DNA of 64,000 nt. Source: a virus. The position numbers and the translations under genes are program-made. The notes under the pieces are model-generated. The model worked only from the letters and a program-made list of their open reading frames with translations. It made no database searches and was not told the origin of the DNA. Positions 1 through 64,000 of the stretch are shown here, piece by piece. Positions within the stretch are counted from its first letter, which is position 1, and the number at the start of each line of letters is the position of its first letter. The stretch spans positions 32,001 through 96,000 of the IMG/VR virus record IMGVR_UViG_3300017754_002544, one strand, 5' to 3'.

Positions 1-2
1 TT

Positions 3-3000
3 GATGATACTAATAAAAGATTAGATAATGCGCTTCCAAACTATTATACCAATGAGCAAAAAAATATGTCAATTTTTGGAAGTGCTCTTACAGCTAATTT
101 TTGGGCAAATGATGTTGCTGGAGGTTTAGCTTTTGTTGGTGGAGCACTACTTCCAGAGGTAGCTATCGCATTTGCAACAGGAGGTGCTTCAATACCTGTA
201 AGTGTAGCCAAAGCTGGAGCAAGGACAGTAGCTAAAAGCTTATTCAAAGCTGGTACCAAAGAAGTTATAAAAGAAGGTGCTGAAGCGTTAGGTAGAGGAG
301 CTGTTGGAAAGCTTGATGATCTTGCTAAATATAGTAGAGCTGAAATAGGTGCTAATAGTGTAAGAGCTTTAAAAAGAGCTAACTATTTTAACACATTTGG
401 AAATGTGGCAAATACAGCTAGATTTTTAGCGCAGACTTCAAATTTTGAAGCAGGTATGGAAGCTAGACACAATTTTAGAGAAGCTGTAGATACATATTAT
501 AGTGATTTTAGGATTAAAAATGGTAGAATGCCAACATTTGAAGAGGCTAAGGATTTTACCAATACTGCCCTACAATCAGCTAATTATGTGTATGGAGCCA
601 ATCTAGCTATTCTATCGTTGTCAAATTTAGCTATGTTTGGTAAAACTTTTGGAGTCGGTACTAAAACATTAAGTAAGTTAAATAATGCTGGTAATAAGCT
701 TATTGGATTAGGCATAAAGAAACAAGCAGCTGGAATGGTTGCTTTACAAGAGGCAAATAGATTTCAAAGAATAGTTGGAAAATCTTATAAAATTTTAAGT
801 AAACCTGCTATAGAAGGTATCTACGAAGAAGGTATGCAAGGTGTCGCAGGTCAAACTATGCAAAATTACCTTAAAGCAAAATATGACCCAGATTCAGAAG
901 ATGCCTATGGATTGTGGTCATCATTCACCGATGCTATGGCCCATCAATATGGTTCGAAAGAAGGGTGGAAAGAGATGGGTATAGGAATGCTAATTGGATT
1001 TGGAGCTCCTGTAATTCAAGGACAGTCTGCACCTGGATTAATGAAAGATAGTTGGAAGTCTAGAAGAGCACAATTAGAAAAACAAGTTGAGTCAGTCAAT
1101 AAAGCTCAAGCGAATTTACATACTAGAGTTACTGATGCAAATGCTATAACTAATTTTAGTAAGGTAATGAAGAGCAAAGCTGATAAGTATGAATCTACAT
1201 CTATAGACAATGCTGTAATAGACGCTCAACATATAAAAATACAAGAACAATTAAAATCTGACAATGAAATTTTAGAAGACTTTAATTCTGTTGTAGACAA
1301 CATGCAATTAGAGGATGACCAACTTGCTGAAATTGGAGGAAGTGATAATCTAACAATGTATAAGCAGTCTCTAAAAGATGAGTTCAAAAGAAATATGGCT
1401 GACTATAGATTTGCAAGAAAAACTGTAGAATCTTTAGGCCTTGATAAAAGATTAAAAAATACTGGTAAAGGTAACGTAGGAGCAATAGCTGACGCTTTGA
1501 CTATGAATATAATGATAGGCAAAAGCTCGTTAGAATCAGCAAGAAATATAGGAAGTCAAATTGATACTTTGATAGGTTCAGAAGGAATGTTCAGTCATAT
1601 GGAGCATTATAGTAATTTGTCAAAAGATGAAATAAAAAAGACAGAGCAGTTAAAGTCTAAAAAACAAGCACTTAGTGCTGCTAAATCTAGAGCGAATAAA
1701 TACGCTATGGAATTAGCTAAAATGCCTACTGGCACATCTGAAAGCAAAACTAAGTCTAAACAAGATGCCTATAAAAGAAATAGTGAGAAAAGAGTTGCTG
1801 CTGAACAGGAAGTAATTAGGCTTACTCAAGAAATAAAAGACATAAGTAATGATTTAAAGAAGTCCTCAAAAACAAACACTTTTAATATAGACCAATTAAC
1901 ATCAGTAGATTTAAATACACATGATGTTGAAAGAATGGTCGAAGAACTAGATAAACTTGATGCATTTGTTGAATCTCTTGAGAAATCGGGTAGAAAATCA
2001 GATGCAAGAATGTTATCTGGATTAATCGAAGAATTTAAGTCTTATTCAGATGCTCATAGAGAGATGAATAACACTGTTCGAAAAATGATAGATACAGATT
2101 TTTTTGCTAGTAAAGAAGGAAAAGGATTCCAGAATTATATTTTAGGCAAAAAATACCAAATGTCTGATGAGTTTAGACAAATAATTAGAGACAATGATGC
2201 TGTAATAGATAGGTCATTAAATTTAGTTGGTATAAGAGGTCAAGAGTCTATAGAAAGAATTATTGAAGAGACTATTCAAAATAATAATGAGCTATCAGAT
2301 AGAGAAAAGTATAGATTAGAATCAATTATAAGACTTCAATTAGGATACGCAAAATTAGAGCAAAGAATAGCTGTAATTCAAGATGAAACCGAAATTTCAG
2401 TAGCAGAAGAAGAGCCATCTGGTGACCCATTAGAAGGAGATACAGTAAGACTTAAAAATAAATTAAATACTGAAGGAAAGGACTTAGGTAACTTAGAAGT
2501 AATAGATGAATTAATTTCTAAAATAACTTCTGAACTAGAGCAATTTAGACTAGGTAGAGTTGATAATAGTCTTGTAGAATCTTTAGAAAACCAACTTGAA
2601 GAGTTAAAACGTCAAAAGGAAAAGCAAACAGCAACTCCAACTTCAACAACTTTAGAACCTATAACAGAAGAAGAAAACTTATTAATTTCGGATATAGATT
2701 CTAAAATAAAAGAGTTAGAAGACGAATTAGAAAAAGCTAAGAATACAAAGTCCATAAGAATTGTTAATTCTGCTGAGTATCTTAGACTAGAAGAGCTAAA
2801 TAAAAAATTAGTTCAAGGAGTCCTGACTCCTAGTGAAATAGAGGAGCTTAAAGAGTTAGAACAAGACATAGACCAATGGATGACTATAACAGGTATAGTC
2901 GCAGAAGGATTCAGGTTAAGTGATTTAATCAAACAAAAAATAGCACTTCAGAATTCAATAATAAGACCCATAGAAAATGTTGTTACAATCACATCTCAAG

Positions 3001-4655
3001 AAGTTCTAGATTCAATAGATTTTGGAGAGAAGACTACTGCAACTAACTATTCAATAGGTCAAAGTTATGACTCTGTAACAGCTATCATGACAAAAGATAA
3101 TACAGGTAAGCCTGTTATTGAAATATCTGGAATTAATGCAAACGATTTCGCTGAAGAAGTAGGGTTTCCTTTTCCATTTAAAACAAATGATCAGAATAAT
3201 ATTTTAATTGATGAGGAAACTAGAGTACTGATAAATGAAAATAGTAACATATCAATACTGCCTACTAATAAGAACTTGACAACTAACTATAGTATAGTTT
3301 TAAAAACAACTCAAAATGTAGATGGAACTACAACTACATCACCTTTAAAGTCAAGCTTCAATAACGAGTTTACTCAACAACAATCATCTGAAATGATTTA
3401 TCTCTTAAGCAAAGGAGATGAGCTAGTACTTGAAGTAGATCCAACAGATTCATATAATGTAAAATTACTTGATGAATATAAGAAGGCAAGAACCGATAAA
3501 GCTAGAAGTAAAGCTTTAGAGAATCTCAAAAAAGGCCTTGTTATAAAAGTGAAAGACAAGAATGGAAACTTTTTAGCAGTGTTAAAAGCTAAAAGAAAAA
3601 ATGCTATAAAGAATAAGGAAGCATTAATATTTGAAGCTCTAAGAGATAAAGTTGTAGATGACGAAGGATTTATTGATATGATATCAGAAGTACCAGTAGC
3701 TCAACAACTTGATTTTGGAAGAGTGACTGTTGAAAAAGTTTACATAGGTCAGCCTAATTTTTATTTTTCTAAAAATGCTGATGGAACAGTAACTATCGAT
3801 AGCAGAGAACTAACTCCACAAGACATAGATAAAATAGATGATATAGGGTATGTTCAAAATGGTCAAGCAACGACTAGAAAAGGAATGAAGAATATTGATA
3901 TGACATTTATGAACAAAGTCATAAAATCTCCATCAGATGCTAAAGTTCCTTTTATTGTATTCACTGTTGGTAAAAATAGAATTGCATATCCGGTAAAAGT
4001 AGCTACTACTAAAATAGAAGACTTAGAAGAGTTCAGAAAAATATATGAGTCAGATACTGACATAGTTGATAAGGCAACAGCTTTAAATAACTATATGGCT
4101 AAAAAGGGTATTGACATAAAATTGCCTGGTAATTCATTTATTTCAGTTGGAGTAAACAACGTAAATGATAAGTTTTTTTCTGAGAAACTTGCACAATTGG
4201 AAAAAATTGAGTACTTTCCCAACTTGGAAAATTGGGTAAATATAAAATCTGATATGGCAATGACACTAAGTAGTGGAGTATCTATCGACATAAATTTATC
4301 TGAACCTATATTTGGTCCAAAAGTAAAAATGAATCTTTCAGAATTAGATGTAGATACTTCAGCATCGGCATTAGTGAATCTAAAAAGTCAATCTGATGCT
4401 CAAGCTGAAGCAGCGATAATTGCTGAAAGAGATGCAGCTTTAGACAAAGCTAAGACTGATTTCGAAAATGCAAAAAGGAGCAATGATCCAGATATCAATT
4501 TAGAAAAATTAGAAGAGGATTATGTAAGAACTATGTCAGAGATAAATGACATATATGAGGAAAAACTTAAATTAATAGGTACTGCAGGTACTACTATGAG
4601 AGGAGTGTCATCTCTATCTTCGTTAATAAGAAACGCTAAAAATCAAAGTTGTTAA
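3..4655 (+). CDS. Giant putative virion/ejection protein, 5'-truncated by window edge
   Basis: Frame is open from position 3 (DDTNKRLD...), upstream of the ATG at 66. Gly/Ala-rich hydrophobic N-terminal helices then long coiled coils, typical of phage internal ejected proteins. Ends ...NQSC. Confidence 0.65.
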   Translation, partial: DDTNKRLDNALPNYYTNEQKNMSIFGSALTANFWANDVAGGLAFVGGALLPEVAIAFATGGASIPVSVAKAGARTVAKSLFKAGTKEVIKEGAEALGRGAVGKLDDLAKYSRAEIGANSVRALKRANYFNTFGNVANTARFLAQTSNFEAGMEARHNFREAVDTYYSDFRIKNGRMPTFEEAKDFTNTALQSANYVYGANLAILSLSNLAMFGKTFGVGTKTLSKLNNAGNKLIGLGIKKQAAGMVALQEANRFQRIVGKSYKILSKPAIEGIYEEGMQGVAGQTMQNYLKAKYDPDSEDAYGLWSSFTDAMAHQYGSKEGWKEMGIGMLIGFGAPVIQGQSAPGLMKDSWKSRRAQLEKQVESVNKAQANLHTRVTDANAITNFSKVMKSKADKYESTSIDNAVIDAQHIKIQEQLKSDNEILEDFNSVVDNMQLEDDQLAEIGGSDNLTMYKQSLKDEFKRNMADYRFARKTVESLGLDKRLKNTGKGNVGAIADALTMNIMIGKSSLESARNIGSQIDTLIGSEGMFSHMEHYSNLSKDEIKKTEQLKSKKQALSAAKSRANKYAMELAKMPTGTSESKTKSKQDAYKRNSEKRVAAEQEVIRLTQEIKDISNDLKKSSKTNTFNIDQLTSVDLNTHDVERMVEELDKLDAFVESLEKSGRKSDARMLSGLIEEFKSYSDAHREMNNTVRKMIDTDFFASKEGKGFQNYILGKKYQMSDEFRQIIRDNDAVIDRSLNLVGIRGQESIERIIEETIQNNNELSDREKYRLESIIRLQLGYAKLEQRIAVIQDETEISVAEEEPSGDPLEGDTVRLKNKLNTEGKDLGNLEVIDELISKITSELEQFRLGRVDNSLVESLENQLEELKRQKEKQTATPTSTTLEPITEEENLLISDIDSKIKELEDELEKAKNTKSIRIVNSAEYLRLEELNKKLVQGVLTPSEIEELKELEQDIDQWMTITGIVAEGFRLSDLIKQKIALQNSIIRPIENVVTITSQEVLDSIDFGEKTTATNYSIGQSYDSVTAIMTKDNTGKPVIEISGINANDFAEEVGFPFPFKTNDQNNILIDEETRVLINENSNISILPTNKNLTTNYSIVLKTTQNVDGTTTTSPLKSSFNNEFTQQQSSEMIYLLSKGDELVLEVDPTDSYNVKLLDEYKKARTDKARSKALENLKKGLVIKVKDKNGNFLAVLKAKRKNAIKNKEALIFEALRDKVVDDEGFIDMISEVPVAQQLDFGRVTVEKVYIGQPNFYFSKNADGTVTIDSRELTPQDIDKIDDIGYVQNGQATTRKGMKNIDMTFMNKVIKSPSDAKVPFIVFTVGKNRIAYPVKVATTKIEDLEEFRKIYESDTDIVDKATALNNYMAKKGIDIKLPGNSFISVGVNNVNDKFFSEKLAQLEKIEYFPNLENWVNIKSDMAMTLSSGVSIDINLSEPIFGPKVKMNLSELDVDTSASALVNLKSQSDAQAEAAIIAERDAALDKAKTDFENAKRSNDPDINLEKLEEDYVRTMSEINDIYEEKLKLIGTAGTTMRGVSSLSSLIRNAKNQSC

Positions 4656-4659
4656 AATT

Positions 4660-7600
4660 ATGGGTTTAAAATGTAGGATATCATATTTAGATGGTAAAGC
4701 AATTGTAGTAGATGCAAGAGGAAATAGGTCTAAATTATACAATGATTTACTTGCGTACACTAACAATCAATCAGACGCATTAGATATGTGGGTTACAGCC
4801 TACTCAAGAGAGTATGGTGAAAGGGGAGAAAACACTACAGTTTTAGACTTAGTTAAATTCTTTGATAGTTTAGTAGCTTCTAATCAAGAGTTAACTCCAT
4901 CAGAAAAGTTCCAGGTTCAAGATTTTATGAGAAGAAATAACATCGTGTACCTATCGGATTTAAATAAGATAATGACTACTGTATTTAAATCTGAAGGAAT
5001 ATTCAAAGTTAATCCTGAAGCAGCAATAAGCTCCAATCTTTTTTCTCAAGAAGAGATAAGAGATTTGAATGTTGAGGACATGAAAAAACTTCTACTAAAG
5101 GTAGAGGGGCATTTGGCAAAGGAAAACTTCTCTGTAGAACCTGAAGGTACAGAATATGTATTCAAAGACTCTGCAAAGAAAAGTATATTTGGAACATACT
5201 ACAATGTATCTCAAACTGAAATAGACCAAGATATTCTAAAGGCTATAGATAACTTCACAGATGTTGAAAGCTTTTATAATGGGATAAAAACACTTCCATA
5301 CGAAGATTTTGTAAATAGGTTTCTAGAAGATGACGCATTTGCTAATGATGTCATGAATAGATTTAGTGGACTTAAAAAAATACCAAAACTATCTTTCGTA
5401 GATGGAAAATTAAGCTCTGAGAATAACAAGCTTTACACGACTATCAATAACACTATCATCTCATCAATAGACACAAAGTCTTTAGAGGTTGATATGGAGT
5501 ACTTAGATTCGATACCTGATGCAATATGGTCCGATAATTTTGAGCTTGTTAGTAATGTATTAAAAGAAGTTGAAGGTACATTTGCTAAAGCTAATATTGA
5601 TATTGTAGGAATCTCTGAACACGCAGATAAAAGAGCTCAAGTTATGGGGTTGATTTCTGCAGGTATAGAGATGGCCAACAATACTAATAAGAGTACGATA
5701 AAGAACTTTGTAGAAATTCATAAGAACTTAATTCCTTCTGAAGATACAACTATCGTAGAGAATTTACCTGAGCAATACATTGGATATAATATCGTTTCAT
5801 TGTATACGAATAAATCAGAAGCAGAGCTATTCTCAAATCATGGGCTTATAAAAGTTGGTGAGAATCTTTATCATAAAGTATCTCAGGATGCAGATATAAA
5901 TGATTTAAGAGAGTATTTATTTGATGAGATTAAAAATAAAAGATTCTCGTTACCTGAAAATTTTAGACTTGAAAAAGACTTAAACAATAAGCCTAATGTC
6001 CTAGAAGATATTTCTAGATATTTATTATCGAGAGAAGTACCTAGTGGAATAGTTAATAGAGAATTGTATTCAGGATACCAGGTGGCGTTTAACCACTTAC
6101 CTATCGAATCTAGAGAGCAAGATTTAAAATTGTTATCTTCTATTAGAACTGATGCAACTTATTTAAAGACTAGATTTGTAGCAGATTTCTATAATTACAT
6201 TCTTACTGAGAAGGCAAAGAATTCAGAAGTGTATAATTCAGTTCTTTCTAAATTTGAGATAACCGACAAAGACATCGTAATGGTTAGTCCGGTAAAATCT
6301 ATAGATGGAATTGAGTATAGCAAAGAGTTAAAAGACTACATAAAGTTACATAAGGACTCCAATATGAAATATCTAGTTGAATCTGAAGATACTATTGTGT
6401 CCGAAGATTTAATGATGATTAACTATCCTAAAAGTAAATCAGAGTTTGAAGGAGATTTTATTTTGGATGGAAAGTATGTTGTGACTAATTCTACTTCTGA
6501 CAACTTTATTAAGCTAAATAATATAATTTATAGAAAAGGATTAGAAAGAGATAATGCAGCGTTATTTGTGCAAGTAACACCTAAGACAGATAGCACATAC
6601 TATTCAACTGATATGTATTTCAATTTTGATAGATTGGAAGCAACAGCTGTTTTAGATGCTTATGGAATGCTATCACCTAATAGTGTTGATTACGCAAGAT
6701 TCAATAACGTAATAGCTAAGTCTAGATTAAATGATGAGATGTCAGTTCAGTTGAAGGACAAGTCAACATTAAAAGATAAAAGCTATACATTCTTTACAGT
6801 TAACGATGCTATTGTAGCTTATAAAGATGGGGTTAGAGTTGGAGCATTAAGATACACAAGAGTTCAAGATGGGTACGCTGATCCACAAATAACAGTATCA
6901 GAAATACATAGAGGTAAAGGTATAGGTACTGAGTTGTTCTTAAAGATGTTTGATAAAATTGGCAAAGAAGGTAAAAAACTATACATACCAGACATCAGAA
7001 CTCAACAAGCTGACAATGTTATTTCTAGATTATCTGACTTAGTTGTTAGAGAGGAAGATGGTGGATATAGATTAAAGGATGGTGAAAAAATTCAGCCTAG
7101 CACAACAAATTTTCAAGTTGTTGGATGGCATGGCTCACCTTATTCTTTTGATAGATTTACTACTGAAAAAATGGGTACAGGAGAGGGAAATCAGACTTTT
7201 GGTTGGGGATTGTATTTTACTGATTTAAAAAGTATTGCAGAGGAATATGCTACACATCTAACTAAAAGTAAAAGTTCTAGCCCATCAATATACATAAATG
7301 GAGTTTTTAATGACAAATTATTTACTAATATCGATACGGCTCTTGGGCAAGATTATCTTACAGATGGAGAATATAATGTAGATAAAATAATTTCAGATTT
7401 AAATAGTGTAATTAAAGAGACTGAAGATTCTCTTAAAAAAACAAAGGATGAGGATATAGTTAAGCAAACAAATTTATATATTAATGATTGGAAATCTGCT
7501 GTTGATACTTTAAGTAATTTAAGACAAGATACATTTAATGTAAAAAATAGAGAAGTCTTGAATAAAAATTTGTACAAAGTAACTCTCCAAAAAGGTAAAA

Positions 7601-10600
7601 ATCCATCTGAATATGATTGGTTAGAATGGGATAAACCTACTATGCGATATAAAATAATAGCAGCATTAGATGTCATAAAGAAAAAAGCAAAATCAGATGA
7701 GTCTATAAAACAAATAGAGCAAAAAATAAGTGAAGTAGAATCTGGAGCTTTTGATAGTGTAACTGGTGAAAATTTATATAAAGGATTATTTAAATCTACA
7801 TTACAAATTATTGGATTAAAAACAGATAAAGACATATCTTTAGCACTATTAGAATCTGGTTTTGATGGTATTAAATATCCTGCTGAAAGTATAGCAAGAG
7901 GCGCAACAAGTGATACAGCAAGAGGATTCAACTATGTTGTATTCGATGAAGATGCTATAACAATAGACGAACAAATAAGATTTAGTCAACAGCTTAATCC
8001 AATTCAAGAATTAGCTATTGTTCCAAGAGAAGCTTTTGGTGCTATAGTAGATAGATTAAAACAAAATGGACTTGCAAAAGATGTCATAGTAGATTCAAGT
8101 GAGTTTACTAAAGAAATAAGAAGGATAAACATTGAGGAAAGAGTAAATGCAGTAGCTTCAAATATTTCAGGATTCGTTAGAAACGATAAGGTTTACATCA
8201 ATCCAAAATTTTTAAATTTCAATACTCCAATACATGAGTATGGACATTTATGGGTAAGCTGGGCCAAGACATCAAGAAAAGATTTGTACGATAGAGGAGT
8301 TGCACTAATAAGAGATACAGAATACTTCAATGACATCGTAGAAAAATCAAAAGATAAGAATAGTGTCTACTTTGGATATACCGAAGAAAAAATAATTGAA
8401 GAAGCCTTAGCTACAGCAATTGGAAATCAAGGAGAGTCTATAGTTCAAAAGAAATATAATACTTTTCAAAATTGGCTATCTGAATTATGGGAATCTATAA
8501 AGAATGCTTTAGGAATAACTCAGTTGTCACCAAATCAGGTTTCTAATTTAACATTAGAAGAGTTCACAAATGCAGTAGCTATTGATTTGTTACGTGGAGA
8601 GAAGTTTGATACAACTACTTATACGATAACTGCATTATTAGATCCGATGCTTGTTGGTAGAGAAGGTAAACTTGTTAGCGTTCAAAGTATAGAACAAGTG
8701 CTAAAACAACCAGCAACTAAGCAAATAGAAAAAGATATTATTAAAGAAGTTTTAGATTTAGAAGGATTTAAAGGCAAAGCTAAAATACCATTTGATGATT
8801 TTTCTACAGAATTAAAAGCTAGGATAATGCCTTTAAAAGTAATTGAATCTAGAACTTATTCTGATTATGGTATAGGTAATACAGGAGTTAGTGCTGATAG
8901 AACAGTTACAAAAATATATAATACTGATTTAGACCATCAAGTAAAAGGCCATTTCTCAGGAGATTTTTCTAGTGGAGGTACAATTGATTTTGAGATAAGA
9001 GAACTTAATGGCCAGTTTGCTGTTGTAAGGGATGGTGTAGTACTAACACAAGATAACGTAACTGACAATGTATTTACAGTTGCACCTACTAGAGAAAAAG
9101 CAGAAGAGTGGATAAGATATTATCAAAAAGCGAATAGAGTAAACACTGGATTATTTGGTCATACTAGAGTTTGGTATAGTGGTGAGGACGCATTTGTAGC
9201 AGAGATACAATCTGATTCATATCAAAAGTCTAAAGCTAAGGATATGCTTCTTACAAGTTATAAGGCTAATCCAGAAACTTTAACTGAAGCACAGAAGCCT
9301 GTATATAATGAACTATTAAGAAATGATGAAATAATTCAGAAAGCAAGAAGAGGAGAGGGTGATTTTAAAGGAGTAAAAGATTTATCCGAAAATATTGTTG
9401 ATACTATAAAATATATTGGGAAATTAAAAGAAGAACTAAAAGATAAAGAAGAGGCCCTCTCTAGAAATCCAGATAACGAATATTATGTTAAAGCTGTAAG
9501 AGTATTTACTAATAGACTTAAATTATCTCAACAAAAATTAGATGGACTTGTTAAATTAGCTAAAGGAGAAGAGGTAACTTTACCTGAAGAAGTGGAGTGG
9601 AATAAAAAAGATTATCCTGGAGCTTCTATTGACCAAGTATCTGTAATAGAACTTCCTTACGATAGTATAAGTAAATTTCAAAAAAATGCTAGAAGCTATA
9701 AAATTAAAAATGGTAAACAAGAGTATACTTTATATCATGATAAGAAAAATGATTTCTTTTTTGAAAAAGATAAGTACGCATTCGATGAAAAATCAAGAGA
9801 TGAGACTTTACAATTATTTATTGAACTAGTAGATAAGACAAGTAGAGATGTAGTTATAGGAAGGGTAAATTTATCAGATGAGCCTTTGCTAGAAAAGTTA
9901 GTAAATAATATTAGTAGAAGTGGTAATAGTTTAAAAATATCTGAAGTACTTGATACGTTGGAACAAATAGTTCCAAACATAAGTAAATTAGGTATAGATA
10001 AGGCATTTAAAAGAAGAACTGAATTAAGTGTTCAAAAAGTACTTTTAGCAGATAAAGGAAAAACTAAGGAAAATCTAGCAGAAATAGATAGACAAATCAG
10101 AAGGCTTTATGAAGTTCAAATTAATGTTAGAAACAATAGAGATTACGATGCTTTGGAAGATCAAATACAAGATTTAAAGGATAAAGCAAAGGGTCCAGGA
10201 CTTTTAAGTGACGAGGATCTAGCAGAATATAATAGAATTGAAAGTGAACTTACTATACTAGAAAGGGAGCGTAAGCTCTTCATTACTAATGGCATAATTG
10301 AAGTTTTTGGTATAGATGATAACATAATTAAAAATGGAATATCAGAATTAAGGAATAATCTACCATTAGATGCTACAATAACTTTTGATGTTGAAGCAAT
10401 TGAATCATATAAATTAGAAACAGCAATTGAAGAGGAATTCTTCTCAGTAGAAGAAGCGTTTGATATTTATAAATTGACAACATTTGAGAACAATAAAGTT
10501 AATCCTGAAGCATATCTTCAATACTTTAACGCTACAAAAGACTTATCAAAAATAGAAGATAAGCTAATTGATAACGCATCTGCAAAAGATAAACAGTTCA

Positions 10601-11733
10601 TAGCTCATAGAAAAAATTATACTACAAGATTATTTAGAGAAGAGATAAGAAGAAATGCCGAGCAAGGATTTAAAAACTTACTTATACCAACTCCAAGAAC
10701 TTTAGCTTTAATTGAAGGTTATATAGATCCAGAAGCAAATGCTCCATATGATATAGTATATCAAAGAGATTATCTAAGACTTACTGAAGGAGATGCAATT
10801 AAATATGCAGATACAGAGTACGTTGTAGTTAAATCTGATGAAACATCTATAGATGTAGTTAAATCTGAAGATGTAAGTTGGGTGGATATAGATGATTATA
10901 GGTACGAAGATATTAGAAATAGAGTATCTGACGATATATATGAAATAAAAAAGAAGTTAGATTTAAATACCATTTATACAAAAGAAGAGTATAAAGCTAT
11001 AGACTTTAGGTATCCTGCGTTAGATGTATTATCTAAATTTGATGCTTCAGAAATATCAGATAGATATGATGTTGATACTTATGATGGAGGCGAAACTTGG
11101 GAAGTTAGAGATACTGAATTAATGGGTCAAGAAGGAGAAGTAGTTCAATCATTTGCAACAGAAGAGGAAGCAAGTAGATATGCATCTGATTTAAATCAAG
11201 TGTATAATTTTGATGAAGATGCAGTAGAGGATTTTTTAATGGACTACTATGAAGAGACAACTTCAAATGGAGCTGAGTTTATGGAAGACTTTGGATATAC
11301 AGTATGGTATGAAAGTGGTTCACAAGCTCTAGTTTCTTTTGATTGGGGAATTCAATCTGAGAGCTTTAATCAACCTGATGGATATCAAGGATCAGCAGAT
11401 ATTGACTCATTTAATCCAGAAGATTTATCTGATGAACAACAAACTATTATAAGAAAGTACGATGAGCTTGTAGACATGTTCAAAAAAGAAAGACCTGACT
11501 ACGAGATTAGAACAGACAATGATGGAAATGAATGGTACCAGACAAAACTTACAGAAGAAGATGGTAAAAAACCTGTTGTAGTATTCCAAGAAGCTGTGAC
11601 AAAAAAACAATCTCCTATGAAAAGTATAGAAAATGTATCATCTATTTTTGATTCTCAATTAGAATTATTAGATTTGTACTCTTCCAATGAAGAATCTGAA
11701 ATTCTTAAAGAAATAGATAGCTGTGGAATATAA
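4660..11733 (+). CDS. Large polyvalent protein (GNAT + ART-like + HExxH metallopeptidase + EIQSD domain), probably virion-injected
   Basis: 2357 aa. HRGKGIGTELF (GNAT motif A); WHGSP...GEGNQTFGWGLYFT...GFDGIKY...NYVVFD (polyvalent ART-like); TPIHEYGHLW...EEALA (MPTase); GHTRV...AEIQSD. Confidence 0.75.
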   Translation: MGLKCRISYLDGKAIVVDARGNRSKLYNDLLAYTNNQSDALDMWVTAYSREYGERGENTTVLDLVKFFDSLVASNQELTPSEKFQVQDFMRRNNIVYLSDLNKIMTTVFKSEGIFKVNPEAAISSNLFSQEEIRDLNVEDMKKLLLKVEGHLAKENFSVEPEGTEYVFKDSAKKSIFGTYYNVSQTEIDQDILKAIDNFTDVESFYNGIKTLPYEDFVNRFLEDDAFANDVMNRFSGLKKIPKLSFVDGKLSSENNKLYTTINNTIISSIDTKSLEVDMEYLDSIPDAIWSDNFELVSNVLKEVEGTFAKANIDIVGISEHADKRAQVMGLISAGIEMANNTNKSTIKNFVEIHKNLIPSEDTTIVENLPEQYIGYNIVSLYTNKSEAELFSNHGLIKVGENLYHKVSQDADINDLREYLFDEIKNKRFSLPENFRLEKDLNNKPNVLEDISRYLLSREVPSGIVNRELYSGYQVAFNHLPIESREQDLKLLSSIRTDATYLKTRFVADFYNYILTEKAKNSEVYNSVLSKFEITDKDIVMVSPVKSIDGIEYSKELKDYIKLHKDSNMKYLVESEDTIVSEDLMMINYPKSKSEFEGDFILDGKYVVTNSTSDNFIKLNNIIYRKGLERDNAALFVQVTPKTDSTYYSTDMYFNFDRLEATAVLDAYGMLSPNSVDYARFNNVIAKSRLNDEMSVQLKDKSTLKDKSYTFFTVNDAIVAYKDGVRVGALRYTRVQDGYADPQITVSEIHRGKGIGTELFLKMFDKIGKEGKKLYIPDIRTQQADNVISRLSDLVVREEDGGYRLKDGEKIQPSTTNFQVVGWHGSPYSFDRFTTEKMGTGEGNQTFGWGLYFTDLKSIAEEYATHLTKSKSSSPSIYINGVFNDKLFTNIDTALGQDYLTDGEYNVDKIISDLNSVIKETEDSLKKTKDEDIVKQTNLYINDWKSAVDTLSNLRQDTFNVKNREVLNKNLYKVTLQKGKNPSEYDWLEWDKPTMRYKIIAALDVIKKKAKSDESIKQIEQKISEVESGAFDSVTGENLYKGLFKSTLQIIGLKTDKDISLALLESGFDGIKYPAESIARGATSDTARGFNYVVFDEDAITIDEQIRFSQQLNPIQELAIVPREAFGAIVDRLKQNGLAKDVIVDSSEFTKEIRRINIEERVNAVASNISGFVRNDKVYINPKFLNFNTPIHEYGHLWVSWAKTSRKDLYDRGVALIRDTEYFNDIVEKSKDKNSVYFGYTEEKIIEEALATAIGNQGESIVQKKYNTFQNWLSELWESIKNALGITQLSPNQVSNLTLEEFTNAVAIDLLRGEKFDTTTYTITALLDPMLVGREGKLVSVQSIEQVLKQPATKQIEKDIIKEVLDLEGFKGKAKIPFDDFSTELKARIMPLKVIESRTYSDYGIGNTGVSADRTVTKIYNTDLDHQVKGHFSGDFSSGGTIDFEIRELNGQFAVVRDGVVLTQDNVTDNVFTVAPTREKAEEWIRYYQKANRVNTGLFGHTRVWYSGEDAFVAEIQSDSYQKSKAKDMLLTSYKANPETLTEAQKPVYNELLRNDEIIQKARRGEGDFKGVKDLSENIVDTIKYIGKLKEELKDKEEALSRNPDNEYYVKAVRVFTNRLKLSQQKLDGLVKLAKGEEVTLPEEVEWNKKDYPGASIDQVSVIELPYDSISKFQKNARSYKIKNGKQEYTLYHDKKNDFFFEKDKYAFDEKSRDETLQLFIELVDKTSRDVVIGRVNLSDEPLLEKLVNNISRSGNSLKISEVLDTLEQIVPNISKLGIDKAFKRRTELSVQKVLLADKGKTKENLAEIDRQIRRLYEVQINVRNNRDYDALEDQIQDLKDKAKGPGLLSDEDLAEYNRIESELTILERERKLFITNGIIEVFGIDDNIIKNGISELRNNLPLDATITFDVEAIESYKLETAIEEEFFSVEEAFDIYKLTTFENNKVNPEAYLQYFNATKDLSKIEDKLIDNASAKDKQFIAHRKNYTTRLFREEIRRNAEQGFKNLLIPTPRTLALIEGYIDPEANAPYDIVYQRDYLRLTEGDAIKYADTEYVVVKSDETSIDVVKSEDVSWVDIDDYRYEDIRNRVSDDIYEIKKKLDLNTIYTKEEYKAIDFRYPALDVLSKFDASEISDRYDVDTYDGGETWEVRDTELMGQEGEVVQSFATEEEASRYASDLNQVYNFDEDAVEDFLMDYYEETTSNGAEFMEDFGYTVWYESGSQALVSFDWGIQSESFNQPDGYQGSADIDSFNPEDLSDEQQTIIRKYDELVDMFKKERPDYEIRTDNDGNEWYQTKLTEEDGKKPVVVFQEAVTKKQSPMKSIENVSSIFDSQLELLDLYSSNEESEILKEIDSCGI

Positions 11734-12175
11734 CGAAGATAAAGATAAAATCATACTAAAGAGATCGACATTACCCGGTGTGGACATGTCGATTTCTGAT
11801 TTTACAATGGCCCATACTGTAAGAGTTGTTGTAACTAAGGTTACTGATACAATGTATAAAAAAGGGTCAAGAACTTTTATTGGAACTAAAGACCAATTGA
11901 CAGATGGAGAAGTTATCCAAGTTGGCAATTTAGGACTTAAGTATAGAGTTATTAAAAGAGAACAATCTTTTACCGCATATGCATTTCTATATCAAATAGA
12001 GAGATTAGATTGTAACTCAACTACAGCTACAGATATTGAAGCAGTGGCTGTTGGTCAAAAGATAAAGTTATTGAGTAGGCTATCTTTTAAACAAATGTTA
12101 AACTACACCTGTGATTTAAGAAATCATCCAAACCATAGTTGTGGGTGTAAGAATAATTGTAATTGTAAAAAATAA
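11723..12175 (+). CDS. Hypothetical protein with Cys/His-rich C-terminal tail
   Basis: 150 aa ORF between giant genes; ends CDLRNHPNHSCGCKNNCNCKK. Confidence 0.6.
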   Translation: MEYNEDKDKIILKRSTLPGVDMSISDFTMAHTVRVVVTKVTDTMYKKGSRTFIGTKDQLTDGEVIQVGNLGLKYRVIKREQSFTAYAFLYQIERLDCNSTTATDIEAVAVGQKIKLLSRLSFKQMLNYTCDLRNHPNHSCGCKNNCNCKK

Positions 12176-12196
12176 AAACCAAGATACGTATAAGAT

Positions 12197-15100
12197 ATGG
12201 CTTGTCAAATAAAAAGAACAAAAGACGGTAAGATAAATAAAGTAATTGCGCCAAATGGAAAAGAGTCAAAATTATTTAACGCTATCCATGGCAATATATT
12301 TTTAGCAGACGCAGATACTTCATTAAAGATTTATACGAATGCTTATACAAATGAGGTAGAAAAAATGTATGAGGGTTCTGATAAGTATAAATATGATAAT
12401 GGAGAACCTCAATTATTTTACAAGGCACAATCTAATAAAGAGTACGACAACTTAGAAGAGTTACTTATAAATGAAGACTTTGGGCCCGTATCTATGGGTT
12501 TTAAAAGTCCAAAGAATGATAAGTTTACACCTATCGCTAAATTTACAACTAAGGGTAGTGAGAAGAATGAGTTCTTAGCATCTAAAGTTAGAGAAGGATT
12601 TTTATCAGCAGATAGAGAGCTTGGAGAAGATGGTGTAACAAGACTTAAAGGTAAGGGTGAATATACAACTTCAAGAGTTGTTAATGCGACTTTTGCTGCT
12701 GACGCATTTATGGCAGAACTTGGAAGTGCTAAAGTTAAAGTGCTTAATGATGGGACTATTGAAATGGAATTCGCTAATGGATATTCATTAGTAGAAAAAG
12801 AAGATGGTCAAACAGAAGTCATAAGAACTGAGTTCATACCTGAGTATTTAAGAGAGAATCCAAATGTTTCAAACAAGGTAGAACTAGTTACGCAATACGT
12901 AATAGAGCATAACAACCCTAGACCATTGGATGTAGCTCCGGTTAAAGCTAATCCTACAAATTCAGATTTAAAATCTTTAGAGACATCTTTATTTGCATTT
13001 ATAAAAAGTTTAGGATTTACTACAACTACTTTAGAAAACTATAAAAAGAATTATAGAACTAAATATGGTAAGGACCCAGATATTCAAGCTTTAATTGACT
13101 TATCAAATAAGGTTGTAGCATTTAAAGAGGGGAATATATCCATAGAGGATTTGACAGAGGAGGTAGCTCACTTAGCTATTGAGGCATTTTCTGATCAGCA
13201 ATCTATCGAAGATGCTATAAAGAATGTACACTTTCATCCTGAATACGCAGAGTTCTATGAATTCTATTTAGGTAAGTATGCTCCATTCTTTAAAGGAGAA
13301 GCATTAGAAAGACAAGTAAGAAAAGAAATACTTGGTAAAATTCTTAAGAGAGAGTTCTTATCTAGATTCGATGGTAAAAATAAAACTGAAGAGCAAAGTA
13401 GAACAACATCTTTCTTGGGAAGAATATGGGAGTGGTTTACTAATTTACTAAATAATAACGTAAAGACATACCATAGAAGAGCTTTAGATGGTCTTAATAA
13501 AAGAATAGCTGATAGCGTACTTAACAACAACACTAAAGACTTCCAAGCTGAGTTCGATGAAAATGTGAACTTCTTCTATAATGCTATGAGTGATAACTCT
13601 AAGACTATTGAGTCGGAGTTTGAAGCTACTAAAAGAATAATTGAAGATTTATTTTCTAGAGGTTTAGAACAACCAACTCCAAATAAAGCGGAATTAGACA
13701 AACTAGTTGCTACTGGAAATTTTGTAGATGTACTAAGTTCAGTTAATACTATTATAGGTATTGCTGAAAATCAGTTAGATATTCTTGAGGCTAACATCAG
13801 GGAGTCCAATAGAAAAAATGAGCTTATTTCTACAAAGGATACACATAGATATGAAGTACTTAAAAATAATATGATTCCAACAATGGAAAATATTATTAAC
13901 CTACTTCCACAAAAGGCAGAGCAGTTAAACATAAGTGATCAAAACCTACTCAATAGGATGAGAACCACAGTATCTGCGTCTGAGCAAATAGCTATAAAGA
14001 TGTCAAGGATTAATCCACTAATGAACAATGATAAGATAAAGTTTGTGGAGAGAACTGTAGAGACAGAGTTAGCTAGAACAGCTTTAAATGATGAAGAAAA
14101 GGCAGAGTTTAAAAGTACTATTGAAGGTGGGTTTAGAGATATTGGATGGCTAGGAAAAATGTTCGGTATTGCTAGTCATAGTAAGAATCCAATCATTCAG
14201 TTACTACATAGATCTATAACAAAACTTATATCAAATACAAATAGAAAATTCAACTCAACGCTTAATAGCACAATGAGTGAAATAGATAAAAAGAATTTGT
14301 ATAGATTTCAAAGAAGTATAATCCATAGAGACGCAAATGGCAACCTCACTAATTACTTCTTATCACCTAAAGATTATCATAGATATGACCAAGAGCTAAG
14401 AGCTAAGGAAGATTCTATAATTGCAAATATAACTGGAAAATCTTTACAAGATGTACAAAGATTAAGAGATAAGTTTAATCCTAGAGAAATAATAAAGGAT
14501 GAAAATTTATTTAGTACATATAAGGAAGAAGTAAAAAAGTGGAGAGATGAAGTTGGCCAGGAGAGAAGATTCACAGATGAATACTATAAGCAAAGAGACG
14601 CTAGATTTGAAAAAGCAAATATATCTGATGAAACTAGAACCTACTTATCTACTAAGAACGTAGGTAGATTTTCTAGAAGAAAGAAGTACATGAATCCTGA
14701 TGGGACTATTGACTTGAATAAACAAACAGAGGCTGAAAAAATCGAAGACTTAAATGACTTCAAACAGCACTTATCTATAAAGAGTGCATACGATACTTCA
14801 GGCAATTTAAAAGCAGGCATTAGAAGAGTTAAGTATAGTGAATTAAGTGCAGAAGAAAGAGCTCAACTTCCATATACTGTAGACCCAACTTACACAGGTG
14901 AACTTACAGTTTTAGAAAGAGGCCAAGATATTGAAGACTTATCAATTGAATCAAGAAGAGCCTTAGATTTATTTAACCTTGATATGTTGTATAGAGAGGA
15001 ATTAAAATCAAAAGCTAGAAACAATAAGCCAATCCAACAATTCCTTGATAACATTTTAGAGATAGAACGTAAGGGAGAGGTAGCTTACGAGTGGGTATTA

Positions 15101-17971
15101 TCCAATTCATCACTAGGTTTGTCTAGTTCTTTTTATGAAAACTTAGGTACTGATCCTACATTTAATTCAGTAGCTCAAGATTTTGTAGATAGCATAGAAG
15201 ATCCAGATGTAAGATTCCGGAAACAAGCTGTCTTAAATAATTTAGTGGAAACTCAGAAAAAGAGAAAAGAGTTATTAAAGCAAAATAGAAGTGCTGATAG
15301 CATCATTGAGACAGATGTTAAACACATGACAACGCACTCTAGAAAATCTTTATTAGAATTAGATTCTGAGATTGCTGAACTAAGAGCAGCATTAGAAATT
15401 CCATACGAAACGCTTGAAGAAAGAGGTGGACTAGAAAATATGGAAGTAGAGCTTAATGAAGACTTTGAAAGACTACTTACTGAAAGTGGATTAGATGCTT
15501 ATAAGTTCTCACTACAACATATGTCAGATAGAAGCAAGTTAAGGACTCAGGAATTTGCTATGCAAATAGACGACTTCATCAGAGGTAAAAGAACTTATAT
15601 CAAAAAACAATATGATGAGTTTGTTACTCAAATGTATGAAAGTGGAAAGTTAGATAATCTAACTGTAGATGAAATATCTAGAACTCTAAAAGAAGAATTT
15701 GCAAAAAGAAACGTAGCAAGTTATTTTAAAAGATTTCAACCAGTAGGGTATACTCAAATGTTAAATGACATGAAGAGTGGAAAGCTTAAGATGAGTGATG
15801 TCTTAAATAACAAAGAAGCTTTTGCAGAACAATATCCGGCTTTGCAATATTTAGAAATAAGCCCTGAGTATTCTTGGAGTGAGGATGTAAATAATGAGGA
15901 ATTTTTAAATCCAAATTTCAAATCTGCTGAGGTAGGTGTTCAACCAAAGTACTTAAATGAAGAGTTCTTTAGTAGATATGGTATTAAAAAAGAAGATTAT
16001 CTAGCTTTAGATAACGAGGACTTATCTAAATTAAAACCTACAAAAAACCAAGATGAGTATGCTTTTCTTGTAATGATGACTGATATTAGACAGCAGTCTA
16101 TTAATAACTATGGAGATACAGGTAAAATCAATAAATACTTAAGGCCTCAAATATCTAAACCTACAATGGAGAAAGTGTTTTCTATTCATAAAGGTGGAGT
16201 TGGGGTAAACATAAAAGACTTCTTCTCAGATTTAGCGCAATCTAAAATAGATGAGAAAGAATATGGTGAAGAAATAGATGACCTTGGTGCAACTATTAAA
16301 CTAATACCAAAGTACTTCCAGACAAAGTTACAATCACCAGATTTAGTTACTGAAAATACTATTGAAGCTATAATGGTAGATTTAAAAGGATCTATTAGAT
16401 ATCAGGAAAGGATAAGTGTTGAAAGAGAAGTTAAGGCTTACGAATATAAGATATCACAACAAAGATTTAAGAATGGAGGAAACAACGCTCTTAATGGAAG
16501 AATACTCAAGAAAGGAGAGGTGTCTAATTACTACGAGAAAGCCCAAGAAATGGCTGACTACTACTTATATGGTATAAAACAAAACAGACAAATTGTAACA
16601 ACCCTATTTGGTAGAGAGGTAGATTTAACTCAGCTATTTAATACGATTACAAATTATATCAGAAACGTAAATTTAGGGTTTAACTTCATAAGTGACTTGA
16701 CATCGTATACTACTGGTTTGTATAATAACTATTTGGATACATTAGTTGGAGACTTCTACCATAAGTCTAGTGCTGCTAAAGCTTCAGCTCAGTTGCCAAA
16801 AATGATTTATGAGTACACTGCTGAAGCTGGTAAAATGAGAAAGACTTCGAAACTAGCACACTTAATGGAGTTCTTTGGTATTAAAAATGCTGAAGATAGA
16901 CTTGGATTATCAGCTTATGCCACACCATTCAGAATGGCTAATAAAAGTATGTTTGCTGCATCTGAATTAGCTAACTTACCGATTACTCCTAGAAACATGC
17001 TGACTATTCTTCATGACTTTAAATTTCATAATGGGTATTTCAAATCCTATAATGACTTTTATAGAGACATGAAAACAGCAAATAAAAATATGACAAAGCC
17101 TGAAATTGATTCTATATGGAAAAGTATGGGAGACACTTTCTATGAAAATATTGTCATAGATCCTGAAAGAGGAGTCTTGATGGGAGACAACTTTAGAGAA
17201 AAGTATGGAGATAAAGCAGAGGAAGAGTTTGAATATATCACTGTAAAAATGACAGATAAGATATCTCAGATAAATCAAAATGTAGATAGTATCTTATCAG
17301 AGTCAGATAAAATAGCTGCACAAAGAGATGCGATAACAAATGCTTTATTGTTACATAGAAGCTGGTTTATTATCAACATGACAAGAAAGTTTAAAGGCAA
17401 GCACTTCAATATTGCAACTGGACAAATCGAATCTGGTCACTATAGTAACATATTAAACTCTACTAAAAAAATGATTACAAGAAGATTTATAAGTAGAGAA
17501 GATTTAGAGGAAACTAATGAAGCATTTGATATGCATGAGAGAGCTAATTTAGTAAGATTTGGATTTGATGCAGCTGGTATAACAATTCTTATATTCCTTG
17601 CTAATGCGTTACTAGCAGGAGATGATGACGATGATTCAGCAGTAGAAAACCTAGCTCAGTACATTACATTAAGAACTACATCTGAAACTCAATCACAAAA
17701 TTTATTAGGAATGTTTGGCTCTGTATCTGAGATATATCAAGACCCAATTCCTCAGTTAAGAACTTTCCAGGATTTGTACAAAGGTATAACCAATATAACA
17801 GATGCTGAAAAGAGGAGATACATGTATAAGCAATTTCTAGCATATAGAAGATACGAGCAATTATCTGATTTACAAACTCAGATTCAGTCGTATATGTTCT
17901 TTAATGGAGAAAAAGGCTACACTTTGATTGGTGTAAATACAGGTAAAAAGGGAGAGGAGAAAGAAAAATAG
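12197..17971 (+). CDS. Giant putative virion/ejection protein with degenerate MPTase-like motif
   Basis: 1924 aa; N-terminal MAC...APNGKESKLF; LTEEVAH...KEILG resembles HExxH...EE; hydrophobic C-terminal helices. Confidence 0.65.
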   Translation: MACQIKRTKDGKINKVIAPNGKESKLFNAIHGNIFLADADTSLKIYTNAYTNEVEKMYEGSDKYKYDNGEPQLFYKAQSNKEYDNLEELLINEDFGPVSMGFKSPKNDKFTPIAKFTTKGSEKNEFLASKVREGFLSADRELGEDGVTRLKGKGEYTTSRVVNATFAADAFMAELGSAKVKVLNDGTIEMEFANGYSLVEKEDGQTEVIRTEFIPEYLRENPNVSNKVELVTQYVIEHNNPRPLDVAPVKANPTNSDLKSLETSLFAFIKSLGFTTTTLENYKKNYRTKYGKDPDIQALIDLSNKVVAFKEGNISIEDLTEEVAHLAIEAFSDQQSIEDAIKNVHFHPEYAEFYEFYLGKYAPFFKGEALERQVRKEILGKILKREFLSRFDGKNKTEEQSRTTSFLGRIWEWFTNLLNNNVKTYHRRALDGLNKRIADSVLNNNTKDFQAEFDENVNFFYNAMSDNSKTIESEFEATKRIIEDLFSRGLEQPTPNKAELDKLVATGNFVDVLSSVNTIIGIAENQLDILEANIRESNRKNELISTKDTHRYEVLKNNMIPTMENIINLLPQKAEQLNISDQNLLNRMRTTVSASEQIAIKMSRINPLMNNDKIKFVERTVETELARTALNDEEKAEFKSTIEGGFRDIGWLGKMFGIASHSKNPIIQLLHRSITKLISNTNRKFNSTLNSTMSEIDKKNLYRFQRSIIHRDANGNLTNYFLSPKDYHRYDQELRAKEDSIIANITGKSLQDVQRLRDKFNPREIIKDENLFSTYKEEVKKWRDEVGQERRFTDEYYKQRDARFEKANISDETRTYLSTKNVGRFSRRKKYMNPDGTIDLNKQTEAEKIEDLNDFKQHLSIKSAYDTSGNLKAGIRRVKYSELSAEERAQLPYTVDPTYTGELTVLERGQDIEDLSIESRRALDLFNLDMLYREELKSKARNNKPIQQFLDNILEIERKGEVAYEWVLSNSSLGLSSSFYENLGTDPTFNSVAQDFVDSIEDPDVRFRKQAVLNNLVETQKKRKELLKQNRSADSIIETDVKHMTTHSRKSLLELDSEIAELRAALEIPYETLEERGGLENMEVELNEDFERLLTESGLDAYKFSLQHMSDRSKLRTQEFAMQIDDFIRGKRTYIKKQYDEFVTQMYESGKLDNLTVDEISRTLKEEFAKRNVASYFKRFQPVGYTQMLNDMKSGKLKMSDVLNNKEAFAEQYPALQYLEISPEYSWSEDVNNEEFLNPNFKSAEVGVQPKYLNEEFFSRYGIKKEDYLALDNEDLSKLKPTKNQDEYAFLVMMTDIRQQSINNYGDTGKINKYLRPQISKPTMEKVFSIHKGGVGVNIKDFFSDLAQSKIDEKEYGEEIDDLGATIKLIPKYFQTKLQSPDLVTENTIEAIMVDLKGSIRYQERISVEREVKAYEYKISQQRFKNGGNNALNGRILKKGEVSNYYEKAQEMADYYLYGIKQNRQIVTTLFGREVDLTQLFNTITNYIRNVNLGFNFISDLTSYTTGLYNNYLDTLVGDFYHKSSAAKASAQLPKMIYEYTAEAGKMRKTSKLAHLMEFFGIKNAEDRLGLSAYATPFRMANKSMFAASELANLPITPRNMLTILHDFKFHNGYFKSYNDFYRDMKTANKNMTKPEIDSIWKSMGDTFYENIVIDPERGVLMGDNFREKYGDKAEEEFEYITVKMTDKISQINQNVDSILSESDKIAAQRDAITNALLLHRSWFIINMTRKFKGKHFNIATGQIESGHYSNILNSTKKMITRRFISREDLEETNEAFDMHERANLVRFGFDAAGITILIFLANALLAGDDDDDSAVENLAQYITLRTTSETQSQNLLGMFGSVSEIYQDPIPQLRTFQDLYKGITNITDAEKRRYMYKQFLAYRRYEQLSDLQTQIQSYMFFNGEKGYTLIGVNTGKKGEEKEK

Positions 17972-17991
17972 TATCTTATTCTAAATAAATT

Positions 17992-18022
17992 AAAGGTAGA
18001 TTTTGGAGTCTACCTTTTTTTT
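17992..18022 (+). terminator. Rho-independent terminator
   Basis: aaaggtaga-ttttggag-tctaccttt followed by T run, right after the stop of the giant gene. Confidence 0.85.
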
Positions 18023-18036
18023 ATTAATTTAGCTCC

Positions 18037-18999
18037 ATGGAAAAGAAGGATTATAGGTATGAAGCCTTAGCTTTAGCATCTATAGGGATATCAGTTATAC
18101 CCGTAAAAGATGATGGCTCAAAGCTTCCAAAAATTAAGTGGAAAGAATTTCAGGAAAGAATAATGACTGAAGAAGAAATAGACCTACACTTTGAAAGTTG
18201 TGGAGGTGTAATTGCTATAACCGGAGAGATATCAAAGCTCCTCTGTATAGATTTCGATTTGGATAAACAAAGAGACTCAGATGATTTTTGGGGAAGATTT
18301 ATGAGCCAAGTCCCCGTCCACATGAAAGAAAGGATGCTAGTTAATCAAACTAGGTCAGGAGGATTTCACATTTGGTTAAAGACAGACTACGAAGACAAGT
18401 CTAGAAAAATCGCACACAGACCTTTAACTATTCCCGAATTGAATGATAGGTACAATATACTTATTGACAATGGAGCTAATGAAGATACAGCAACTACGAT
18501 ACTTTTAAAGAAACCTCTTGAATGTGTTATAGAGACAAGATCAAAAGGAAGTTATGGAGTTTTTGTACACCATCAGTATAAAAGATTCTATAATAAATCC
18601 TTATCTTGGTTTACTAAAGAGGAGATAGAATTCCTTTTAAATATAGCTTATAGCCTTGACTACACTTATAAACCTAAGAGAGTATTTGAGGGTAATGTTA
18701 ATTCGTATAGAATAATAGCTAAGTTCAATAAAGATACTAAAGCATCTGGCGTAGTAAGAATGTTAGAAGAATCTGGTATGTTTACAGTATTTGATATTGA
18801 TACAAATGGAAACTACAGATTGTCAAGAGTTGGCTCATCTAGTCTTTTCTCAGCGTATGTTTATGGAGATACTGGAAATCTAAAAATATTTGGATTAAAT
18901 CCATTAACAAATGATGAGAAGTCTGTCCTACAACCATTCGAAGTGTATTGTGCAGTAAACGAGCTCACTACAGATGAGGCTATTGAAAAATTAAAGTAG
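18037..18999 (+). CDS. Bifunctional primase-polymerase (Prim-Pol) domain protein
   Basis: SVIPV...K.P...W..FQ, CIDFD, TRSGGFHIW, ETRSKGSY motifs. Confidence 0.8.
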   Translation: MEKKDYRYEALALASIGISVIPVKDDGSKLPKIKWKEFQERIMTEEEIDLHFESCGGVIAITGEISKLLCIDFDLDKQRDSDDFWGRFMSQVPVHMKERMLVNQTRSGGFHIWLKTDYEDKSRKIAHRPLTIPELNDRYNILIDNGANEDTATTILLKKPLECVIETRSKGSYGVFVHHQYKRFYNKSLSWFTKEEIEFLLNIAYSLDYTYKPKRVFEGNVNSYRIIAKFNKDTKASGVVRMLEESGMFTVFDIDTNGNYRLSRVGSSSLFSAYVYGDTGNLKIFGLNPLTNDEKSVLQPFEVYCAVNELTTDEAIEKLK

Positions 19000-19003
19000 G
19001 ATT

Positions 19004-19546
19004 ATGTTAAGCAATAAGTTCTACTACTGTGAGATATGTAACTCAAAAGTAGTCATAAGATCAACTATAAAGACAGGCGATAATAAAGGCTTAAAGGTTT
19101 GTCAATCGTGTAAGATAAAGCACGATGGTAGCAAAATACAAAAGACAAAACTAAATAAAGCAAATCCAAAATCGATAGCCAAAAGAAAAGTTGAGAGAAG
19201 TGATTTGCCAGAGTTTTTTGAAAAGGCTATAGTTGAATTAAATAATAATCCTAAATGTGCTAATTGTGGATGTACGATAAATTCAAATTACAACCCACAT
19301 TGGAATATAGCACACATATTACCTAAGCATACATATAAATCAGTCATGGCTGAAGAGCTTAATTGGATCCCTTTATGTTCTTCTAAGGACCGGATAGATG
19401 GTAAAAGCTGCCATAACGACTTTGATGCTAATATATCTAGTATAGCAGACATGCCTTGTTTTATAATAGCCAAAGAGAAATTTAATAAATTTAAATCTAA
19501 AGTTGCTGAACGAGGTAAAATTTTTCATATTTTTGACCAAAACTAA
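19004..19546 (+). CDS. Zn-ribbon + HNH-like nuclease
   Basis: CxxC...CxxC, then CANCG...AHILPK...NWIPLC...CHNDFD. Confidence 0.6.
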   Translation: MLSNKFYYCEICNSKVVIRSTIKTGDNKGLKVCQSCKIKHDGSKIQKTKLNKANPKSIAKRKVERSDLPEFFEKAIVELNNNPKCANCGCTINSNYNPHWNIAHILPKHTYKSVMAEELNWIPLCSSKDRIDGKSCHNDFDANISSIADMPCFIIAKEKFNKFKSKVAERGKIFHIFDQN

Positions 19547-19550
19547 TAAT

Positions 19551-20081
19551 ATGGATGTAAAAATTAAAATCTTAGATGAGGATGCAGTAATCCCAAAGTA
19601 TGCAAAGCCAGGAGATGCTGGTTTAGACTTAACAGCAATTAACATAGGATATGATGAAGATAATGGCATCATTGAATATGGAACTGGAATCGCACTAGAA
19701 ATTCCTGAAGGATATGTTGGATTAGTGTATCCTAGAAGTTCAATCAATAAGAAGCAATTGATACTATCGAATCATGTAGGAGTCATAGACTCTGGATATA
19801 GAGGAGAGATAACATTTAAGTTTAGAATAGAAGGAGAACATTGGAGTGAGATATCAGAAGAAGATGGATTCGACTATGCTCTTGTAAATGGAGAATTTGC
19901 GTATTATAGAACTGCTGAAGACGAATTCTACCATAGACCTAATGTAAAAGAAATCTATGCAGTTGGTGATAGAATCGGTCAACTTATTATTGTACCATAT
20001 CCAAAAATAAACTTTGTAGAAGTTGAGGAGTTATCTGAGACATCTAGAGGCAAAGGAGGTTTTGGTTCAACAGGACATTAA
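19551..20081 (+). CDS. dut: dUTPase (trimeric)
   Basis: AGLDL, PRSS, GVIDSGYRGE, RIGQL, RGKGGFGSTG; ATG at 19551 preferred. Confidence 0.95.
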   Translation: MDVKIKILDEDAVIPKYAKPGDAGLDLTAINIGYDEDNGIIEYGTGIALEIPEGYVGLVYPRSSINKKQLILSNHVGVIDSGYRGEITFKFRIEGEHWSEISEEDGFDYALVNGEFAYYRTAEDEFYHRPNVKEIYAVGDRIGQLIIVPYPKINFVEVEELSETSRGKGGFGSTGH

Positions 20082-20228
20082 ATGGATATACCATCTCTAA
20101 TAATAGTGCTATTTATACTTCTAAGTCTGAAGCTAGAGCTATCCTTAGATAAGCTAGAGGATGGCACTACTATTATATGGTATACATCTATATCTACTGG
20201 TAAAAGGAAGTATATTAAAATATATTAA
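20082..20228 (+). CDS. Small hydrophobic protein (48 aa)
   Basis: Read manually: MDIPSLIIVLFILLSLKLE...KYIKIY; abuts the dut stop. Confidence 0.5.
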   Translation: MDIPSLIIVLFILLSLKLELSLDKLEDGTTIIWYTSISTGKRKYIKIY

Positions 20229-20239
20229 ATTTTCTAATT

Positions 20240-20836
20240 ATGTATATAAACTTTAAGTTACTCAATAAAAAAGGATTAGAAATATTGGATTTAGTTCTAC
20301 TACAATTAGCCAAGCAGAACAAATCAGAAGACTTATCTAACGAGATAAGCCTATACTCCAAAAATAGAATGGAGACCTTAGTTGAAAAAGGTTACTTGAC
20401 TTTTATTAAGGGTAATAAATCTGATAATGAATACCAAAGATTGAGGATAACAAAATCTGGAAATAGCTTCCTAGAAGACTTAGAAACACCTGAAGTTTTA
20501 GAAGAAGATTTACTTCTATTTGATTGGATATCAAATGTATACATATCTAGAGGAAAGGAGATAGGAAATAAGAAGAAGACTAAAATGTACATAGCTCTTT
20601 TCAGAGTTCAAAGTGGAATTGAAAAGAATCATTTAGCTATTCTCTTAGATGAATTTGTAAAGGATGATAACAATATGGAGTACAACAATAGATTAGAATA
20701 TGCATTTTTTAAGGCTAGTAATGTATTCCAAACCAAATTTGAATTAGATCAGAGTAGGCTGTACACATATTATTTAAAAAGAAAGCAATATTTTGATTCA
20801 GTATTTTCTAAAGTAGAAGTTGAGGAGACAGTATGA
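20240..20836 (+). CDS. Putative winged-helix replication protein
   Basis: LVEKGYL...LRITKSG wHTH-like pattern; overlaps the dnaB start (ATGA). Confidence 0.45.
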   Translation: MYINFKLLNKKGLEILDLVLLQLAKQNKSEDLSNEISLYSKNRMETLVEKGYLTFIKGNKSDNEYQRLRITKSGNSFLEDLETPEVLEEDLLLFDWISNVYISRGKEIGNKKKTKMYIALFRVQSGIEKNHLAILLDEFVKDDNNMEYNNRLEYAFFKASNVFQTKFELDQSRLYTYYLKRKQYFDSVFSKVEVEETV

Positions 20837-22011
20837 CTAAAGAGCAAATAGATAAGATAATTCAGGAAGGAAATAGGCAAGCAGTTATCAAGGCTTGTTC
20901 TGAGATAGCTGCTATACAAAAGAATACAATACCATCCATAAAGACTGGAATTGACCACCTTGATAACTTTTTACCAACTGGTCTAAACAATCAGATGGTA
21001 TTCATAGGTGCTAGACCATCTATGGGTAAAACTCACATGGCAAATACAATAAAGTCAAACCTCTTAAGTAAAGATATAAATCCAAGGTCTGAGATATCTT
21101 TATTAGTTCTCAACTGGGAAATGCAGTTGAAGTCCCTGATACTTAGGGATATGAAGAAAGTTTTGAATAGGGGTATGAAAGATATCTTATCAAAAGAATT
21201 TACTGAAGATGAAAAAGAGAAAGTGTCTGAAGCTATTGGAGAGTTACTTGATGATAGAGTTCTAAACTTTGATCAGACAGTTGAAGGTAATGAATTTGAA
21301 TATCTAGTTAGGCAATACATAAACAAGAATGATGGTAAAGAAGTTATCATACTTATTGACCATATCCATGTACTACTTACGAAGAAACAAATAGATGAGT
21401 TCTTAAAACTATGCAATGACCTTAAGAAAGAATTTACAAATGTGTCTTTTATTATCTTCTTCCAATTAAATCGAGAGATAGAAAAAAGATGGAGAGGTGG
21501 AGCTGATGCAAAAGTTAAATTGAATCCTAAGAATTTTGTACCTAACTCAAGCGATATATACAATACAGATAGTTTGTATCAATTTGCTGATATCATTATG
21601 ACATTAGTAATACCTCAAGTAGTTGACTTAGACGAATATACTACTGTAAGTAAGGATAGGAATGCACATTTGAAGTCCCATTTCATAGGAGATGGTGATG
21701 ACAACAAAACAGCTAGGCTCAAAGGTAGAAACCGGGTTTATCAGAATTATATAAAGATAAGAAACAATGATAACTTTGAAGAGCCTAGACTATTTTGCGA
21801 TGTCATAAATCCTGATATTGAAAAGGTAATAACTGATTTGTACTACAATGAATCCAAGCAACAGAAGTCTAGACCTACATTCACTAAAGAGAGCTCTATA
21901 CCAATAGTTGATACTACTGTTCCATTTATTTCAATAAGTACATTGAATAATAGTAGCGCAAGAGGTCAAGGATTTGAGGACAACCCAACTCCTACAAATG
22001 TTCCATTTTAA
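20833..22011 (+). CDS. dnaB: DnaB-like replicative helicase
   Basis: Walker A GARPSMGKT, Walker B LIDHIH, QLNR, FADII, KIRN. Confidence 0.85.
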   Translation: MTKEQIDKIIQEGNRQAVIKACSEIAAIQKNTIPSIKTGIDHLDNFLPTGLNNQMVFIGARPSMGKTHMANTIKSNLLSKDINPRSEISLLVLNWEMQLKSLILRDMKKVLNRGMKDILSKEFTEDEKEKVSEAIGELLDDRVLNFDQTVEGNEFEYLVRQYINKNDGKEVIILIDHIHVLLTKKQIDEFLKLCNDLKKEFTNVSFIIFFQLNREIEKRWRGGADAKVKLNPKNFVPNSSDIYNTDSLYQFADIIMTLVIPQVVDLDEYTTVSKDRNAHLKSHFIGDGDDNKTARLKGRNRVYQNYIKIRNNDNFEEPRLFCDVINPDIEKVITDLYYNESKQQKSRPTFTKESSIPIVDTTVPFISISTLNNSSARGQGFEDNPTPTNVPF

Positions 22012-22042
22012 CCTACAAATTTATTAATATACTTAGTATGTT

Positions 22043-22074
22043 TTTGCTAAATAAAATTTTACTACTTACATTTG
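22043..22074 (+). promoter_or_regulatory. Bacteroidota-type promoter
   Basis: TTTG-20 nt-TACATTTG. Confidence 0.55.
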
Positions 22075-22184
22075 GTTTATGAGTTGGAATTAAAGAAATT
22101 ACAACAAGAAGGAAACAAGAGGTTGTTTACCGTAAGTCCTCAGATTTTCAAGCACATACCTTGTAAGAATAAAATTCACTCACA

Positions 22185-22219
22185 AATCCTCCAATTTATT
22201 TTGGGGGATTTCTTTTTTA
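22185..22219 (+). terminator. Rho-independent terminator
   Basis: aaatcctccaa...ttgggggattt plus T run. Confidence 0.7.
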
Positions 22220-22257
22220 TATAGATATTAATTAATATATTTGTTCATCAAAACCAA

Positions 22258-25185
22258 ATGATGAACTTAGACAAAGTTTTTGTAGTTGATATCGAATGTG
22301 ATGGATTGTTAGATACTCTGACAAAGCTACACGTACTATCTGCCTGCTACTATAGTGAAAATAATAAGTGGGAAATTATTAGTACAAATGATTCAGCTAG
22401 GATACAAAACTTAGTTGGAAATCCTGATAACGTAATTGTCGGCCACAACTTTATTGGTTACGATAAACCTGCCCTAGAAAAACTCGGATATGAATTCAAA
22501 GCTCAAGTAATTGATACTTTGGGCCTAAGTTGGTATTTGTATAATGAACATCTAAAGCATGGCCTAGAATCTTGGGGAGAAAGATTTGGAGTTCCTAAAC
22601 CAGAAATTGAAGATTGGGAGAATCTTACATACGAAGATTATAAGCATAGATGCGAGGAGGATGTCAAGATAAACACTAACCTATGGGTTAAGATGTTATC
22701 CCTATTAACCGAATTATACGAAGATAGGAATACAATAATAAGTGTTATAAAATACTTCACATTCAAAATGGAATGCCTTCGATATCAGGAAGAAAACAAA
22801 GTATTAATTGATATTGAGAAGTGTAAAGAGAACTTAGGAATACTAGAGTCCATAATTGAAGAGAAGAACGAGCAGTTGAAAAAGGTAATGCCTAAAGTTC
22901 CTAAGTATAGTGTAAGAAAAAAGCCAGCCAATCCTTTTAAAAAAGATGGTTCATTATCAGCAGCAGGAGAAAGATGGTTCGACCTATTAGAGAAAGCTAA
23001 TCTCCCAAGTGATTACGATGGAGAACTCAAAGAAGTAGTTAAATATGATGATCCAAATCCAGCATCTGATCAGCAAATGAAGGATTACTTAACATCACTT
23101 GGATGGACACCAAAGTTCTTCAAAGATGGTGCTAATGGTAAAGTACCACAGTTGAGAGATGATGATAAGAATCTATGCCCAAACATTCAAAAACTAATAG
23201 CAATCAAGCCTGAATTAGAAGCATTGGATGGATTGTCTGTCGCTTCCCATAGAGCTGGGTATCTCAAAGCCTTTTTAAAATATGCAGATAAGGATGGTTA
23301 TGCTATAGCTAGATGCAATGGATTTGCAAAGACAATAAGGTTAAAGCATTCAAACCCATTTGTTAATCTACCAAAACCAACTGCTCAATATGGAGAATAT
23401 GTTAGGTCTGTAATGATAGCACCTCCAGGAAAAGTTCTTATTGGAAGTGACGTATCTTCTTTAGAGGATAAGACTAAGCAAATAGCAATTTATAGTTATG
23501 ATCCTGACTACGTTGAACAAATGAACGTAAAAGGATGGGATGCTCACTTAGATATTGGGGAGCGTTCAGGACTATTGAATAGTGAGGAAATAAAATTCTT
23601 TAAGTGGTTTAAATCTAAAGATAAAAAGCAAGAGGATTGTCCTGAGATATACTTAAATTTTTCTGAGGAAGCTTTAGAGAAAGAGTTTGTAAGACTATCT
23701 AAGAAGAGAGCTGTTGCTAAAACTGTAAACTATGCGTGTCTACCTCAAGATAATACAGAAGTTCTTACTAAATATGGGTGGAAGTTTGTTGACGATTTAT
23801 CTATAGATGATGAAGTTCTGACATATAATTCTGAATTAGACAAAACAGAATTTTCACCAATAAGATACATACATAAGTACAAAGATGCAGAAGTTATTAA
23901 TATGTCTAACAAATGGTGGTCTATTGAATCCACAAAAGACCATAGGTGGTTTGGTAAAAAGAGATTCGATCATAGTGGTAAAAAAGTATATAAAAATATT
24001 TTTCTAACTACTAGTGAAATAAACTCTGAATTTAGTATACTTAATTCGGCTGAATATAAAGGAGGCGACTCTGATATTAGTTTAAATGATGCAGAGCTCC
24101 TAGGATGGATAGCTTCTGATGGATATCTCAAGTGGTCTGATATAAGTAGTGGTAGTTCAACATCTAAAGGTCGAAAAAGGGGTATAAAATGTTCTATAGC
24201 TCAATCAAAAAAGAAGTACTTTAACGATATCAAAAAACTACTAGATGATATGGAAGCTAATTATTCAATTAGTGAGAATAATTCAAATGTACATGTATTT
24301 ACAATTAACTCTAGTTGGATAAGAAATTTTATGGATAAGATTTTAAAAGATAGAAGTAATAAGCATGAAATAGATTGGGTCTCTCTTATTTTAAGTATGA
24401 AAATAGAATCTATTGAAAGATTTTTTATAGCCTTTTTCAAAGGAGATGGTACATATAGAGATACTAAATCTTTAACTATAACTCAAAATAGAGGCAATAT
24501 TCTAGATGCAATTGAGTTATGTGGCAACCTACTTGGGTATAGAACTACAAAATCTAATAGAAAATCGAATAAAAAATGTTTTGATATCAACTTTAGCAAA
24601 CTGAATTATACAACTGGCCAAAGAATAGTTAGAAAATTTTCTAGAATTACAGATGTATTCTGCTTAACAGTAGACAATGGTACATTTTTGATTAGACAAA
24701 ATAATACCATAACTATAACTGGAAATTGCACATATGGCGCAGGTGCTGCTAAGATAGCTGAATCAGCAGGTATACCACAAAAGGAAGCTAGTGGTGTAGT
24801 AAAGGCATATTGGGAAAGAAATTGGTCTGTTAAACAATATGCCGAAGATAGGGAAACAAAGCAAGCAGATGGCAAGACTTGGGTATATAATCCATATAGT
24901 AAGTTATGGCTTTACTTAACATCTGAACATATAAAGTTCTCAGCTTGTAATCAGAATGCTGGTGTAAAGATGTTTGATTTATGGATTTACTTTATGATAA
25001 ATGAAGGGCTAAAACCCATAGCTCAATTCCATGATGAAGTTTTATTATGTGTAGATGAAGACAAAGCTGAATGGGCTGAGAAGACTCTTCATAAATGTAT
25101 GGAGAATGTAAATAATTTATTAGGTTATCCAATAAAATTAGAAGTAGATGTTCAAGTTGGAAGAACCTATGCTGATGTACATTAA
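22258..25185 (+). CDS. polA: Family A DNA polymerase with 3'-5' exonuclease, intein-containing
   Basis: DIECD, GHNFIGYD, CEEDV (Exo I-III); motif A GSDVSSLE; motif B AKTVNYA/CTYG; motif C QFHDE; TATATTTG promoter element at 22236-22243. Confidence 0.92.
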   Translation: MMNLDKVFVVDIECDGLLDTLTKLHVLSACYYSENNKWEIISTNDSARIQNLVGNPDNVIVGHNFIGYDKPALEKLGYEFKAQVIDTLGLSWYLYNEHLKHGLESWGERFGVPKPEIEDWENLTYEDYKHRCEEDVKINTNLWVKMLSLLTELYEDRNTIISVIKYFTFKMECLRYQEENKVLIDIEKCKENLGILESIIEEKNEQLKKVMPKVPKYSVRKKPANPFKKDGSLSAAGERWFDLLEKANLPSDYDGELKEVVKYDDPNPASDQQMKDYLTSLGWTPKFFKDGANGKVPQLRDDDKNLCPNIQKLIAIKPELEALDGLSVASHRAGYLKAFLKYADKDGYAIARCNGFAKTIRLKHSNPFVNLPKPTAQYGEYVRSVMIAPPGKVLIGSDVSSLEDKTKQIAIYSYDPDYVEQMNVKGWDAHLDIGERSGLLNSEEIKFFKWFKSKDKKQEDCPEIYLNFSEEALEKEFVRLSKKRAVAKTVNYACLPQDNTEVLTKYGWKFVDDLSIDDEVLTYNSELDKTEFSPIRYIHKYKDAEVINMSNKWWSIESTKDHRWFGKKRFDHSGKKVYKNIFLTTSEINSEFSILNSAEYKGGDSDISLNDAELLGWIASDGYLKWSDISSGSSTSKGRKRGIKCSIAQSKKKYFNDIKKLLDDMEANYSISENNSNVHVFTINSSWIRNFMDKILKDRSNKHEIDWVSLILSMKIESIERFFIAFFKGDGTYRDTKSLTITQNRGNILDAIELCGNLLGYRTTKSNRKSNKKCFDINFSKLNYTTGQRIVRKFSRITDVFCLTVDNGTFLIRQNNTITITGNCTYGAGAAKIAESAGIPQKEASGVVKAYWERNWSVKQYAEDRETKQADGKTWVYNPYSKLWLYLTSEHIKFSACNQNAGVKMFDLWIYFMINEGLKPIAQFHDEVLLCVDEDKAEWAEKTLHKCMENVNNLLGYPIKLEVDVQVGRTYADVH
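23737..24726 (+). mobile_element. Intein (330 aa) with LAGLIDADG homing endonuclease in PolA motif B
   Basis: Starts CLPQDNTEVLT, block B TKDHRW, LLGWIASDG and FFKGDG, ends ITGN followed by Cys; removal restores AKTVNYACTYGAG. Confidence 0.92.
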
Positions 25186-25200
25186 TTTAAATTTATAGAT

Positions 25201-25581
25201 ATGACTAAAGAAGAGATGAGTGATTTCCTTAAATCTATTGGAGGCTTAAAGTATGGTTACTATTCAAATAGTTCACCAGTTTCAGATCCACATATGTTTG
25301 ATATTGAACCAGGATGGTATAAATTAGTAAAAGAACTAATAGAAGATTTAATTGAACTTGGATGGGATAGAAGTGTTTCACAAGTTAAAGAAAAATTTGG
25401 GAGCCTTAGATTTTATATTCCATCAGGATCCGATGAAATGCATGATAGGATAACTAAAGCTGAAGACGATAGTTATTTTATATGTGAAGTAACAGGATTA
25501 CCTGGTGAAGTTAGACCAGATTTAGGATGGTGGAGAACACTTTGTGATGAAGAGTATAAAAAAGCAAAAGGGATAAGATGA
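25201..25581 (+). CDS. Conserved phage hypothetical protein (QVKEKFGxLRFY family)
   Basis: GW...QVKEKFGSLRFY...CEVTG...W..TLC motif. Confidence 0.6.
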   Translation: MTKEEMSDFLKSIGGLKYGYYSNSSPVSDPHMFDIEPGWYKLVKELIEDLIELGWDRSVSQVKEKFGSLRFYIPSGSDEMHDRITKAEDDSYFICEVTGLPGEVRPDLGWWRTLCDEEYKKAKGIR

Positions 25582-26162
25582 ACACATTACATCTAACAGA
25601 TGAGCAATTGATTATTGTTCAACAAGCATTGGATTTTTATTCTAGAATTGGTATAGGTCAATTTGATAAGATAAAAGACCATCCTACTTTCCAAAGATTT
25701 CTAGAAGAAGTGTGTAGACCAAAGAAGGAACCTGAAGTTGGAGATAGAACCCCACAAGGAGAGATACTAGAAATTAAAAATAAAAAAGCTTTGATTAATG
25801 GAAGCGTTGGAAAAGATGGATTTTGGTGTGATAAAAAAGCTTGGAAGAAATTAAAAGATGTAAAACTATCTACTGATTACACTAGATATCATACACTAAG
25901 AGATGAAGCTGATAGAGCATTTATACAACCAAGAAACATCTTGATAAACGATATTTCTATGCCACTACATGGTTCATGGGGAATCTATAATGAGTCTGTA
26001 GATGATTCTTGTAGAATTGCTTTTGATATCGTTCAAGTAATTAGGCATGAAAAATGGAAGCAAAATCCAAAAAAATCCAATATGACTGTGGACTCTCATA
26101 TACATTTTTCACATAGAAAAGATAATTCCTCCGATAAAATAAAATGCGAAATTGATAAATAG
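25578..26162 (+). CDS. Hypothetical protein
   Basis: 194 aa ORF, ATGA overlap with upstream gene. Confidence 0.6.
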   Translation: MNTLHLTDEQLIIVQQALDFYSRIGIGQFDKIKDHPTFQRFLEEVCRPKKEPEVGDRTPQGEILEIKNKKALINGSVGKDGFWCDKKAWKKLKDVKLSTDYTRYHTLRDEADRAFIQPRNILINDISMPLHGSWGIYNESVDDSCRIAFDIVQVIRHEKWKQNPKKSNMTVDSHIHFSHRKDNSSDKIKCEIDK

Positions 26163-26227
26163 CATTTAAGCTAATATATTTTTTTATTTCAATATTAAAA
26201 TGTATATTCGAATCTAACAAAGTAGTT

Positions 26228-26650
26228 ATGTCTATGAAAAGATTACTTCAAACTAGGGTAGATGAATTGCATCTAGATGAAAAGGAAGAGATTAAAAGCA
26301 GAGACAATGCTTATGCTACAGTCGTAGCTTGCTTCTTAGATTACGAAGACGCTGAAGATTGCTTACAAATTCAGGAACATTTTCCGGAAGAAGGCAATGA
26401 AGATGATGTAGCTTGGATGCTTGTACTTTCTTTTTGGTTATCAGAAAGGGGTTATGATTGGGGATCTATGAGTGGACATTTATACGATGACTCTTATTAT
26501 ATAGTTATAGGAGAAAGCTTTAGAATGATGCCACACGTTTGTATATACAAGAATGGGCATCTATGGCATGATCCACATCCAGATGGAACAGGGTTACTTA
26601 CCGAAGAATTATTTGAATACATCAGACCAAATAAAGTAATTTTTCAGTAA
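26228..26650 (+). CDS. Hypothetical protein (H-x-C...HDPHP)
   Basis: 140 aa ORF; TATATTCG promoter-like element upstream. Confidence 0.55.
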   Translation: MSMKRLLQTRVDELHLDEKEEIKSRDNAYATVVACFLDYEDAEDCLQIQEHFPEEGNEDDVAWMLVLSFWLSERGYDWGSMSGHLYDDSYYIVIGESFRMMPHVCIYKNGHLWHDPHPDGTGLLTEELFEYIRPNKVIFQ

Positions 26651-26670
26651 GTATAAAATACTAGAATTAA

Positions 26671-26702
26671 TTTGGATTATACGTAATTAATACTTATCTT
26701 TG
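26671..26702 (+). promoter_or_regulatory. Bacteroidota-type promoter with no downstream ORF
   Basis: TTTG-20 nt-TATCTTTG. Confidence 0.55.
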
Positions 26703-26739
26703 ATTTGAAGTTATTATAATCTGTTTATGTATTGTTTTT

Positions 26740-26769
26740 GCCTCCCTATTTTTAGGGAGGTATTTTTTT
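26740..26769. terminator. Bidirectional terminator between convergent blocks
   Basis: cctcccta-tttt-tagggagg hairpin. Confidence 0.8.
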
Positions 26770-28156
26770 ATGCGATAGCTTGTCTTATCTCGATATTTTT
26801 AATATAGAGTTCTAGCTTTAATTTTAAATCAGAGCTTACCCAATCTTGTTTTACTAACCAAGTAATATATGATGGGTCTCTTTTATAGACAGCTTCTACC
26901 ATCCTATCTTTGTATTTTCCAAATGGAATTTTAAAGTCTGAGTCAACCTCTTTGCTATTAGAATTTATATCTGCTTTAGTGACAATTGGACCATCTAATG
27001 GAATAGATGTAACTAATCTTTCTTTTGTAAATACTCCCCACCCATGACCTCTATAGTCCTCTATAGTTATTTCTCTAGGATGAGCTAGTCTTTTGAAGTT
27101 GTTGCAATAATCAATAAATAAAAAATCATCCTTACCTAAATTAGGTCTCACACCTCTTCCATATATCTGATAAAATGAAGACAAAGAATTTGTAGGTCTT
27201 CCCATTATAATACAATCTAATCCTGGGTAGTCAAATCCGGTTGTAAATACTCCAAAGTTAAATAAAACTTTAACTCTACCTGATTTAAAGTCATCAACTA
27301 TTTTAGCTCTTTCTTTAGCAGGAGTCTCTCCCGTAATGTATTTAGCTTCAGGAATAAACTCACAAAATCTTTTGCAAGAAGTAACGCTATCCACGAATAC
27401 AAGAATACTTTTTCTATTGTTTTGATTCAGCAAATCCTTGATTCTAAGATATATCTTATTGTTTATACCATTAGCTTCTACTGCCTCCTTAATACTTTGT
27501 TCAGTAAATTCTGTACCTGTAGTATTTAAGACTAGCCTAGTCTCATCCATGAACCACTCTTCGTCAATAGACTTAGCCCAAAATCCTCTATCAATCATCT
27601 CACCTATTTGAGTTATGTGGATGAATGTTTTAAAAAATCCAGGCCTCATTCTATTTAACATAACTAGCCTACTACCTTCTCTATTATTTTTTAATCTGAA
27701 TGGAGTAGCTGTTAGTCCTATTACTTTACTAGGATTTAGTTTCTTTATAAACTTTGAGAACATAGATTGAGCATCAGGATCTATTCCATGATGACATTCG
27801 TCAATAATAACGAGATTGACACCAGCCTTTTTAAAGTCCTCAACTCTATTCTTGATACTACCTAAAGTTGCATAGGTAACATGCCCAATATTTTTTTCAT
27901 TGGCACTAGCTGAAAATATTGAAGCGTTTCCACCCATCAATACAAATTTCTCGTAATTCTGTTTTAGTAACTCTACTGATGGTTGGAGAACCAATATTGG
28001 TCCACTATACCTCATAGCAATACCTGCTATCTCCCAACTCTTACCTGCCCCAGTTGGAGCTACAATAATTCCTGGACTAGTAGTTTTAGATTCTATATAA
28101 TTAATAGCAGCATCTACTGCACTTTTTTGGTAATCTCTAAGCTCTATCTTTGACAT
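26768..28156 (-). CDS. SF2 DExH helicase (RadD/YejH-like)
   Basis: LRDYQ, APTGAGKS, DECHH, TATP, FTTGFD, QIYGRG.R; C-terminal IPFGKYK module. Confidence 0.9.
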   Translation of the reverse strand: MSKIELRDYQKSAVDAAINYIESKTTSPGIIVAPTGAGKSWEIAGIAMRYSGPILVLQPSVELLKQNYEKFVLMGGNASIFSASANEKNIGHVTYATLGSIKNRVEDFKKAGVNLVIIDECHHGIDPDAQSMFSKFIKKLNPSKVIGLTATPFRLKNNREGSRLVMLNRMRPGFFKTFIHITQIGEMIDRGFWAKSIDEEWFMDETRLVLNTTGTEFTEQSIKEAVEANGINNKIYLRIKDLLNQNNRKSILVFVDSVTSCKRFCEFIPEAKYITGETPAKERAKIVDDFKSGRVKVLFNFGVFTTGFDYPGLDCIIMGRPTNSLSSFYQIYGRGVRPNLGKDDFLFIDYCNNFKRLAHPREITIEDYRGHGWGVFTKERLVTSIPLDGPIVTKADINSNSKEVDSDFKIPFGKYKDRMVEAVYKRDPSYITWLVKQDWVSSDLKLKLELYIKNIEIRQAIA

Positions 28157-28706
28157 TCTTTCCTTCCTCTATTTTTTTATTTATAAATGCTCTTACTTCA
28201 GGATATCTTTCTTCTATAGCATTGCTCATTGTAAATGGTATAGGCTTATCTGAGTGTATAGGAACATCCAAGTTATCTGATTCCTCTCCGAAATTTATTT
28301 TACGTAATCTTTCTTTTAAAGATGATAATTCTTTAAGAACTCCTGATTGAAAAGCTATCTCCATTTCCATTCTCTTTTCGACATTGGAATCTGCCTCATC
28401 GAATTCGGTCCAGTCAAAAGCTCTAGTTACATGATTGTATCTTTTCTCTAAGATATAGTAGAACTCTAGCAATAATTTTATAGACTTATTAACTTCAGGA
28501 TTACCTAATTCTTCCTCAGCTAAAGAGTACAATTTAATAAGAGCTGATATGTTTCTATCATTGAGTATAGACTGTAGATTATACATGCTCTCCCTTTTTT
28601 CTAACTTAGAGACAATAGACCAGTCATGTTCTTTAATGAACTTCAATTCCTTCTTAGCCGGAGGCATAACTAAGTCAAGATGGTCTTGTATTTTTTTATC
28701 TAGCAT
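28137..28706 (-). CDS. Hypothetical protein
   Basis: 189 aa ORF; TTG-19 nt-TATATTTG promoter at 28740-28711. Confidence 0.6.
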   Translation of the reverse strand: MLDKKIQDHLDLVMPPAKKELKFIKEHDWSIVSKLEKRESMYNLQSILNDRNISALIKLYSLAEEELGNPEVNKSIKLLLEFYYILEKRYNHVTRAFDWTEFDEADSNVEKRMEMEIAFQSGVLKELSSLKERLRKINFGEESDNLDVPIHSDKPIPFTMSNAIEERYPEVRAFINKKIEEGKNVKDRA

Positions 28707-28740
28707 ATCACAAATATAGAAAAAAATTGTGACAAAACAA

Positions 28741-28771
28741 AAAATCCCCCCAATTTTATGGGGGGACTATT
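28741..28771 (-). terminator. Terminator of nrd operon
   Basis: tcccccca...tgggggga hairpin with T run on the minus strand. Confidence 0.7.
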
Positions 28772-28787
28772 CAGAGATGAAATCTCT

Positions 28788-30434
28788 TTATGCTTCGCAA
28801 GAAGAACAACTTAGAATATCTCTAGATACTTGTTGAGCTTTATTGACACTTCTTTGATAATACAAAGTCTTCAATCCAAGTTTCCAAGCTTCAATAAATA
28901 ATGAGTTGATATCTTTTAGTGGAACATCAGGATGTATCATCAAGTTCAATGATTGTGCCTGATCAATCCATCTTTGTCTTTGAGCAGCTTGTTTTACAAT
29001 TTCCATTTGACTTATCTCTCCGAATGTTTTAAATACATCCTTTTCAACATCAGATAAAAAGTCTAGGTGTTGAACTGAGCCACCTTTAACCATAATACTC
29101 TTCCAAGTATCTGGGGTATCCTTTCCCTTTTCCTTGAGTAACTTTTCTAGGTATGGATTCTTATAAGAAAACTTACCCTTAGCTAAATCCTTTAAAAAGT
29201 AATTGGAATGTAGTGGTTCAATAGATGGAGATACCTGACCTAAGATAAAACTAGATGAGGTAGTTGGAGCTACTGCAACTCTTGTTGTAAATCTCTCACC
29301 ATATCCCTCTAGCATTTTAGGCTCTCCAAAAAGTAAAGCCAAACTCTTACTTGCTTGTAAACTTCTAAAGTCTATTGTTGTAAATATTTCGGCATTAAGA
29401 TACATTGCATCCATACCTTCAAATGAAATCATCTTAGACTGAAGTAAGCTATGCCATCCAAGAACACCAAGACCAATACTTCTATGTTCCTTTGCAAATC
29501 TTACCGCTTTATCCAAGAAAGGAATTCCACTAGCCTTTTCAATAAATTCTGTATAAACAGCATCAAGGAAATAGGTAAGTATTTCAATCGCATCTGATTC
29601 TTTTATCTCGTCCCAATGAATCAAATTTAGAGAAGATAAACAACAAACAAATGTCTTTTCTAAATCAGTATACTCAATTATTTCGGAGCACATCTGACTA
29701 TGGTTAATCTTCAACCCCTTATCTCTATATACTTTAGGACTTGCATTGTTTACATTATCAGAAAAGAATATGTATGGGAATCCAGTTTCAGATCTCTTCT
29801 TATGAATCTTAGCCATTATAGCTCTTTTGGATTTATCGCCATCAATCATTTCTTGCATCCAATAATCTGGAATTGTAACAGCTAAAGCTAAGTCTTGAAT
29901 AGGGTGACCTTCTTCTCTACATTTTAAGAACTCTTCTATATCGGGATGGTCTATGTTTAAGTAGGCAGCAAAGTAACCTCTTCTTGCTTGACCTTGTGTG
30001 ATAACATTGGTAGCAGCTTGAAACAATTCCATAAAAGATACTGGCCCATTTGATACTCCATTGTTTTTAATGGATGAACCTCTATGTCTTAGTTTACCAA
30101 AGAATCCTGCTGTTCCTCCACCATGTTTTGTTAGCATACCAATCTCAGCAGCAGCTCTTACAATATCAGATGTATCATCTTGAATATCAATACCATAGCA
30201 AGAAATTGGTAGCCCTCTATCTAATCCAAAGTTCATCCATACTGGAGTAGCTAGAGAGAAATAACCTTTAGCCATATACCCATAGAACTTGTCAGAGAAA
30301 CCTTGAATACCTAAAATCTCTTCAGCTCTATTAGCTATTTGTCTAATCCTATCTTCAGGAGATACTCCAGGTAATAGGTAACCTTCATTTAAGAATCTTC
30401 TTGATTCTTCATTAAGCCAATAAAAATCTTCCAT
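28788..30434 (-). CDS. nrdA: Class I ribonucleotide reductase alpha subunit (no ATP cone)
   Basis: ATPVW, ISCY, GGGT, SQMCSEI, VCCLSS, VAPTTSSS, LKTLYY, C-terminal CSSC. Confidence 0.95.
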   Translation of the reverse strand: MEDFYWLNEESRRFLNEGYLLPGVSPEDRIRQIANRAEEILGIQGFSDKFYGYMAKGYFSLATPVWMNFGLDRGLPISCYGIDIQDDTSDIVRAAAEIGMLTKHGGGTAGFFGKLRHRGSSIKNNGVSNGPVSFMELFQAATNVITQGQARRGYFAAYLNIDHPDIEEFLKCREEGHPIQDLALAVTIPDYWMQEMIDGDKSKRAIMAKIHKKRSETGFPYIFFSDNVNNASPKVYRDKGLKINHSQMCSEIIEYTDLEKTFVCCLSSLNLIHWDEIKESDAIEILTYFLDAVYTEFIEKASGIPFLDKAVRFAKEHRSIGLGVLGWHSLLQSKMISFEGMDAMYLNAEIFTTIDFRSLQASKSLALLFGEPKMLEGYGERFTTRVAVAPTTSSSFILGQVSPSIEPLHSNYFLKDLAKGKFSYKNPYLEKLLKEKGKDTPDTWKSIMVKGGSVQHLDFLSDVEKDVFKTFGEISQMEIVKQAAQRQRWIDQAQSLNLMIHPDVPLKDINSLFIEAWKLGLKTLYYQRSVNKAQQVSRDILSCSSCEA

Positions 30435-30436
30435 TT

Positions 30437-31414
30437 TTAAAATAATTCTTCTTCGTTAAATACTTTTGTTTTCTTTGCGTAATCAATTGGCTTTTTGTGG
30501 AAGAAGTCAGTCAAGGCTGATGCGTATACTTCTTCTTCCATCCAATTAGTTTTTTCTATAATTTCTTTAGCTACATCAAATGTTTCAGAGAATCCAATCT
30601 TAACAAGACACTCATTCATTCTTCTTTTGATATAACCTTTAAGAATATCCTCTGATAAGAATTCATTTTCATATCCTTGGAGAATCCAATTAATTAAATT
30701 AGATTCAGCATTGAATGCTTCTTGAACCTCAGATAATATTTTTTCTGATAACTCTTCATCAAATATCTCAGGATACTCAGATCTTATTTGATTGATAATA
30801 GCAATACCACCTTCAGCGTGTAAATTCTCTTCTTTAGATGTATACTGTACAATATTTGACACATCCTTTAAGACACCTCTAAATCTATTGAATCCAAGAA
30901 TTGTATAGAATTGAGAGAACAAAGCACAATACTCAGTAAACAATGTAAATAATATTAAAGAGTATACTATGTTTTTGTGGTCATCTTTGTATATTTTATT
31001 TACATATTTAGATAAGTAGTCTACTCTACCTTTTACAACTGGCTCAGAGAATAGTGTTTCAAAGTCTTCTTCTAAACCAAGCTTAGATAGAATCTCAGCA
31101 TAGGCTCTAGAATGGATTACCTCAACTCCTCCAAACACAGCACCTAAGTCTGATATCTCTGGCTTAGGTAATACTCTACCTATATTGGACCAGTAAGATT
31201 TTACAGCAACTTCTACCTGAGATGTAAGTAGTATCGCTCTTTTTATTACTCCTCTTTCTTCTTCTGTTAATTTAGTCTTGAAGTCTTGGACATCGTTTTT
31301 AAAATTGAACTCGTTGTGAGTCCAATGACTAGCCCACATTGCATCTATTAGTGGGTCTGTTATATGCGAATATTCGAAAGGTTTATAGCTAATTCTTTTG
31401 TCAAAAATGCCCAT
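30437..31414 (-). CDS. nrdB: Class I ribonucleotide reductase beta subunit
   Basis: EVIHSRAY, EENLH, DFF...DY di-metal/tyrosyl motifs. Confidence 0.95.
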   Translation of the reverse strand: MGIFDKRISYKPFEYSHITDPLIDAMWASHWTHNEFNFKNDVQDFKTKLTEEERGVIKRAILLTSQVEVAVKSYWSNIGRVLPKPEISDLGAVFGGVEVIHSRAYAEILSKLGLEEDFETLFSEPVVKGRVDYLSKYVNKIYKDDHKNIVYSLILFTLFTEYCALFSQFYTILGFNRFRGVLKDVSNIVQYTSKEENLHAEGGIAIINQIRSEYPEIFDEELSEKILSEVQEAFNAESNLINWILQGYENEFLSEDILKGYIKRRMNECLVKIGFSETFDVAKEIIEKTNWMEEEVYASALTDFFHKKPIDYAKKTKVFNEEELF

Positions 31415-31433
31415 TTTTTTAAATTTTGAGGTT

Positions 31434-31466
31434 AAAAAATCCGGCCATAAAAAAATAAAGCCGGAC
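31434..31466 (-). terminator. Probable terminator
   Basis: tccggc...gccgga stem with T run on the minus strand. Confidence 0.55.
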
Positions 31467-31519
31467 TATAAAGATATATACAAGATATAAATCTTGCAAT
31501 TAAATTAGAACATTTAAAA

Positions 31520-31963
31520 TTATTTGGTTGCAGACTCTAATGATGGCATAAATACTTCAATAATTTTAGATTCTTTAACAACTGAAACCTCTGGTTCAAA
31601 TAAGAAACCTCCAACCTCACTCATTACAATGTCATATGCATGTTTAGCATCTTTAGCTGATGTAAGATAAGCATAAACTGTCTTCTTATCTTTTCCTGTA
31701 TCATCATCAGAAAGTGTATGCTTTACTTTAACTTCAAAGTAATTTCCATAGTCTTCGTCTTCAAAGATGTCACTAAACATAACTCTAGTAATAGCTTCAA
31801 CTACAAACTCACCTCTGATAACACTTCCTAGATGTGTGTAGATTTCTTCTTCCGCACTACCAAATGTATATGCGTGAACAAGAAAAGATTCAGATACTCT
31901 TTTTAAAGTCCCATTGTCAAGACTTTTTGTGTAACGTACTTTACAAATAAATTGATTGTTCAT
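31520..31963 (-). CDS. DUF4494-like protein
   Basis: F.CKVRY.K...NG..KRVSESFLV.A.TF..AE pattern of the Bacteroidota family; TATATTTG at 31996-31989. Confidence 0.7.
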   Translation of the reverse strand: MNNQFICKVRYTKSLDNGTLKRVSESFLVHAYTFGSAEEEIYTHLGSVIRGEFVVEAITRVMFSDIFEDEDYGNYFEVKVKHTLSDDDTGKDKKTVYAYLTSAKDAKHAYDIVMSEVGGFLFEPEVSVVKESKIIEVFMPSLESATK

Positions 31964-32006
31964 GTTTTTGGTTTTTAAATTAAGATTACAAATATATACA
32001 AATAAA

Positions 32007-32327
32007 TTATTTTACTACTAATTTTTTAGAAATATTTTTCTTTACAATTTCAGATATTGATTCTGCTAGATTTAATCCTGAAGATATCAATGGGGCAAAT
32101 CTCTTTTCGTGGAAAGCTCCTTCATCTTCTATCAGAACTCCATCTATATTTATTATTGTTACAGGATTAACTATCTCTACTAATTTTATTGCTGGTTCTT
32201 CGTACTCTCTTATGGTGTATACGACATTTTTTATTGGTAAATTTGGAAATATCTTTTCAAAATTAGGTCTTGTCTTATCGAAATTATCATCAATACATAC
32301 GACCTTATCTCCTACTTTAAACTTCAT
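32007..32327 (-). CDS. Hypothetical protein
   Basis: MKFKVGDKVVCIDD, SH3-like start. Confidence 0.6.
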   Translation of the reverse strand: MKFKVGDKVVCIDDNFDKTRPNFEKIFPNLPIKNVVYTIREYEEPAIKLVEIVNPVTIINIDGVLIEDEGAFHEKRFAPLISSGLNLAESISEIVKKNISKKLVVK

Positions 32328-32745
32328 AAATCGCAGCTATATAAAGTTTGTACTTTGAGTTTGAAGTGTTGAATTCGTAAAACCTAGATCCTTTATCCCA
32401 ACCTTGATTTGTTATCTCAGTAATCGTAGTTGTTAACCATGTATACATGTGCCTATATTGAGGGTCTATAATACAACTAAATCCGACTTTAGGTTCATCA
32501 TGTAACTTATTAATATTGAGTCCCCCCAATTCTTCAGAAGACCATTCTACAAATTTAACTTTATAGCCACGAAGTATTTTACCATCACCTTCTCTAATTA
32601 GCATTATAGGTAAGTTTGTGATATCACATACATTACAAACATTAGATATCTCACGAGTTCCTTTTACTCTATGTGGCGTAACCTTTAGACAATTCCTACA
32701 GAATATATTACCAGCCTTCCTTTCTTTTTCTTGTGTCTCTTCCAT
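32317..32745 (-). CDS. Hypothetical Zn-ribbon protein
   Basis: CRNC...H...CNVC. Confidence 0.55.
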   Translation of the reverse strand: MEETQEKERKAGNIFCRNCLKVTPHRVKGTREISNVCNVCDITNLPIMLIREGDGKILRGYKVKFVEWSSEELGGLNINKLHDEPKVGFSCIIDPQYRHMYTWLTTTITEITNQGWDKGSRFYEFNTSNSKYKLYIAAIYEV

Positions 32746-32926
32746 ACGTTATGTTATTTTTAGCTCTTATATCCTTGTGTGTAAACTGCCAAAACTCCCC
32801 TGTCTCATTTATGATTATGGTATAAATCGTATCGGTCTCATGACCAAACTCTGTTACTAACCATATAAATCCTGGACCTTTTGGAGTGACTACCTCTATT
32901 CTATTTTGTGGTTCAAATACTCTCAT
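32708..32926 (-). CDS. Hypothetical protein
   Basis: 72 aa ORF overlapping both neighbours in operon fashion. Confidence 0.55.
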   Translation of the reverse strand: MRVFEPQNRIEVVTPKGPGFIWLVTEFGHETDTIYTIIINETGEFWQFTHKDIRAKNNITYGRDTRKRKEGW

Positions 32927-33593
32927 TATTTACATCTATTATAATTTTTTCATCTCTAGTTACTAATTTTGTGTATAACTCTATATCTCTTGACCATTCT
33001 TGGCCGGTCCAAAATTCAAATCCATGATAATTAGATTTATACAAACAACATAGTTCATAACCACCTAATAGATACACATACTCACATCCTAACAATCTAG
33101 CTGTCTCACATTCATACATCTGTGCAACTGCACCTAATGATAACTTTGGATCAGCATAATCCCATATAAATTGATAAGCTACAAATTGATTACCGAATAC
33201 TTTATATAAACTTATACCAATTAAATCACCATCCCAATATTCAATAACACTACAATCCTTAAATGAGTCTATACTAATATTTCTTTTAAATCCATGATAC
33301 TGACAATACTTTTCATATAAATCAATATACTTTTCTCTCTCAGCAACTACATCACCTGATTGTACAATTACCTTTTTAGAAAGTCTTCTAACTGTCTTGG
33401 ATGGTTTATAGATACTTAAATCAATTCGAGTACTCCTTTCATTATACCATTTACCCTCCCATGGAATCCATCCTTGTTTAAGAGCATCATTACACGACTC
33501 TCCTTCCTCTAGGAGTCCATAAGCACAAGGTACAATGACTTCAATATCACTCACCTTTCCAAATCCTTTTACATGGTCAAATATAACTTTCAT
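32913..33593 (-). CDS. ATE1/Bpt-like aminoacyl-tRNA--protein transferase (GNAT fold)
   Basis: L.QGW, LYEKY...H, WDYADPKLSLG...E...AR.LG..YVYL.G.Y..C..YK..Y...E match the ATE C-terminal pattern. Confidence 0.7.
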   Translation of the reverse strand: MKVIFDHVKGFGKVSDIEVIVPCAYGLLEEGESCNDALKQGWIPWEGKWYNERSTRIDLSIYKPSKTVRRLSKKVIVQSGDVVAEREKYIDLYEKYCQYHGFKRNISIDSFKDCSVIEYWDGDLIGISLYKVFGNQFVAYQFIWDYADPKLSLGAVAQMYECETARLLGCEYVYLLGGYELCCLYKSNYHGFEFWTGQEWSRDIELYTKLVTRDEKIIIDVNNESI

Positions 33594-33608
33594 ATCTATA
33601 AATTAAAA

Positions 33609-33999
33609 AACCCTAGCAGTGTCTATTGATCAGGTAGTCTTACTAGGGGTTGTTACTAGTTATACAGCTCACCGCTTTCCTAGTAACGAAAAGACCAAGG
33701 CTGGTGCGCTGTGCTTACACTTGGGAAGCGTCCTTGGTACTTGACCTATAGAATAGAATCTATAGGGTTAATATCATGGCAACGGATCACCATGAGGTCC
33801 CAGTATTTGCATACTGGTGGGGTAAGTTAACGCTGATTACGGGTTCAGCGTTAGAAACCTTTGTAGGCTCCAGACCATAAGGTAAAGAACAAAAGTTATA
33901 AATAGATAAAGTGCCTGATCCATGTACCACCGTGGGCACTTTTAGTTTATTCGGTTTCCGTTTCATGGTCATCTACTTATAACTAGCAACTAGGGTAGA
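33609..33999 (-). ncRNA. Putative structured RNA: about 10 tandem hairpins
   Basis: GC-richer than flanks; back-to-back stems (e.g. gttactag/ctagtaac, accaagg/ccttggt, taacgctga/tcagcgtta, aaagtgcc/ggcacttt). Confidence 0.6.
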
Positions 34000-34413
34000 T
34001 TATTTATTTTTTAATCTTTCCCTATATCTTTTAGTCATCATATTATTAATTGCTTTGCATTCATCACATCTACACCCCCTATCATAAGCTCCTTTACTTG
34101 GATGTTTTTTTAGTTTTTCAAAATCTATTCCTTCTAAAAGTTTAATTCTACCTTTATCAATGCCATCTTGCCAATTTTCTTTTGGACTCCCTAGAAATAA
34201 ATGTTTCGGATTCACGCACATTCTATTATCACAAGTATGACATACATATAAACCTTCAGGAATTTCACCATGGTGTATCATATATGATACTCTGTGAGAA
34301 TCTATAACTTTACCATTAAGTTTAAATGCTCCATAACCAGTTTTACCTCTAGAACATGCTGTCCATAACCAACAAGTTTCAGTTTTATTTACTTTGTCAA
34401 AAAACCTTTTCAT
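34000..34413 (-). CDS. Free-standing HNH homing endonuclease
   Basis: CWLW...GYG...HRVSY...[20 protein letters not shown]; C-terminal GCRCDEC; own promoter-like TTG-19 nt-TATATTAG upstream. Confidence 0.88.
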
Positions 34414-34503
34414 ATATTTATTTTTGTAGCAACTAATATACGAACTTTTATTTAGAAATCAAGAACAAAAGAGAGAGTATTTCATCTCTCTTAAGCTTTA
34501 CTC

Positions 34504-34587
34504 TAACCGAGGGCAGGACTCGAACCTACAACGTGCAACCATTCATCAGGGTAAGATACCGTTTCCTTATTACGCACTACCTAGTTA
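34504..34587 (-). ncRNA. tRNA-like RNA lacking D arm and normal anticodon arm
   Basis: Acceptor-like stem, U8A9, T arm GTAGG-TTCGAGT-CCTGC, single gtgc/gcac stem with a large loop. Confidence 0.55.
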
Positions 34588-34805
34588 AGTTTCCCACTCT
34601 GAGATTACAAGTGAGTAGTCATATCGGTTTGTTTCCTTTCAAACAACCTGCTGGGCATCCCCGTTAAAAAAAGTCAACACTACTGGGAGGAGGTGTGTCG
34701 TGCTCCTTTATTCCCATGAGACTGGCGTTTAAGGATGTCCAGTCTAATACCCTATCAAGTTTAAATGAGACATTGACAAGTCTGCTGAGTATCTCTTACT
34801 CATTG

Positions 34806-34921
34806 TTATGAGAATAGGACTCGAACCTACACCTCACGGCAGGATTTAATGTATATTCTTAGGACATGACCCCCTACCTTTTACCACCCACCATGTGCTC
34901 TACCAATTAAGCTACCTCATT
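34806..34921 (-). ncRNA. tRNA-like RNA with 51-nt insert replacing the anticodon loop
   Basis: Canonical D arm GCTT-AATTGGTA-GAGC and T arm GTAGG-TTCGAGT-CCTAT, 6-bp acceptor stem, stem CATGG/CCGTG closing 51 nt. Confidence 0.65.
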
Positions 34922-35088
34922 AAATTTGGTAGAGATTTGAACACCAACGCATGATCACCCATACGTCTCGTTTCTTTTGTTTTAGGCACTCTACCTTTGC
35001 AAGTTCGTCTTACCTTGCGCCACCATTCGTGGAATTGCCCGAAATCCCAATGGTTGTCGTTGTACTATCAGACATCAAACGACTGCTG

Positions 35089-35163
35089 TGAGCCTGGAGA
35101 GATTCGAACTCATCAATCTACATTTTAGAAGAATGTTGCATTATCCAGTTATGCTACAGGCTC
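35089..35163 (-). tRNA. tRNA-Arg(UCU)
   Basis: Full cloverleaf GAGCCTG...CAGGCTC; anticodon arm ACATT-CT TCT AA-AATGT; TTCGAAT loop; CCA not encoded. Confidence 0.92.
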
Positions 35164-35242
35164 GAAAAACTACCCCATCATTTTTAAAATACAAGCAAAA
35201 ATAAATGATAGGATAGTTTTATTTGTTGACCTTAAGTTAAAT

Positions 35243-35689
35243 TTATTTTAAACTAGCTGTCTTTATTCTAGTTTTTTTCTTAGGCTTATCTTCTACGATA
35301 ATCTCCTTGATATTTTCCTTAGCATCTTCTTCGTCCATTTCTTCAGTAGAAATAGTTAGACCTGAATCAACATTTTGCTTATGTTGTTCCATTAATCTAA
35401 TTGTCATATCAGATACATTAGATCCAAGACCTGTGACAGTTTGTTGAATCATATTCAATACGCCTTGAATTTGGTGTAAGTTTCTACCTTGAATGTGGCA
35501 AAAGTATATGAATGAATTAAATAAACCACCAGGTATTGTTACCATAGAATCTTTACTATAGGTTTGTTTAAAGTATCCACCTTTATCCAATTCTTCAAAA
35601 AGTTCATCATACTTCTTTTCCATTTCTTGATTCTCTTGTAGCATAGCTTCCTTAAGCTGCTCTTCTGTCATTTGTTCTTTGTTTTCCAT
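35243..35689 (-). CDS. Hypothetical protein
   Basis: 148 aa acidic, helical ORF. Confidence 0.6.
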   Translation of the reverse strand: MENKEQMTEEQLKEAMLQENQEMEKKYDELFEELDKGGYFKQTYSKDSMVTIPGGLFNSFIYFCHIQGRNLHQIQGVLNMIQQTVTGLGSNVSDMTIRLMEQHKQNVDSGLTISTEEMDEEDAKENIKEIIVEDKPKKKTRIKTASLK

Positions 35690-35722
35690 TTTTTAATTTT
35701 TACCAAATCTAATAATAATAAA

Positions 35723-36466
35723 TTAATTCTCAAAATATTTTTTGTAAAATTTGTAATACTCGTTTATTTCTGAAACAGTTTTATCGCATTTATCAAAAAA
35801 TTTGTTAGCCCTCTCAATTGAGTAAGGAGTTTCAATACTAACTATGTCACCTGTCAGTCTTAGTGGATGACTCTCTGATCCATTACCTTTCCTATCTAAC
35901 ATAACAACTCCGGACCAAACAACTTCATTGCCTTCTTCTATTAAGGAGTGAGAATACATAGTTGTTTGTTGGTAGTCTTCACTAGCATAGAAGTCTTTCT
36001 TGTTTTTTATATTGCCAGTTTTAAAATCTATAACTTCAACTTGACCCTTAGCTAATCCATCTAGTTCTGCATCATCGTTAACACCTATTCTAGTTCTATC
36101 TATGAATCCTTGAATGACATATCCTAATGGTCTATGAATAACTATCTCTCTTTCATACTCGCAATTTTCTGGTCTACCTACTTTCATAAGTGTTTCGATA
36201 TCAAAAGTAGATAGTTCACTATATTCATCAACACCTTTTTCAAACCACTCTCCCACTACTGAACCAAAGTGAGTGAAGATATTTCCTGGATCTTTTATGC
36301 CTAAGAAATAGTTCTCTATATAGTCTCCTTTATAGGTAGGGTTATTCCAACTTTCTATTTGACTATAGCTTATTTTAGGAAAGCCTTCAAACTTTTTGAA
36401 TTTATTTTCTCCACTAGGATTATCGTATACCCTAGGCAATTCTATTTTAGATTTTTTAGATGTCAT
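35723..36466 (-). CDS. PD-(D/E)XK (RecB-like) nuclease
   Basis: ISYSQ, E.EI, GFIDR, VIDFKTG, Q..MY. Confidence 0.8.
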   Translation of the reverse strand: MTSKKSKIELPRVYDNPSGENKFKKFEGFPKISYSQIESWNNPTYKGDYIENYFLGIKDPGNIFTHFGSVVGEWFEKGVDEYSELSTFDIETLMKVGRPENCEYEREIVIHRPLGYVIQGFIDRTRIGVNDDAELDGLAKGQVEVIDFKTGNIKNKKDFYASEDYQQTTMYSHSLIEEGNEVVWSGVVMLDRKGNGSESHPLRLTGDIVSIETPYSIERANKFFDKCDKTVSEINEYYKFYKKYFEN

Positions 36467-37455
36467 TTTTTAGATTTTAATTCTTTTATAAACTCTTCTA
36501 CCTCTTTCTTCTTGTGCTCAACAACTTCTTTCGTATCACTACTAAACATTTTATTGTTGATGTACAAACACTTCAAGACATCTTCTAGCATCTCCCAATC
36601 TTTCTTAGGAACTTTTTTACCTTTAAAAGCTTTTATTATACCCTCCTTAACTTCTTGATTTAACTCTTTTGTTATGGATAATTTATGTAAAACATTTCCG
36701 CTTGATACCTCTGAATCTAGATTTAATTTATCAAGATAAACAACATCCTCAAATTGGAAGATATCCTCATACTTGAATCTTCTTATAACATTAAATGTTG
36801 CTATAGCATCTTTATTGCAATAATCAGTAATACCCTGTATGTTACCATTAAAGTATTCTCTTCCCACTTCATCTCCAACCATATCAACTTTAGATATCGG
36901 GATGTTAAGACATACACATAAAGCTTGTAATGAAGAACCTGCACCTGTACCACCAAGTTTCCATAGTGTATTGGTACAAGTATTCAATGTCTCCCATGGC
37001 TTTTTATCGCTATCGTCAAGCAATCTTGGAATAGGAATCTGATTAATTAGATATCTTTTACCAAGGAAGGGATAATCAAAGAACTTTGATGCATGGCCTA
37101 CTAACCTATAGTGGGGGCTGCTACTTGATATTCTATCTAAGAACTCAGATAATTCAGTTAGGATTTTAGCTTCGTCTTCCCCCGAAAAACTTTTGCACAT
37201 TAGATTCTTACCAGCTTTATCTAAGAAAGCAAGACTTACTACACAAACTTTAGAGAATTCAGCATACAATGAAGATGTTTTACTCCATAGTTCTGATAAC
37301 TCTTCAATTGATGGTATCTCACCATCTTGCTTATGCTTGTACTCCCAAGCTTCTTGATACAATTCGGACAAGTCGCTGAAGTTCTCAGCAATTCTAACTG
37401 TCTCGATATCGATAGCTACAAAATGTTGGCTATCTACTCTACTTAACACTTTCAT
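36463..37455 (-). CDS. DEDDy 3'-5' exonuclease (PolB-exo-like)
   Basis: DIETV, GH...FD.PF, YCNKD. Confidence 0.82.
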   Translation of the reverse strand: MKVLSRVDSQHFVAIDIETVRIAENFSDLSELYQEAWEYKHKQDGEIPSIEELSELWSKTSSLYAEFSKVCVVSLAFLDKAGKNLMCKSFSGEDEAKILTELSEFLDRISSSSPHYRLVGHASKFFDYPFLGKRYLINQIPIPRLLDDSDKKPWETLNTCTNTLWKLGGTGAGSSLQALCVCLNIPISKVDMVGDEVGREYFNGNIQGITDYCNKDAIATFNVIRRFKYEDIFQFEDVVYLDKLNLDSEVSSGNVLHKLSITKELNQEVKEGIIKAFKGKKVPKKDWEMLEDVLKCLYINNKMFSSDTKEVVEHKKKEVEEFIKELKSKK

Positions 37456-37474
37456 ATTGTTGGTTTATTATATA

Positions 37475-38053
37475 CTATTTAACGTCCTTTAAATCATGGT
37501 ATTGGACTTCTCTACATTCACTAGCTAAGGCATCACTAAACATCTTAATTGAATCTCCAACTTTGTGGAATTCCTGGTAAAGGCCATAAGAAACTGATGC
37601 TAATGAAATGTATTCTTGATATACTCCTGAAGCTCCAACTAACTCTCTTAAGGCTGAAGCAGAAGATGCTTTCATTTTAGATTGAAAGTCTTTATTATCC
37701 GCTAACTCTAACATACCTGTAGCTCTAGCTTCAGTCTTCCTTTCTTCATGGAATATTTTTGATTTGTTAACCTCGAATGCAAGATCGTCTGAGAAGTCTC
37801 TAGATAAGAAGCTTAACTCCATTCTAAGTTCATGTAAGGAATTGTAAGGTCTAGGTAGAGGTATTTGTCTATATCTATCAGTAATAGATTTAAACTTACT
37901 TTTATACTCTTCTAACCTATCTTTTAATTCAACTAGATGAAAATAGTTTTGAGATAGATGTAATGTTTCTACAACCTCAACTAAAGCTTCAATAGCTTTC
38001 TCTTGAGTGTTAGCTTGTAGAATAATTGGTATTAGTTTTTCTGATTTATTCAT
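37475..38053 (-). CDS. Hypothetical helical protein
   Basis: 192 aa ORF; TATATTTG at 38065-38058. Confidence 0.6.
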   Translation of the reverse strand: MNKSEKLIPIILQANTQEKAIEALVEVVETLHLSQNYFHLVELKDRLEEYKSKFKSITDRYRQIPLPRPYNSLHELRMELSFLSRDFSDDLAFEVNKSKIFHEERKTEARATGMLELADNKDFQSKMKASSASALRELVGASGVYQEYISLASVSYGLYQEFHKVGDSIKMFSDALASECREVQYHDLKDVK

Positions 38054-38071
38054 ACTACAAATATAATAAAA

Positions 38072-38407
38072 TTATAGATTCTTTATGTTATTTTTTGTAT
38101 TATTTTCATCATCTTTTCTTCTTTTGTAACTTTTCCCTCTTAGATGTGGATTATCTTCTTGTATCTTTTGCCTAACTCTTCTTATACTTTCTGAGTGTGT
38201 CAACTTTCCGGTGGCAAACATCTCTAAAAAATCTAATGCAGACATAGTGTTTATATCGTCATGTCCGACTTCATAAAAATAGTAGTTAGCTATAAGCTTA
38301 AAATCATTATCTCTTAAATGTGGATATGTGTCTAATAAGAATTTAACTTTGTCCTTTATGGACTTCATTTGATTAATCAGCATGACCTTTTGATTTTCTA
38401 TATTCAA
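38072..38407 (-). CDS. Hypothetical phage protein
   Basis: RDND..L...ESIRR.RQKIQ motif. Confidence 0.6.
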   Translation of the reverse strand: MNIENQKVMLINQMKSIKDKVKFLLDTYPHLRDNDFKLIANYYFYEVGHDDINTMSALDFLEMFATGKLTHSESIRRVRQKIQEDNPHLRGKSYKRRKDDENNTKNNIKNL

Positions 38408-38762
38408 TTTCTTTTTTGATCAAAGCTATATGCCAATCAGGTCCACCATAATCAAGCACAGCTTCAAGGTAATCATCGTCCATATCGCATATCGCAATCC
38501 ACGATAATGGTTGTCTACCATCCTTACCTCTACCACCTCTTGTTGCATATTTTCTAACTATTTCAAAAGGTTCGTCATCATATACTGCAAATCCTTTGAT
38601 TTTACTTAAGTCCTTTGCTCCATATCTTAAGTACGCTGTGCCACCATCTACCATTGCCTCATTTGGGCAGGAACAAGTCTTATAATCATGTCTATGATAA
38701 CTAACTATTGTTTCATTACATTCTAAACACGTAACTGAATTGTATACTAATTGCCTATCCAT
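38373..38762 (-). CDS. Cys/His metal-binding phage protein
   Basis: CLEC...S.HRHDY..CSC....VDGG..Y.R. Confidence 0.6.
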   Translation of the reverse strand: MDRQLVYNSVTCLECNETIVSYHRHDYKTCSCPNEAMVDGGTAYLRYGAKDLSKIKGFAVYDDEPFEIVRKYATRGGRGKDGRQPLSWIAICDMDDDYLEAVLDYGGPDWHIALIKKEIEYRKSKGHAD

Positions 38763-39859
38763 ATTAATTTATTTTTGATACATAAAGTATTTCTTTATCC
38801 GGAAACCTTTTCTCAAATTCTTTTATAGCTTGAGAGTATCCATCAGCATTAATATTAATTCCCGTACACAACTCTTTACCAATTATGTAGCATACATGAT
38901 AATTATTTTTCATCTTCTGTAAATTTTAATAATTAATAACTATTATTTATTCTTAAGTCTAATTCTCTTTCATAAAAATAAGGACAACACCATTTTCTTT
39001 CATCGCAGTCAAGCTTAACCATTGTTCCATTATAGCAACCCACTTGAATCACAGTCGCCCATCCACTAAGATTAGTCTTAACCCTATCTCCTACTTTTAA
39101 TTCATCAAATGATTTCATATTTAAAATCATTAGTTTGTCCTATAGTATCACCTACATCATTACTATGAAGAACTATTAATATATTTTCTTTGTCGTTTAA
39201 TAATGATTTAAACCATTCAAGTTCTTCTTCATCAGCATGACTATACCATAAGTCATCTTCAACTTCTATTGTTGCTTCAATTTTTATTTTCATTACTCTG
39301 ATTTATAAGTTATTATTTTTAATATTTAAATTAACTATTTAACACCAATCCCTTCTCCATCAATGTATAATAACTTTACTATTTCACCATTACCTATAAT
39401 CGTTAAAGTGGGGTATTCATCATTTGGAATAGGATGAGTTGGCTTTATTTCATAATTATATTCATAGCAAATTTTATCAACTTTATCAATAAATTCTTTC
39501 ATTTTATTTGTCATTCTATTCTGATTTAAAAGTTTTACACATTGATTCAAAACTGTTGTTGTATACAAATCTTCTCATCTTTGGATTCATTGACATAAAT
39601 GTTGCCCAACATCTTTTTCTTAACCAATCAGGTAGTTGTTTACTGTACTTCATTCTATTCTGATTTAAAGGTTTTTTCTTCACAACAAATATTAGGCATA
39701 ATACCAAATACTTCCTCAATAGTTGCTTCATCATATCCATCAAGTTTTAATGCTAATTCAATAGCATTTCTTATCGCATAAGCATAAGTACAAGTGTGTG
39801 TATCAATAGTCACTAATGGTCTTTGAGTGCTATCAAAATCTCTATTGTCAATAATTATT

Positions 39860-39961
39860 CTCATTCTATTCTGATTTAAAGGTTTATAAATTCTATAACT
39901 ACCAATGGTTGTTCTTCATTCTCTGATTTTAGTCTCATATTTATTCTGATTTAAAGGTTTC
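39860..39961. repeat. 102-bp exact direct repeat, copy 1
   Basis: Identical to 51237-51338 by base-by-base reading. Confidence 0.9.
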
Positions 39962-40138
39962 TTGGTAGTATTCTTCTGCATAAAATCTTGCTGATTCACA
40001 AGTAGGATAACAATGGTCTGATGCAGCATCAATTATTTGTTGTTTTTCCATTTCTTTGGATTGTTTAAATGCTTCTTTTATAGGCATTGTTCCTTCACTT
40101 AATTGATATTCCAACCACTCTACTGCTGTCTGTTTCAT
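39941..40138 (-). CDS. AVEWL...FKSE mini-protein paralog
   Basis: MKQTAVEWL...KEMEKQQIIDA...YYQETFKSE. Confidence 0.75.
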   Translation of the reverse strand: MKQTAVEWLEYQLSEGTMPIKEAFKQSKEMEKQQIIDAASDHCYPTCESARFYAEEYYQETFKSE

Positions 40139-40156
40139 CTTATTCTGATTTAAAGG

Positions 40157-40342
40157 TTATCCCCAAATATTATATATTATTATAACACAAGTTGCAAATC
40201 CACCAATTATTGAAATAGCATAAAAAACAATAGGCATTATACCTGTTTGTTGCTCATACCATTGTCCAAAAATTGGTATTAATAGTGATGTGATTGAAAC
40301 ACAAAATATTACTAAAATTGTTTTTAAAATTCTTTTATCCAT
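40157..40342 (-). CDS. Small two-TM membrane protein
   Basis: Two hydrophobic segments; flanked on both sides by the junction repeat. Confidence 0.6.
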   Translation of the reverse strand: MDKRILKTILVIFCVSITSLLIPIFGQWYEQQTGIMPIVFYAISIIGGFATCVIIIYNIWG

Positions 40343-40346
40343 CTTA

Positions 40347-40571
40347 TTATAATTTAAAAGTTTTATTGTAATAATGATTAAAACCAAGACCATCTTCCCC
40401 TGAGTCTAAAATTCCAAAGCAATAGGAATCTTCCATCTGCTCCTTCTCCATTGCTTTGGCTTGTTCAAATCTTTTAATCCAATGTGTATCAAGACCTCCC
40501 CATTCTTTAAAGATTTCTTGAAATTCATTTTCTAACCATTCTACTGCTGTTTGTTTTTCCATTCTTTCCAT
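40347..40571 (-). CDS. AVEWL mini-protein paralog
   Basis: KQTAVEWL...QAKAMEKEQM...YYNKTFKL. Confidence 0.75.
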   Translation of the reverse strand: MERMEKQTAVEWLENEFQEIFKEWGGLDTHWIKRFEQAKAMEKEQMEDSYCFGILDSGEDGLGFNHYYNKTFKL

Positions 40572-40696
40572 GTGTCAAAGTCTTTTAGTTTTTCCATTTG
40601 TTCCTGCATCCATTTAGCACCTGCTATCCAGTTATCTGTTTTACATAAATTAGGATCAGCTAAGTTAGCTGCAGCTTCTTCTATTTCTTTATCCAT
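40541..40696 (-). CDS. MDKE...AGAKW mini-protein paralog (51 aa)
   Basis: Read manually: MDKEIEEAAAN...WIAGAKWMQEQM; paralog of 52709-52936. Confidence 0.65.
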   Translation of the reverse strand: MDKEIEEAAANLADPNLCKTDNWIAGAKWMQEQMEKLKDFDTWKEWKNKQQ

Positions 40697-40873
40697 ATCA
40701 AATCTTTTTAAGTATTAACAAATTTCAAAGAAAATATACCTAATGTAGCAATAGATGCTACACCTAATATAAATACAGCAACTTCTAAACCATGTATTTT
40801 CCATACATAAGACACTGCTAACACAAGTATTAAAAATTGAATAATTATAAAAAATATTATCAGTGCTACCATA

Positions 40874-41353
40874 TCAAATCTTTTTAGTTAATATAAGACA
40901 TCCTTCTGAGTCAAGTTTTGGTACTAAACAATCAGACATTTTTTCTATATCAGAGTGCTTCCACATAAGATAATCTTCACGCATCTCAATCTCAACTTCT
41001 ATCTCACTTGGTTGTAATAAAGCAACTAATTCGGTAAATGTTCTGTTAGGATGATTTTCTAAGGAGTTAAATGCTTTTCTAATATTAGATAAAGTAAACA
41101 CCTTATCTTTATTCAACTCCATTGCTTTGTTGAAGCCTGCAATAAAATCTTCTGGATCATAAGAATGTGCAAATTTACTTCCATATTCCTCAGCCAACTT
41201 CTCAATATCAAATATTCCAAATAGTGAGTCACAGTTTTCAAATGATAACAGATACATTTCTTTTGAGGGCACTCTTGTTCCTGTGCTTCCAATTTGTTTA
41301 TCTTCTACAAACAATCGGTAGTGGTCTTTGTCTTTCCTAAGTTTTGCTTTCAT
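40874..41353 (-). CDS. Hypothetical protein
   Basis: 159 aa ORF containing a LAEEY...FIAGF segment. Confidence 0.6.
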   Translation of the reverse strand: MKAKLRKDKDHYRLFVEDKQIGSTGTRVPSKEMYLLSFENCDSLFGIFDIEKLAEEYGSKFAHSYDPEDFIAGFNKAMELNKDKVFTLSNIRKAFNSLENHPNRTFTELVALLQPSEIEVEIEMREDYLMWKHSDIEKMSDCLVPKLDSEGCLILTKKI

Positions 41354-41840
41354 CTTCTAATTTTTTAAGTTGTTCTTTAAATGTTTCCAAAGTAATTGTT
41401 ACATTTAAAATATTTACACCTTCGGTTAATAATTCAGTCAGTAAATCAATCTGTGCCTTAATCTTTATGATGTTTACCCATCTATAGAATTCTTCTTCAT
41501 TAATATTTTTCATATTATTTTCTTTTACTTTTACCTACTATATAACCAAAAATAAACCATAGAACAAACCCTATGTGTGCTATAACTAATACCAATGTCA
41601 TACTATAAATTATTTTTAATGTACTCTAATACTTCAGGAGAAGCACTAGCTTTAAACTTACTCTGATTAATGTGATCAAACATTCTATAGAATACCATAG
41701 CATTGTCTTGTATATTATCAAAGCTGTTTATTCTATCTAGTTTCTCCGTGACATAACCATACTGGTTATCATAAGTATTCCATATATCTGTGGCAATACT
41801 TTTCATCTCATTAAATATTTCTTGACTTGGTGTTTCCATA

Positions 41841-42203
41841 TTATTTTAGTTTTAAAATTTCTGTTACAATATACTGCACTAGATATGCATATACTTCTTC
41901 TGTTTCATATCCTGGTTGTATACCTATTCTACTTAATATAGAATAAGCTGCATGATAAGCTTCATGTGCTACTAAACCAATCATTTTTGCATCTCTGCCT
42001 ATTTTGTCTCTAAATCTAACTATAACAAATCCATCACTATGAGTAGCAGTTCTAGCATCTGATCTTTTCCAATCATCAAATGCAAAATCAAACTGCTCTC
42101 TAGTAAACTTACTACATACAGCATCATATAGCTTATCATCTGATTGATTTATAGATACTAATACATCTGTATTAAATACATCTATTGGTATTACTTTGAA
42201 CAT
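41841..42203 (-). CDS. Small zincin-like HExxH protein
   Basis: AHEAYH...EEVYAY. Confidence 0.6.
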   Translation of the reverse strand: MFKVIPIDVFNTDVLVSINQSDDKLYDAVCSKFTREQFDFAFDDWKRSDARTATHSDGFVIVRFRDKIGRDAKMIGLVAHEAYHAAYSILSRIGIQPGYETEEVYAYLVQYIVTEILKLK

Positions 42204-42231
42204 TTTATTCTCATTTAAAATATTAAAAAAA

Positions 42232-42270
42232 GGAGAGGTGTCTCCGACGACCAAGTGTTAACACCTCTCC
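42232..42270 (-). terminator. Terminator within early array
   Basis: ggagaggtgt...acacctctcc 10-bp stem, T run on the minus strand. Confidence 0.75.
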
Positions 42271-42871
42271 ATAAGCTACAAAAACAGTATGAATACTGAG
42301 TTTGGATGAGCAGTTTAATATTATGCTCAGAATAATTATTACTTATTTGTAAGTATTTATTTCTTTATTAGTCAACCTTGAAAGTAGCACCAGAGCATTA
42401 TAATCATGTGTTCTTTTTTTATCTATTACTTCTAATAAATTATCAATGTCATAGAGAACTTCCCATAAGTACTCTTCCCTCCTGTTTTCTTCAATAAATG
42501 CTTGTTCAACTTCCTGTATTAAATCAATTACTATTTGACTATAATTTTCCATATTATAAAAAGAATCATGACTTAGTTCTTTTAATGTTTCCATATTACT
42601 TAGTTTTAAATATTAAATTATTTGAAGGACTCTTTGTATTTCCCATACTTTTTGTTGAGCAGCATATTTCATCAATTTTTCAAACACATTCTCTAATGTA
42701 TCAGTATCATATACCTTGATAGAATCACCATTTAACTTAAAAGAATTTCTGTCTTCTTCAAATCCTAAATTTTTTAAAGCATTTTTTATTTCATTAATTC
42801 TATTCTCTTGCTTAGATGCTTTTTGATTTTCTCTCATTTTTTGTAGAATTTCTTCTGGTATGTGTGTCATA

Positions 42872-43186
42872 TTACTTAGTTTTAGTTAATACTTTATGTT
42901 TATATCTTCTGTGGTCTCTCATAGTAGCAGCCCATTCTTCACCACCTTTGTAGTAGATCATAGTACCACCTCTAGCAGCTCTGTTTGCTAAATCTCTTTC
43001 TTTCTTCTTAGGATCCTGTATAAAAGTGATTAGTCTCCTGGATACTTTAAACATCTTGGCTAGCTTCCTCTGACTTAGCCCTTGTTTAGTCCAGTATAAA
43101 ACCATCTCTTTTTGACAAGGAAGAAGCTTAACTCTCCTGTCTAAGAATGGAGAATCAAGCTTCATTTTATCTGTCTTGTAAGGCAT
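42872..43186 (-). CDS. HTH DNA-binding protein
   Basis: GLSQRKLAKMFKVSRRLI. Confidence 0.65.
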   Translation of the reverse strand: MPYKTDKMKLDSPFLDRRVKLLPCQKEMVLYWTKQGLSQRKLAKMFKVSRRLITFIQDPKKKERDLANRAARGGTMIYYKGGEEWAATMRDHRRYKHKVLTKTK

Positions 43187-43189
43187 TAT

Positions 43190-43603
43190 TTAAAGACTAT
43201 CTAAACATTTTTGCACCCATTTAGTACTAAACCAACAGAAACCTTCACCTAAAAACACTTTTGCATTTTTAGATATAGATATAATATCAATTGTTTGATC
43301 TGAAAATGTTAGTGTTTTAGATTCTTTGGTCTCTATAACTGATTTAACTAAATTAAAAAAATCAATAACATCTTGTTTAGAAGAAAACTTTATTGTTTTA
43401 TACTCTACTATTTGTTGATACTGGCAATCTCTAAATATTAAAATATATTCATGTATAGAAGTAGAATCTATCGCTTTATATATAGCATGAAACCCCATTT
43501 TATGTTGATAAATCCGATCATACTTAGGAGTATCTTCTACTTTAATTTGTGCGTTAGTATTTAAACTAAAAAATATTGCTAGTGTTAAAATTAAATTTTT
43601 CAT
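43190..43603 (-). CDS. Exported hypothetical protein
   Basis: Signal peptide MKNLILTLAIFFSLNTNA|Q. Confidence 0.6.
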   Translation of the reverse strand: MKNLILTLAIFFSLNTNAQIKVEDTPKYDRIYQHKMGFHAIYKAIDSTSIHEYILIFRDCQYQQIVEYKTIKFSSKQDVIDFFNLVKSVIETKESKTLTFSDQTIDIISISKNAKVFLGEGFCWFSTKWVQKCLDSL

Positions 43604-44218
43604 ACTTTTTATTTTATTATTTGTTTTTCAATTGTATTTAATAAACTTTGAACGTCCTCAAACTTTGAGAATCTAATTGCAGGAAAGGTATCAAAAAATT
43701 CTACATACCATTCATCTTCATTATCTATTTCAGTATTTGCATTAGATATTAACTCAAGACCATTTACTATCTTGTAGACATAGTATCTAAATGGCTTATC
43801 TCCACTTTCTTGAGATGATACATATATCTTTTCAAATTTTAGTAATTCTATTTCTTTTTCTGTCATTTTGAAAATATTAAAATTAAAACTATTCCTAATA
43901 CGATTGCTAATATAGTCAATTGTATCATATCTTTGCAATCTTCTTTCATAATTTTTTTGACAAATCTATTAACATTTGCTCCTGATCACTTGTGAGTAAG
44001 TATCTAGACTTGTTTATCTTATCTATAACCTCGTGCCATTCATAGTCAATAGCTGATGGAGATGTTACTTCGTTTATATTTCTTCTAGAAATTATAACAA
44101 AACCATCTTCTTCTAGCATTTCAGCTAACTCCTTTTTTTCTCTATCACATAAGTCATAATAAATATCGTCTATGTCTAAATCTACGGTTACTTCTGTTCT
44201 CATAATTTACATTTTAAA

Positions 44219-44731
44219 TTAAACACTTAATTCTTCCTTATTTACAATTGATTTTAGTTTTTCAACATATGTAGGATCACCTGCATAGTTATTCTTTAGG
44301 TATTGATAATAATCCTTCTTACTTTTAATCTTAAATACAAATGTTGATTGGTATAGTGCGTAATCATACACCGATTGCTCCCAGGATGAATACTTAGCGT
44401 GTTTTAAGTATTCTCCGGAATTTGTAGTAGGTCTAATACTAGCGACCTTCATACCGAATAAGTTGTTTCCAACGCTAAAAGACTTAGATTTAAAATGTCC
44501 TGATTCCAATACAGCTTGAGCATAAACTATCTCAGGATACTTTAAATTTAACTTATCTATCAACTCTTTTAGTTTTTCTTGAGAGAACTCCTCTCCATTT
44601 TTATAAACAAATACAATCTTTTCAGTTGGTTTTTTATAGTCTTCAACAACCTTAGACAACTTTTCTGATTCTTTACAAGAACCTACTAGCAATACTATTG
44701 CTAGAGCTTTTAATACATTTCCTATTTTCAT
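44219..44731 (-). CDS. GH73 glucosaminidase-like lipoprotein
   Basis: Lipobox-like LLVGSC; AQAVLESG, NNLFGMK, YAGDPTY. Confidence 0.8.
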   Translation of the reverse strand: MKIGNVLKALAIVLLVGSCKESEKLSKVVEDYKKPTEKIVFVYKNGEEFSQEKLKELIDKLNLKYPEIVYAQAVLESGHFKSKSFSVGNNLFGMKVASIRPTTNSGEYLKHAKYSSWEQSVYDYALYQSTFVFKIKSKKDYYQYLKNNYAGDPTYVEKLKSIVNKEELSV

Positions 44732-45579
44732 AACTTCTTTCCTTATTTCGTATCACTATCATCGTTTTATTATCTACGCCATTTATTGTTTATGAAACCA
44801 TCGGCCATACAAATAAGCCAAGAGCCTCCAATAACAATAATTAATATCCATTGTATTGCATTAGGTTGAGCAGCTAAAATCATATCTCTATTGTTTTTGA
44901 TAAGTTAATAATTAATTCGTCATAATTCTTAATCATTTCATCAGCTACAAGTTTTAGTCTATCATCTGTTGTAGTTTTGAAATTACTATCTAAATGGTAT
45001 TGTAAAGTCCTCTGAGGAATCTCAATACCAATACTCTTTAGTACATGGTGAAGGTCTAGAGTACTTATTCTTCTTTCTTTCATTCTGTAATAAACTTTTC
45101 TATCTAATGCTTCTGTTGAACTATTCATCTATTTCATTTTTTATTTTTTTTAATACATCATCGGCTGCGTCAGCCATTCTATTTAAGTCATCTTCTATTT
45201 CAGTACTTCCAAAGTTCTCTACTTCATTCCTCACTTTCATATACTTAGCTAACATTCTCAATCGTCTAGGTGGAATTATTAACAAAGTGTTTGCAAGTTC
45301 AATGGAATATTTTTTCAAAACTTCATACTCTTTATCAGTTAACATATCATTACTTTTTTATGTATATAGGTTGATCAATTACTTGATACTCACAAGAGTC
45401 CTTATCCTCTATAGCTTTTATTCCTTCAACAGAGTATATTGATACACTAACTATAGAAAAGGTAAAAGCAATTATAATAGGAATTAAATACTTAGGATTA
45501 AGCTTTTCAGACAATAACATAATTGCATAGAGGCAAGCTCCATAAATAAAAGATAAACATATTATTAAGTGTAGTAGCA

Positions 45580-45942
45580 TCATAGCTTATTTAATTTTTC
45601 ATTAATCCTTTCTTTAACAATTTCTATATCATCATTTGTTGGTACATAGTCATTGTATAATTCTTTTGGTACACTGTCCCAAGCATCTGAGTAGTTGGTG
45701 ACGTTAAAGCCTCTACTTAAACACTCATCGTATATAGATAAATATCTAATCTTAAGATACTTAAGCTTATCATAGAAGAACTTAACATGACCTTTACCTA
45801 ATGTGAACTTGTCTGGTTTACCATCCAATGAATATCTTCCTGACTTTATTACATTTGGTATCCTTTTTATTTCTCTATGTTCAGCTATCAAATGTTTGCT
45901 ATGCAAATTCTTTGGAGGTATTCCACAATTAATTCTAGTCAT
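45580..45942 (-). CDS. denV: Pyrimidine-dimer DNA glycosylase (T4 endonuclease V)
   Basis: MTRIN...HLIAEHREIKRI...FTLGKGHVKFFYDKL..L..RY...ECL.RGF. Confidence 0.92.
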   Translation of the reverse strand: MTRINCGIPPKNLHSKHLIAEHREIKRIPNVIKSGRYSLDGKPDKFTLGKGHVKFFYDKLKYLKIRYLSIYDECLSRGFNVTNYSDAWDSVPKELYNDYVPTNDDIEIVKERINEKLNKL

Positions 45943-46113
45943 TCTGTATCTCTAAATAATGTTTAGCTTTATCTATTGCTCTATAATAGTAGTCCCAGGT
46001 TAATCCCATTCTACTTAGTTCATCCTGGAATTCAGTACACGTATTTTTATTATCTAACATCACTGTGTAAAATAATAATGTTCTAATTAAATCTTTCTCC
46101 ATTCTATTATGAT

Positions 46114-46335
46114 TTAAAGATTTTCTATTTCTTGTTTAACTTCTTGCCAGTATTTAATTATTGAATAATATTCAGAATTTAATATACCAGTATAATTATT
46201 ATAATTTATGACTTCATTAACTGCAATTAAAGCAATTAATATAGCATCTTCTGTATATATTGTTACGTGTCTTTGCTCGAATAAATCATCTTTAAATTTA
46301 TTTACCAACTCTTTTGCTTTCTCTTTTGGTGTCAT
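46114..46335 (-). CDS. Small phage protein (MTPKEKAKEL...YWQEVKQEI family)
   Basis: 73 aa; bounded by junction repeats. Confidence 0.65.
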   Translation of the reverse strand: MTPKEKAKELVNKFKDDLFEQRHVTIYTEDAILIALIAVNEVINYNNYTGILNSEYYSIIKYWQEVKQEIENL

Positions 46336-46336
46336 T

Positions 46337-46651
46337 TTATTCTGATTTACTTTCTACAATCTCAATACAGTATTTAAGACAAGCAAGTTCTGCTTCTTCA
46401 TAGGTGTACTCACCAGTATCTAACAATTCATCCATAATCCAAATGTGTTTCAATCTGTGCTTTTCTCTAAACCATCTAAATGCTTGTTGAAATAGTGGTG
46501 CTTTAAAATCAATTGTTCTTGCTTCATCATCAATAAGGTCTGCAAGAATATAGTCATTTTCACCTTTCCACCAATACATAAAACAAGGCTCATCAAATCC
46601 AAGTTGCTTCATTCTTAAAGCTAACTCATAAGATACAAATTCTTTTTTCAT
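46337..46651 (-). CDS. Small phage protein (KQLGFDEPC...QAFRWFREK family)
   Basis: Start at 46651 directly after a junction repeat; ends SKSE. Confidence 0.65.
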   Translation of the reverse strand: MKKEFVSYELALRMKQLGFDEPCFMYWWKGENDYILADLIDDEARTIDFKAPLFQQAFRWFREKHRLKHIWIMDELLDTGEYTYEEAELACLKYCIEIVESKSE

Positions 46652-46652
46652 G

Positions 46653-46889
46653 CTATTCTGATTTAAATGTTTCGTTGTAGTATTGTTCTGCTTTTTTATC
46701 ATCATATCCATAATAAACATTTTCTGTAATTAATCCTTTGTCAAAAGCATCAATAATCTGCTGTTTCTCCATTTCTTTTGCTTGTTGAACTAAGTCCCTA
46801 AATAATTGAGAATGTTTAACATGAGGGAAATCTTTTAGGTTTTTAGCTAACCACTCTACTGCACTTTTTTGGTTTTCCATACTAATCAT
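46653..46889 (-). CDS. AVEWL...FKSE mini-protein paralog
   Basis: QKSAVEWL...QAKEMEKQQIIDA...AEQYYNETFKSE. Confidence 0.75.
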   Translation of the reverse strand: MISMENQKSAVEWLAKNLKDFPHVKHSQLFRDLVQQAKEMEKQQIIDAFDKGLITENVYYGYDDKKAEQYYNETFKSE

Positions 46890-47332
46890 TTATTGAAAGT
46901 CCTGCATCATTTAAGAATTCTCTTATAGTTTCTCTTATTGATTCATAAACTTCGTATTCATTTTCTTTTAGTTCTTCATACTTCATTTTGGATCTACAAT
47001 GCTGGTCCAAGTCCCATAAGATATACTTATACTTGTGACCATTTATCGCATCTCTGATGTCCTCTGCTTCTTCTATAGAATCAAATTCTAATATAACTTT
47101 TCCCATACTTCATCTATATTATAAGTTTCATTTGGATATTCTTCTTTTACGAATGAATCAACCTCTGTAGAATCGTCAAGATAATAATCATCTGGCTCAG
47201 ATAAGAATTGTTTTAAAGCTAAACATATCGCTGATTGTAAGTCTTCAGCCTCAACTTCTATTCTTTTATAAGATTCCCATCTAATAGGAATACTATATGT
47301 TTTATTCACTTTTCCCATAACTTATTATTTAT

Positions 47333-48190
47333 TTATACTTTTAGGTTTTTAAATATGTGAGCAATAACATCAACAGTCCATCCATCACCTAGCAAACAAG
47401 CAGCATCATTTCTAGATAGAAGTTTAGTGTAACCATTAGGTACATTCTGTGCCCTCTCCATTTCATTTTGATTCATGTATCTTACATCACCTTCTTCAGC
47501 TAACTCATAGTTATCTTTAAGTCTATTGTAAGTCTCTTCATCTTTAAATATAACTTGCCAAAATCCGTATTTGAAATATCTTCTAGCAATTTTTATTGGA
47601 TTCTTTAGAGGTCTCGAATAAGATTCTAATAAGCACATACCCTTATCTCTATCAACATAACCCTCATCAAGAATATCTCTTAGATTAATTCCTTTATCTT
47701 GAGGTAAGTCTTCTATTGGAATATTAGTCCAATAAAATCTATCTCTCAATACACCACTAACCAAAGAACTATTTATTCTAATAGGCTGAACACCAAGCTC
47801 TTCGCTAATTAAATCTTGCCATTCTTTTTTCATTCTAACATTTTCCAATAAGAAATACTTAGGCTTAAGTTCTTTAAGTAATCTTACATATTCCCAAAAC
47901 AATCCTGACTTCTCACCATCAGCACCCTTCTGAACTCTATTAGCCCGGCTAAAGTCTTGACAAGGAGAACCTCCAATAAGTAAATCAATCTTAGGCAAAT
48001 TATTTGCAGATAATTTCGTAACGTCACCCACCTGGTGTGTATTAGGAAAGTTAGATTGAGTAACTGCCATAGCGTGTGGTTTTATTTCACTAGCAAAGTA
48101 GTTCTCATAGTTTATACCCAATTTGTTGAGGGCGATTTGTCCGCAACTCATACCATCGAACAAACTTAATACATTTTTAATTTGATTCAT
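47333..48190 (-). CDS. DNA (cytosine-5) methyltransferase
   Basis: LFDGMSCG, GGSPCQ, LENV, R.R.YW, LGDGW. Confidence 0.92.
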   Translation of the reverse strand: MNQIKNVLSLFDGMSCGQIALNKLGINYENYFASEIKPHAMAVTQSNFPNTHQVGDVTKLSANNLPKIDLLIGGSPCQDFSRANRVQKGADGEKSGLFWEYVRLLKELKPKYFLLENVRMKKEWQDLISEELGVQPIRINSSLVSGVLRDRFYWTNIPIEDLPQDKGINLRDILDEGYVDRDKGMCLLESYSRPLKNPIKIARRYFKYGFWQVIFKDEETYNRLKDNYELAEEGDVRYMNQNEMERAQNVPNGYTKLLSRNDAACLLGDGWTVDVIAHIFKNLKV

Positions 48191-48196
48191 AACTTT

Positions 48197-49087
48197 TTAT
48201 TTTAAATTTTTAAATATGTGTACTAGAACATCAACTGTCCAACCATTACCTAGCATTCTTTTTCTTTGAGACTCTGAGACACCCTTTGTATAATTGTAAG
48301 GAACTGTTTGAAGTCTTTCGTACTCTATTATATTAAGCTCTCTTAAGTCACCATCTACAACTACACCATAGTTACAAGCAGTGTTTAGAGTATTTGATTT
48401 ACCTACTGATACTCTGCCTCTTCTTGTATTACTGTTAGGAACTTCTAAGTTAACACAATCTCCATCATTAGCTATTAAGTATCCAAGCTTTGTAGCATTC
48501 TTAATCTTGAAAGACTTGCCAAGCTTTTCAATAACAACTGGATGGTCATTGAGTATATGTTCAGTTCCTTGAGGACACAAGATATCTAATATAGTAACTC
48601 CTTTATCATTTATGTTTTTATCGAAAGGTATATTAGTCCAATACAATCTTTGTCTTTTTTGTGCTGAAAAATATTTGCTATCAATCATTATAGGTTCAAC
48701 ACCTAAAGCTTTTGTGATAATGTCTTCCCACTCTTTCTTCATAACAACATTCTCAAGTAAGAAGTACTTGGGCTTAACTTCATTAAGAACTCTTACGTAT
48801 TCCCAAAACAATTTACTCTTGCCATCGAATCCTGAACCATCTCCTGATCGACTAAAGGATTGACAAGGACTGCCACCAATTAGTAAATCAATTTTATCCT
48901 CACCAAAATTACCACCTTTAACATCTAGTACTGAACCAATATGTATTGTATTTGGATAATTCTTTTGAGCAATTTGAATTGCCCATTTATCTATCTCTGA
49001 TGCATAGTAGTCATCTACTTTAACACCTGCCTTGTTGAGGGCGATTTGTCCACATGACATTCCGTCAAATAAGCTTAGTACATTCAT
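48197..49087 (-). CDS. DNA (cytosine-5) methyltransferase
   Basis: LFDGMSCG, GGSPCQ, LENV, QKRQRLYW, LGNGW. Confidence 0.92.
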   Translation of the reverse strand: MNVLSLFDGMSCGQIALNKAGVKVDDYYASEIDKWAIQIAQKNYPNTIHIGSVLDVKGGNFGEDKIDLLIGGSPCQSFSRSGDGSGFDGKSKLFWEYVRVLNEVKPKYFLLENVVMKKEWEDIITKALGVEPIMIDSKYFSAQKRQRLYWTNIPFDKNINDKGVTILDILCPQGTEHILNDHPVVIEKLGKSFKIKNATKLGYLIANDGDCVNLEVPNSNTRRGRVSVGKSNTLNTACNYGVVVDGDLRELNIIEYERLQTVPYNYTKGVSESQRKRMLGNGWTVDVLVHIFKNLK

Positions 49088-50383
49088 ATTTTAATTTTAT
49101 TTATAAAGATAAGTAATCTATTTCAATCATTTGTATATATTCCCATGAAAATCTTTCTTTCAATGCTGCAAGTAGTTCGTCATTGTCATATTCATCTAAA
49201 CCATCACGTTCTCTTTGCAATATTTCGCTGATAGCTTCTCGTATTTGATTATCATCTAGAGTAGTTATTAAAAAGAAATCTTCTTCCTCGTATGCTGTTG
49301 TGTTAATTCTTACTGTTCTCATGCTTATTATTTTTGTTATACCATTCAATGAATTGACATACAACGTAGTGCATATCTTCCAATTTAATAGAAATTGGTC
49401 TATCTATCACGGTTTCAATATCACGTGTATCTAATTCAACTCCATCCATACTATATATCTTATCAACAATAGACATCAACCAATCCCATGAGGTGTGGTA
49501 TTTTAATTCGTGTGCACAAAAGAATTCAACCTGAATGTCATTTAATTTTTCAGGATTTTGAAATTCAATTGCATACACAAATTCTCCGTTCTCAGTTTGT
49601 TCTTCTTCATGCCCCATGAACTCTGCAATCATTCGATTTTTTTCTTCTATTGTTGTCATGATTATTTTAATTAAAATTCATATTCATTTCCATCTGCATC
49701 GTAGTAGCAGTCATAGTTATCTTTATTGATTTCTTCATCCCATTCAGTGTAGTAAAACTCATCCAATTCGTATGCTTCTTTCAATATGAATTCATCAGAC
49801 AAATGATCCATACCACCTCTGTTTCTAAGATATTCAACTAAATGTTTTTTTTCGCTGAAATATATCTCTCCATCATTTACTACGTATCCTGCGTTAATAC
49901 CTCTGCCAGTAGCATCACAGACTCTTGCAAACTTTTCCATAGCTATTTAATCTTTTAAAGTTAAACCATCATCTTGTGCAACCATATCAATTGCAAACCA
50001 TATTTGCTCCATTGTTGCACCATTAGTCAGAGCTTCATTGATGATACTCTGTGCTTGATCATCGTCATCGCAATTGTATCTATCTTTAACATCATCTATG
50101 TGCCATAGATTATCTACGAAGTAACCTGCCTTTCTTAATACTTCCTTTGCTTTCTGTATCTCGTTCATGTTATTGGTATAAAGATTTATAATCAGTTACA
50201 AAGTTTATAAGCTCTTGACTATCACCCTCACTGTGACTGTCAATCATCTCACTATCCGTTACTATTTTAGAATAGATTATATACTTATCGTTTTCTTCTA
50301 CTTCTACTGAAACAAACCAAGATCCAAATCCTTGTTTCTTTACATTAATGTGATATACATTCATATTATTTATTTTTATTAAT

Positions 50384-51052
50384 TTACACTTCCTCTTTTA
50401 ATTTTTCCATCACTTCTTCACAAGGTACTTTTTCATTAGTCCAATAGTCATAGAACTCTGTGATATATCCATCTAAAATATCTTGTTCTATCTCGTAACT
50501 ATCTTTATGTTCATACAAATATTCATGGATACCTCCACAATATTCATTCGACTTAAATAGTTTTGCATCGGTATATCCACCACGAGCATCAGCACCATTG
50601 TGTATTTGTACTATGAAATAGCTATCTCCATCAATTTCAATAGAACTATATTGTAGTATCTGAGATAAGTCTGAGTCGTAGTTGTAAGTATTTGTAACAT
50701 ACTTAACTTCAACTGAATAGTTTTCTATTAGATAATTCCAAGCTTCTGAACTAACACCATATACCTTATCATCATCAGCATCCCAATTGTCAGGATTAGT
50801 ATTAAGTTTATTGAACTCTTCACATATACTATCTAAGTCTAATCCACATAGGTAATGATATACACTAACTGTTCTATAAATATATCCGGTTTTTCTATCA
50901 AAGGAATAAGATTCTTCATCCTCGTTTTCAAAATCATCGATAGATTTTGTAGCATTTCTTTGCCACATTCTACCATCAGTACCACCTGAATCTAAGAAGT
51001 GAACTCCTGTATTTTCAGTAAGCATACTATAAACTATATCTTTTACTCTCAT
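50384..51052 (-). CDS. Conserved-looking hypothetical protein
   Basis: ENTG.HFLDSGG..GR.WQRN...QIHNGADARGGYTD. Confidence 0.6.
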   Translation of the reverse strand: MRVKDIVYSMLTENTGVHFLDSGGTDGRMWQRNATKSIDDFENEDEESYSFDRKTGYIYRTVSVYHYLCGLDLDSICEEFNKLNTNPDNWDADDDKVYGVSSEAWNYLIENYSVEVKYVTNTYNYDSDLSQILQYSSIEIDGDSYFIVQIHNGADARGGYTDAKLFKSNEYCGGIHEYLYEHKDSYEIEQDILDGYITEFYDYWTNEKVPCEEVMEKLKEEV

Positions 51053-51236
51053 TCTATTTTTATTTTAGTCATTTTCTATATTAAACTTATTGCATAAAAT
51101 TTCTCTAATCACATCTTGTGCATCGAACTCTGTTGGGTCATCTGTATCTGTACAATCTTTTATTATACCTTCTTCAACCATTTTCCCAACGATAATAATT
51201 GACAAATCTTTAATGTCATCTAATGTTTTAATTGTG

Positions 51237-51338
51237 CTCATTCTATTCTGATTTAAAGGTTTATAAATTCTATAACTACCAATGGTTGTTCTTCATTCTC
51301 TGATTTTAGTCTCATATTTATTCTGATTTAAAGGTTTC
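51237..51338. repeat. 102-bp exact direct repeat, copy 2 (part of junction cluster 3)
   Basis: Identical to 39860-39961; cores at 51245 and 51320, with another core at 51823. Confidence 0.9.
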
Positions 51339-51539
51339 GTTGTAGTATTGTTCAGGATTTTTTAACCTGCCTTTATATGGGTGGATACATTCTAATTCAT
51401 AGTTATCTGCAAAATCTATCATCTGCTCTTTCTCCATTTCTTTGGCTTGTTTAATCCATATATTAGGTATATGCACTGAATCTTTAGTCAATATTTCAAT
51501 CAACCATTCTACTGCTGTCTGTTTTTCCATTCTTTCCAT
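51318..51539 (-). CDS. AVEWL...FKSE mini-protein paralog
   Basis: MERMEKQTAVEWL...QAKEMEKEQMID...EQYYNETFKSE. Confidence 0.75.
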   Translation of the reverse strand: MERMEKQTAVEWLIEILTKDSVHIPNIWIKQAKEMEKEQMIDFADNYELECIHPYKGRLKNPEQYYNETFKSE

Positions 51540-51820
51540 ATTATTTAATTTTATATAGTGAGTAACTGTTTATGATTGATTCTTTATTAACACCTGCGGT
51601 TACTTTACTACTAGTCCATTCACCATTAGTACGTACAAAAGCTTCACCTTTTTCACTTGCTGCTTTCAATGCAGCTTCTACATGGATCTTAGCAAATTCA
51701 ATTGCTTTATCATAAGAACAAACAGGGGTAAATTCACCTTCTTTATTCTTTACAGAATAAGCTGTATATAAACCATTATCTAACTCAAAAAACTCTTCTG
51801 CTGTTGGTATTTTTTCCATT

Positions 51821-52204
51821 CTATTCTGATTTAAAAAGTTTTCTACCAATTGTAACTAATGAATCGTATTCTATTTTATCAACATTATTATTGTCAGTAT
51901 CCATCCAATTAGGAGATACTTTTGGATTATATGTTAGCCTATTTTTATCTAAGTTATGACTACCACCACCAATGCATATGTCTACTTTTTGAGACATTAT
52001 CCAAGCACATACAGTTTTTGTACCCCCATCATATATCTTTTTAGCTGAACCTTTTTGATTATATAGTTTACAATTAGTTAATTTTAATTCATAATCTTCA
52101 GGATCAAAAAACTTAACATCTTTTGTTTCAGTATTTTCAACCCTCCATTTCATAAAGTTTTCTCCTCTTCCTAAATGAAATCTAGTTTTGAATATCCTTT
52201 TCAT
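51821..52204 (-). CDS. Hypothetical protein ending in FKSE
   Basis: RFHLGRGENFMKW; unrelated to the AVEWL family but with the same terminus. Confidence 0.65.
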   Translation of the reverse strand: MKRIFKTRFHLGRGENFMKWRVENTETKDVKFFDPEDYELKLTNCKLYNQKGSAKKIYDGGTKTVCAWIMSQKVDICIGGGSHNLDKNRLTYNPKVSPNWMDTDNNNVDKIEYDSLVTIGRKLFKSE

Positions 52205-52482
52205 ATAACATGATACCTTTCACCATTAACAGAAAACTTAGTTACCTCTAATAGATTAATCATTCTATGCTCATTTTTATCCATATCAAATACAGTCAGT
52301 AATCCTTTACCTAAAGGTCTATAAGACATACCATTTCCATTAACTCCTTTCTTTACGTTTCTACGAGCAGTCATCCTTCTGAATGTACCATCTTTCTTTT
52401 TAAACTCTACAAAGAAAATTTTACCATTACCTACTGAATCAATTAATTTAAATCCAGCTAAATCTTTACTGATTGTTTTCAT
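52201..52482 (-). CDS. SH3-fold (WYL_2-like) protein
   Basis: F.VEFKKKDGT.R.M.AR...VFDM....R. Confidence 0.55.
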   Translation of the reverse strand: MKTISKDLAGFKLIDSVGNGKIFFVEFKKKDGTFRRMTARRNVKKGVNGNGMSYRPLGKGLLTVFDMDKNEHRMINLLEVTKFSVNGERYHVI

Positions 52483-52708
52483 AATTAAACGATTTTGATG
52501 ATAGTGCTAAACGCAACATATCTGTTAAACAATTCCATATACAATTAATATTGAATGATGACCGTGTGAACAAACACCATCAGGCTCTACCTCACATCCT
52601 TCACTACAACAAGCAGGAACAATAGAATCAAAGCAATAAGATTCAATCATATCAACTACTGAATCGTATCCATACTCTTCAGCAACTTCTTCTAAACTAA
52701 TTTTCATT

Positions 52709-52936
52709 CTACTTCTTTTTAAATTGTTCAAACCATTTATTCCAATCTTTATCAAAATCTCCAATATTAGTTGCTGAAAATGGTGTGTAGTTTACTTTAA
52801 ACGCTTTTTTTAAATCTTCCTCACTATACATTCTTTCAGCTTGCCATTTAGCACCTGCCATAAAACTTTCTCTTCTAGTTCCAATAACAGGTTGTGTTAC
52901 CCAATTATTAGCAGCTTTTTCTAATTCTTTATCCAT
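52709..52936 (-). CDS. MDKE...AGAKW mini-protein paralog
   Basis: MDKELEKAA...FMAGAKWQAERMYSEEDL. Confidence 0.65.
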   Translation of the reverse strand: MDKELEKAANNWVTQPVIGTRRESFMAGAKWQAERMYSEEDLKKAFKVNYTPFSATNIGDFDKDWNKWFEQFKKK

Positions 52937-52937
52937 A

Positions 52938-53633
52938 TCAATGTTCTAAAATATATATACTCTTATTACCCTTACCATCAGCACCACTACACAAACCACA
53001 TTTGTCGCATGAAGCCTTTCTACCGCCTTCCTCAGATGCAGGACAATTAACATAGTTACTAACATGGTCACCAATCGTAATGAACGACCTCCAACCTTTA
53101 TCTCTAGCTATTTGTTCTATCTTTGGAGAATGTACTGAAGCCATAAACATACCTTTGAACTGAGGATGTTTCAACCATTGATGCGTATATCCGGTCCATG
53201 ACTTTGCTACATTTGTTACATCAGTAGTTAGGTTGATACCATGGAGAACTGGCTCCCCATATGTACCAAACCTAACATACTTATTAACACACATATTCAC
53301 AACCTTGTTATGAATTTCTTCTGAGTAATTAGGAATTACATCATATTCTTTTGCAATAGACCTCAGCATAGATAAGAAACCTCTAGCTTGAGTAAACTTA
53401 TGCGTATAACATTTACCATATGAACGCATAGGACAATCAATACAATTACTATTGGCAAGATCAAAGAATTCTTTAAGACTTCCACCACCATTACTTACAT
53501 ACTCGTATTGTTGCATAGAGAACGCATACGTTTGTACTATGTTTTCTTTTGGGTCACTACATATCTTTTTATTGGTTGTTGTACCCAATCTAAATATGTG
53601 AATGTTATCTTCTATTTTAAATACTAATCTCAT
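52938..53633 (-). CDS. Cys-rich putative Fe-S / radical-SAM-like phage protein
   Basis: CIDCP...KCY, VRFGTYGEP, TGYTHQW, CPAS...CDKCGLC. Confidence 0.5.
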   Translation of the reverse strand: MRLVFKIEDNIHIFRLGTTTNKKICSDPKENIVQTYAFSMQQYEYVSNGGGSLKEFFDLANSNCIDCPMRSYGKCYTHKFTQARGFLSMLRSIAKEYDVIPNYSEEIHNKVVNMCVNKYVRFGTYGEPVLHGINLTTDVTNVAKSWTGYTHQWLKHPQFKGMFMASVHSPKIEQIARDKGWRSFITIGDHVSNYVNCPASEEGGRKASCDKCGLCSGADGKGNKSIYILEH

Positions 53634-55537
53634 AACCTTTTATTGATTACACCAAAAATCTTCTTTAACAAAAAATGTATCTTGATAATGTGCTTGTATT
53701 AAGTCCATAGGTATTTCCTCTTCTGAATTAATTTCTTTACCCATAACTTCATCTAACGAACCATCATCTAATAATTGATGATAATACCTACTTCTAAGTT
53801 CTTCTAATTCGTTTTGGTTCAATTCGCCTACGCTCTTATACATAACTATTTATTTTAATTCACAATTACTTTTTAATGGGAGAAATTTGATGACCTTTCG
53901 CCCAATGACCATTGTCAAGGTCTACAACAATTCTATCTTTTTTTGACCAATCAACTTGTGTAACTGACATACCATACTTTTCACCAGGCTTACATAACTC
54001 AATGCCCTCAACAACAACTTCTTTTGGTGACTCGCTACCAAAACTACCTCGCCACATTACTTTATCTCCAACATTTAATACTTTTTCCAATTCTTTTACC
54101 ATAATACTTTCAATTAGACAATACAAAAATAATAATTAAATTCAATATTACAAAATTTTTGCAAAATAAATTATTAATATTCGGCTTCAAAGCTACAATA
54201 ACCCTGGTCCTCAATACAATCACGTATCTTTCTACCTAATAATAGGTCAGCATACTCAGATAAATCATCTTCAGTTACATTAGCTTTAGCTAACATTTCA
54301 GATGTATATCCACCATTATTTTGTATTAATGATTCAATAACTCCTAACTTATCTCCTAAAGATTCTTCAATGTTTTTTATTTCTTCACATACAGAATCTA
54401 AGTTATCTTCTTCAAAGTAATAATTTAGTATTGGTGGTTGTTCTCCTGTAACTCCGAATCTATCTGCAGCATCGCTTGATTGAAGACCAAACCAAAATTT
54501 ACCCTCTATATCTCCATTATAATAACGTCCCATAATTTCTATTTTTTAAACAGCTATAACCCAATCAGTAACTCCCCAATTAACACTTGAAGAAACTGAA
54601 TAACCTTTTTCTCTCAACCTTTGTGCAACAGTAGGCATATACATATACTCCTCTACCGACCATCCGAATGATGGTGCTTGAGAACAAGTCTCAAAGCGTG
54701 TTGTAAGATTGTTAGTCAATCTACTTTCAATTCTTTCAGTTAATGACTGAATGAACTCTTCTTTTTTCTCTTGTGGTGTCATATTACTCTTCTGTTAAAT
54801 TGTTTTCATCTTCTTCTTCTTCTTCTTCTTCTAATTCTTCGCAAACATATTTGGATAATTCACTCGATACATGGTCAAATATATCGTCAACATTTATACG
54901 AACTTCTTCTATTTCAATTGTGTTACCATATCTAATTGAGAATTCACACCTATCTTTATCAACTAAATTGTCGGAGTTATAGTCTAAATACTCTTCAACT
55001 TTTTTAAGCAATTGATCAGCCATGTACTATGTAATTCCAAATTTTACTTCTGACTCTAATTGGTGAACCATTTCAATCATCGTATCAATTGAAACTACTG
55101 AAGTTAATTGTTTAGCTTCTTCTAACTTTTGAATTAAATCTTTCTTTTTCATAACTTTTATTTTACTTCTTTCAACTTATTTAAACATTCAATACAACCT
55201 ACTTCTTCAATACCCTCATAACGAGCATGATTTGAACTTAATGCTGGTGTACCACATAGGTTACCAACACCCAACTTGTATGCATGGGCAGTATTAGTCC
55301 ATACATTACCCTTGTTTCCGAATATCATATATTCGTTACCCAATTCTTTAATGTTTACTCTATCCATATCATTTTAATTATAATATTCAACTTCAAAACT
55401 TAATTTTTTACACCTTGATTCAATAGATTTTTTACTACAATTCTTAATACCTAACCATTCGGCAAGTTGTTTTTGATTGTCAAACCATCTACTATTACTA
55501 TAACTTGTTTTTAATCTTATCATAGTTATACTTTTAA

Positions 55538-55723
55538 TTACTCTTCTTCTTCTTCGTCATCCCAATCTTCAACCTCAATATACCCTTTACCCTCACATTC
55601 TTCGCATGATACTACTGAATAGCATCCACCACAACACATTGATGCAGGCATACTACATTCTGGTCCATATTCATATGAACCCTCACCATCGCATTCTTCA
55701 CAAACTACCTCTATATACTTCAT
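55538..55723 (-). CDS. DnaJ-type zinc-finger mini-protein
   Basis: CEECDGEG...CEECEGKG. Confidence 0.6.
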   Translation of the reverse strand: MKYIEVVCEECDGEGSYEYGPECSMPASMCCGGCYSVVSCEECEGKGYIEVEDWDDEEEEE

Positions 55724-55932
55724 AACTTTCTTAAATTATATGGTTCAGCATCTAAATAATAATCAAATGTATACCCTATTTTTTCTAAATCATCTACTAA
55801 TCGAGCCAATTCAGAATAGGTATCTTCACAATCTTCGTCAAAAGAATCAAGGATTTTTTTAACTTCTTGTGGAATTAATTCCGGATAGAGAAATAAATCT
55901 TTCATGGGACAATGATGACAGTGCTAACGACA

Positions 55933-56499
55933 CTATAATTGTGCGGTAACTGAACTCCTATCTTCACAACAAAGATAATTTAAGATGCCATTGTCCTTAA
56001 TATCGTAGCCATAAAAACCCGAACAACTATCTTCTACATTGCCATCGCAATCCTCAATAGTAAAGGAGTAAACTTCACCACTAATATATTTGTCATAGGT
56101 ATCAACCTCACCCAACAATACTTCATGTGCCTTATCTTTATATTCTTTAGTAACACGTTTAATTTTATACTCGTCTCTTATTGTTTGTTTAGTAACAATA
56201 ACAAACCCAACTTGTCCACTATCCCATCTACAACCAAATGGTTTTGTACTAATAGTAACACCACTATGGTCATAAAGGTATAAAGGTTCTATAATTGCAA
56301 CATCTTCATTTTTAATTATAGCATCTCGCATCTCGTCCCAACCATCATAATCCTGGTGGGAATACGTGTGCTTATCTCCTAAATTGTATCGTTTATGAAA
56401 GCATATAAACTTTGTCATATTATCCCAACTTCTTGGATCATCAGCCCAACCATCTTGTTCAATTCTTAATACTCTATTTCCTTCTAACTTAAATTCCAT
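55933..56499 (-). CDS. Conserved phage early hypothetical protein
   Basis: PLYLYDHSG.TIST..F.C.WDSGQVG...DSCSGFYG. Confidence 0.6.
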   Translation of the reverse strand: MEFKLEGNRVLRIEQDGWADDPRSWDNMTKFICFHKRYNLGDKHTYSHQDYDGWDEMRDAIIKNEDVAIIEPLYLYDHSGVTISTKPFGCRWDSGQVGFVIVTKQTIRDEYKIKRVTKEYKDKAHEVLLGEVDTYDKYISGEVYSFTIEDCDGNVEDSCSGFYGYDIKDNGILNYLCCEDRSSVTAQL

Positions 56500-58160
56500 A
56501 ATAATTATATTTTAAACGATTCGATAAGCGAAAAATACGTATCATAGAGGTCATTGAATATATCTTGTGCCTCATCTGTGTAGTGGGTAATACCTGCAGT
56601 ATCATCCTCAAAAATCTTAATAGACTCAGACCAATTTTGTACTAAGTCTTTGTGGGCTAATTCAGAAGCCAATTCTAAAATATTAATCGTTACATTTTCC
56701 ATATACTAAATATAAATAAATTCTTTCAAAAAGTATTTATAAAGTTGACTAATTTTTTTAAACCTATTGGTATACTGTGAACATTGCGTACTATATCCAT
56801 CATCGAATTTAGATACGTTGCCATCATTAATCCATTCAATAAATTGTTCTTTATACATAGCTTAGTTTTTGCCGCATAGAAACATTGATTCTAATGGTCT
56901 CCATCAAATAGAAAGTCATCATATCTAAACTCTCCACTCTCTATCCAATTATATACTTCTTCTAAGTGTACATATTCATATACACAACCATCATCTTTTA
57001 ATGTATAGTATCCATCATCTGACTTACTAACAATCCCAACAAGGGAATATACATAGAATAGTAGTATCTTCATGACTTAATTCTTTTTTCAATTGTATCA
57101 ACCAACAAGGCTAAATTAATAACCAATACATAAGAAGCAAACATACCATCAACATAGAATGGCATAGTAAGTATAGCATATAAAGATATACCAATACACC
57201 CAATAGAAAGGGTTAAGATACCCAAAAGTCTTGTTTTCATTTTTTTGTAATTAAATTGTATTAATACTCTACCCTATTTTGAGGGGTCATTTTTAGCCTA
57301 TTAAATCCAGGGGTTGGGGGTCTACCACCCCCTATTATTGGTGTGACTTTCCCCAAAAAAGTTTTAAACTTGTAATAAAATTGCTGCATTCTTGGAATCC
57401 TAACGACAATTTATAGGCATATTGAACAGTATTAAATGCCCTTTCCATGGGAGACCCAATATATCTATAAATTATACCCTCGCATTCTTGGAATCCTAAT
57501 TCCACAATTCAGCCCTCTTTAATTCGCAATAATTAAATTGCATTCTTAAATTCATTACGTTTTGATACAAAGCCCTCAACGCATTTTCGAATTCTTCAAG
57601 GTCTTCATCGTCCCCCATTGTTTGGAAATGTTGTATACCTAATTGCAATTGCTCCTCAGCTTCGGGCAATAATACTTTTGTATCTTGATAATATTCTTCA
57701 AGCTTTACGATTTGAGATACTATGTCCATGATTTTTTTATTTAATAAGTCCACAAGAATTTAATATAGATACTACTATTGCCATTGATACAATAAACAAT
57801 ACCCAATACGTTCGTTCTTTATAAGTTTTCATATGCTTCACTGTATGTACTAAAAAATTCTTCGTCCTCGTCTTCGTGGTTGTAAACAATATAGTCTACA
57901 CTTTGCCCGAAACAACTTGCAATTGATATCCCATTCTCTAAGGCAATGTATACGTACCCACTATTCGTATTGAATCCGCATTCCATTATCTCTTCACCCC
58001 ATGCATTGTCTCTATAAGCTTGTTGTACTAATATCCAACTTTCAAAATCGGATGAACCCAATTTGTCTAAGAAATTTACTTCCATTTTGTGTGTGTTTTT
58101 AGATACGTACCCCCAGGATTAGGGGCACGTTCTCTATGGTTATTTGGATCAATTGTTTTT

Positions 58161-58562
58161 TTATTTAGCTAATTGGATTCCATATGCGTCCAATATTTCT
58201 TCAAGAGTCCCCTCTAAAACATTGCGACCTGTTAATATATCCTCGATTAATTCGCCAATGAAACCGTGAAATTTCTCGAAAGATTTTTCATTGTTTTGAA
58301 TAGTAATACCAAATTGTACTAATCCATTTGCGATACACTCCGTGCCTGACGTACCTTGTCCGTCAATTTCTATTCGCACGTCAAATTTACGAGCAAACGA
58401 AAACCCCCCTAAATTCATATTGTACTTTTTCTTGCGATACATTAGGGAAAGTATACGCCCACTTAGTGTGCCTGAAATCTCTGTAAAATTTCGGGTTGAT
58501 AATTCAGTATTGAATACTAAATTTGCGTCACCTTGAATAAGGCTAATTGATACATTTTTCAT
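58161..58562 (-). CDS. Hypothetical protein
   Basis: 133 aa ORF followed by a hairpin at about 58106-58130. Confidence 0.55.
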   Translation of the reverse strand: MKNVSISLIQGDANLVFNTELSTRNFTEISGTLSGRILSLMYRKKKYNMNLGGFSFARKFDVRIEIDGQGTSGTECIANGLVQFGITIQNNEKSFEKFHGFIGELIEDILTGRNVLEGTLEEILDAYGIQLAK

Positions 58563-59011
58563 GACTATAAAATTTGTGTGTTAATGTTTGAGCGTAGCTT
58601 GTACCTAAACCTATTCGACCCGAATAGACCTACTATGTTTGTTCACAACAAGACACAGTATGCACATTAACTTCTTTTGTCTACAATCCTTTTTTATCGT
58701 CCAGGCTCTGACGCACCTCTCCCACTAACCTAACCGGAGGCTTCAATACTTGTTGCAATATGTTTGCAAGTTTACTTTCTTAAGGCACGTTTTTCAGCAC
58801 GTGAATTTCTTTGCTCAATTCGTTTCTTATCTTTGTTTGCAAGGTACAAAAATTGTCCTTCGATATTTTCCCTAATTTGTTGCACCTTTACAATTCTTTT
58901 ACCTTTGTGCAATTTACCGACCTTGTTAACCTTAGCCCTCCCGATTAGGCATTCCTTGTTAGGGAGGAAAATTGTCATTTTTTCCATTACTATTATTTTT
59001 ATTTCTATATT

Positions 59012-59223
59012 CAAAGGTAAGAAAAGTTTTTCAATTTTGCAAGTTTTTTGTAAACTTTTTTTAATTATTTTCTTTTCCTTTATCCCCTTGTTTCTATAAA
59101 GTAAAGGTAAGAAAAGTTTTTCAATTTTGCAAGTTTTTTGTAAACTTTTTTTTAATTATTTCAACTTTCTTTTGTTGTCCTTTGACTACATTACAAATAT
59201 AAACATATTAATTAATATAGCAA
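59012..59223 (-). promoter_or_regulatory. Three tandem Bacteroidota-type promoters about 90 bp apart
   Basis: TTG-20 nt-TACCTTTG (59012), its duplicate with TACCTTTA (59102; 59013-59062 = 59103-59152), and TTG-19 nt-TATATTTG (59194). Confidence 0.75.
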
Positions 59224-59825
59224 AACTTTTGCAAGAAAATTTAATTGAAGTTATTAACAATTAATTGTTGAAAAAAAGATCCATAAAAATTTGTTTAATT
59301 CAATTTTTTTATATATAAAAATCCGGAAAGCCTGGCCAATTTATATATAAAAATATTTCTAATTTCCAAACAATTAACAAAGAAAATTTATTAACAATTA
59401 TATATTGAAAAAAAGTTTAAAAAAAGATCCCCAAAAATTTGGATAAGTCAAAAACTTTTATAGGTTAAACTGTCAAGACTCAAGCCCCCCACAAAACAAG
59501 AAACGAGAAAAGCAAGAAAAAATAAAAATAGTTTTGAACAAAATTTTTTTGAAAACTTTTGCCTTAAAAACTTGCATAAGTCCTGGATTTTTTTATGGGG
59601 GGTGCACCAAAATTTTCCCCATAGGAGGGGAGGAGGTGGGGTAGGTGGTTATTCACGTAATGCCGATCCCCCATTCTAGATTTTTAATTACGGTTTTTAA
59701 ACTATTTGGTTTTTGAATTTCAAATTTTGAATTTAGATTTCGGTGGTCAGACCCCCCTTTTATGTTTTTGATATCATAATTTCTATTATATTTGTAATTG
59801 ATTTTTAATTGTTTATTTTTGTAGT

Positions 59826-60020
59826 ATGAAAACCAAAGATGATATAGTTGAAATGCTTAGGGGCTTACGTAAGTCTAGGGCAGATATACAAAAATCCCTC
59901 AGATGGGTATTGGATAAGGAGACAATGGGTTATAAGATGTTAGAGGTATCCAAGTTAGATATTAAGATTGATTTATTATTAGAGATTCTGGATTATGAAG
60001 AAATTGATATTAGCTATTAG
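59826..60020 (+). CDS. Hypothetical protein
   Basis: 64 aa; TATATTTG at 59787-59794 upstream. Confidence 0.55.
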   Translation: MKTKDDIVEMLRGLRKSRADIQKSLRWVLDKETMGYKMLEVSKLDIKIDLLLEILDYEEIDISY

Positions 60021-61065
60021 TTATGTATTTGGTCTAGATGCAAGTGCACAGACTGTTGTTATGTATGATTATATGGAAACATGGAATTGGACTGGGCTAT
60101 GGAACATTGGAATTAATGCAAATTGGTATACAAACGCATCGGTAAGTCCTACTGAGAGTGCTGTTTTATTTGGAGTTGGTAATGGTTCTTCTGCTATTGA
60201 AGCAGATTGGTATGTATTACCTAATGTTACTGGGTTAAATTCTTCTAGTCAGTATCAATTAAAGTTTAGATTGGCATCATATACCTTCTCTGCTCCAACT
60301 GCTGCGACAAGAGGACTTGATGCTGCTGATTATGTATCTGTTCAGGTATCGACTAATGGTGGGCCCTATGTAAATGAGTTGAGAATTGTTGGTAGTAGTA
60401 ATGCGACTTGGCCATATACTGCTAGTGGATCAGTTACCCACATAGCTAATGGGTCATTTACCAATTCAGCTGCACCTGTTGGTGATGTATATACGAGTAC
60501 TACTGCTAATGGAATATCTACAGTTACTTTAAACTTGTTACCCAACACGACTCAGGTTGCGATTGATATCTATTGTAGAGCTAACTCAGCTGGTGAAGAG
60601 TGGTGGATAGATAACATAGAATTAATTGAGATTCCTGATATAGACTTGCCTGTAGAATTTGTAAGCTTCGAGGGGTTGCATAAGGGGGGTGTCAATTTCT
60701 TGGAATGGAGGACGGGGAGTGAACATAATAGTGCATACTTTTCTTTGGAGAGATCGGTGGATGGAATTGATTGGGAGGAGATTGCAGTAGTTGGGTCTGT
60801 TGGGAATAGTGATGGGGTGAATGACTATTGGTTTGAGGATGATGATTTTGAGGATGTGATAAACTATTATAGGTTGGTTCAGGTTGATATTGATGGAACT
60901 GAGAATTCGTTTGGTGGTATTATTTCTATAGATAATGAACAGGATGTATATGTTGTTAGGAGAGTTAATCTTTTGGGTCAGGAAGTATCTGATTTTTCTA
61001 GCGGACTTTTTATCGAGATTTTAAGTGATGGCTCTATTAAAAAAATAATGTATGAAATTAAATAA
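59995..61065 (+). CDS. Secreted protein resembling Bacteroidota T9SS cargo
   Basis: Signal peptide ...ASA|Q; LPVEFVSF...LEW.T.SE.N..YF.LERS.DG...YYRL.QVD.DG domain; CTD-like NLLGQEV...G.FI....DG..KK. Confidence 0.7.
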   Translation: MKKLILAISYVFGLDASAQTVVMYDYMETWNWTGLWNIGINANWYTNASVSPTESAVLFGVGNGSSAIEADWYVLPNVTGLNSSSQYQLKFRLASYTFSAPTAATRGLDAADYVSVQVSTNGGPYVNELRIVGSSNATWPYTASGSVTHIANGSFTNSAAPVGDVYTSTTANGISTVTLNLLPNTTQVAIDIYCRANSAGEEWWIDNIELIEIPDIDLPVEFVSFEGLHKGGVNFLEWRTGSEHNSAYFSLERSVDGIDWEEIAVVGSVGNSDGVNDYWFEDDDFEDVINYYRLVQVDIDGTENSFGGIISIDNEQDVYVVRRVNLLGQEVSDFSSGLFIEILSDGSIKKIMYEIK

Positions 61066-61196
61066 AATTCGAATAATTGATTTATCTTTGCATAGATGCA
61101 GAGTATCTTGTGGATCTAGATGTACCAGGTATGCTACACTTAGAGAATCAATAAGATACAGGTACAAATATAATTTGCCTATTACCAAAGGAATCA

Positions 61197-61340
61197 ATGA
61201 AGAAGTGGATTGAGTTTTATACAGTATCTTGTCAGGTGTATGCGATACCTACAATGAAAGTTACACATAGTAGAGATTTATTCGGAAGATATTCCCTAGA
61301 TTTTATTTGGCTGAAGTGGGGAATCAGCCTAATGTTTTAA
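61197..61340 (+). CDS. Small hypothetical protein (47 aa)
   Basis: Read manually: MKKWIEFY...WLKWGISLMF. Confidence 0.4.
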   Translation: MKKWIEFYTVSCQVYAIPTMKVTHSRDLFGRYSLDFIWLKWGISLMF

Positions 61341-61355
61341 ACCAATATAAGTAAA

Positions 61356-61730
61356 ATGAAAAACCTAATCATTGCGTTGGCATTAGTGCTGACCACATTC
61401 TTGTCTTACTCTCAGAAGACAATGACAACAGAGGCAGTCCAATTAGCAGATTGGAATGCATTTCAACAAGAGTTTATTTGGGGAGAACCCTATTCTCAAA
61501 GCATTAGTTTCTTACTTCAGGGTAATGTCATACTCGTTAGAGACCAACAGAATAGTACCTATACAACAATAGGTGATGCTTATGTTGATGATACTGAAAC
61601 AGCCTATTGGGATGCACTAGATGAAGGTGGTAGAAGTTGTCTTGTTGTAATGTACCATATAGAGAGCATCCTCATTATGGAAGTTATTTATGATGATGTT
61701 GCATTTAGATATTTTTTTGAAGAAGAGTAA
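61356..61730 (+). CDS. Exported hypothetical protein
   Basis: Signal peptide ...LSYS|Q. Confidence 0.6.
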   Translation: MKNLIIALALVLTTFLSYSQKTMTTEAVQLADWNAFQQEFIWGEPYSQSISFLLQGNVILVRDQQNSTYTTIGDAYVDDTETAYWDALDEGGRSCLVVMYHIESILIMEVIYDDVAFRYFFEEE

Positions 61731-61731
61731 A

Positions 61732-62973
61732 ATGAATTCGTTAGATAAGCAGTATATAAATTTACTACAGGATATATTGGATAATGGAGTAGTAAAAAAG
61801 GATAGAACTGGGACCGGGACAATCTCAGTATTTGGAAGATCAATACGTCATAAAATGTCAGAGGGATTCCCTTTGATAACAACCAAGAAGATGCCATTCA
61901 AAACGATTGCAACAGAATTGATTTGGTTCTTGCGTGGTGATACAAATATCAAGTTTCTTGTTGATAATAATGTTCACATTTGGGATGGTGATGCTTATCG
62001 AAACTATGAAATCTTAATGATGGGTAATCCACCAGAAAAGATTTTAGATAAAGATGAGTTTATTCAGAAGATAAAGGAAGATGCTAAGATTGAACACTCA
62101 CCATTTACATTTGCTCAAAAGTGGGGTGATTTAGGGCCTGTGTATGGAAAGCAATGGAGAAGTTGGGGAGGATTTGATAAAGTTCCTTATGGATGGGAAC
62201 ATGGTGCTATAACAAATTATAAAGATGTTCCAAAATTTGATCAAATAGAAAATTCAATTCACTTACTTAAAACAGATCCTGATTCTAGACGTAATAAAGT
62301 TTCATCTTGGAATGTTGAAGAGTTAGATAAAATGGTTCTTCCACCTTGTCATACTGATTTTCAATTATATACAAGAGAGCTTACAGAATATGAAAGATTT
62401 CATCTAGGATTGGATAACGTAAACAATACTAACATTCCAACTAGAGCAATCTCTTTACTATGGAACCAGCGTTCAGTAGATACATTCTTAGGTTTACCAT
62501 TTAATATAGCGTCCTATGGATTGCTATTAGAAATTATTGCAAAGGCAGTCAATATGGTTCCTGATGAACTGATTGGAAACTTAGGTGATACACATTTGTA
62601 TTTGAATCATATTGAACAAGCTAAAGAACAAATTGGTAGACAGCTTTCTTTAGATGAAAGAAGAAGTATGGTTACTCAGGAAATGTTTAATGAAATATAC
62701 GCAGGTGGTGGACCTGAATTATTAAATCATACTGAATGTGATCAATGGGATATTCCAAGACATACAAGAGTTCCTTATAAGTTACCTAAATTAAATATTA
62801 ATACAGAGTTCTGGACAACAGAATCCGGTGAATGTGGTGTAGGTCCTATTGATGCTATAGCAGTATTCAATGGTTTTACTAACGATAGCTTTTGTAAATG
62901 CTTATTAGAAGATGATTTACAACTAGTTGATTATCAAGCACATCCACATATTAAAGCCCCTTTATCAAACTAA
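61732..62973 (+). CDS. thyA: Thymidylate synthase with insertions
   Basis: DRTGTGT, ELIWFL.G, GPVYGKQW, LPPCH, QRSVD.FLGLPFN, GDTHLY; ATG at 61732. Confidence 0.95.
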   Translation: MNSLDKQYINLLQDILDNGVVKKDRTGTGTISVFGRSIRHKMSEGFPLITTKKMPFKTIATELIWFLRGDTNIKFLVDNNVHIWDGDAYRNYEILMMGNPPEKILDKDEFIQKIKEDAKIEHSPFTFAQKWGDLGPVYGKQWRSWGGFDKVPYGWEHGAITNYKDVPKFDQIENSIHLLKTDPDSRRNKVSSWNVEELDKMVLPPCHTDFQLYTRELTEYERFHLGLDNVNNTNIPTRAISLLWNQRSVDTFLGLPFNIASYGLLLEIIAKAVNMVPDELIGNLGDTHLYLNHIEQAKEQIGRQLSLDERRSMVTQEMFNEIYAGGGPELLNHTECDQWDIPRHTRVPYKLPKLNINTEFWTTESGECGVGPIDAIAVFNGFTNDSFCKCLLEDDLQLVDYQAHPHIKAPLSN

Positions 62974-62975
62974 CT

Positions 62976-63383
62976 ATGGAATTTTTAAACTCACACCCAA
63001 TTAAAAAATCTGATTTAGGATTTCACGGAAATCTATTCGGAGGAAAATTATTAGCATGGATTGATGCCTCAGCTGCAGGTTACGCTATGCAACTTTGTGA
63101 TACACCAAGAATGGTAACAGTATCAATTGATAAATGTAATTTTGAGAAGCCTGCTAGAGAGGGACAACTAGTTAAGGTATATGGTCATCCAGAGTCAATA
63201 GGTAATACGTCTATAAATTTATATATGGAGGCTAGAGCTCACAATGTATATACAGGAAACCAAGTTGTAGTTTTAAAAACACATATAAAGTTTGTACACA
63301 TTGATGAAGAAGGCCACCCAATTCCATTAGGAGAAAAAGCTAGGAAAAGAGTTTCAGAGATACTTAATATGTCTAAAAAATAA
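62976..63383 (+). CDS. Hotdog-fold acyl-CoA thioesterase (YciA-like)
   Basis: D...HGNLFGGKLLAWID..A...VTVSID...F.KP...G.TS. Confidence 0.85.
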   Translation: MEFLNSHPIKKSDLGFHGNLFGGKLLAWIDASAAGYAMQLCDTPRMVTVSIDKCNFEKPAREGQLVKVYGHPESIGNTSINLYMEARAHNVYTGNQVVVLKTHIKFVHIDEEGHPIPLGEKARKRVSEILNMSKK

Positions 63384-63426
63384 AAATAAATTTCTATTTA
63401 CCAAAAATTATAACTAATATTGTGTT

Positions 63427-63780
63427 ATGGAAAACAAATTTATAGTATCTGTAAAACCACTTGATATTGATAATTGGGTAGAAGAAAACGAATTAACCCT
63501 CCACTTATCATCTTTAAATTCTACAAGAGAATTGCTAGATACCGGATCTGGTGATGGAGTTGTCTTACTTATGGAGTTTGAATGGATGGGAGAGACATAT
63601 GCAAAGATATATAGTCATGTTGATAACATGCCAGATGCTTTAAGAGTAGCTGAAGAATACTTTGCTTCTGAGGATATGTTTGAAGAAGCTATAGAAGCTA
63701 GAGACTTGATACCTAAAATATCAGAGTATGCTCTGACTTATGATAAAGGTTTACCAGGAGTTTCTATTACTAAACTCTGA
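63427..63780 (+). CDS. Hypothetical protein
   Basis: 117 aa; UVR-like EDMFEEAIEARD. Confidence 0.55.
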   Translation: MENKFIVSVKPLDIDNWVEENELTLHLSSLNSTRELLDTGSGDGVVLLMEFEWMGETYAKIYSHVDNMPDALRVAEEYFASEDMFEEAIEARDLIPKISEYALTYDKGLPGVSITKL

Positions 63781-64000
63781 GAGTACTTATACTCTGATTT
63801 ATAATCTATTCTTACAACCCCTTTATTTTTTATCCAATCTTCTGGATAAAACTCATTTGCTAACTTCTTTAGTTCTTCTACAGAATCAGCTTGTATATTT
63901 GCTAATACTAACAAGATGTTATATCATTAGTCATTAGTAAAAATGTACATAATTTTATAACATCCCTAGTATTAAACTTTGGACTTGTAACTTTTACATC

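What the first reader, a model, noticed from the sequence alone, without database searches (positions are those of the whole stretch)
33609..33999. Array of about 10 back-to-back unrelated hairpins directly upstream of the ATE-like gene
Seen: 390 nt almost fully tiled by stems (33609-33651, 33652-33687, 33694-33738, 33742-33771, 33774-33795, 33799-33821, 33828-33853, 33857-33883, 33908-33942, 33972-33999). There is also an alternative 13-bp long-range pairing 33652-33664 / 33978-33990 that is complete only on the minus strand via a G-U pair. The stems share no sequence, so this is not a CRISPR or REP array. Inference: a large ncRNA or a polycistronic set of hairpin sRNAs (decoys, antitoxin or crRNA mimics), possibly a switch controlling the transferase.
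Basis: partly seen in the sequence, partly recalled or inferred. Interest (0 to 1): 0.7.

Follow-up and report, generated by a model that had tools for sequence, protein, structure and literature searches.

The report
Modular structured RNAs in phage tRNA operon
The hairpin-packed stretch is real and consists of three conserved, uncatalogued non-coding RNA modules strung together at the end of a lake phage's tRNA region; what they do is still unknown.

Summary
On the minus strand, 33594-33999 folds far better than shuffles (z -5.24). It is not one anonymous hairpin array but a composite of three modules. (1) 33605-33826 is a ~220-nt six-hairpin RNA (D-E-F-G-H-T) ending in a terminator-like hairpin. 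It belongs to a family with at least 70 distinct members in uncultured freshwater phage contigs. Core: 96.4% of cells paired, 22 of 33 pairs compensatory. (2) 33829-33894 is a two-hairpin 'B-C' motif with a near-invariant core, shared with SPbeta/phi3T-like Bacillus and Paenibacillus phages. (3) 33898-33980 is a smaller module 'A' with one distinct homologue. No module matches any Rfam 15 family. Members abut same-strand tRNAs (22 of 69) or are bracketed by TAnnTTTG promoter-like motifs. The HNH gene upstream is a 519-bp cassette absent from relatives. The link to the ATE-like gene is weak (13 of 80 loci), so a switch for that gene is not supported. Nearest analogues by position are T4 RNA C/D and GOLLD/ROOL; no homology was found. 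Function is inferred only. Earlier scan notes flagged probable relatives in other genomes; I did not test them.

The parts
33605..33649 (-). Module T: terminator-like hairpin. Outer stem CCCUAG/CUAGGG, inner 4-bp stem, 7-nt loop CUGAUCA, then U6 at 33610-33605. It forms the 3' end of the D-T RNA.
   Evidence: CM R1 hit 33605-33742, 121.7 bits. Helices 5 and 6 are 99.8% and 95.8% paired, and 6 of their 12 pairs show compensatory change. The simple terminator scan did not flag it because its loop is too large.
33652..33687 (-). Module H: 8-bp stem GUUACUAG/CUAGUAAC with a conserved internal loop (GGAAAG / UAUAAC) and a short apical stem. In relatives the apex carries alternative inserts of up to about 45 nt.
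   Evidence: Helix 4: 12 pairs, 10 with compensatory change, 95.3% paired. Insert variants are visible in the alignment.
33694..33738 (-). Module G: outer stem ACCAAGG/CCUUGGU, an asymmetric internal loop, and an inner stem capped by a GUAA-type loop.
   Evidence: Helices 1-3: 9 pairs, 6 with compensatory change. The outer-stem counts may be inflated by one-column register slips in the seed alignment.
33745..33766 (-). Module F: 8-bp hairpin.
   Evidence: Helix 3: 97.8% paired, 3 of 7 pairs compensatory. F is absent from some family members.
33774..33795 (-). Module E: hairpin with a conserved loop (GUGAUCCGUUGC here; one base longer in most relatives).
   Evidence: Helix 2: 100% paired, 5 of 6 pairs compensatory.
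33800..33826 (-). 5' leader (CUUACCCCA) plus module D: a 7-bp hairpin with a GCAA loop. This is the start of the D-T RNA.
   Evidence: Helix 1: 100% paired, 4 of 6 pairs compensatory. The conserved CCAC leader begins right after a tRNA 3' end or a TAnnTTTG motif in relatives.
33829..33852 (-). Hairpin C of the B-C motif: 8-bp stem with an invariant 8-nt loop ACCCGUAA.
   Evidence: The exact 20-mer occurs in 21 IMG/VR stretches. The stem shows compensatory change at 2 pairs in L114 and L204.
33858..33894 (-). Hairpin B of the B-C motif plus the invariant linker ACAAAGGUUUC. B1 stem is 33890-33886 with 33871-33867; the apical stem is ACC/GGU.
   Evidence: All 5 B1 pairs show compensatory change across the lineages. 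A sixth lineage, KLEB27-3, has AUCC/GGAU. blastn and nhmmer match SPbeta/phi3T-like, Paenibacillus and Bacillus phages.
33898..33980 (-). Module A: outer stem 33980-33971 with 33907-33898, enclosing a small hairpin and the inner hairpin 33942-33908.
   Evidence: Minus-strand z is -2.51. One distinct homologue, L213, keeps both stems: U-A becomes C-G in the inner hairpin and G-U becomes G-C in the outer stem. Many near-identical contigs occur in two lake metagenome runs. There were 0 hits in IMG/VR.
33983..33996 (-). Relic 3' acceptor strand of the upstream tRNA-like element (5' strand AACUAGG near 34575).
   Evidence: In the form without HNH, 34516 is joined to 33996 with one letter between. 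CCUAGUU (33994-33988) then completes a perfect 7-bp acceptor stem; this is read directly from the sequence.
33997..34515 (-). Free-standing HNH endonuclease cassette: ORF 34000-34413, a promoter-like site and a terminator-like hairpin upstream. It splits the RNA region.
   Evidence: Pfam HNH_3 at 40.8 bits; PHROG HNH endonuclease families. Contigs of runs X4 and X20 skip exactly these 519 bases. Promoter-like site 34462-34435 and terminator-like site 34492-34469.

Best explanation
The stretch is the distal part of a phage RNA operon on the minus strand. That operon runs tRNA-Arg, two tRNA-like elements, other small RNAs, an inserted HNH cassette, and then this region. The region encodes a composite stable non-coding RNA made of three independently conserved modules.

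Module A is 33898-33980. The B-C motif is 33829-33894. The D-E-F-G-H-T RNA is 33605-33826, and its last hairpin with a U-run acts as an intrinsic terminator.

Most likely mechanism: the region is transcribed with the tRNA-like elements or from the HNH or another upstream promoter. The 5' ends are set by tRNA-processing nucleases where a tRNA or tRNA-like element abuts, or by a transcription start where a TAnnTTTG promoter abuts. The 3' end is set by module T. The product then acts in trans as a folded RNA or RNP rather than by regulating the neighbouring gene. This would resemble T4 RNA C/D, GOLLD and ROOL, whose roles are equally open.

Shown here: structure, conservation, strand, unit boundaries, modularity, and the HNH insertion polymorphism. 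Inferred only: transcription, processing, stability and trans action. The molecular target is unknown.
For: Structure: minus-strand z is -5.24. Core G-H-T has 96.4% of cells paired, against 78.5% in shuffles and 31-43% in slid controls; 22 of 33 pairs are compensatory and the covariation score is 0.487 versus 0.157 (0 of 500 shuffles). D-E-F has 99.3% paired and 12 of 19 pairs compensatory. B-C has 91.7% paired and 7 of 13 compensatory.

Strand: 82 G-U/U-G cells against 23 A-C/C-A cells in paired columns. Every module folds better on the minus strand.

Family: 100 IMG/VR stretches match a signature pattern, giving 70-73 distinct sequences. The complete 124,113-bp virus record holds one copy.

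Unit boundaries: 22 of 69 distinct members have a same-strand tRNA nearby. Downstream tRNAs start 0-7 nt after the U-run, and upstream tRNAs end 4-34 or 81-85 nt before the core. A TAnnTTTG motif lies within 45 nt downstream in 35 of 69 and within 150 nt upstream in 35 of 69, against 4.4% of background windows.

Not gene-specific: only 13 of 80 ATE loci carry the RNA.

Modularity: B-C lies before D in the window but between E' and F in L114 and L204. B-C stands alone with a promoter-like site and a terminator in L010 and L017. A is joined directly to the H 3' strand and T in L213.

HNH cassette: it is absent from relatives, which makes the RNA region continuous with the tRNA-like element.

T4 has the same layout of tRNAs, a homing endonuclease, tRNA-Arg, rnaD and rnaC.
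Against: There is no expression evidence. None of the 22 listed sequencing runs is on record as RNA, so transcription, processing and stability are untested.

In the window itself no TAnnTTTG motif precedes the RNA. Only 12 nt separate the U-run from the ATE-like start codon, so read-through coupling to that gene cannot be excluded here.

The T loop's invariance (UGAUCAA) was partly imposed by my search pattern. L204 and L213 carry a different T apex.

The core alone folds only slightly better than shuffles in the window (z -1.69).

Family members are related phages, so shuffle controls overstate significance. The slid controls are the fairer test.

Module A rests on one distinct homologue.
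Confidence: 0.6

Rival explanations
1. Cis-acting leader or attenuator. The folded domains sense a signal and decide whether hairpin T terminates or lets RNA polymerase read into the next gene (the ATE-like gene here, tRNAs or small ORFs elsewhere).
For: The layout of structured domains, then a terminator hairpin with a U-run, then a gene start 12 nt later in the window is the classical riboswitch or attenuator arrangement. In at least 9 members a tRNA begins 0-7 nt after the U-run, and that tRNA would need read-through or its own promoter. The invariant GGG in the H internal loop could in principle compete for the CCC of T; this is read from the alignments and is an inference.
Against: Downstream genes are not consistent. 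Half of the members have a promoter-like motif between T and the next gene (35 of 69). Only 13 of 80 ATE-like loci carry the RNA. No covarying antiterminator alternative was found.
Confidence: 0.13
2. A string of independent hairpins that are cut apart and act singly, for example as protein-binding decoys or small RNAs.
For: Modules change order and occur alone. D-E and F are optional. tRNA-like elements that could serve as cutting marks lie upstream. Several loops are highly conserved in sequence.
Against: G, H and T always occur together in the same order in all 69-71 distinct members. Linkers between hairpins are 3-10 nt with conserved bases and no tRNA-like punctuation inside the unit. Nothing shows internal cleavage.
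Confidence: 0.12
3. One globally folded large ornate RNA of about 390 nt, closed by the 13-bp long-range helix. This would be a distant analogue of ROOL or GOLLD that may self-assemble.
For: The MFE of the whole stretch uses the long-range helix and gives z -5.24. The context next to tRNAs in a phage matches what is reported for GOLLD and ROOL (PMC5737381, passages read). The loop hexamer UGAUCA in T is palindromic and could form kissing dimers; this is an inference.
Against: The long-range helix competes with helix H, which has compensatory change at 10 of 12 pairs. Its 5' arm is a relic tRNA-like acceptor strand next to the HNH junction. Modules A and B-C are absent from most family members. 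There is no Rfam match to ROOL or GOLLD even at E up to 10. The UGAUCA loop is not universal.
Confidence: 0.08
4. A DNA-level element, such as an origin, a recombination hotspot or a packaging signal, or a small protein-coding gene.
For: Module junctions recur at short shared words such as UAUAAC. A 61-aa ORF (33787-33972, minus strand) overlaps modules A to D.
Against: G-U pairs outnumber A-C pairs 82 to 23, which points to RNA of one strand. Relatives differ by indels that are not multiples of three within the ORF span, and by compensatory pair changes. The ORF spans modules that occur separately elsewhere.
Confidence: 0.04

Closest known systems
Phage T4 small stable RNAs RNA C (rnaC, species 1) and RNA D (rnaD, species 2)
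   Same: Both are non-coding RNAs of 119-139 nt at the distal end of a phage tRNA cluster, on the same strand as the tRNAs. In T4 they directly follow tRNA-Arg, with a free-standing homing endonuclease gene (segB) inside the cluster (T4 record annotation). Their roles are stated as unknown (PMC3014915, passages read).
   Different: No homology was detected. The core model R1 scores at most 4.9 bits (E 0.65) on the T4 region with filters off. The RNA here is longer, modular, and ends in a terminator hairpin. The endonuclease here is HNH, not GIY-YIG.
GOLLD (RF01998) and ROOL (RF03087) large ornate RNAs
   Same: Both are multi-hairpin non-coding RNAs of unknown function, often in phages or prophages and often next to tRNAs (PMC5737381, passages read).
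   Different: There was no match to either family in the window at gathering score, nor at E up to 10 in 33300-35300. The unit here is smaller (about 220-300 nt). It is built of exchangeable modules and was found, with one exception, only in uncultured lake phage contigs: 1 hit in 185,579 species genomes, on a 5.6-kb MAG contig.
DUF3800-VIII RNA motif (RF03075) and the other DUF3800-associated motifs
   Same: In phi3T-like and SPbeta-like phages the B-C motif directly abuts a DUF3800-VIII match: 44.7 bits in L001 and 48.3 bits in L203, against a gathering score of 40.2. The authors list these motifs as being of unknown function, several of them with 3' terminators (PMC5737381).
   Different: The window has no DUF3800-VIII match. 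The B-C motif lies outside the Rfam model. No DUF3800 gene was looked for here.
Candidate structured RNAs catalogued from IMG/VR (Fremin et al. 2023, PMC10690425)
   Same: The source collection is the same. The catalogue holds 8,495 candidate structured RNAs of 29-151 nt, including tRNA-like ones and 1,241 with predicted terminators (passages read).
   Different: Individual hairpins may already be listed there.

Membership tests
Any Rfam 15 family (GOLLD, ROOL, HEARO, group I intron, tmRNA, RNase P, riboswitches, ribozymes) | Covariance-model match at or near the curated gathering score | tested here: not met
   Whole window at gathering score: only two tRNA matches. 33300-35300 at E up to 10: 5 matches, none on the minus strand inside 33594-33999. 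The only match inside that span is a plus-strand mir-17 hit of 16 bits at E 3.5. Eleven related loci also gave nothing on these modules.
tRNA or tmRNA | Cloverleaf detected by ARAGORN or the Rfam tRNA model | tested here: not met
   ARAGORN finds only tRNA-Arg at 35088-35163. Rfam tRNA hits lie at 35089-35163 and 34806-34921 only.
T4 RNA C / RNA D | Sequence and structure homology to rnaC or rnaD | tested here: not met
   R1 on T4 70.5-72.7 kb with filters off: best score 4.9 bits, E 0.65. Only the core model was tested. Modules A and B-C were not modelled against T4.
T4 RNA C / RNA D | Position: same-strand small RNAs at the end of a phage tRNA cluster that also holds a homing endonuclease | tested here: met
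   Window layout. T4 layout.
New D-T phage RNA family (defined here) | Match to covariance model R1 (G-H-T core), plus conserved D, E and F helices | tested here: met
   Window 33605-33742 scores 121.7 bits at E about 5e-28. D, E and F align with 16 relatives. The window sequence was in the seed alignment, so its match is partly by construction. Independent nhmmer and blastn hits came before the model was built.
Intrinsic (Rho-independent) terminator | G+C-rich stem directly followed by a U-run on the transcribed strand | tested here: met
   CCCUAG...CUAGGG followed by U6 at 33610-33605. The three C-G pairs are invariant in 71 of 71 distinct members. The simple scanner missed it because the loop exceeds 8 nt. 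Termination activity itself was not tested.
Riboswitch or attenuator leader | Consistent association with one downstream gene family, and an alternative antiterminator pairing | tested here: not met
   Downstream genes vary. 13 of 80 ATE loci carry the RNA. No covarying alternative pairing was identified.
CRISPR or REP-type repeat array | Repeated sequence units | tested here: not met
   There are no direct repeats of 14 nt or more within 33594-33999. The only repeats in 33594-35242 lie upstream, including a 16-nt T-arm word.
Group I intron carrying the HNH ORF | Flanking exons of an interrupted gene, and an intron core | tested here: not met
   No Rfam intron match. The flanks are RNA modules, not exons of a coding gene. 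The 519-bp cassette is simply absent in relatives, with one letter between the two sides. This fits a free-standing endonuclease cassette.

The most novel reading that the evidence does not exclude
Phages build composite non-coding RNAs from a pool of self-folding modules that recombine at short linkers. One module, B-C, has a core of about 30 nt that is identical between Bacillus/Paenibacillus phages and lake phages whose nearest cultured relatives infect Bacteroidota. On this reading B-C is an aptamer-like or catalytic element aimed at a target common to very different bacteria, such as the translation, transcription or RNA-processing machinery, or a universal metabolite. The D-T core would then be a new ornate RNA forming an RNP or an RNA-only assembly during infection.
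Probability: 0.15. Interest if true: 0.8.

Novelty: new variant of a known kind. Interest (0 to 1): 0.6.

Why it matters
Phage tRNA clusters have long been known to carry extra stable RNAs whose roles remain unknown (T4 RNA C/D, GOLLD, ROOL). This locus adds a well-supported, abundant family from lake phages with clear boundaries and a modular build.

It also adds a small motif shared with SPbeta and phi3T, which can be manipulated genetically in Bacillus subtilis. That gives a practical route to a function for at least one module.

The HNH presence/absence polymorphism shows how homing endonucleases colonise RNA gene clusters without destroying them.

Tried and rejected
Group I intron hosting the HNH ORF: my first lead. 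I rejected it because there is no Rfam intron match, no exons, and relatives show a clean presence/absence polymorphism.

Pseudoknot ACCUU/AAGGU in B: I set it below the extended-hairpin model. The apical stem covaries (ACC/GGU in the window against ACU/AGU in SPbeta-like phages), while the pseudoknot partners never vary.

Kissing-loop dimerisation through UGAUCA: I kept it only as speculation. My search pattern forced that word, and L204 and L213 lack it.

Homology to T4 RNA C/D: none.

Presence in cultured relatives: I searched 4 whole phage records (Cellulophaga phi4:1, csAssE-Sib, KLEB27-3, phi3T) with R1. The only hit was 17.1 bits, antisense inside a CDS, and I judged it chance. blastn of the 406 nt against 50,697 phage records matched only the B-C part, in 20 records.

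Synteny upstream of the ATE-like gene: the window's orf148, HNH and orf247 were found in none of the 80 ATE loci; only the downstream orf72 was found.

Flanking-gene clustering: it gave only synteny of related phages and no RNA-related protein partner.

Module A: 0 hits in IMG/VR by nhmmer on the held loci and by a 20-mer scan, and 1 metagenome contig.

Expression: no RNA holder was listed among the 22 runs. X20 is labelled RNA-Seq, but the tool rates it as probably DNA, and all runs were laid as contigs. I draw nothing on expression from this.

Parts of the stretch without contig cover are not interpreted.

Supplementary files of PMC10690425 and PMC5737381 were closed, so prior listing of these motifs cannot be excluded. 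My print searches were made; none turned up a description of these RNAs.

The script stopped with an error on its last record after printing all 69 rows. The tally of 22 of 69 is my hand count of those rows.

Full report
**Context.** The window is part of a complete 124,113-bp virus record with direct terminal repeats. It is AT-rich (about 27-37% G+C in coding parts), and the genes around the finding lie on the minus strand.

Between a 148-aa ORF (35243-35689) and an ATE_C-domain gene (32913-33593; Pfam 33.1 bits, cut-off 25) lies a 1.65-kb ORF-poor, G+C-richer stretch. It holds:
- tRNA-Arg(UCU) at 35088-35163;
- a tRNA-shaped element with a 51-nt insert at 34806-34921;
- a second T-arm-bearing element near 34504-34587;
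- a 137-aa HNH endonuclease gene at 34000-34413;
- the finding itself, 33609-33999.

The helicase's nearest cultured relatives are Cellulophaga phages (35.6% identity) and a Bacteroides phage. A DUF4494 gene is present, and TAnnTTTG motifs recur. I read these as pointing to a Bacteroidota host. That the motif is the Bacteroidota promoter consensus, and that DUF4494 is typical of that phylum, are my recollection and not tool results.

**The observation.** The minus strand of 33594-33999 folds with z -5.24 and the plus strand with z -3.08. Each sub-module folds better on the minus strand. No direct repeat occurs inside the stretch. No Rfam family matches it, even at E up to 10.

**What the stems are: the 3' part.**
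- A first comparison with 80 loci encoding relatives of the ATE-like protein showed that the region upstream of that gene is not syntenic. Only 13 of the 80 loci share similarity with the 3' 70-230 nt of the stretch.
- Aligning those loci revealed a conserved multi-hairpin RNA.
- A degenerate signature from its 3' end retrieved 100 IMG/VR stretches, giving 70 distinct sequences.
- Seventeen full-length sequences, the window and 16 relatives, align over 222-263 nt. RNAalifold finds 43 pairs, 21 of them with compensatory change.
- I built a covariance model (R1) of the invariably present core G-H-T from 69 sequences.
- On a clean model-based alignment (79 hits, 71 distinct), 96.4% of cells form standard pairs. 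Column shuffles give 78.5% and slid partners give 31-43%. 22 of 33 pairs show compensatory change.
- Helices D, E and F give 99.3% paired and 12 of 19 compensatory.
- G-U pairs outnumber A-C pairs 82 to 23, so the structure belongs to RNA of the window's minus strand.
- The window and its whole genome hold exactly one copy, at 33605-33742 for the core (121.7 bits).

**Boundaries and context of the D-T RNA.**
- The family begins a few bases before a conserved CCAC word. It ends with hairpin T plus a U-run.
- In 22 of 69 distinct members ARAGORN finds same-strand tRNAs close by. Downstream tRNAs start 0-7 nt after the U-run. Upstream tRNAs end just before F or D (hand tally).
- In the others a TAnnTTTG motif sits just upstream of the RNA, in 35 of 69 members, clustered at about -40 or -90 from the core. 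Another sits just downstream of T, also in 35 of 69. Background is 4.4% of windows.
- The RNA is therefore a discrete unit, either embedded in a tRNA array or carrying its own promoter-like site.
- It is essentially confined to uncultured phage contigs. There was one hit in 185,579 species genomes, on a 5.6-kb MAG contig. Four cultured or named phage genomes gave none.

**The B-C motif.**
- blastn of the stretch against 50,697 phage records matched only about 66 nt (roughly 33830-33895). The 20 matching records were Bacillus SPbeta/phi3T-like phages, two Paenibacillus phages and Bacillus phage KLEB27-3, always in unannotated DNA.
- The motif is an irregular hairpin B, an invariant linker, and hairpin C with the invariant loop ACCCGUAA.
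- Across the lineages all 5 pairs of stem B1 and 2 pairs of stem C change in a compensatory way. Overall 91.7% of cells are paired, against 77.4% in shuffles and 20-51% in slid controls.
- Its setting differs by phage:
  - in phi3T it lies about 320 nt upstream of yonK and abuts a DUF3800-VIII match;
  - in L010 and L017 it stands alone between a promoter-like site and a terminator hairpin;
  - in API480 it lies between the holin gene and an annotated terminator;
  - in KLEB27-3 it lies inside a 1.1-kb ORF-free gap;
  - in the lake-phage contigs L114 and L204 it lies between E' and F of the D-T RNA;
  - in the window it lies in front of D.
- Such strong sequence conservation across phages of such distant hosts is the most unusual feature seen here.

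**Module A and the HNH cassette.**
- Laying contigs of four metagenome runs on 33300-35300 showed a joint from 34516 to 33996 with one letter between. It occurs in a DNA contig of X4 and a contig of X20. Relatives therefore lack the 519 bp that carry the HNH gene, its promoter-like site and the preceding terminator-like hairpin.
- In that form the upstream tRNA-like element gains a perfect 7-bp acceptor stem, whose 3' strand is 33994-33988.
- In the window the cassette brings a slightly different copy of that strand, so the element is not destroyed.
- Module A (33898-33980) has many near-identical copies in two lake metagenomes. The loose ends of those contigs look like tRNA on both sides.
- It has one distinct homologue, L213. 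That copy keeps the inner hairpin through a U-A to C-G double change and improves a G-U to G-C in the outer stem.
- In L213, A is joined at the word UAUAAC directly to the H 3' strand and T. This is another sign that modules are recombined.

**Interpretation.**
- The evidence fits a stable, trans-acting composite RNA made from the phage's tRNA operon.
- By position it resembles T4 RNA C/D. T4 has the same order of tRNAs, homing endonuclease, tRNA-Arg and two small RNAs, and their roles are unknown (PMC3014915, passages).
- By context it resembles GOLLD and ROOL (PMC5737381, passages).
- Homology to those RNAs was tested and not found.
- A switch for the ATE-like gene is unlikely as a general role. 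It cannot be excluded for this one genome, where no promoter-like motif separates T from the start codon.
- Transcription, processing and any partner remain untested. No RNA run was available.

**Novelty.**
- None of the three modules is in Rfam 15.
- A catalogue of 8,495 candidate structured RNAs from IMG/VR exists (PMC10690425; abstract and passages). It may list pieces of them, but its supplements were closed.
- Earlier notes of this scan describe probable relatives in other genomes and reached a similar reading. I did not test those loci.
- I class the finding as a new variant of a known kind: extra structured RNAs in phage tRNA clusters. Its unusual features are the modular build and a motif shared across phages of distant hosts.

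Noticed in passing
window 33997-34515: The HNH endonuclease cassette is a presence/absence polymorphism. Contigs in two runs join 34516 to 33996 with one letter between. The first bases of the cassette mimic the displaced 3' acceptor strand of the tRNA-like element, so that element stays foldable.
   Followed up: partly
window 34504-34587 with 33988-33994: The second tRNA-like element has a perfect 7-bp acceptor stem (AACUAGG/CCUAGUU) only in the HNH-less arrangement. In the window the pairing partner supplied by the cassette has a bulge and a wobble.
   Followed up: partly
L001 3072-3137; L203 8002-8067: In phi3T-like and SPbeta-like phages an Rfam DUF3800-VIII match (44.7 and 48.3 bits) starts right where the B-C motif ends. 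The Rfam motif may be one piece of a longer structured leader upstream of yonK.
   Followed up: no
L207 1283-2392 (Bacillus phage KLEB27-3): A 1.1-kb unannotated ORF-free gap holds a B-C motif and has no Rfam match. It may be another multi-module RNA region in a 216-kb Bacillus phage.
   Followed up: no
L065 3786-3895; L066 3882-3989; L124 3536-3689; L187 1118-1246; L195 5105-5258: Some contigs carry a weaker-scoring second copy of the core RNA (about 19 nhmmer bits or 51-56 CM bits) directly beside the first.
   Followed up: no
alignment (for example L147, L201, L074): The apex of helix H carries at least three unrelated alternative inserts: one about 45 nt containing CUGACGAG, one about 45 nt with a long hairpin, and one short palindromic GGUACC type. 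The window has the shortest form.
   Followed up: no
L204 980-1060; L104, L116, L142 upstream of F: A second G-like hairpin (GUACCUACC...GGUAGGUC followed by UUUU) precedes the RNA in several contigs. G-type hairpins therefore also behave as a reusable module.
   Followed up: no
related loci, downstream of T and upstream of D or F: TAnnTTTG motifs bracket the RNA in half of the members, and in some of them an ATG follows 5-10 nt later. This suggests very short leaders for the next gene.
   Followed up: partly
L202 946-1092: A 5.6-kb contig binned into a Dehalococcoidia MAG carries a full-scoring copy of the RNA (145.6 bits). It is probably a phage contig mis-binned into that MAG.
   Followed up: no
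window 34807-35090: The stretch between tRNA-Arg and the first tRNA-like element is conserved in L108 (92.8 bits, nhmmer) and L152 (52.9 bits). The upstream small RNAs therefore also have relatives.
   Followed up: no
window 32913-33593: The ATE-like protein passes Pfam's ATE_C threshold (33.1 bits against 25). It has at least 94 relatives in IMG/VR contigs, always followed by a conserved 72-aa ORF.
   Followed up: partly

What the first reader, a model, noticed from the sequence alone, without database searches (positions are those of the whole stretch)
34806..34921. tRNA scaffold displaying a 51-nt insert in place of the anticodon loop
Seen: D arm, T arm, U8A9, variable loop and anticodon stem are canonical, but the loop is 51 nt with no U33-anticodon, and positions 1:72 are mismatched. 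Random decay would not be expected to spare both elbow arms. It is too short for a group I intron. Inference: a natural tRNA-scaffolded sRNA (stable carrier of an antisense or aptamer loop), a decoy for anticodon nucleases or tRNA-sensing defences, or a non-translating aminoacyl donor for the neighbouring ATE-like enzyme.
Basis: partly seen in the sequence, partly recalled or inferred. Interest (0 to 1): 0.72.

Follow-up and report, generated by a model that had tools for sequence, protein, structure and literature searches.

The report
Non-decoding tRNA-shaped joint in phage RNA operon
A freshwater phage carries a gene that folds like a tRNA but cannot read codons; it most likely serves as a cutting mark between two conserved small RNAs, like tRNA-like "t-elements" of plant mitochondria.

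Summary
On the minus strand, 34921..34806 scores 40.4 bits with Rfam's tRNA model (cut-off 29). Acceptor, D, anticodon and T stems are intact, but 51 nt replace the 7-nt anticodon loop and 1:72 is A·A.

It cannot decode: 0 of 18 single excisions restore a 7-nt loop with U33.

The window lies in a complete 124-kb freshwater phage. The element (E1) is one of four tRNA-shaped units in a terminator-ended non-coding stretch: tRNA-Arg | RNA-A (167 nt) | E1 | RNA-B (218 nt) | E2 | terminator | HNH gene.

RNA-A and RNA-B are conserved, structured RNAs in other phages, and their ends abut tRNA or tRNA-like genes to the nucleotide. After RNA-A, two relative lineages carry a normal tRNA-Met(CAT) where this phage has E1.

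Best reading (about 0.5): a t-element-like processing joint, cut by RNase P and RNase Z, whose decoding half became dispensable.

The link to the ATE-like gene is not conserved: 0 of 80 loci. I found no antisense target in the phage. E1 belongs to neither tRNA-like family that this scan noted before on other DNA, but E2 and RNA-B do. E1 itself has no homologue in IMG/VR.

The parts
34806..34921 (-). E1: tRNA-shaped, non-decoding element (the finding). Acceptor 34915-34921 with 34807-34813; D arm 34897-34912; 9-bp extended anticodon stem 34887-34895 with 34835-34843; 51-nt insert 34840-34890; T arm 34814-34830; discriminator A at 34806.
   Evidence: Rfam tRNA 40.4 bits; pairs counted; no excision restores a canonical loop.
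35089..35163 (-). Canonical tRNA-Arg(TCT), first unit of the non-coding stretch.
   Evidence: ARAGORN; Rfam 55.3 bits; orthologous tRNA-Arg in L208/L209.
34922..35088 (-). RNA-A: conserved structured RNA of about 167 nt. It starts right after the tRNA-Arg discriminator and ends at the 5' end of E1.
   Evidence: Aligned with L208 and L214. 40 predicted pairs, 6 with changes on both sides, in 3 sequences. In both relatives it is followed by tRNA-Met(CAT).
34588..34805 (-). RNA-B: conserved structured RNA of about 218 nt. It starts right after the E1 discriminator and ends at the 5' end of E2.
   Evidence: Six other viral loci, L251-L256. 45 predicted pairs, 5 with changes on both sides. Contigs from RNA libraries cover it, depth up to 718 in run X17.
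34504..34587 (-). E2: second tRNA-shaped element, a member of the AGTCAGG-type family that lies upstream of this HNH gene in other phages.
   Evidence: By my reading of the printout, the acceptor AACUAGG/CCU(C)GGUU pairs through changes on both sides relative to the family's AGUCAGG/CCU(C)GACU.
34469..34492 (-). Intrinsic-terminator-like hairpin with a U run, ending the non-coding stretch.
34000..34413 (-). HNH_3 endonuclease gene (137 aa), free-standing, mobile together with the 3' part of E2.
   Evidence: Pfam HNH_3 E = 1.7e-10. 36 related loci. DNA similarity to the window starts at the E2 T arm (34527-34530) in 10 of 36.

Best explanation
E1 is a tRNA-derived element with a Trp-type scaffold that has lost decoding. 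It is kept as one of four tRNA-shaped joints in a non-coding stretch that I infer is one transcript: tRNA-Arg | RNA-A | E1 | RNA-B | E2 | terminator.

Mechanism (inferred, not shown): the host's RNase P cuts at the 5' end of E1 and so releases the 3' end of RNA-A. RNase Z or an equivalent cuts after the discriminator and so creates the 5' end of RNA-B. Both enzymes read the acceptor/T-arm stack and the D/T elbow, which are exactly the parts E1 keeps. They do not read the anticodon end, which is free to carry a 9-bp stem and a 51-nt insert. E1 itself would be left as a stable tRNA-shaped by-product, with CCA added by the host. The insert is a lineage-specific cargo with no shown function.

Shown here: the scaffold, the loss of a readable anticodon loop, the exact abutment to two conserved RNAs, and that the same two slots hold true tRNAs or other tRNA-like elements in other phages.
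Inferred: a single transcript, the cleavages, and stability.
For: 1. All stems are intact and there is no decoding loop.
2. Colinear similarity with relative L208/L209 (71% over 2,566 nt) runs from window 37471 to 34927 and stops at the 5' end of E1. There the relative has tRNA-Met(CAT). L214 has the same RNA-A followed by tRNA-Met.
3. RNA-B begins directly after the discriminator of tRNA-Thr (L252), tRNA-Arg (L253) or an AGTCAGG-type tRNA-like element (L254 = L256, L255). It is followed directly by tRNA-Ile (L252) or a tRNA-like element (L254/L256). L251 is cut at the locus start. So the slot needs a tRNA shape, not one particular tRNA.
4. Both flanking RNAs are conserved and structured.
5. 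A terminator follows E2.
6. In contigs of other phages laid on the stretch, similarity stops at 34806 and at 34593, and the loose ends read as other tRNA ends.
7. The X4 variant keeps the insert, and both of its stem changes preserve pairing. All four changes are transitions, so this is weak.
8. Plant mitochondrial t-elements are a documented case of non-canonical tRNA-like structures acting as RNase P/Z signals (PMC1920247, abstract and passages read).
Against: - No cleavage, no discrete RNA and no transcript were shown. The two RNA libraries laid give no cover on E1 itself. One RNA contig runs from RNA-B into a neighbouring tRNA of another phage, so it shows no processing.
- No sigma-70-like promoter was found upstream of tRNA-Arg on the minus strand.
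- E1 is a singleton: a 20-nt word of its insert has 0 matches in IMG/VR. Covariation could therefore not be tested, and recent inactivation cannot be excluded.
- A plain tRNA would do the same job, so the model does not explain why the insert exists.
- The 1:72 mismatch and the G·U pairs (one in each of the acceptor, D and T stems, three in the extended anticodon stem) fit some decay.
Confidence: 0.5

Rival explanations
1. E1 is simply a recently inactivated tRNA gene, a Trp-type tRNA hit by an insertion or rearrangement in the anticodon loop. It has no selected role, and its arms look intact only because little time has passed.
For: It is a singleton: 0 matches to the insert word in IMG/VR. 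Relatives carry a working tRNA in the slot. A1·A115 is unpaired and there are several G·U pairs. Folding energy is not better than shuffles. Divergence of E1 in the X4 variant (4 of 104 nt) is similar to that of the neighbouring RNAs.
Against: All four stems pair. The anticodon stem is even extended to 9 pairs. Both stem substitutions in the natural variant keep pairing. Its ends coincide to the nucleotide with two conserved RNAs. This rival overlaps with the best explanation: a dead tRNA can still be a cutting mark.
Confidence: 0.25
2. E1 is a tRNA-scaffolded functional small RNA. The 51-nt insert would be the active part (sponge, aptamer or decoy), matured and stabilised by the tRNA body.
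For: Many phage tRNA bodies carry inserts of 45-76 nt in the anticodon arm. In the E2 family the ends are near-constant while the middles (31-179 nt, 18 distinct) are about 46% alike, that is, unrelated. The insert persists in the X4 variant.
Against: No complementarity to the phage genome beyond chance. No Rfam family, ribozyme or riboswitch matches the insert at E up to 10. The insert is not found in any other IMG/VR contig. The insert has no convincing fold of its own: the centroid structure leaves it open. The two variant changes inside the insert fall in unpaired positions and say nothing.
Confidence: 0.15
3. E1 is an intron-containing tRNA gene that is spliced into a working tRNA.
For: ARAGORN with intron search calls tRNA-Thr(GGT) with a 44-nt intron. 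In other phages the hairpin+ACAGCAA inserts sit at position 29/30, and by eye their removal restores a perfect anticodon stem-loop (L021, L067, L018).
Against: 0 of 18 single excisions that leave 17 nt give a 7-nt loop with U33. Only three products, all with 6-nt loops, have U in second place. No group I intron or ribozyme match. The phage has no RtcB or RNA ligase by Pfam. The ACAGCAA module is absent from E1. No RNA cover was available to look for a spliced form.
Confidence: 0.04
4. E1 is a dedicated, non-translating aminoacyl donor for the ATE_C-like transferase 1.2 kb downstream.
For: The ATE_C domain is real (E = 9.7e-8) and lies on the same strand. E1 has discriminator A.
Against: The ATE gene travels as a cassette with a 72-aa ORF in 80 other loci (77 of 80 have both), and no other neighbouring gene of this window was found in any of the 80 loci. 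tRNAs were seen in 6 of 80, none with an insert among the 14 scanned with Rfam, and 0 of 80 carry the tRNA-like motifs. An HNH cassette and another RNA lie between E1 and the ATE gene, after a terminator. E1 lacks the identity elements I recall for ArgRS (A20, C35), AlaRS (G3·U70) and TrpRS (anticodon CCA, G73); this list is recalled, not tested.
Confidence: 0.03

Closest known systems
Plant mitochondrial t-elements (Forner et al. 2007, PMC1920247; abstract and passages read)
   Same: Non-canonical tRNA-like structures with a well-kept T arm. Their 5' and 3' ends coincide with the ends of neighbouring RNAs, and they are taken to be cut by RNase P and RNase Z. True tRNAs do the same job at other sites of the same genome. 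The excised t-element can persist as a stable RNA.
   Different: t-elements flank mRNAs in an organelle, and cleavage there was mapped experimentally. Here the flanked molecules are non-coding RNAs of a phage, and nothing was mapped. E1 keeps a full D arm and carries a 51-nt insert on a 9-bp stem.
AGTCAGG-type (class II, Leu-like) non-decoding tRNA-shaped RNAs of freshwater phages, noted before by this scan (e1-6107109, e1-5668738, e1-5410319) and seen here upstream of the HNH gene
   Same: Same genome neighbourhoods, same role as flank of RNA-A and RNA-B, and the same pattern of a kept acceptor and T arm with a replaced decoding half.
   Different: E1 has a class I scaffold with a 4-nt variable loop. 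Of 64 bacterial tRNAs that share its D and T words, 42 are tRNA-Trp. E1 shares neither the 5' nor the 3' signature of that family. E2 (34504-34587) is the member, not E1.
Phage tRNA bodies with a hairpin+ACAGCAA insert in the anticodon stem, read by earlier agents of this scan as a Ro60-like protein handle related to YrlA Y RNAs (Rfam RF02553)
   Same: A tRNA body with an insert of about 40-50 nt in the anticodon arm. The D and T arm words are identical, but that is by construction, because I fished these sequences with E1's own words.
   Different: E1 lacks the invariant C.GC of ACAGCAA and has at best 4 of 7 pairs where the module has a covarying 7-bp hairpin. There is no anticodon loop after the insert. 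The phage has no TROVE/Ro60 gene. YrlA scores 17.3 bits against a cut-off of 69, and that weak match spans the RNA-A/E1 junction.
Stable RNAs of unknown function in the phage T4 tRNA cluster (species 1 and 2), and free-standing homing endonucleases in phage tRNA clusters such as SegB
   Same: Small stable RNAs with tRNA-like ends, encoded among phage tRNA genes and matured by tRNA enzymes. Endonuclease genes that move together with neighbouring tRNA sequence.
   Different: The T4 RNAs are recalled from memory and were not compared here. SegB is GIY-YIG, whereas this gene is HNH_3. SegB is known to me here only from a passage in PMC6409571 that cites PMC2330249.

Membership tests
Decoding tRNA (Rfam RF00005) | Cloverleaf with acceptor, D, anticodon and T stems and conserved D/T loop residues | tested here: met
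   40.4 bits against a cut-off of 29; pairs counted.
Decoding tRNA (Rfam RF00005) | 7-nt anticodon loop with U33 and a readable anticodon | tested here: not met
   51 nt between the stem strands, with G as second loop base. ARAGORN in default mode does not call it.
Intron-containing tRNA | Removing one contiguous segment restores a 5-bp anticodon stem and a 7-nt loop with U33 | tested here: not met
   0 of 18 possible 17-nt products; of all 74 products of 16-19 nt, 3 pass the looser filter, all with 6-nt loops.
Intron-containing tRNA | Recognisable intron or ribozyme fold (group I, hammerhead, twister and others) | tested here: not met
   No such Rfam match at E up to 10 in 33000-37000.
Intron-containing tRNA | Spliced form present in RNA | not testable with these tools
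   The two RNA libraries laid have no contig on E1.
Hairpin+ACAGCAA insert family (Ro60-handle reading of earlier notes) | Invariant C.GC within ACAGCAA, 3' of the hairpin (25 of 25 in alignment A5) | tested here: not met
   Not present in E1. The sequence-only model R1 gives the insert 1.1 bits, E = 5.4. In the R2 alignment these positions do not match.
Hairpin+ACAGCAA insert family (Ro60-handle reading of earlier notes) | 7-bp covarying hairpin | tested here: inconclusive
   R2 aligns GGUAGGG/AUGUCCU there, with about 4 of 7 pairs by my count. E1's R2 score of 43.6 bits exceeds tRNA-Arg (24.3) and E2 (21.9). But the model's scaffold was fished with E1's own D and T words, and it expects an insert of this length.
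Hairpin+ACAGCAA insert family (Ro60-handle reading of earlier notes) | Ro60/TROVE protein gene in the phage | tested here: not met
   PF05731: 0 matches in the complete 124-kb genome; the control rings in 2 of 14 genomes.
YrlA Y RNA (RF02553) | Match at or above the gathering score | tested here: not met
   17.3 bits against 69, E = 5.7, partial model 30-81 across the RNA-A/E1 junction.
AGTCAGG-type tRNA-shaped phage RNAs | 5' AGTCAGGTGGCGG... and 3' ACAGGTTCGAATCCTGTCCT signature ends | tested here: not met
   E1 has neither. E2 does, in diverged form.
tmRNA | Called by ARAGORN or Rfam RF00023 | tested here: not met
   No call in the window. The same tools find tmRNA in L198 and L252.
t-element-like processing signal (function, not homology) | The ends of the tRNA-like element coincide with the ends of neighbouring RNAs | tested here: met
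   Shown by comparison only: the conserved blocks RNA-A and RNA-B end and begin at the termini of E1, and at the termini of tRNAs in other phages.
t-element-like processing signal (function, not homology) | Cleavage by RNase P and RNase Z | not testable with these tools
   Needs mapped RNA ends or enzyme assays.

The most novel reading that the evidence does not exclude
E1, E2 and the hundreds of insert-bearing phage tRNA bodies are one functional class. In this reading, phages use tRNA scaffolds as a plug-in display system. The scaffold recruits the host's tRNA maturation and stabilisation machinery. The swappable insert is the active cargo: a sponge, aptamer or decoy aimed at host factors or tRNA-directed defences. 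tRNA-shaped joints together with HNH cassettes let phages exchange both the cargos and the RNAs between them.
Probability: 0.15. Interest if true: 0.8.

Novelty: new variant of a known kind. Interest (0 to 1): 0.45.

Why it matters
If the reading holds, a phage strings several conserved non-coding RNAs between tRNA-shaped joints and lets host tRNA enzymes cut them out. A joint can then lose decoding and carry extra sequence without harm.

That would extend the t-element and tRNA-punctuation principle, known from organelles, to phage non-coding RNA operons. It would also explain why odd "tRNAs with inserts" keep turning up in phage tRNA clusters and confuse tRNA annotation.

E1 itself is a singleton of uncertain function, so its own weight is modest. 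The more valuable leads are RNA-A, RNA-B and the HNH-linked E2 family, whose functions are unknown.

Tried and rejected
- Close DNA relatives in GenBank phages: none.
- Relatives through the PD-(D/E)XK neighbour: one distant locus, L003, not useful.
- ATE_C route: 178 homologues and 80 loci. It only showed that the ATE cassette has no conserved link to tRNA-like genes.
- Ro60/ACAGCAA lead from earlier notes: not applicable to E1. The 19 ACAGCAA words in the genome lie 18 on the plus strand and none in the tRNA region.
- R1 was built without base pairs, because MAFFT put the hairpins out of register. It is therefore only a sequence test.
- I considered a resemblance between E1's insert and L025 (a shared GTAAAAG and GTCATGT at equal spacing, seen by eye) as a sign of descent from the ACAGCAA module. 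The aligner did not recover it and the motif invariants are missing, so I dropped it.
- I considered the CAU in a small hairpin loop of the insert as a displaced tRNA-Met anticodon, given that tRNA-Met sits in the slot in relatives. I rejected it as uninformative: by my arithmetic about 0.8 CAU are expected in 51 nt and 2 are seen, the stem is weak, and the E1 scaffold is unlike those tRNA-Met genes.
- Scaffold ancestry among 56 phage tRNAs of the fetched loci: no close match.
- First genome contigs pattern: 0 hits.
- RNA libraries X15 and X17: no cover on E1. This says nothing about expression.
- X15's contig ends with adapter letters at 34795, about 10 nt from the predicted RNA-B 5' end. That is too weak to use.
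- No phage RtcB, CCA-adding enzyme or RNA ligase.
- Prior description in print: searches. I saw only the listings' titles and abstract starts. None describes phage tRNA genes with anticodon-arm inserts or tRNA-punctuated phage ncRNA operons, but most subscription journals are not held.
- Papers read by passages: PMC7886860 (nothing on small tRNA inserts), PMC6409571, PMC1920247. PMC13096335 was seen only as the start of its abstract in a listing and is not used for any claim here. No supplements were opened.

Full report
**What is there.**
The window is bases 32001-96000 of a complete 124,113-bp virus record with direct terminal repeats. On the minus strand, 34921..34806 matches Rfam's tRNA model end to end: 40.4 bits against a cut-off of 29, E = 4.3e-5 for the window. 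It has 51 nt where the model has a 7-nt anticodon loop.

A script count gives:
- acceptor 6 of 7 pairs (A1·A115 unpaired);
- D stem 4 of 4, with D loop AAUUGGUA;
- anticodon stem 5 of 5, continuing to 9 consecutive pairs;
- variable loop AGGU;
- T stem 5 of 5, with loop UUCGAGU;
- discriminator A.

ARAGORN misses it by default. With intron search it offers tRNA-Thr(GGT) with a 44-nt intron, which leaves a loop without U33. Thermodynamic folding is not exceptional (z = -0.43). DNA contigs of run X3 (not the run flagged as a possible source) carry E1 unchanged. I call the element E1.

**It cannot decode and is not a simple intron-bearing tRNA.**
- None of the 18 possible single excisions that leave 17 nt gives a 7-nt loop with U33.
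- No Rfam intron, ribozyme or riboswitch matches the insert at E up to 10.
- The phage has no RtcB, RNA ligase or CCA-adding enzyme by Pfam.

**Context in the window.**
All genes nearby are on the minus strand. Between a 148-aa ORF (35689..35243) and an HNH_3 endonuclease gene (34413..34000) lies about 830 nt without ORFs. It holds, in order:
- tRNA-Arg(TCT), 35163..35089;
- a 167-nt stretch (RNA-A);
- E1;
- a 218-nt stretch (RNA-B);
- a second tRNA-shaped element, E2 (34587..34504);
- a terminator-like hairpin, 34492..34469.

No sigma-70-like promoter was found upstream of tRNA-Arg. A single transcript is therefore an inference.

**What relatives have in E1's place.**
The neighbouring exonuclease gene led to a syntenic relative: viral locus L208, with the same sequence in metagenome locus L209. 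Colinear similarity (71% over 2,566 nt) runs from window 37471 to 34927 and stops at the 5' end of E1. The relative has tRNA-Arg(TCT), RNA-A, then a canonical tRNA-Met(CAT).

A 24-nt word of RNA-A found a third phage, L214. There RNA-A is preceded by a tRNA-like element and followed by the same tRNA-Met.

E1 is not a decayed copy of that tRNA-Met: acceptor, anticodon stem and T stem all differ. Bacterial tRNAs sharing E1's D and T words are mostly tRNA-Trp (42 of 64; also Gln 16, Lys 4, Asn 1, Thr 1). The scaffold therefore looks Trp-type. No phage tRNA among 56 in the fetched loci is close to it.

**The flanking stretches are real RNAs bounded by tRNA shapes.**
RNA-A aligns across three phages with 40 predicted pairs, 6 of them keeping the pair through changes on both sides.

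A 22-nt word of RNA-B found six viral loci. In these loci RNA-B starts directly after the discriminator of:
- tRNA-Thr (L252);
- tRNA-Arg (L253);
- an AGTCAGG-type tRNA-like element (L254 = L256, L255).

L251 is cut at its start. RNA-B ends directly before tRNA-Ile (L252) or a tRNA-like element (L254/L256). In L255 about 100 nt intervene, and in L253 no tRNA was seen after it. RNA-B has 45 predicted pairs, 5 with changes on both sides.

Contigs laid from lake metagenomes and two RNA libraries match RNA-B, at depth up to 718 in X17, and lose similarity at 34806 and 34593, where their loose ends read as other tRNA ends. These contigs do not prove transcription or processing. One RNA contig continues from RNA-B into the adjacent tRNA.

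**E2 and the HNH gene.**
The HNH protein has 36 related loci. Of these, 35 show DNA similarity to the window, and in 10 it begins at the E2 T arm, 34527-34530.

In 20 of 36 loci a complete tRNA-like element lies 97-101 nt before the HNH start. Its ends are near-constant (97% alike, partly fixed by my regex). Its middles are 31-179 nt long, 18 are distinct, and their median pairwise identity is 0.46.

E2 is a diverged member. By my reading, its acceptor pairs through changes on both sides relative to the family. E1 and E2 share an identical 16-nt T-arm word, and E2 departs from its family consensus towards E1 there. That may reflect gene conversion, which is an inference.

**The ATE link.**
The 226-aa ORF has an ATE_C domain (E = 9.7e-8) and many homologues. 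In 80 viral loci (the best 80 of 159 relatives found) only this gene and the 72-aa ORF after it are shared with the window: 77 of 80 have both. Further counts:
- ARAGORN finds tRNAs in 6 of 80 loci; the script printed 81 because it counted ARAGORN's summary line.
- Rfam on 14 of the 80 finds six ordinary tRNAs, a tmRNA, a GOLLD RNA and a hatchet ribozyme, but no insert-bearing tRNA.
- 0 of 80 carry the AGTCAGG motifs.

The proximity in this phage is therefore not a conserved association.

**Other insert-bearing phage tRNAs.**
These gave 98 distinct middles:
- 37 hold a CAGC[AG] word, which is the hairpin+ACAGCAA module. Its 7-bp hairpin covaries strongly.
- 61 are a mixed bag: tandem tRNAs, class II variable arms and other inserts.

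Earlier agents of this scan read the ACAGCAA module as a handle for a Ro60-like protein (unchecked notes). E1 is not of this kind:
- the invariant C.GC is absent;
- the phage has no TROVE gene;
- YrlA scores 17.3 bits against a cut-off of 69.

One result points the other way. The full-length model R2 scores E1 at 43.6 bits, above tRNA-Arg (24.3) and E2 (21.9). I discount it because the training set was fished with E1's own words, the model expects an insert of this length, and the motif positions do not match in the alignment.

**Insert function.**
- No exact word longer than 11 nt is shared with either strand of the phage genome, and 186 of 200 shuffles reach that.
- A 20-nt word of the insert occurs in no other IMG/VR contig.
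- A natural variant in run X4 keeps the insert and differs by four transitions: E1 positions 2, 22, 37 and 71. The two in stems keep pairing, and the two in the insert lie in unpaired positions. This is weak evidence for constraint on the scaffold and none for the insert.

**Reading.**
The best-supported explanation is that E1 is a tRNA-derived joint, kept for what RNase P and RNase Z recognise, namely the acceptor/T stack and the elbow. It separates RNA-A from RNA-B, and its anticodon end is free to vary. The closest documented analogue is the plant mitochondrial t-element (PMC1920247).

This overlaps with the pseudogene reading, because a dead tRNA can still be a cutting mark. It does not exclude that the insert has a role. 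No step of the mechanism was observed.

**Limits.**
- Only contigs, not raw reads, could be laid.
- The host is unknown.
- E1 has no diverged homologue in hand, so covariation in E1 itself could not be tested.
- Literature searches were judged from listings only.

Noticed in passing
window 34922-35088 (-): RNA-A: a conserved, structured RNA of about 167 nt that starts right after a tRNA discriminator and ends at the next tRNA. It is about 80-85% identical in L208 and L214, more than the flanking genes (71%), with 6 of 40 predicted pairs changed on both sides. No Rfam match.
   Followed up: partly
window 34588-34805 (-); L251-L256: RNA-B: a conserved RNA of about 218 nt found in six other viral contigs, preceded by a tRNA or tRNA-like gene wherever the upstream flank is visible (five of the six; L251 is cut at its start). 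Contigs from RNA libraries reach depth 718 in one run. Two loci carry an extra insert of about 50 nt. No Rfam match; function unknown.
   Followed up: partly
window 34000-34587 (-); L215-L250: The HNH_3 endonuclease gene travels with the 3' part of an AGTCAGG-type tRNA-like gene, a terminator and a conserved promoter-like word. The middle of the tRNA-like gene is hypervariable (31-179 nt, unrelated between loci).
   Followed up: partly
window 34816-34831 and 34515-34530: E1 and E2 share an identical 16-nt T-arm word. E2 departs from its own family's consensus at about four positions towards E1, which suggests gene conversion between the two.
   Followed up: no
window 32708-33593 (-); L128-L207: The ATE_C-like gene plus a 72-aa ORF form a two-gene cassette in at least 80 viral contigs (159 relatives found), with otherwise unrelated neighbours. 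In L198 it sits between a tmRNA and a GOLLD RNA. L188 has a hatchet ribozyme nearby.
   Followed up: partly
window 33590-33825 (-): Parts of the non-coding stretch between the HNH and ATE genes (the 'ornate RNA' of another first-stage note) are conserved after tRNA-Met in L208 (78 nt, 81%) and L214 (94 nt, 71%). The HNH cassette therefore seems inserted between the tRNA slot and this RNA.
   Followed up: partly
L004, L016, L018, L021, L025, L067, L077, L088 and others: Phage tRNA genes with a hairpin+ACAGCAA module of about 40-47 nt in the 5' strand of the anticodon stem (about position 29/30). By eye, removing it restores a perfect anticodon stem-loop (for example Val-UAC, Thr-UGU, Pro-UGG). 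Several such genes can occur in one array (L004, L081). The scan has noted this before.
   Followed up: partly
L214 (rc 12592-12715), L252 (between tRNA-Arg and tRNA-Met): Further AGTCAGG-type tRNA-like genes with inserts of 46 nt to over 100 nt sit in the slots beside RNA-A or between ordinary tRNAs. ARAGORN mislabels some of them as tRNA-Leu, Ser, Gln or Arg.
   Followed up: no

Follow-up and report, generated by a model that had tools for sequence, protein, structure and literature searches.

A short sequence recurs on one strand of this phage DNA at the junctions between small genes, where it closes one open reading frame (ORF) and supplies the start codon of the next, and the question raised by the locus is why the sequence is kept there. 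The initial annotation had suggested a recombination or assembly site that delimits single-gene cassettes in an integron-like array or, alternatively, a site of mRNA processing. The window, i.e. the whole stretch of DNA analysed, is 64 kb long. Its source is a complete phage genome of 124,113 bp with terminal repeats, for which no close relatives were found; the best protein match in the neighbourhood is 56% identical. A UvsX-like recombinase, a helicase and exonucleases are encoded by the genome. Of features expected in T4-type myoviruses the UvsX-like recombinase is present, but the remaining PHROG matches, among them a 921-aa portal, giant virion proteins and a polymerase resembling family A, are of a different sort.

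Sequence and reading frames of the junction repeat

At least 12 copies had been noticed at gene junctions, all on the minus strand. A gapped scan of 38-54 kb returned 14 clear and 2 weak copies of the form AACC-TTTAAATCAGAATAG-A-ATG, all 16 on the minus strand at 39.3-52.7 kb and each ending in the ATG of an ORF. The 19-mer TTTAAATCAGAATAGAATG with up to 3 mismatches has 10 matches in the window, all on the minus strand, against 0.16 expected, and none of 100 shuffles reached 10. With up to 2 mismatches the whole genome contains 9 matches, all on the reverse strand and all within the window at 39.5-51.8 kb, and the backwards control of the 19-mer gave 0 matches in the whole genome. The copies and the four members of the AVEWL protein family, which is described below, are as follows (all on the minus strand).

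39291..39311, minus: degenerate linker copy (AACTTATAAATCAGAGTAATG), non-coding, 41 nt past the upstream stop; its ATG starts ORF 39293..39105
39512..39534, minus: linker copy with 1 error; forms ..KTFKSE* of ORF 39653..39516; its ATG starts ORF 39514..39335
39651..39673, minus: exact linker copy; forms ..KTFKSE* of ORF 39864..39655; its ATG starts ORF 39653..39516
39862..39884, minus: exact linker copy; forms ..NL* of mini-ORF 39938..39876; its ATG starts ORF 39864..39655
39936..39959, minus: linker copy with TAAATATG ending; forms ..ETFKSE* of AVEWL paralog 40138..39941; its ATG starts a 20-codon mini-ORF
39941..40138, minus: AVEWL-family paralog, 65 aa, with linker copies on both sides
40136..40158, minus: linker copy of the TAAGATG form; the upstream ORF ends at the TAA of T-AACC (third frame), the rest of the copy is non-coding, and its ATG starts AVEWL paralog 40138..39941
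40340..40362, minus: degenerate linker copy with 5 substitutions; forms ..KTFKL* of AVEWL paralog 40571..40347; its ATG (at 40342) starts a small membrane-like ORF
40347..40571, minus: AVEWL-family paralog, 74 aa
42201..42224, minus: degenerate linker copy directly after a terminator-like hairpin and T-run (42245..42232); its ATG starts ORF 42203..41841
46100..46122, minus: linker copy with 2 errors; forms ..ENL* of ORF 46335..46114 (phrog_21441); its ATG starts ORF 46102..45935
46333..46353, minus: degenerate linker copy; forms ..SKSE* of ORF 46651..46337; its ATG starts ORF 46335..46114
46649..46671, minus: linker copy with 2 errors; forms ..ETFKSE* of AVEWL paralog 46889..46653; its ATG starts ORF 46651..46337
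46653..46889, minus: AVEWL-family paralog, 78 aa
51050-51070, minus: weak linker copy with 6 errors, from the gapped scan
51239..51261, minus: exact linker copy; forms ..NL* of mini-ORF 51315..51253; its ATG starts ORF 51241..51065
51313..51336, minus: linker copy with TAAATATG ending; forms ..ETFKSE* of AVEWL paralog 51539..51318; lies inside a 130-nt duplicate (51229-51358 is 95% identical to 39852-39981)
51318..51539, minus: AVEWL-family paralog, 73 aa; structure modelled
51817..51840, minus: linker copy; forms ..LFKSE* of the unrelated 127-aa ORF 52204..51821; its ATG starts ORF 51819..51541
52705..52728, minus: weak linker relative with 5 errors; ..EQFKKK* then TAGAATG, between ORFs 52936..52709 and 52707..52525

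The consensus of the 23-nt linker is (T/A)AACC TTTAAATCAGAA TAR R ATG. Each of its three frames has a stop (TAG, TAA and, where TAACC is read, a further TAA), and ATG follows, in agreement with the earlier statement that a full copy supplies a stop codon and the next start. The 12-mer core was found in 274 unique contexts. Of these, 169 have an upstream ORF that ends at +12 (TAG/TAA, frame 1), 39 one that ends with the TAA at +2 (frame 2) and 22 one that ends with the TAA of TAACC at -5 (frame 3). An ATG stands at +16 in 243, and AACC is retained across all frame classes. For the 16-mer AACCTTTAAATCAGAA, which specifies neither stop nor ATG, an ATG was found within 10 nt in 233 of 243 unique contexts, and the motif is accordingly not common away from junctions.

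The same variety of readings is seen in the window. The ending FKSE* is found in ORFs 52204..51821, 51539..51318, 46889..46653, 40138..39941, 39864..39655 and 39653..39516. These proteins had been called unrelated, which holds for three of them (127, 69 and 45 aa), as they share only the last 4-7 residues (E >0.1); the remaining ones belong to one four-member paralogous family. A reading as L* ends ORF 46335..46114 and both 20-codon mini-ORFs, and the copies at 40136-40158 and 39291-39311 lie outside the upstream ORF. Since upstream ORFs stop in three different frames of the block, the earlier view that the constraint is on the nucleic acid is confirmed.

Neighbouring copies are separated by a median of 228 nt (116 adjacent pairs) and delimit single-gene units, as had been proposed. 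The linker always points in the direction of the genes and keeps a fixed register to the start codon. A CRISPR array was rejected, as the gaps between repeats are irregular (74-1458 nt) and hold ORFs. When 8 copies were folded as DNA with 25-nt flanks, an attC-like hairpin or dyad symmetry was absent in all 8, the fold z-scores ranged from -1.0 to +1.4 and the structures had nothing in common.

Carrier phages, cargo and the AVEWL family

The exact 19-mer was found in at least 119 IMG/VR contigs, and a second scan returned at least 120 stretches. Among the carriers are genomes of 32 to 224 kb that are complete or nearly so; ten whole IMG/VR records of this size range hold 1-7 copies each, always on one strand. 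Of five large carrier records, three encode a terminase with 25-27% identity to that of the source phage, and in two none was detectable. The motif is phage-specific: a search of bacterial genomes totalling 596 Gb gave 9 exact matches, which is the chance level, and only 2 of these, both in Bacteroidota MAGs, stand in a genuine context. The 19-mer was not found in the cultured phages searched. The hosts of the carrier phages are probably Bacteroidota.

Downstream of the linker, 225 distinct proteins were grouped into 103 clusters, one cassette family having a Cro/C1-type HTH. The cargo also includes a tRNA-like RNA gene (locus L130) flanked by two copies, of which the upstream one has an ATG followed only by AAA TAG and the downstream one abuts a T-run after the gene.

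AVEWL is a phage-only family of 60-90 aa with the layout MKTAVEWL..EQAKEMEKEQI..YYNETFKSE, and the 3' end of its gene is the linker. The window holds four paralogs (E 1e-8 to 1e-15), the fourth ending in TFKL*, and each of the three clusters of copies surrounds one of them. Non-preferred codons are kept in the constant blocks of the gene: ACC in 45 of 49 cases (background 10%), GCC in 17 of 20 (8%) and TAC in 48 of 49 (34%). Recombined segments were seen in 9/9 N-segment and 6/6 C-segment clusters with at least two members. This arrangement resembles the pilE/pilS system of Neisseria, in which gene conversion between a bacterial expression locus and silent copies serves antigenic variation: in both, hypervariable segments stand between constant nucleotide blocks, and these short homologies permit reassortment in frame. 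In contrast to pilE/pilS, all AVEWL copies seem to be expressible, and the exchange is between different phage genomes.

Homology breaks and cassette indels at the linker

All loci compared were collected for holding the motif. Ends of BLAST HSPs fall within 10 nt of a copy, i.e. in 0.82% of the sequence, in 13.6% of cases, a 16.5-fold enrichment compared with 4.8-fold at ordinary junctions. Where the left flank was at least 95% identical, the right flank was homologous in 27 of 71 cases at the motif, in 200 of 247 at nearby junctions and in 165 of 179 at far ones. After de-replication, 20 of 35 motif clusters were discordant on the left side versus 20 of 115 ordinary ones (p 1.3e-5), and 12 of 28 versus 22 of 130 on the right side (p 0.005). 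Homology breaks at the block 3-6-fold over ordinary gene junctions, which also break (17-19%). In 31 of 32 left-identical and 51 of 57 right-identical pairs the first mismatch is found inside the block or immediately beyond it, and the breakpoints are scattered over the entire block and its edges, not at a single position. In the test proposed with the initial annotation, the breakpoints of gain, loss and replacement between contigs fell inside the motif.

Clean indels of single cassettes were also observed. Contigs L053 and L106 have the order X-linker-cassette-linker-Y and L082 has X-linker-Y, with flanks at least 95% identical and a difference of exactly one 215-nt unit; two further contig pairs show a clean one-cassette indel. 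Among the discordant contig pairs, 62 of 67 did not rejoin within five junctions, and most events are therefore one-sided joints rather than neat cassette swaps. The same cassette was found with and without an upstream block (in 93 matches, the right flank at a motif junction corresponded to that at a junction without the motif). Judged by its own joints, the source genome itself takes part in the mosaic. At the copy 39651..39673, its left flank shows 95% identity with L119 and L138, and the three have unrelated right flanks; moreover, the DNA of ORF 46651..46337 is ~93-95% identical to L177, where it is preceded by a different junction.

Recombination and other possible explanations for the linker

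On balance, we consider it probable that the repeat is a short-homology recombination linker, with the mosaic AVEWL small-protein family as its hub. Lying between small accessory genes, the linker would be a common patch of homology at which homology-dependent recombination or annealing could join, insert, delete and swap single-gene cassettes, both within one phage and between unrelated phages that share hosts. Since a stop in each frame is followed by ATG, any crossover inside the linker leaves two intact, tightly coupled genes, whatever the upstream frame. The two other constant blocks of AVEWL may act likewise within the gene and shuffle its variable segments. We infer that the recombination depends on homology and not on a site-specific system, and that the block is maintained since each exchange copies it together with useful cargo and not for a separate expression role; as any conserved 23-mer would be prone to crossovers, the mosaic data do not establish recombination as the cause of the conservation. 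A wider and more tentative reading is an integrase-free cassette system of uncultured Bacteroidota phages, in which a universal 23-nt linker serves as the exchange currency and is selected or self-propagating, not an expression signal. If so, any small gene, even an RNA gene, could be pasted without harm to the reading frame into any of the carriers, whose lineages range from 32 to 224 kb, general recombination machinery of the phages or hosts would do the pasting, and constant nucleotide anchors would also build combinatorial protein variants within the hub family. A recombination enzyme common to the carriers was not identified, the UvsX-like recombinase being missing in 5/5 of the smaller motif-bearing records.

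A similar role belongs to the 'linker' of Botstein's modular-evolution idea, and conserved boundary sequences have reportedly been described in lambdoid phages. There, as with the present linker, short conserved boundary sequences would allow the exchange of unrelated modules by homologous recombination, and here the same short boundary sequence occurs in unrelated genomes with mosaic joints enriched at it. That idea is a concept for which examples are few and whose units are functional modules, whereas the present unit is a single small gene, the boundary is one defined 23-mer and its association with breakpoints was measured.

Alternatively, the block may primarily be an expression signal and be conserved as such, with recombination as a by-product, which we regard as rather unlikely. 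It could then be a phage-type promoter of leaderless or near-leaderless mRNA, a RegA-kind translational operator, a ribosome restart or an RNase site. The co-directional orientation and the ATG at +16 are consistent with such a role, and two copies directly after terminator-like elements (42245..42232 and the T-run of L130) fit a promoter, the L130 block also preceding the tRNA-like RNA gene. However, the internal blocks of AVEWL, away from junctions, are equally conserved at synonymous sites, and ~80 of ~95 junctions in the same gene array are equally compact without a linker. In bacterial genomes the exact block is no more frequent than expected by chance, which argues against a signal of host type. 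The carriers are unrelated lineages in which a shared specificity factor was not found; in the complete source genome sigma-70 region 2 was not found, and among ORFs of at least 170 aa no RNA polymerase was recognised, the T7-type search being one without a positive control. Consensus promoter-like sites in the region numbered 86 against 89.2 expected in a scan that does not cover the promoters of Bacteroidota, the probable host. A restart signal based on rRNA pairing (TURBS- or SD-like) was rejected, as complementarity to the 16S rRNA of a Bacteroidota was no better than in shuffles (-12.1 versus a shuffle mean of -12.2 kcal/mol; 3' tail -6.9 versus -6.4). Variation among 63 bystander copies is uneven, with TAAA, TA and ATG varying little or not at all, as expected for an expression signal; the unevenness is also compatible with plain GC-to-AT decay.

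The closest known analogue, the promoter-early stem-loops (PeSLs) of T4-type phages, is a regulatory cassette. PeSLs are described as intergenic, combine a terminator stem-loop with a strong sigma-70-like promoter, are sites of recombination and have been demonstrated to give mini-circles (Arbiol et al. 2010, PMC2839356; Comeau et al. 2014, PMC4122927). As described there, they are, like the linker, short repeats that separate small, non-essential genes and are located in plastic parts of a large phage genome of the lytic type; in both, insertions, deletions and replacements end at the repeats and exchange is ascribed to homologous recombination. In contrast to PeSLs as so described, the linker overlaps coding sequence, with three-frame stops and the next ATG in only 23 nt. 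It has no stem-loop in the 8 copies folded, only one degenerate copy following a separate terminator-like hairpin, and it is letter-identical across terminase-unrelated lineages, other carriers besides the source genome including ones of 32-65 kb.

Stoperators of cluster A mycobacteriophages (the L5 gp71 sites) are repressor-binding sites distributed over the genomes of temperate phages. They resemble the linker as asymmetric short sites with many copies in one orientation to transcription, located at gene junctions where they overlap stop and start codons. The linker copies differ in being confined to three short clusters here and common to unrelated lineages, and no integrase was found.

Recognition of the block by a dedicated site-specific nuclease or recombinase, attC- or homing-like and encoded by phage, cassette or host, appears improbable. 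Integrons consist of attC sites, which are imperfect inverted repeats folding as hairpins, together with the IntI integrase, attI and Pc. Both systems are arrays in which repeats bound every one of the single, mostly promoterless-looking genes, and in both, cassettes are present or absent between identical flanks; the very high identity of the block across unrelated phages, a GIY-YIG/HNH-type homing endonuclease gene in the source genome outside the window, and AVEWL genes in 9 of 10 other carrier records examined would also suit a dedicated enzyme. In the complete 124-kb genome, however, neither tyrosine recombinases (PF00589; controls detected 14/14) nor serine recombinases (PF00239) had a match, and an AVEWL gene is lacking in carrier G004, which has three copies of the block. 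The modelled AVEWL protein 51318..51539 is a small bundle of three helices (pLDDT 78) without a fold match at E <=0.001, and the spread of breakpoints over the block and its edges also argues against a dedicated enzyme. No attI, Pc or attC-like palindrome or folded strand is present, and the linker is an exact sequence that gives translation stop and start, which attC does not. Without hairpin and integrase, the linker is not integron-like in mechanism, and this part of the initial annotation is not supported; the motif also occurs in phage lineages that lack the UvsX-like recombinase of the source phage.

It is equally doubtful that the block is functionless, i.e. the AVEWL 3' end plus the next start, spread by duplication or gene fusion and brought into other frames by small indels. 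The tail YYNETFKSE precedes about half of the exact copies in frame 1 (49 of 106, among 167 contexts in all), an AVEWL paralog stands in each of the three window clusters and decayed copies exist. On the other side, the second frame is used in at least 29 of the 167 contexts, including a different conserved family ending in ..QEI.NL*, a further 32 have a short or no upstream ORF, and FKSE ends many unrelated proteins, one of them of 778 aa. Moreover, identity ends at the block edges with unrelated flanks, cassettes occur both with and without the block upstream, and the rare codon ACC is retained.

The junction repeat and its reading frames

The window covers bases 32001-96000 of a source record that comprises 124,113 bp with direct terminal repeats and is rated complete. 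GC content is about 31%, and the weak DNA matches obtained are to Flavobacterium phages. ORFs were called by a simple rule that takes the first ATG and requires 40 codons or more. The ORF array that holds the repeat is surrounded by genes for a helicase, exonucleases and ribonucleotide reductase, an endolysin-like gene and two tandem cytosine methyltransferase-like paralogs, and elsewhere in the genome a terminase, a portal, giant virion proteins, a family A-type polymerase, GroEL, a homing endonuclease and a UvsX-like recombinase are encoded. The following features were located (window positions unless stated otherwise):

~26.5-59 kb, minus strand: about 95 mostly tiny ORFs, head to tail
39.3-52.7 kb: 14 clear and 2 weak copies of the repeat (gapped scan), each ending in an ORF start (ATG)
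39876-39938 and 51253-51315, minus strand: identical 20-codon mini-ORF, in each case between two copies
42232-42245, minus strand: terminator-like hairpin and T-run, 139 nt past the preceding ORF and directly before a degenerate copy
47333-48190 and 48197-49087, minus strand: adjacent methyltransferase-like paralogs of 285 and 296 aa
34806-34921: 116-nt Rfam tRNA match (40 bits)
G000:C1:11575-49971 (complete genome record; partly window 4660-17971), plus strand: giant ORFs of 2108, 1258, 1091, 936, 1682, 2357 and 1924 aa

The full consensus of the repeat, here called the block or linker, has 23 nt and reads AACC TTTAAATCAGAA TAG A ATG. A 19-mer gave 10 matches with up to 3 mismatches in the window, all on the minus strand (0.16 expected), and 9 matches with up to 2 mismatches in the whole genome, all within window 39.5-51.8 kb; its backwards control had zero matches in the whole genome. 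The initial annotation had reported at least 12 minus-strand copies at gene junctions, a count that the gapped scan raised.

Six ORFs of this genome read the block as a terminal FKSE*, one ORF and two mini-ORFs read it as L*, and two copies are unread; for three of the FKSE proteins this tail is the sole likeness to the others. In the unique contexts of the 12-nt core from the fetched phage contigs, the stop codon of the upstream ORF lies at +12 in 169/274, at +2 in 39/274 and at -5 in 22/274, the last where the block reads TAACC, and the ATG stands at +16 in 243/274. An ORF of at least 30 codons is opened by 232 of the 267 ATGs, and with a pattern specifying neither stop nor ATG the ATG was still present in 233 of 243 contexts. 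The block thus ends translation in every frame before it offers a new start. Both the earlier proposal that each full copy supplies a stop plus the next ATG and the one that the constraint lies on the nucleic acid instead of the protein are thereby borne out.

Several further observations were made in and around the array. The mini-ORF lies inside a 130-nt duplicate (95% identical) and includes a shortened linker core (TAAAATCAGAGAATG); a linker-to-linker deletion may have left it behind as a scar. The gap holding the hairpin at 42232-42245 is among the array's few non-coding gaps. In the phage locus L034, one copy near 11532 on the minus strand reads ..CAGAATAGAATAGAATG with one additional AGAAT unit; the linker's 3' half is a tandem AGAAT repeat, able to expand. 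The methyltransferase-like paralogs begin like typical cytosine-5 methyltransferases and have nearly alike C-termini (..HIFKNLK), and their genes have DNA repeats of 71 and 135 nt in common at 75-77% identity. The giant ORFs had PHROG matches mostly to 'virion structural' or unknown families only, and a crAss-like virion RNA polymerase among them was rejected as the D[FY]DxD motif was found in none. Relatives of a 222-aa neighbour protein were found at no more than 56% identity. Known RNA families gave two tRNA matches only, both outside the repeat region.

Breakpoints and cassettes at the block

For the breakpoint tests all fetched loci, every one of which had been collected through the motif, were aligned with one another in all combinations. 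Among HSPs of at least 150 nt and at least 80% identity, with ends at a locus end set aside, 421 of 3,096 ends (13.6%) were located within 10 nt of a copy, in a zone making up 0.82% of the sequence, which is a 16.5-fold enrichment; same-sized zones at ordinary gene starts held 36.5% of HSP ends in 7.7% of the sequence (4.8-fold). Junction pairs were compared in a larger set of 191 sequences, an ordinary junction counting as near if a copy lay within 2 kb. With 95% identity or more over the left 150 nt, the right flank was homologous in 27/71 pairs at the block, 200/247 near and 165/179 farther away, and in the mirror test with identical right flanks the left was homologous in 30/68, 211/262 and 195/218, respectively.

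Because junction pairs are not independent, the flanks were clustered, and a cluster was scored as discordant if it held a pair whose other flank had no detectable similarity. Discordant left clusters numbered 20/35 at the block, 20/115 near (Fisher p 1.3e-5) and 6/109 far, and discordant right clusters 12/28, 22/130 (p 0.005) and 13/122. With an 85% identity criterion the contrast was weaker (27/36 vs 64/130), since diverged orthologues are then scored as different partners. For 31 of 32 left-identical, right-unrelated pairs the first mismatch fell at offsets of 14-24 relative to the core start, and for 51 of 57 right-identical, left-unrelated pairs it fell 14-22 nt back, counted from the core end. 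Breakpoints were 3-6 times as frequent at the block as at ordinary junctions. Whether gene gain and loss breakpoints fall inside the motif had been set beforehand as the check on the initial annotation, and they lie in or at the block.

Individual cases illustrate the pattern. L119 and L138 match ORF 39864..39655 at 95% identity up to and including the block, beyond which three unrelated genes follow, and the ORF after the copy at 46649 is ~93-95% identical in L177, where a different junction precedes it. Loci L053 and L106 have the order X-block-cassette-block-Y and L082 has X-block-Y with near-identical flanks, the difference being exactly one 215-nt unit carrying a phrog_21441-type gene; two further contig pairs have a like pattern with two and three junctions between. 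Neat swaps are counted against by 62 of 67 discordant pairs, which did not rejoin within five junctions. By these comparisons of sequences, mosaicism and cassette insertions and deletions are shown to be concentrated at the block and sharply bounded by it, all evidence being computational.

Adjacent copies are 74-1458 nt apart (median 228, 116 pairs). The 225 distinct proteins starting at a copy form 103 clusters, and Pfam matches were obtained for 8 of 101 cluster representatives (ThyX, spore photoproduct lyase, HTH proteins, RepL and DUFs), while PHROG matches were mostly to families of unknown function. Tandem cassette duplication was tried and rejected, as 36 consecutive unit pairs contained none beyond a single trivial partial match. 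One cassette contains a tRNA-like gene:

L130:6640-6815 (phage locus), minus strand: tRNA-like gene of ~150 nt between two copies

In this gene, acceptor, D and T arms are present and a long insert takes the place of the anticodon arm; ARAGORN made no call on it. The copy upstream of it keeps its ATG, followed by AAA TAG only. The tRNA match at window 34806-34921 may be a similar object.

AVEWL genes and a probable mechanism of exchange

About half of the exact copies form the 3' end of genes of the AVEWL family, small proteins of 52-105 aa in which the constant blocks MKTAVEWL, EQAKEMEKEQI and YYNETFKSE are separated by unrelated segments. Four paralogs are present in the window, two in the first cluster of copies and one in each other cluster, and the family was found in 9 of 10 other carrier records. 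It had no match in Pfam or PHROG and only viral hypothetical clusters in Atlas; the structure model has three helices (pLDDT 78) and no match among PDB folds at E <=0.001.

Within the constant blocks, rare codons are kept (GCC 17/20, GAG 18/20, CAG 17/20, TAC 48/49, AAC 42/49, ACC 45/49), the background use of these codons being 8-36%. Among 95 AVEWL proteins, each of the 9 N-segment clusters with at least two members is found joined to two or more C-segment clusters, and the reverse holds for all 6 such C-segment clusters. Rare-codon blocks and reassorted segments together indicate that nucleotide anchors act within the AVEWL gene too. It was also observed in loci L009-L198 and the window that the constant-block codons are GC-ending and otherwise rare, against 31% GC; this could be due to selection on DNA or to GC-biased repair at recombination hot spots.

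Phage mosaicism at gene boundaries has been debated for decades, the two sides being homologous exchange at short shared linkers and random illegitimate joins followed by selection. To our knowledge, clear linkers have been demonstrated mainly for the promoter-early stem-loops (PeSLs) of T4-type phages. The linker idea, reportedly Botstein's, seems to fit the block better than any curated family does, and it becomes testable with one countable 23-mer that lies at breakpoints, exactly bounds single-gene insertions and is common to unrelated phage lineages.

Plain homology-dependent exchange at the block would probably be the mechanism. It is argued for by the folding of 8 copies, which gave no hairpin and no dyad, by the lack of a tyrosine or serine recombinase in the complete genome, by the distribution of breakpoints across the block, and by the failure to find a recombinase common to the carriers. 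As a mechanism, the integron analogy put forward in the initial annotation is not supported, since a tyrosine recombinase and a hairpin, two defining integron features, are missing. We infer that the block is conserved because of its role in exchange or because it propagates itself with its cargo.

In the main rival reading the block would be a signal for gene expression at which recombination happens incidentally, as in PeSLs. The fixed register of the block with the ATG and the location of two copies directly after terminator-like elements would suit such a signal, but a sigma-70 region 2 search of the complete genome found no sigma factor, and no RNA polymerase was recognised among the ORFs of at least 170 aa, the T7-type search having had no positive control. 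Furthermore, the block is without 16S rRNA complementarity beyond chance and is virtually absent from hosts (9 exact matches in 596 Gb of bacterial and archaeal genomes, 2 of them genuine), and ~80 other junctions of this array do without it and are just as compact. The intragenic anchors of AVEWL genes show like behaviour, which is hard to explain by a signal specific to junctions.

As far as they are described by Arbiol et al. 2010 (PMC2839356) and Comeau et al. 2014 (PMC4122927), PeSLs are intergenic, combine promoter and terminator and belong to one phage group. They appear to be the nearest described system, with the same part in genome plasticity and a different build: going by these accounts, the block is shorter, coding-compatible in every frame, without a stem-loop and common to unrelated lineages.

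Occurrence in phages and bacteria

The exact 19-mer was found in at least 119 IMG/VR stretches and a 16-mer in at least 120. Of the ten whole carrier records obtained, three (32, 35 and 65 kb) are complete and have terminal repeats, two (32 and 81 kb) are partial, and the five large ones measure 114, 118, 121, 160 and 224 kb; each of the ten contains 1-7 tightly clustered copies, always on one strand. Compared with the terminase of this phage, three of the five large records showed 25-27% identity and two had no detectable match; the UvsX-like gene of this phage was not found in any of the five smaller records. A literature search found no report of the block sequence or of such a junction repeat. 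For the crAss-like Cellulophaga phage phi14:2, early transcripts have no common upstream motif as far as the preprint describes them.

Seven of the nine matches in bacterial and archaeal genomes lack the AACC prefix and gene context, and the two genuine ones are located in one Chitinophagaceae MAG and one Bacteroidota MAG. Based on these two contigs and the weak phage similarity, the hosts are probably Bacteroidota. The block provides a simple marker for accessory-gene cargo in metagenomic phages, the cargo seen here amounting to over 100 gene families, hardly any with a known function, and it suggests a ready-made joint for gene insertion into phages of Bacteroidota.

Among the cultured phages of INPHARED the block had no match, and the AVEWL gene start alone was matched, in Flavobacterium phages. 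The first 24 nt of the gene (ATG..AVEW) matched at 96% in the cultured Baltic vB_FspP_elemo phages (MT497017 and 67 other records); the linker had no match in these records, and they are the nearest culturable handle on the AVEWL family.
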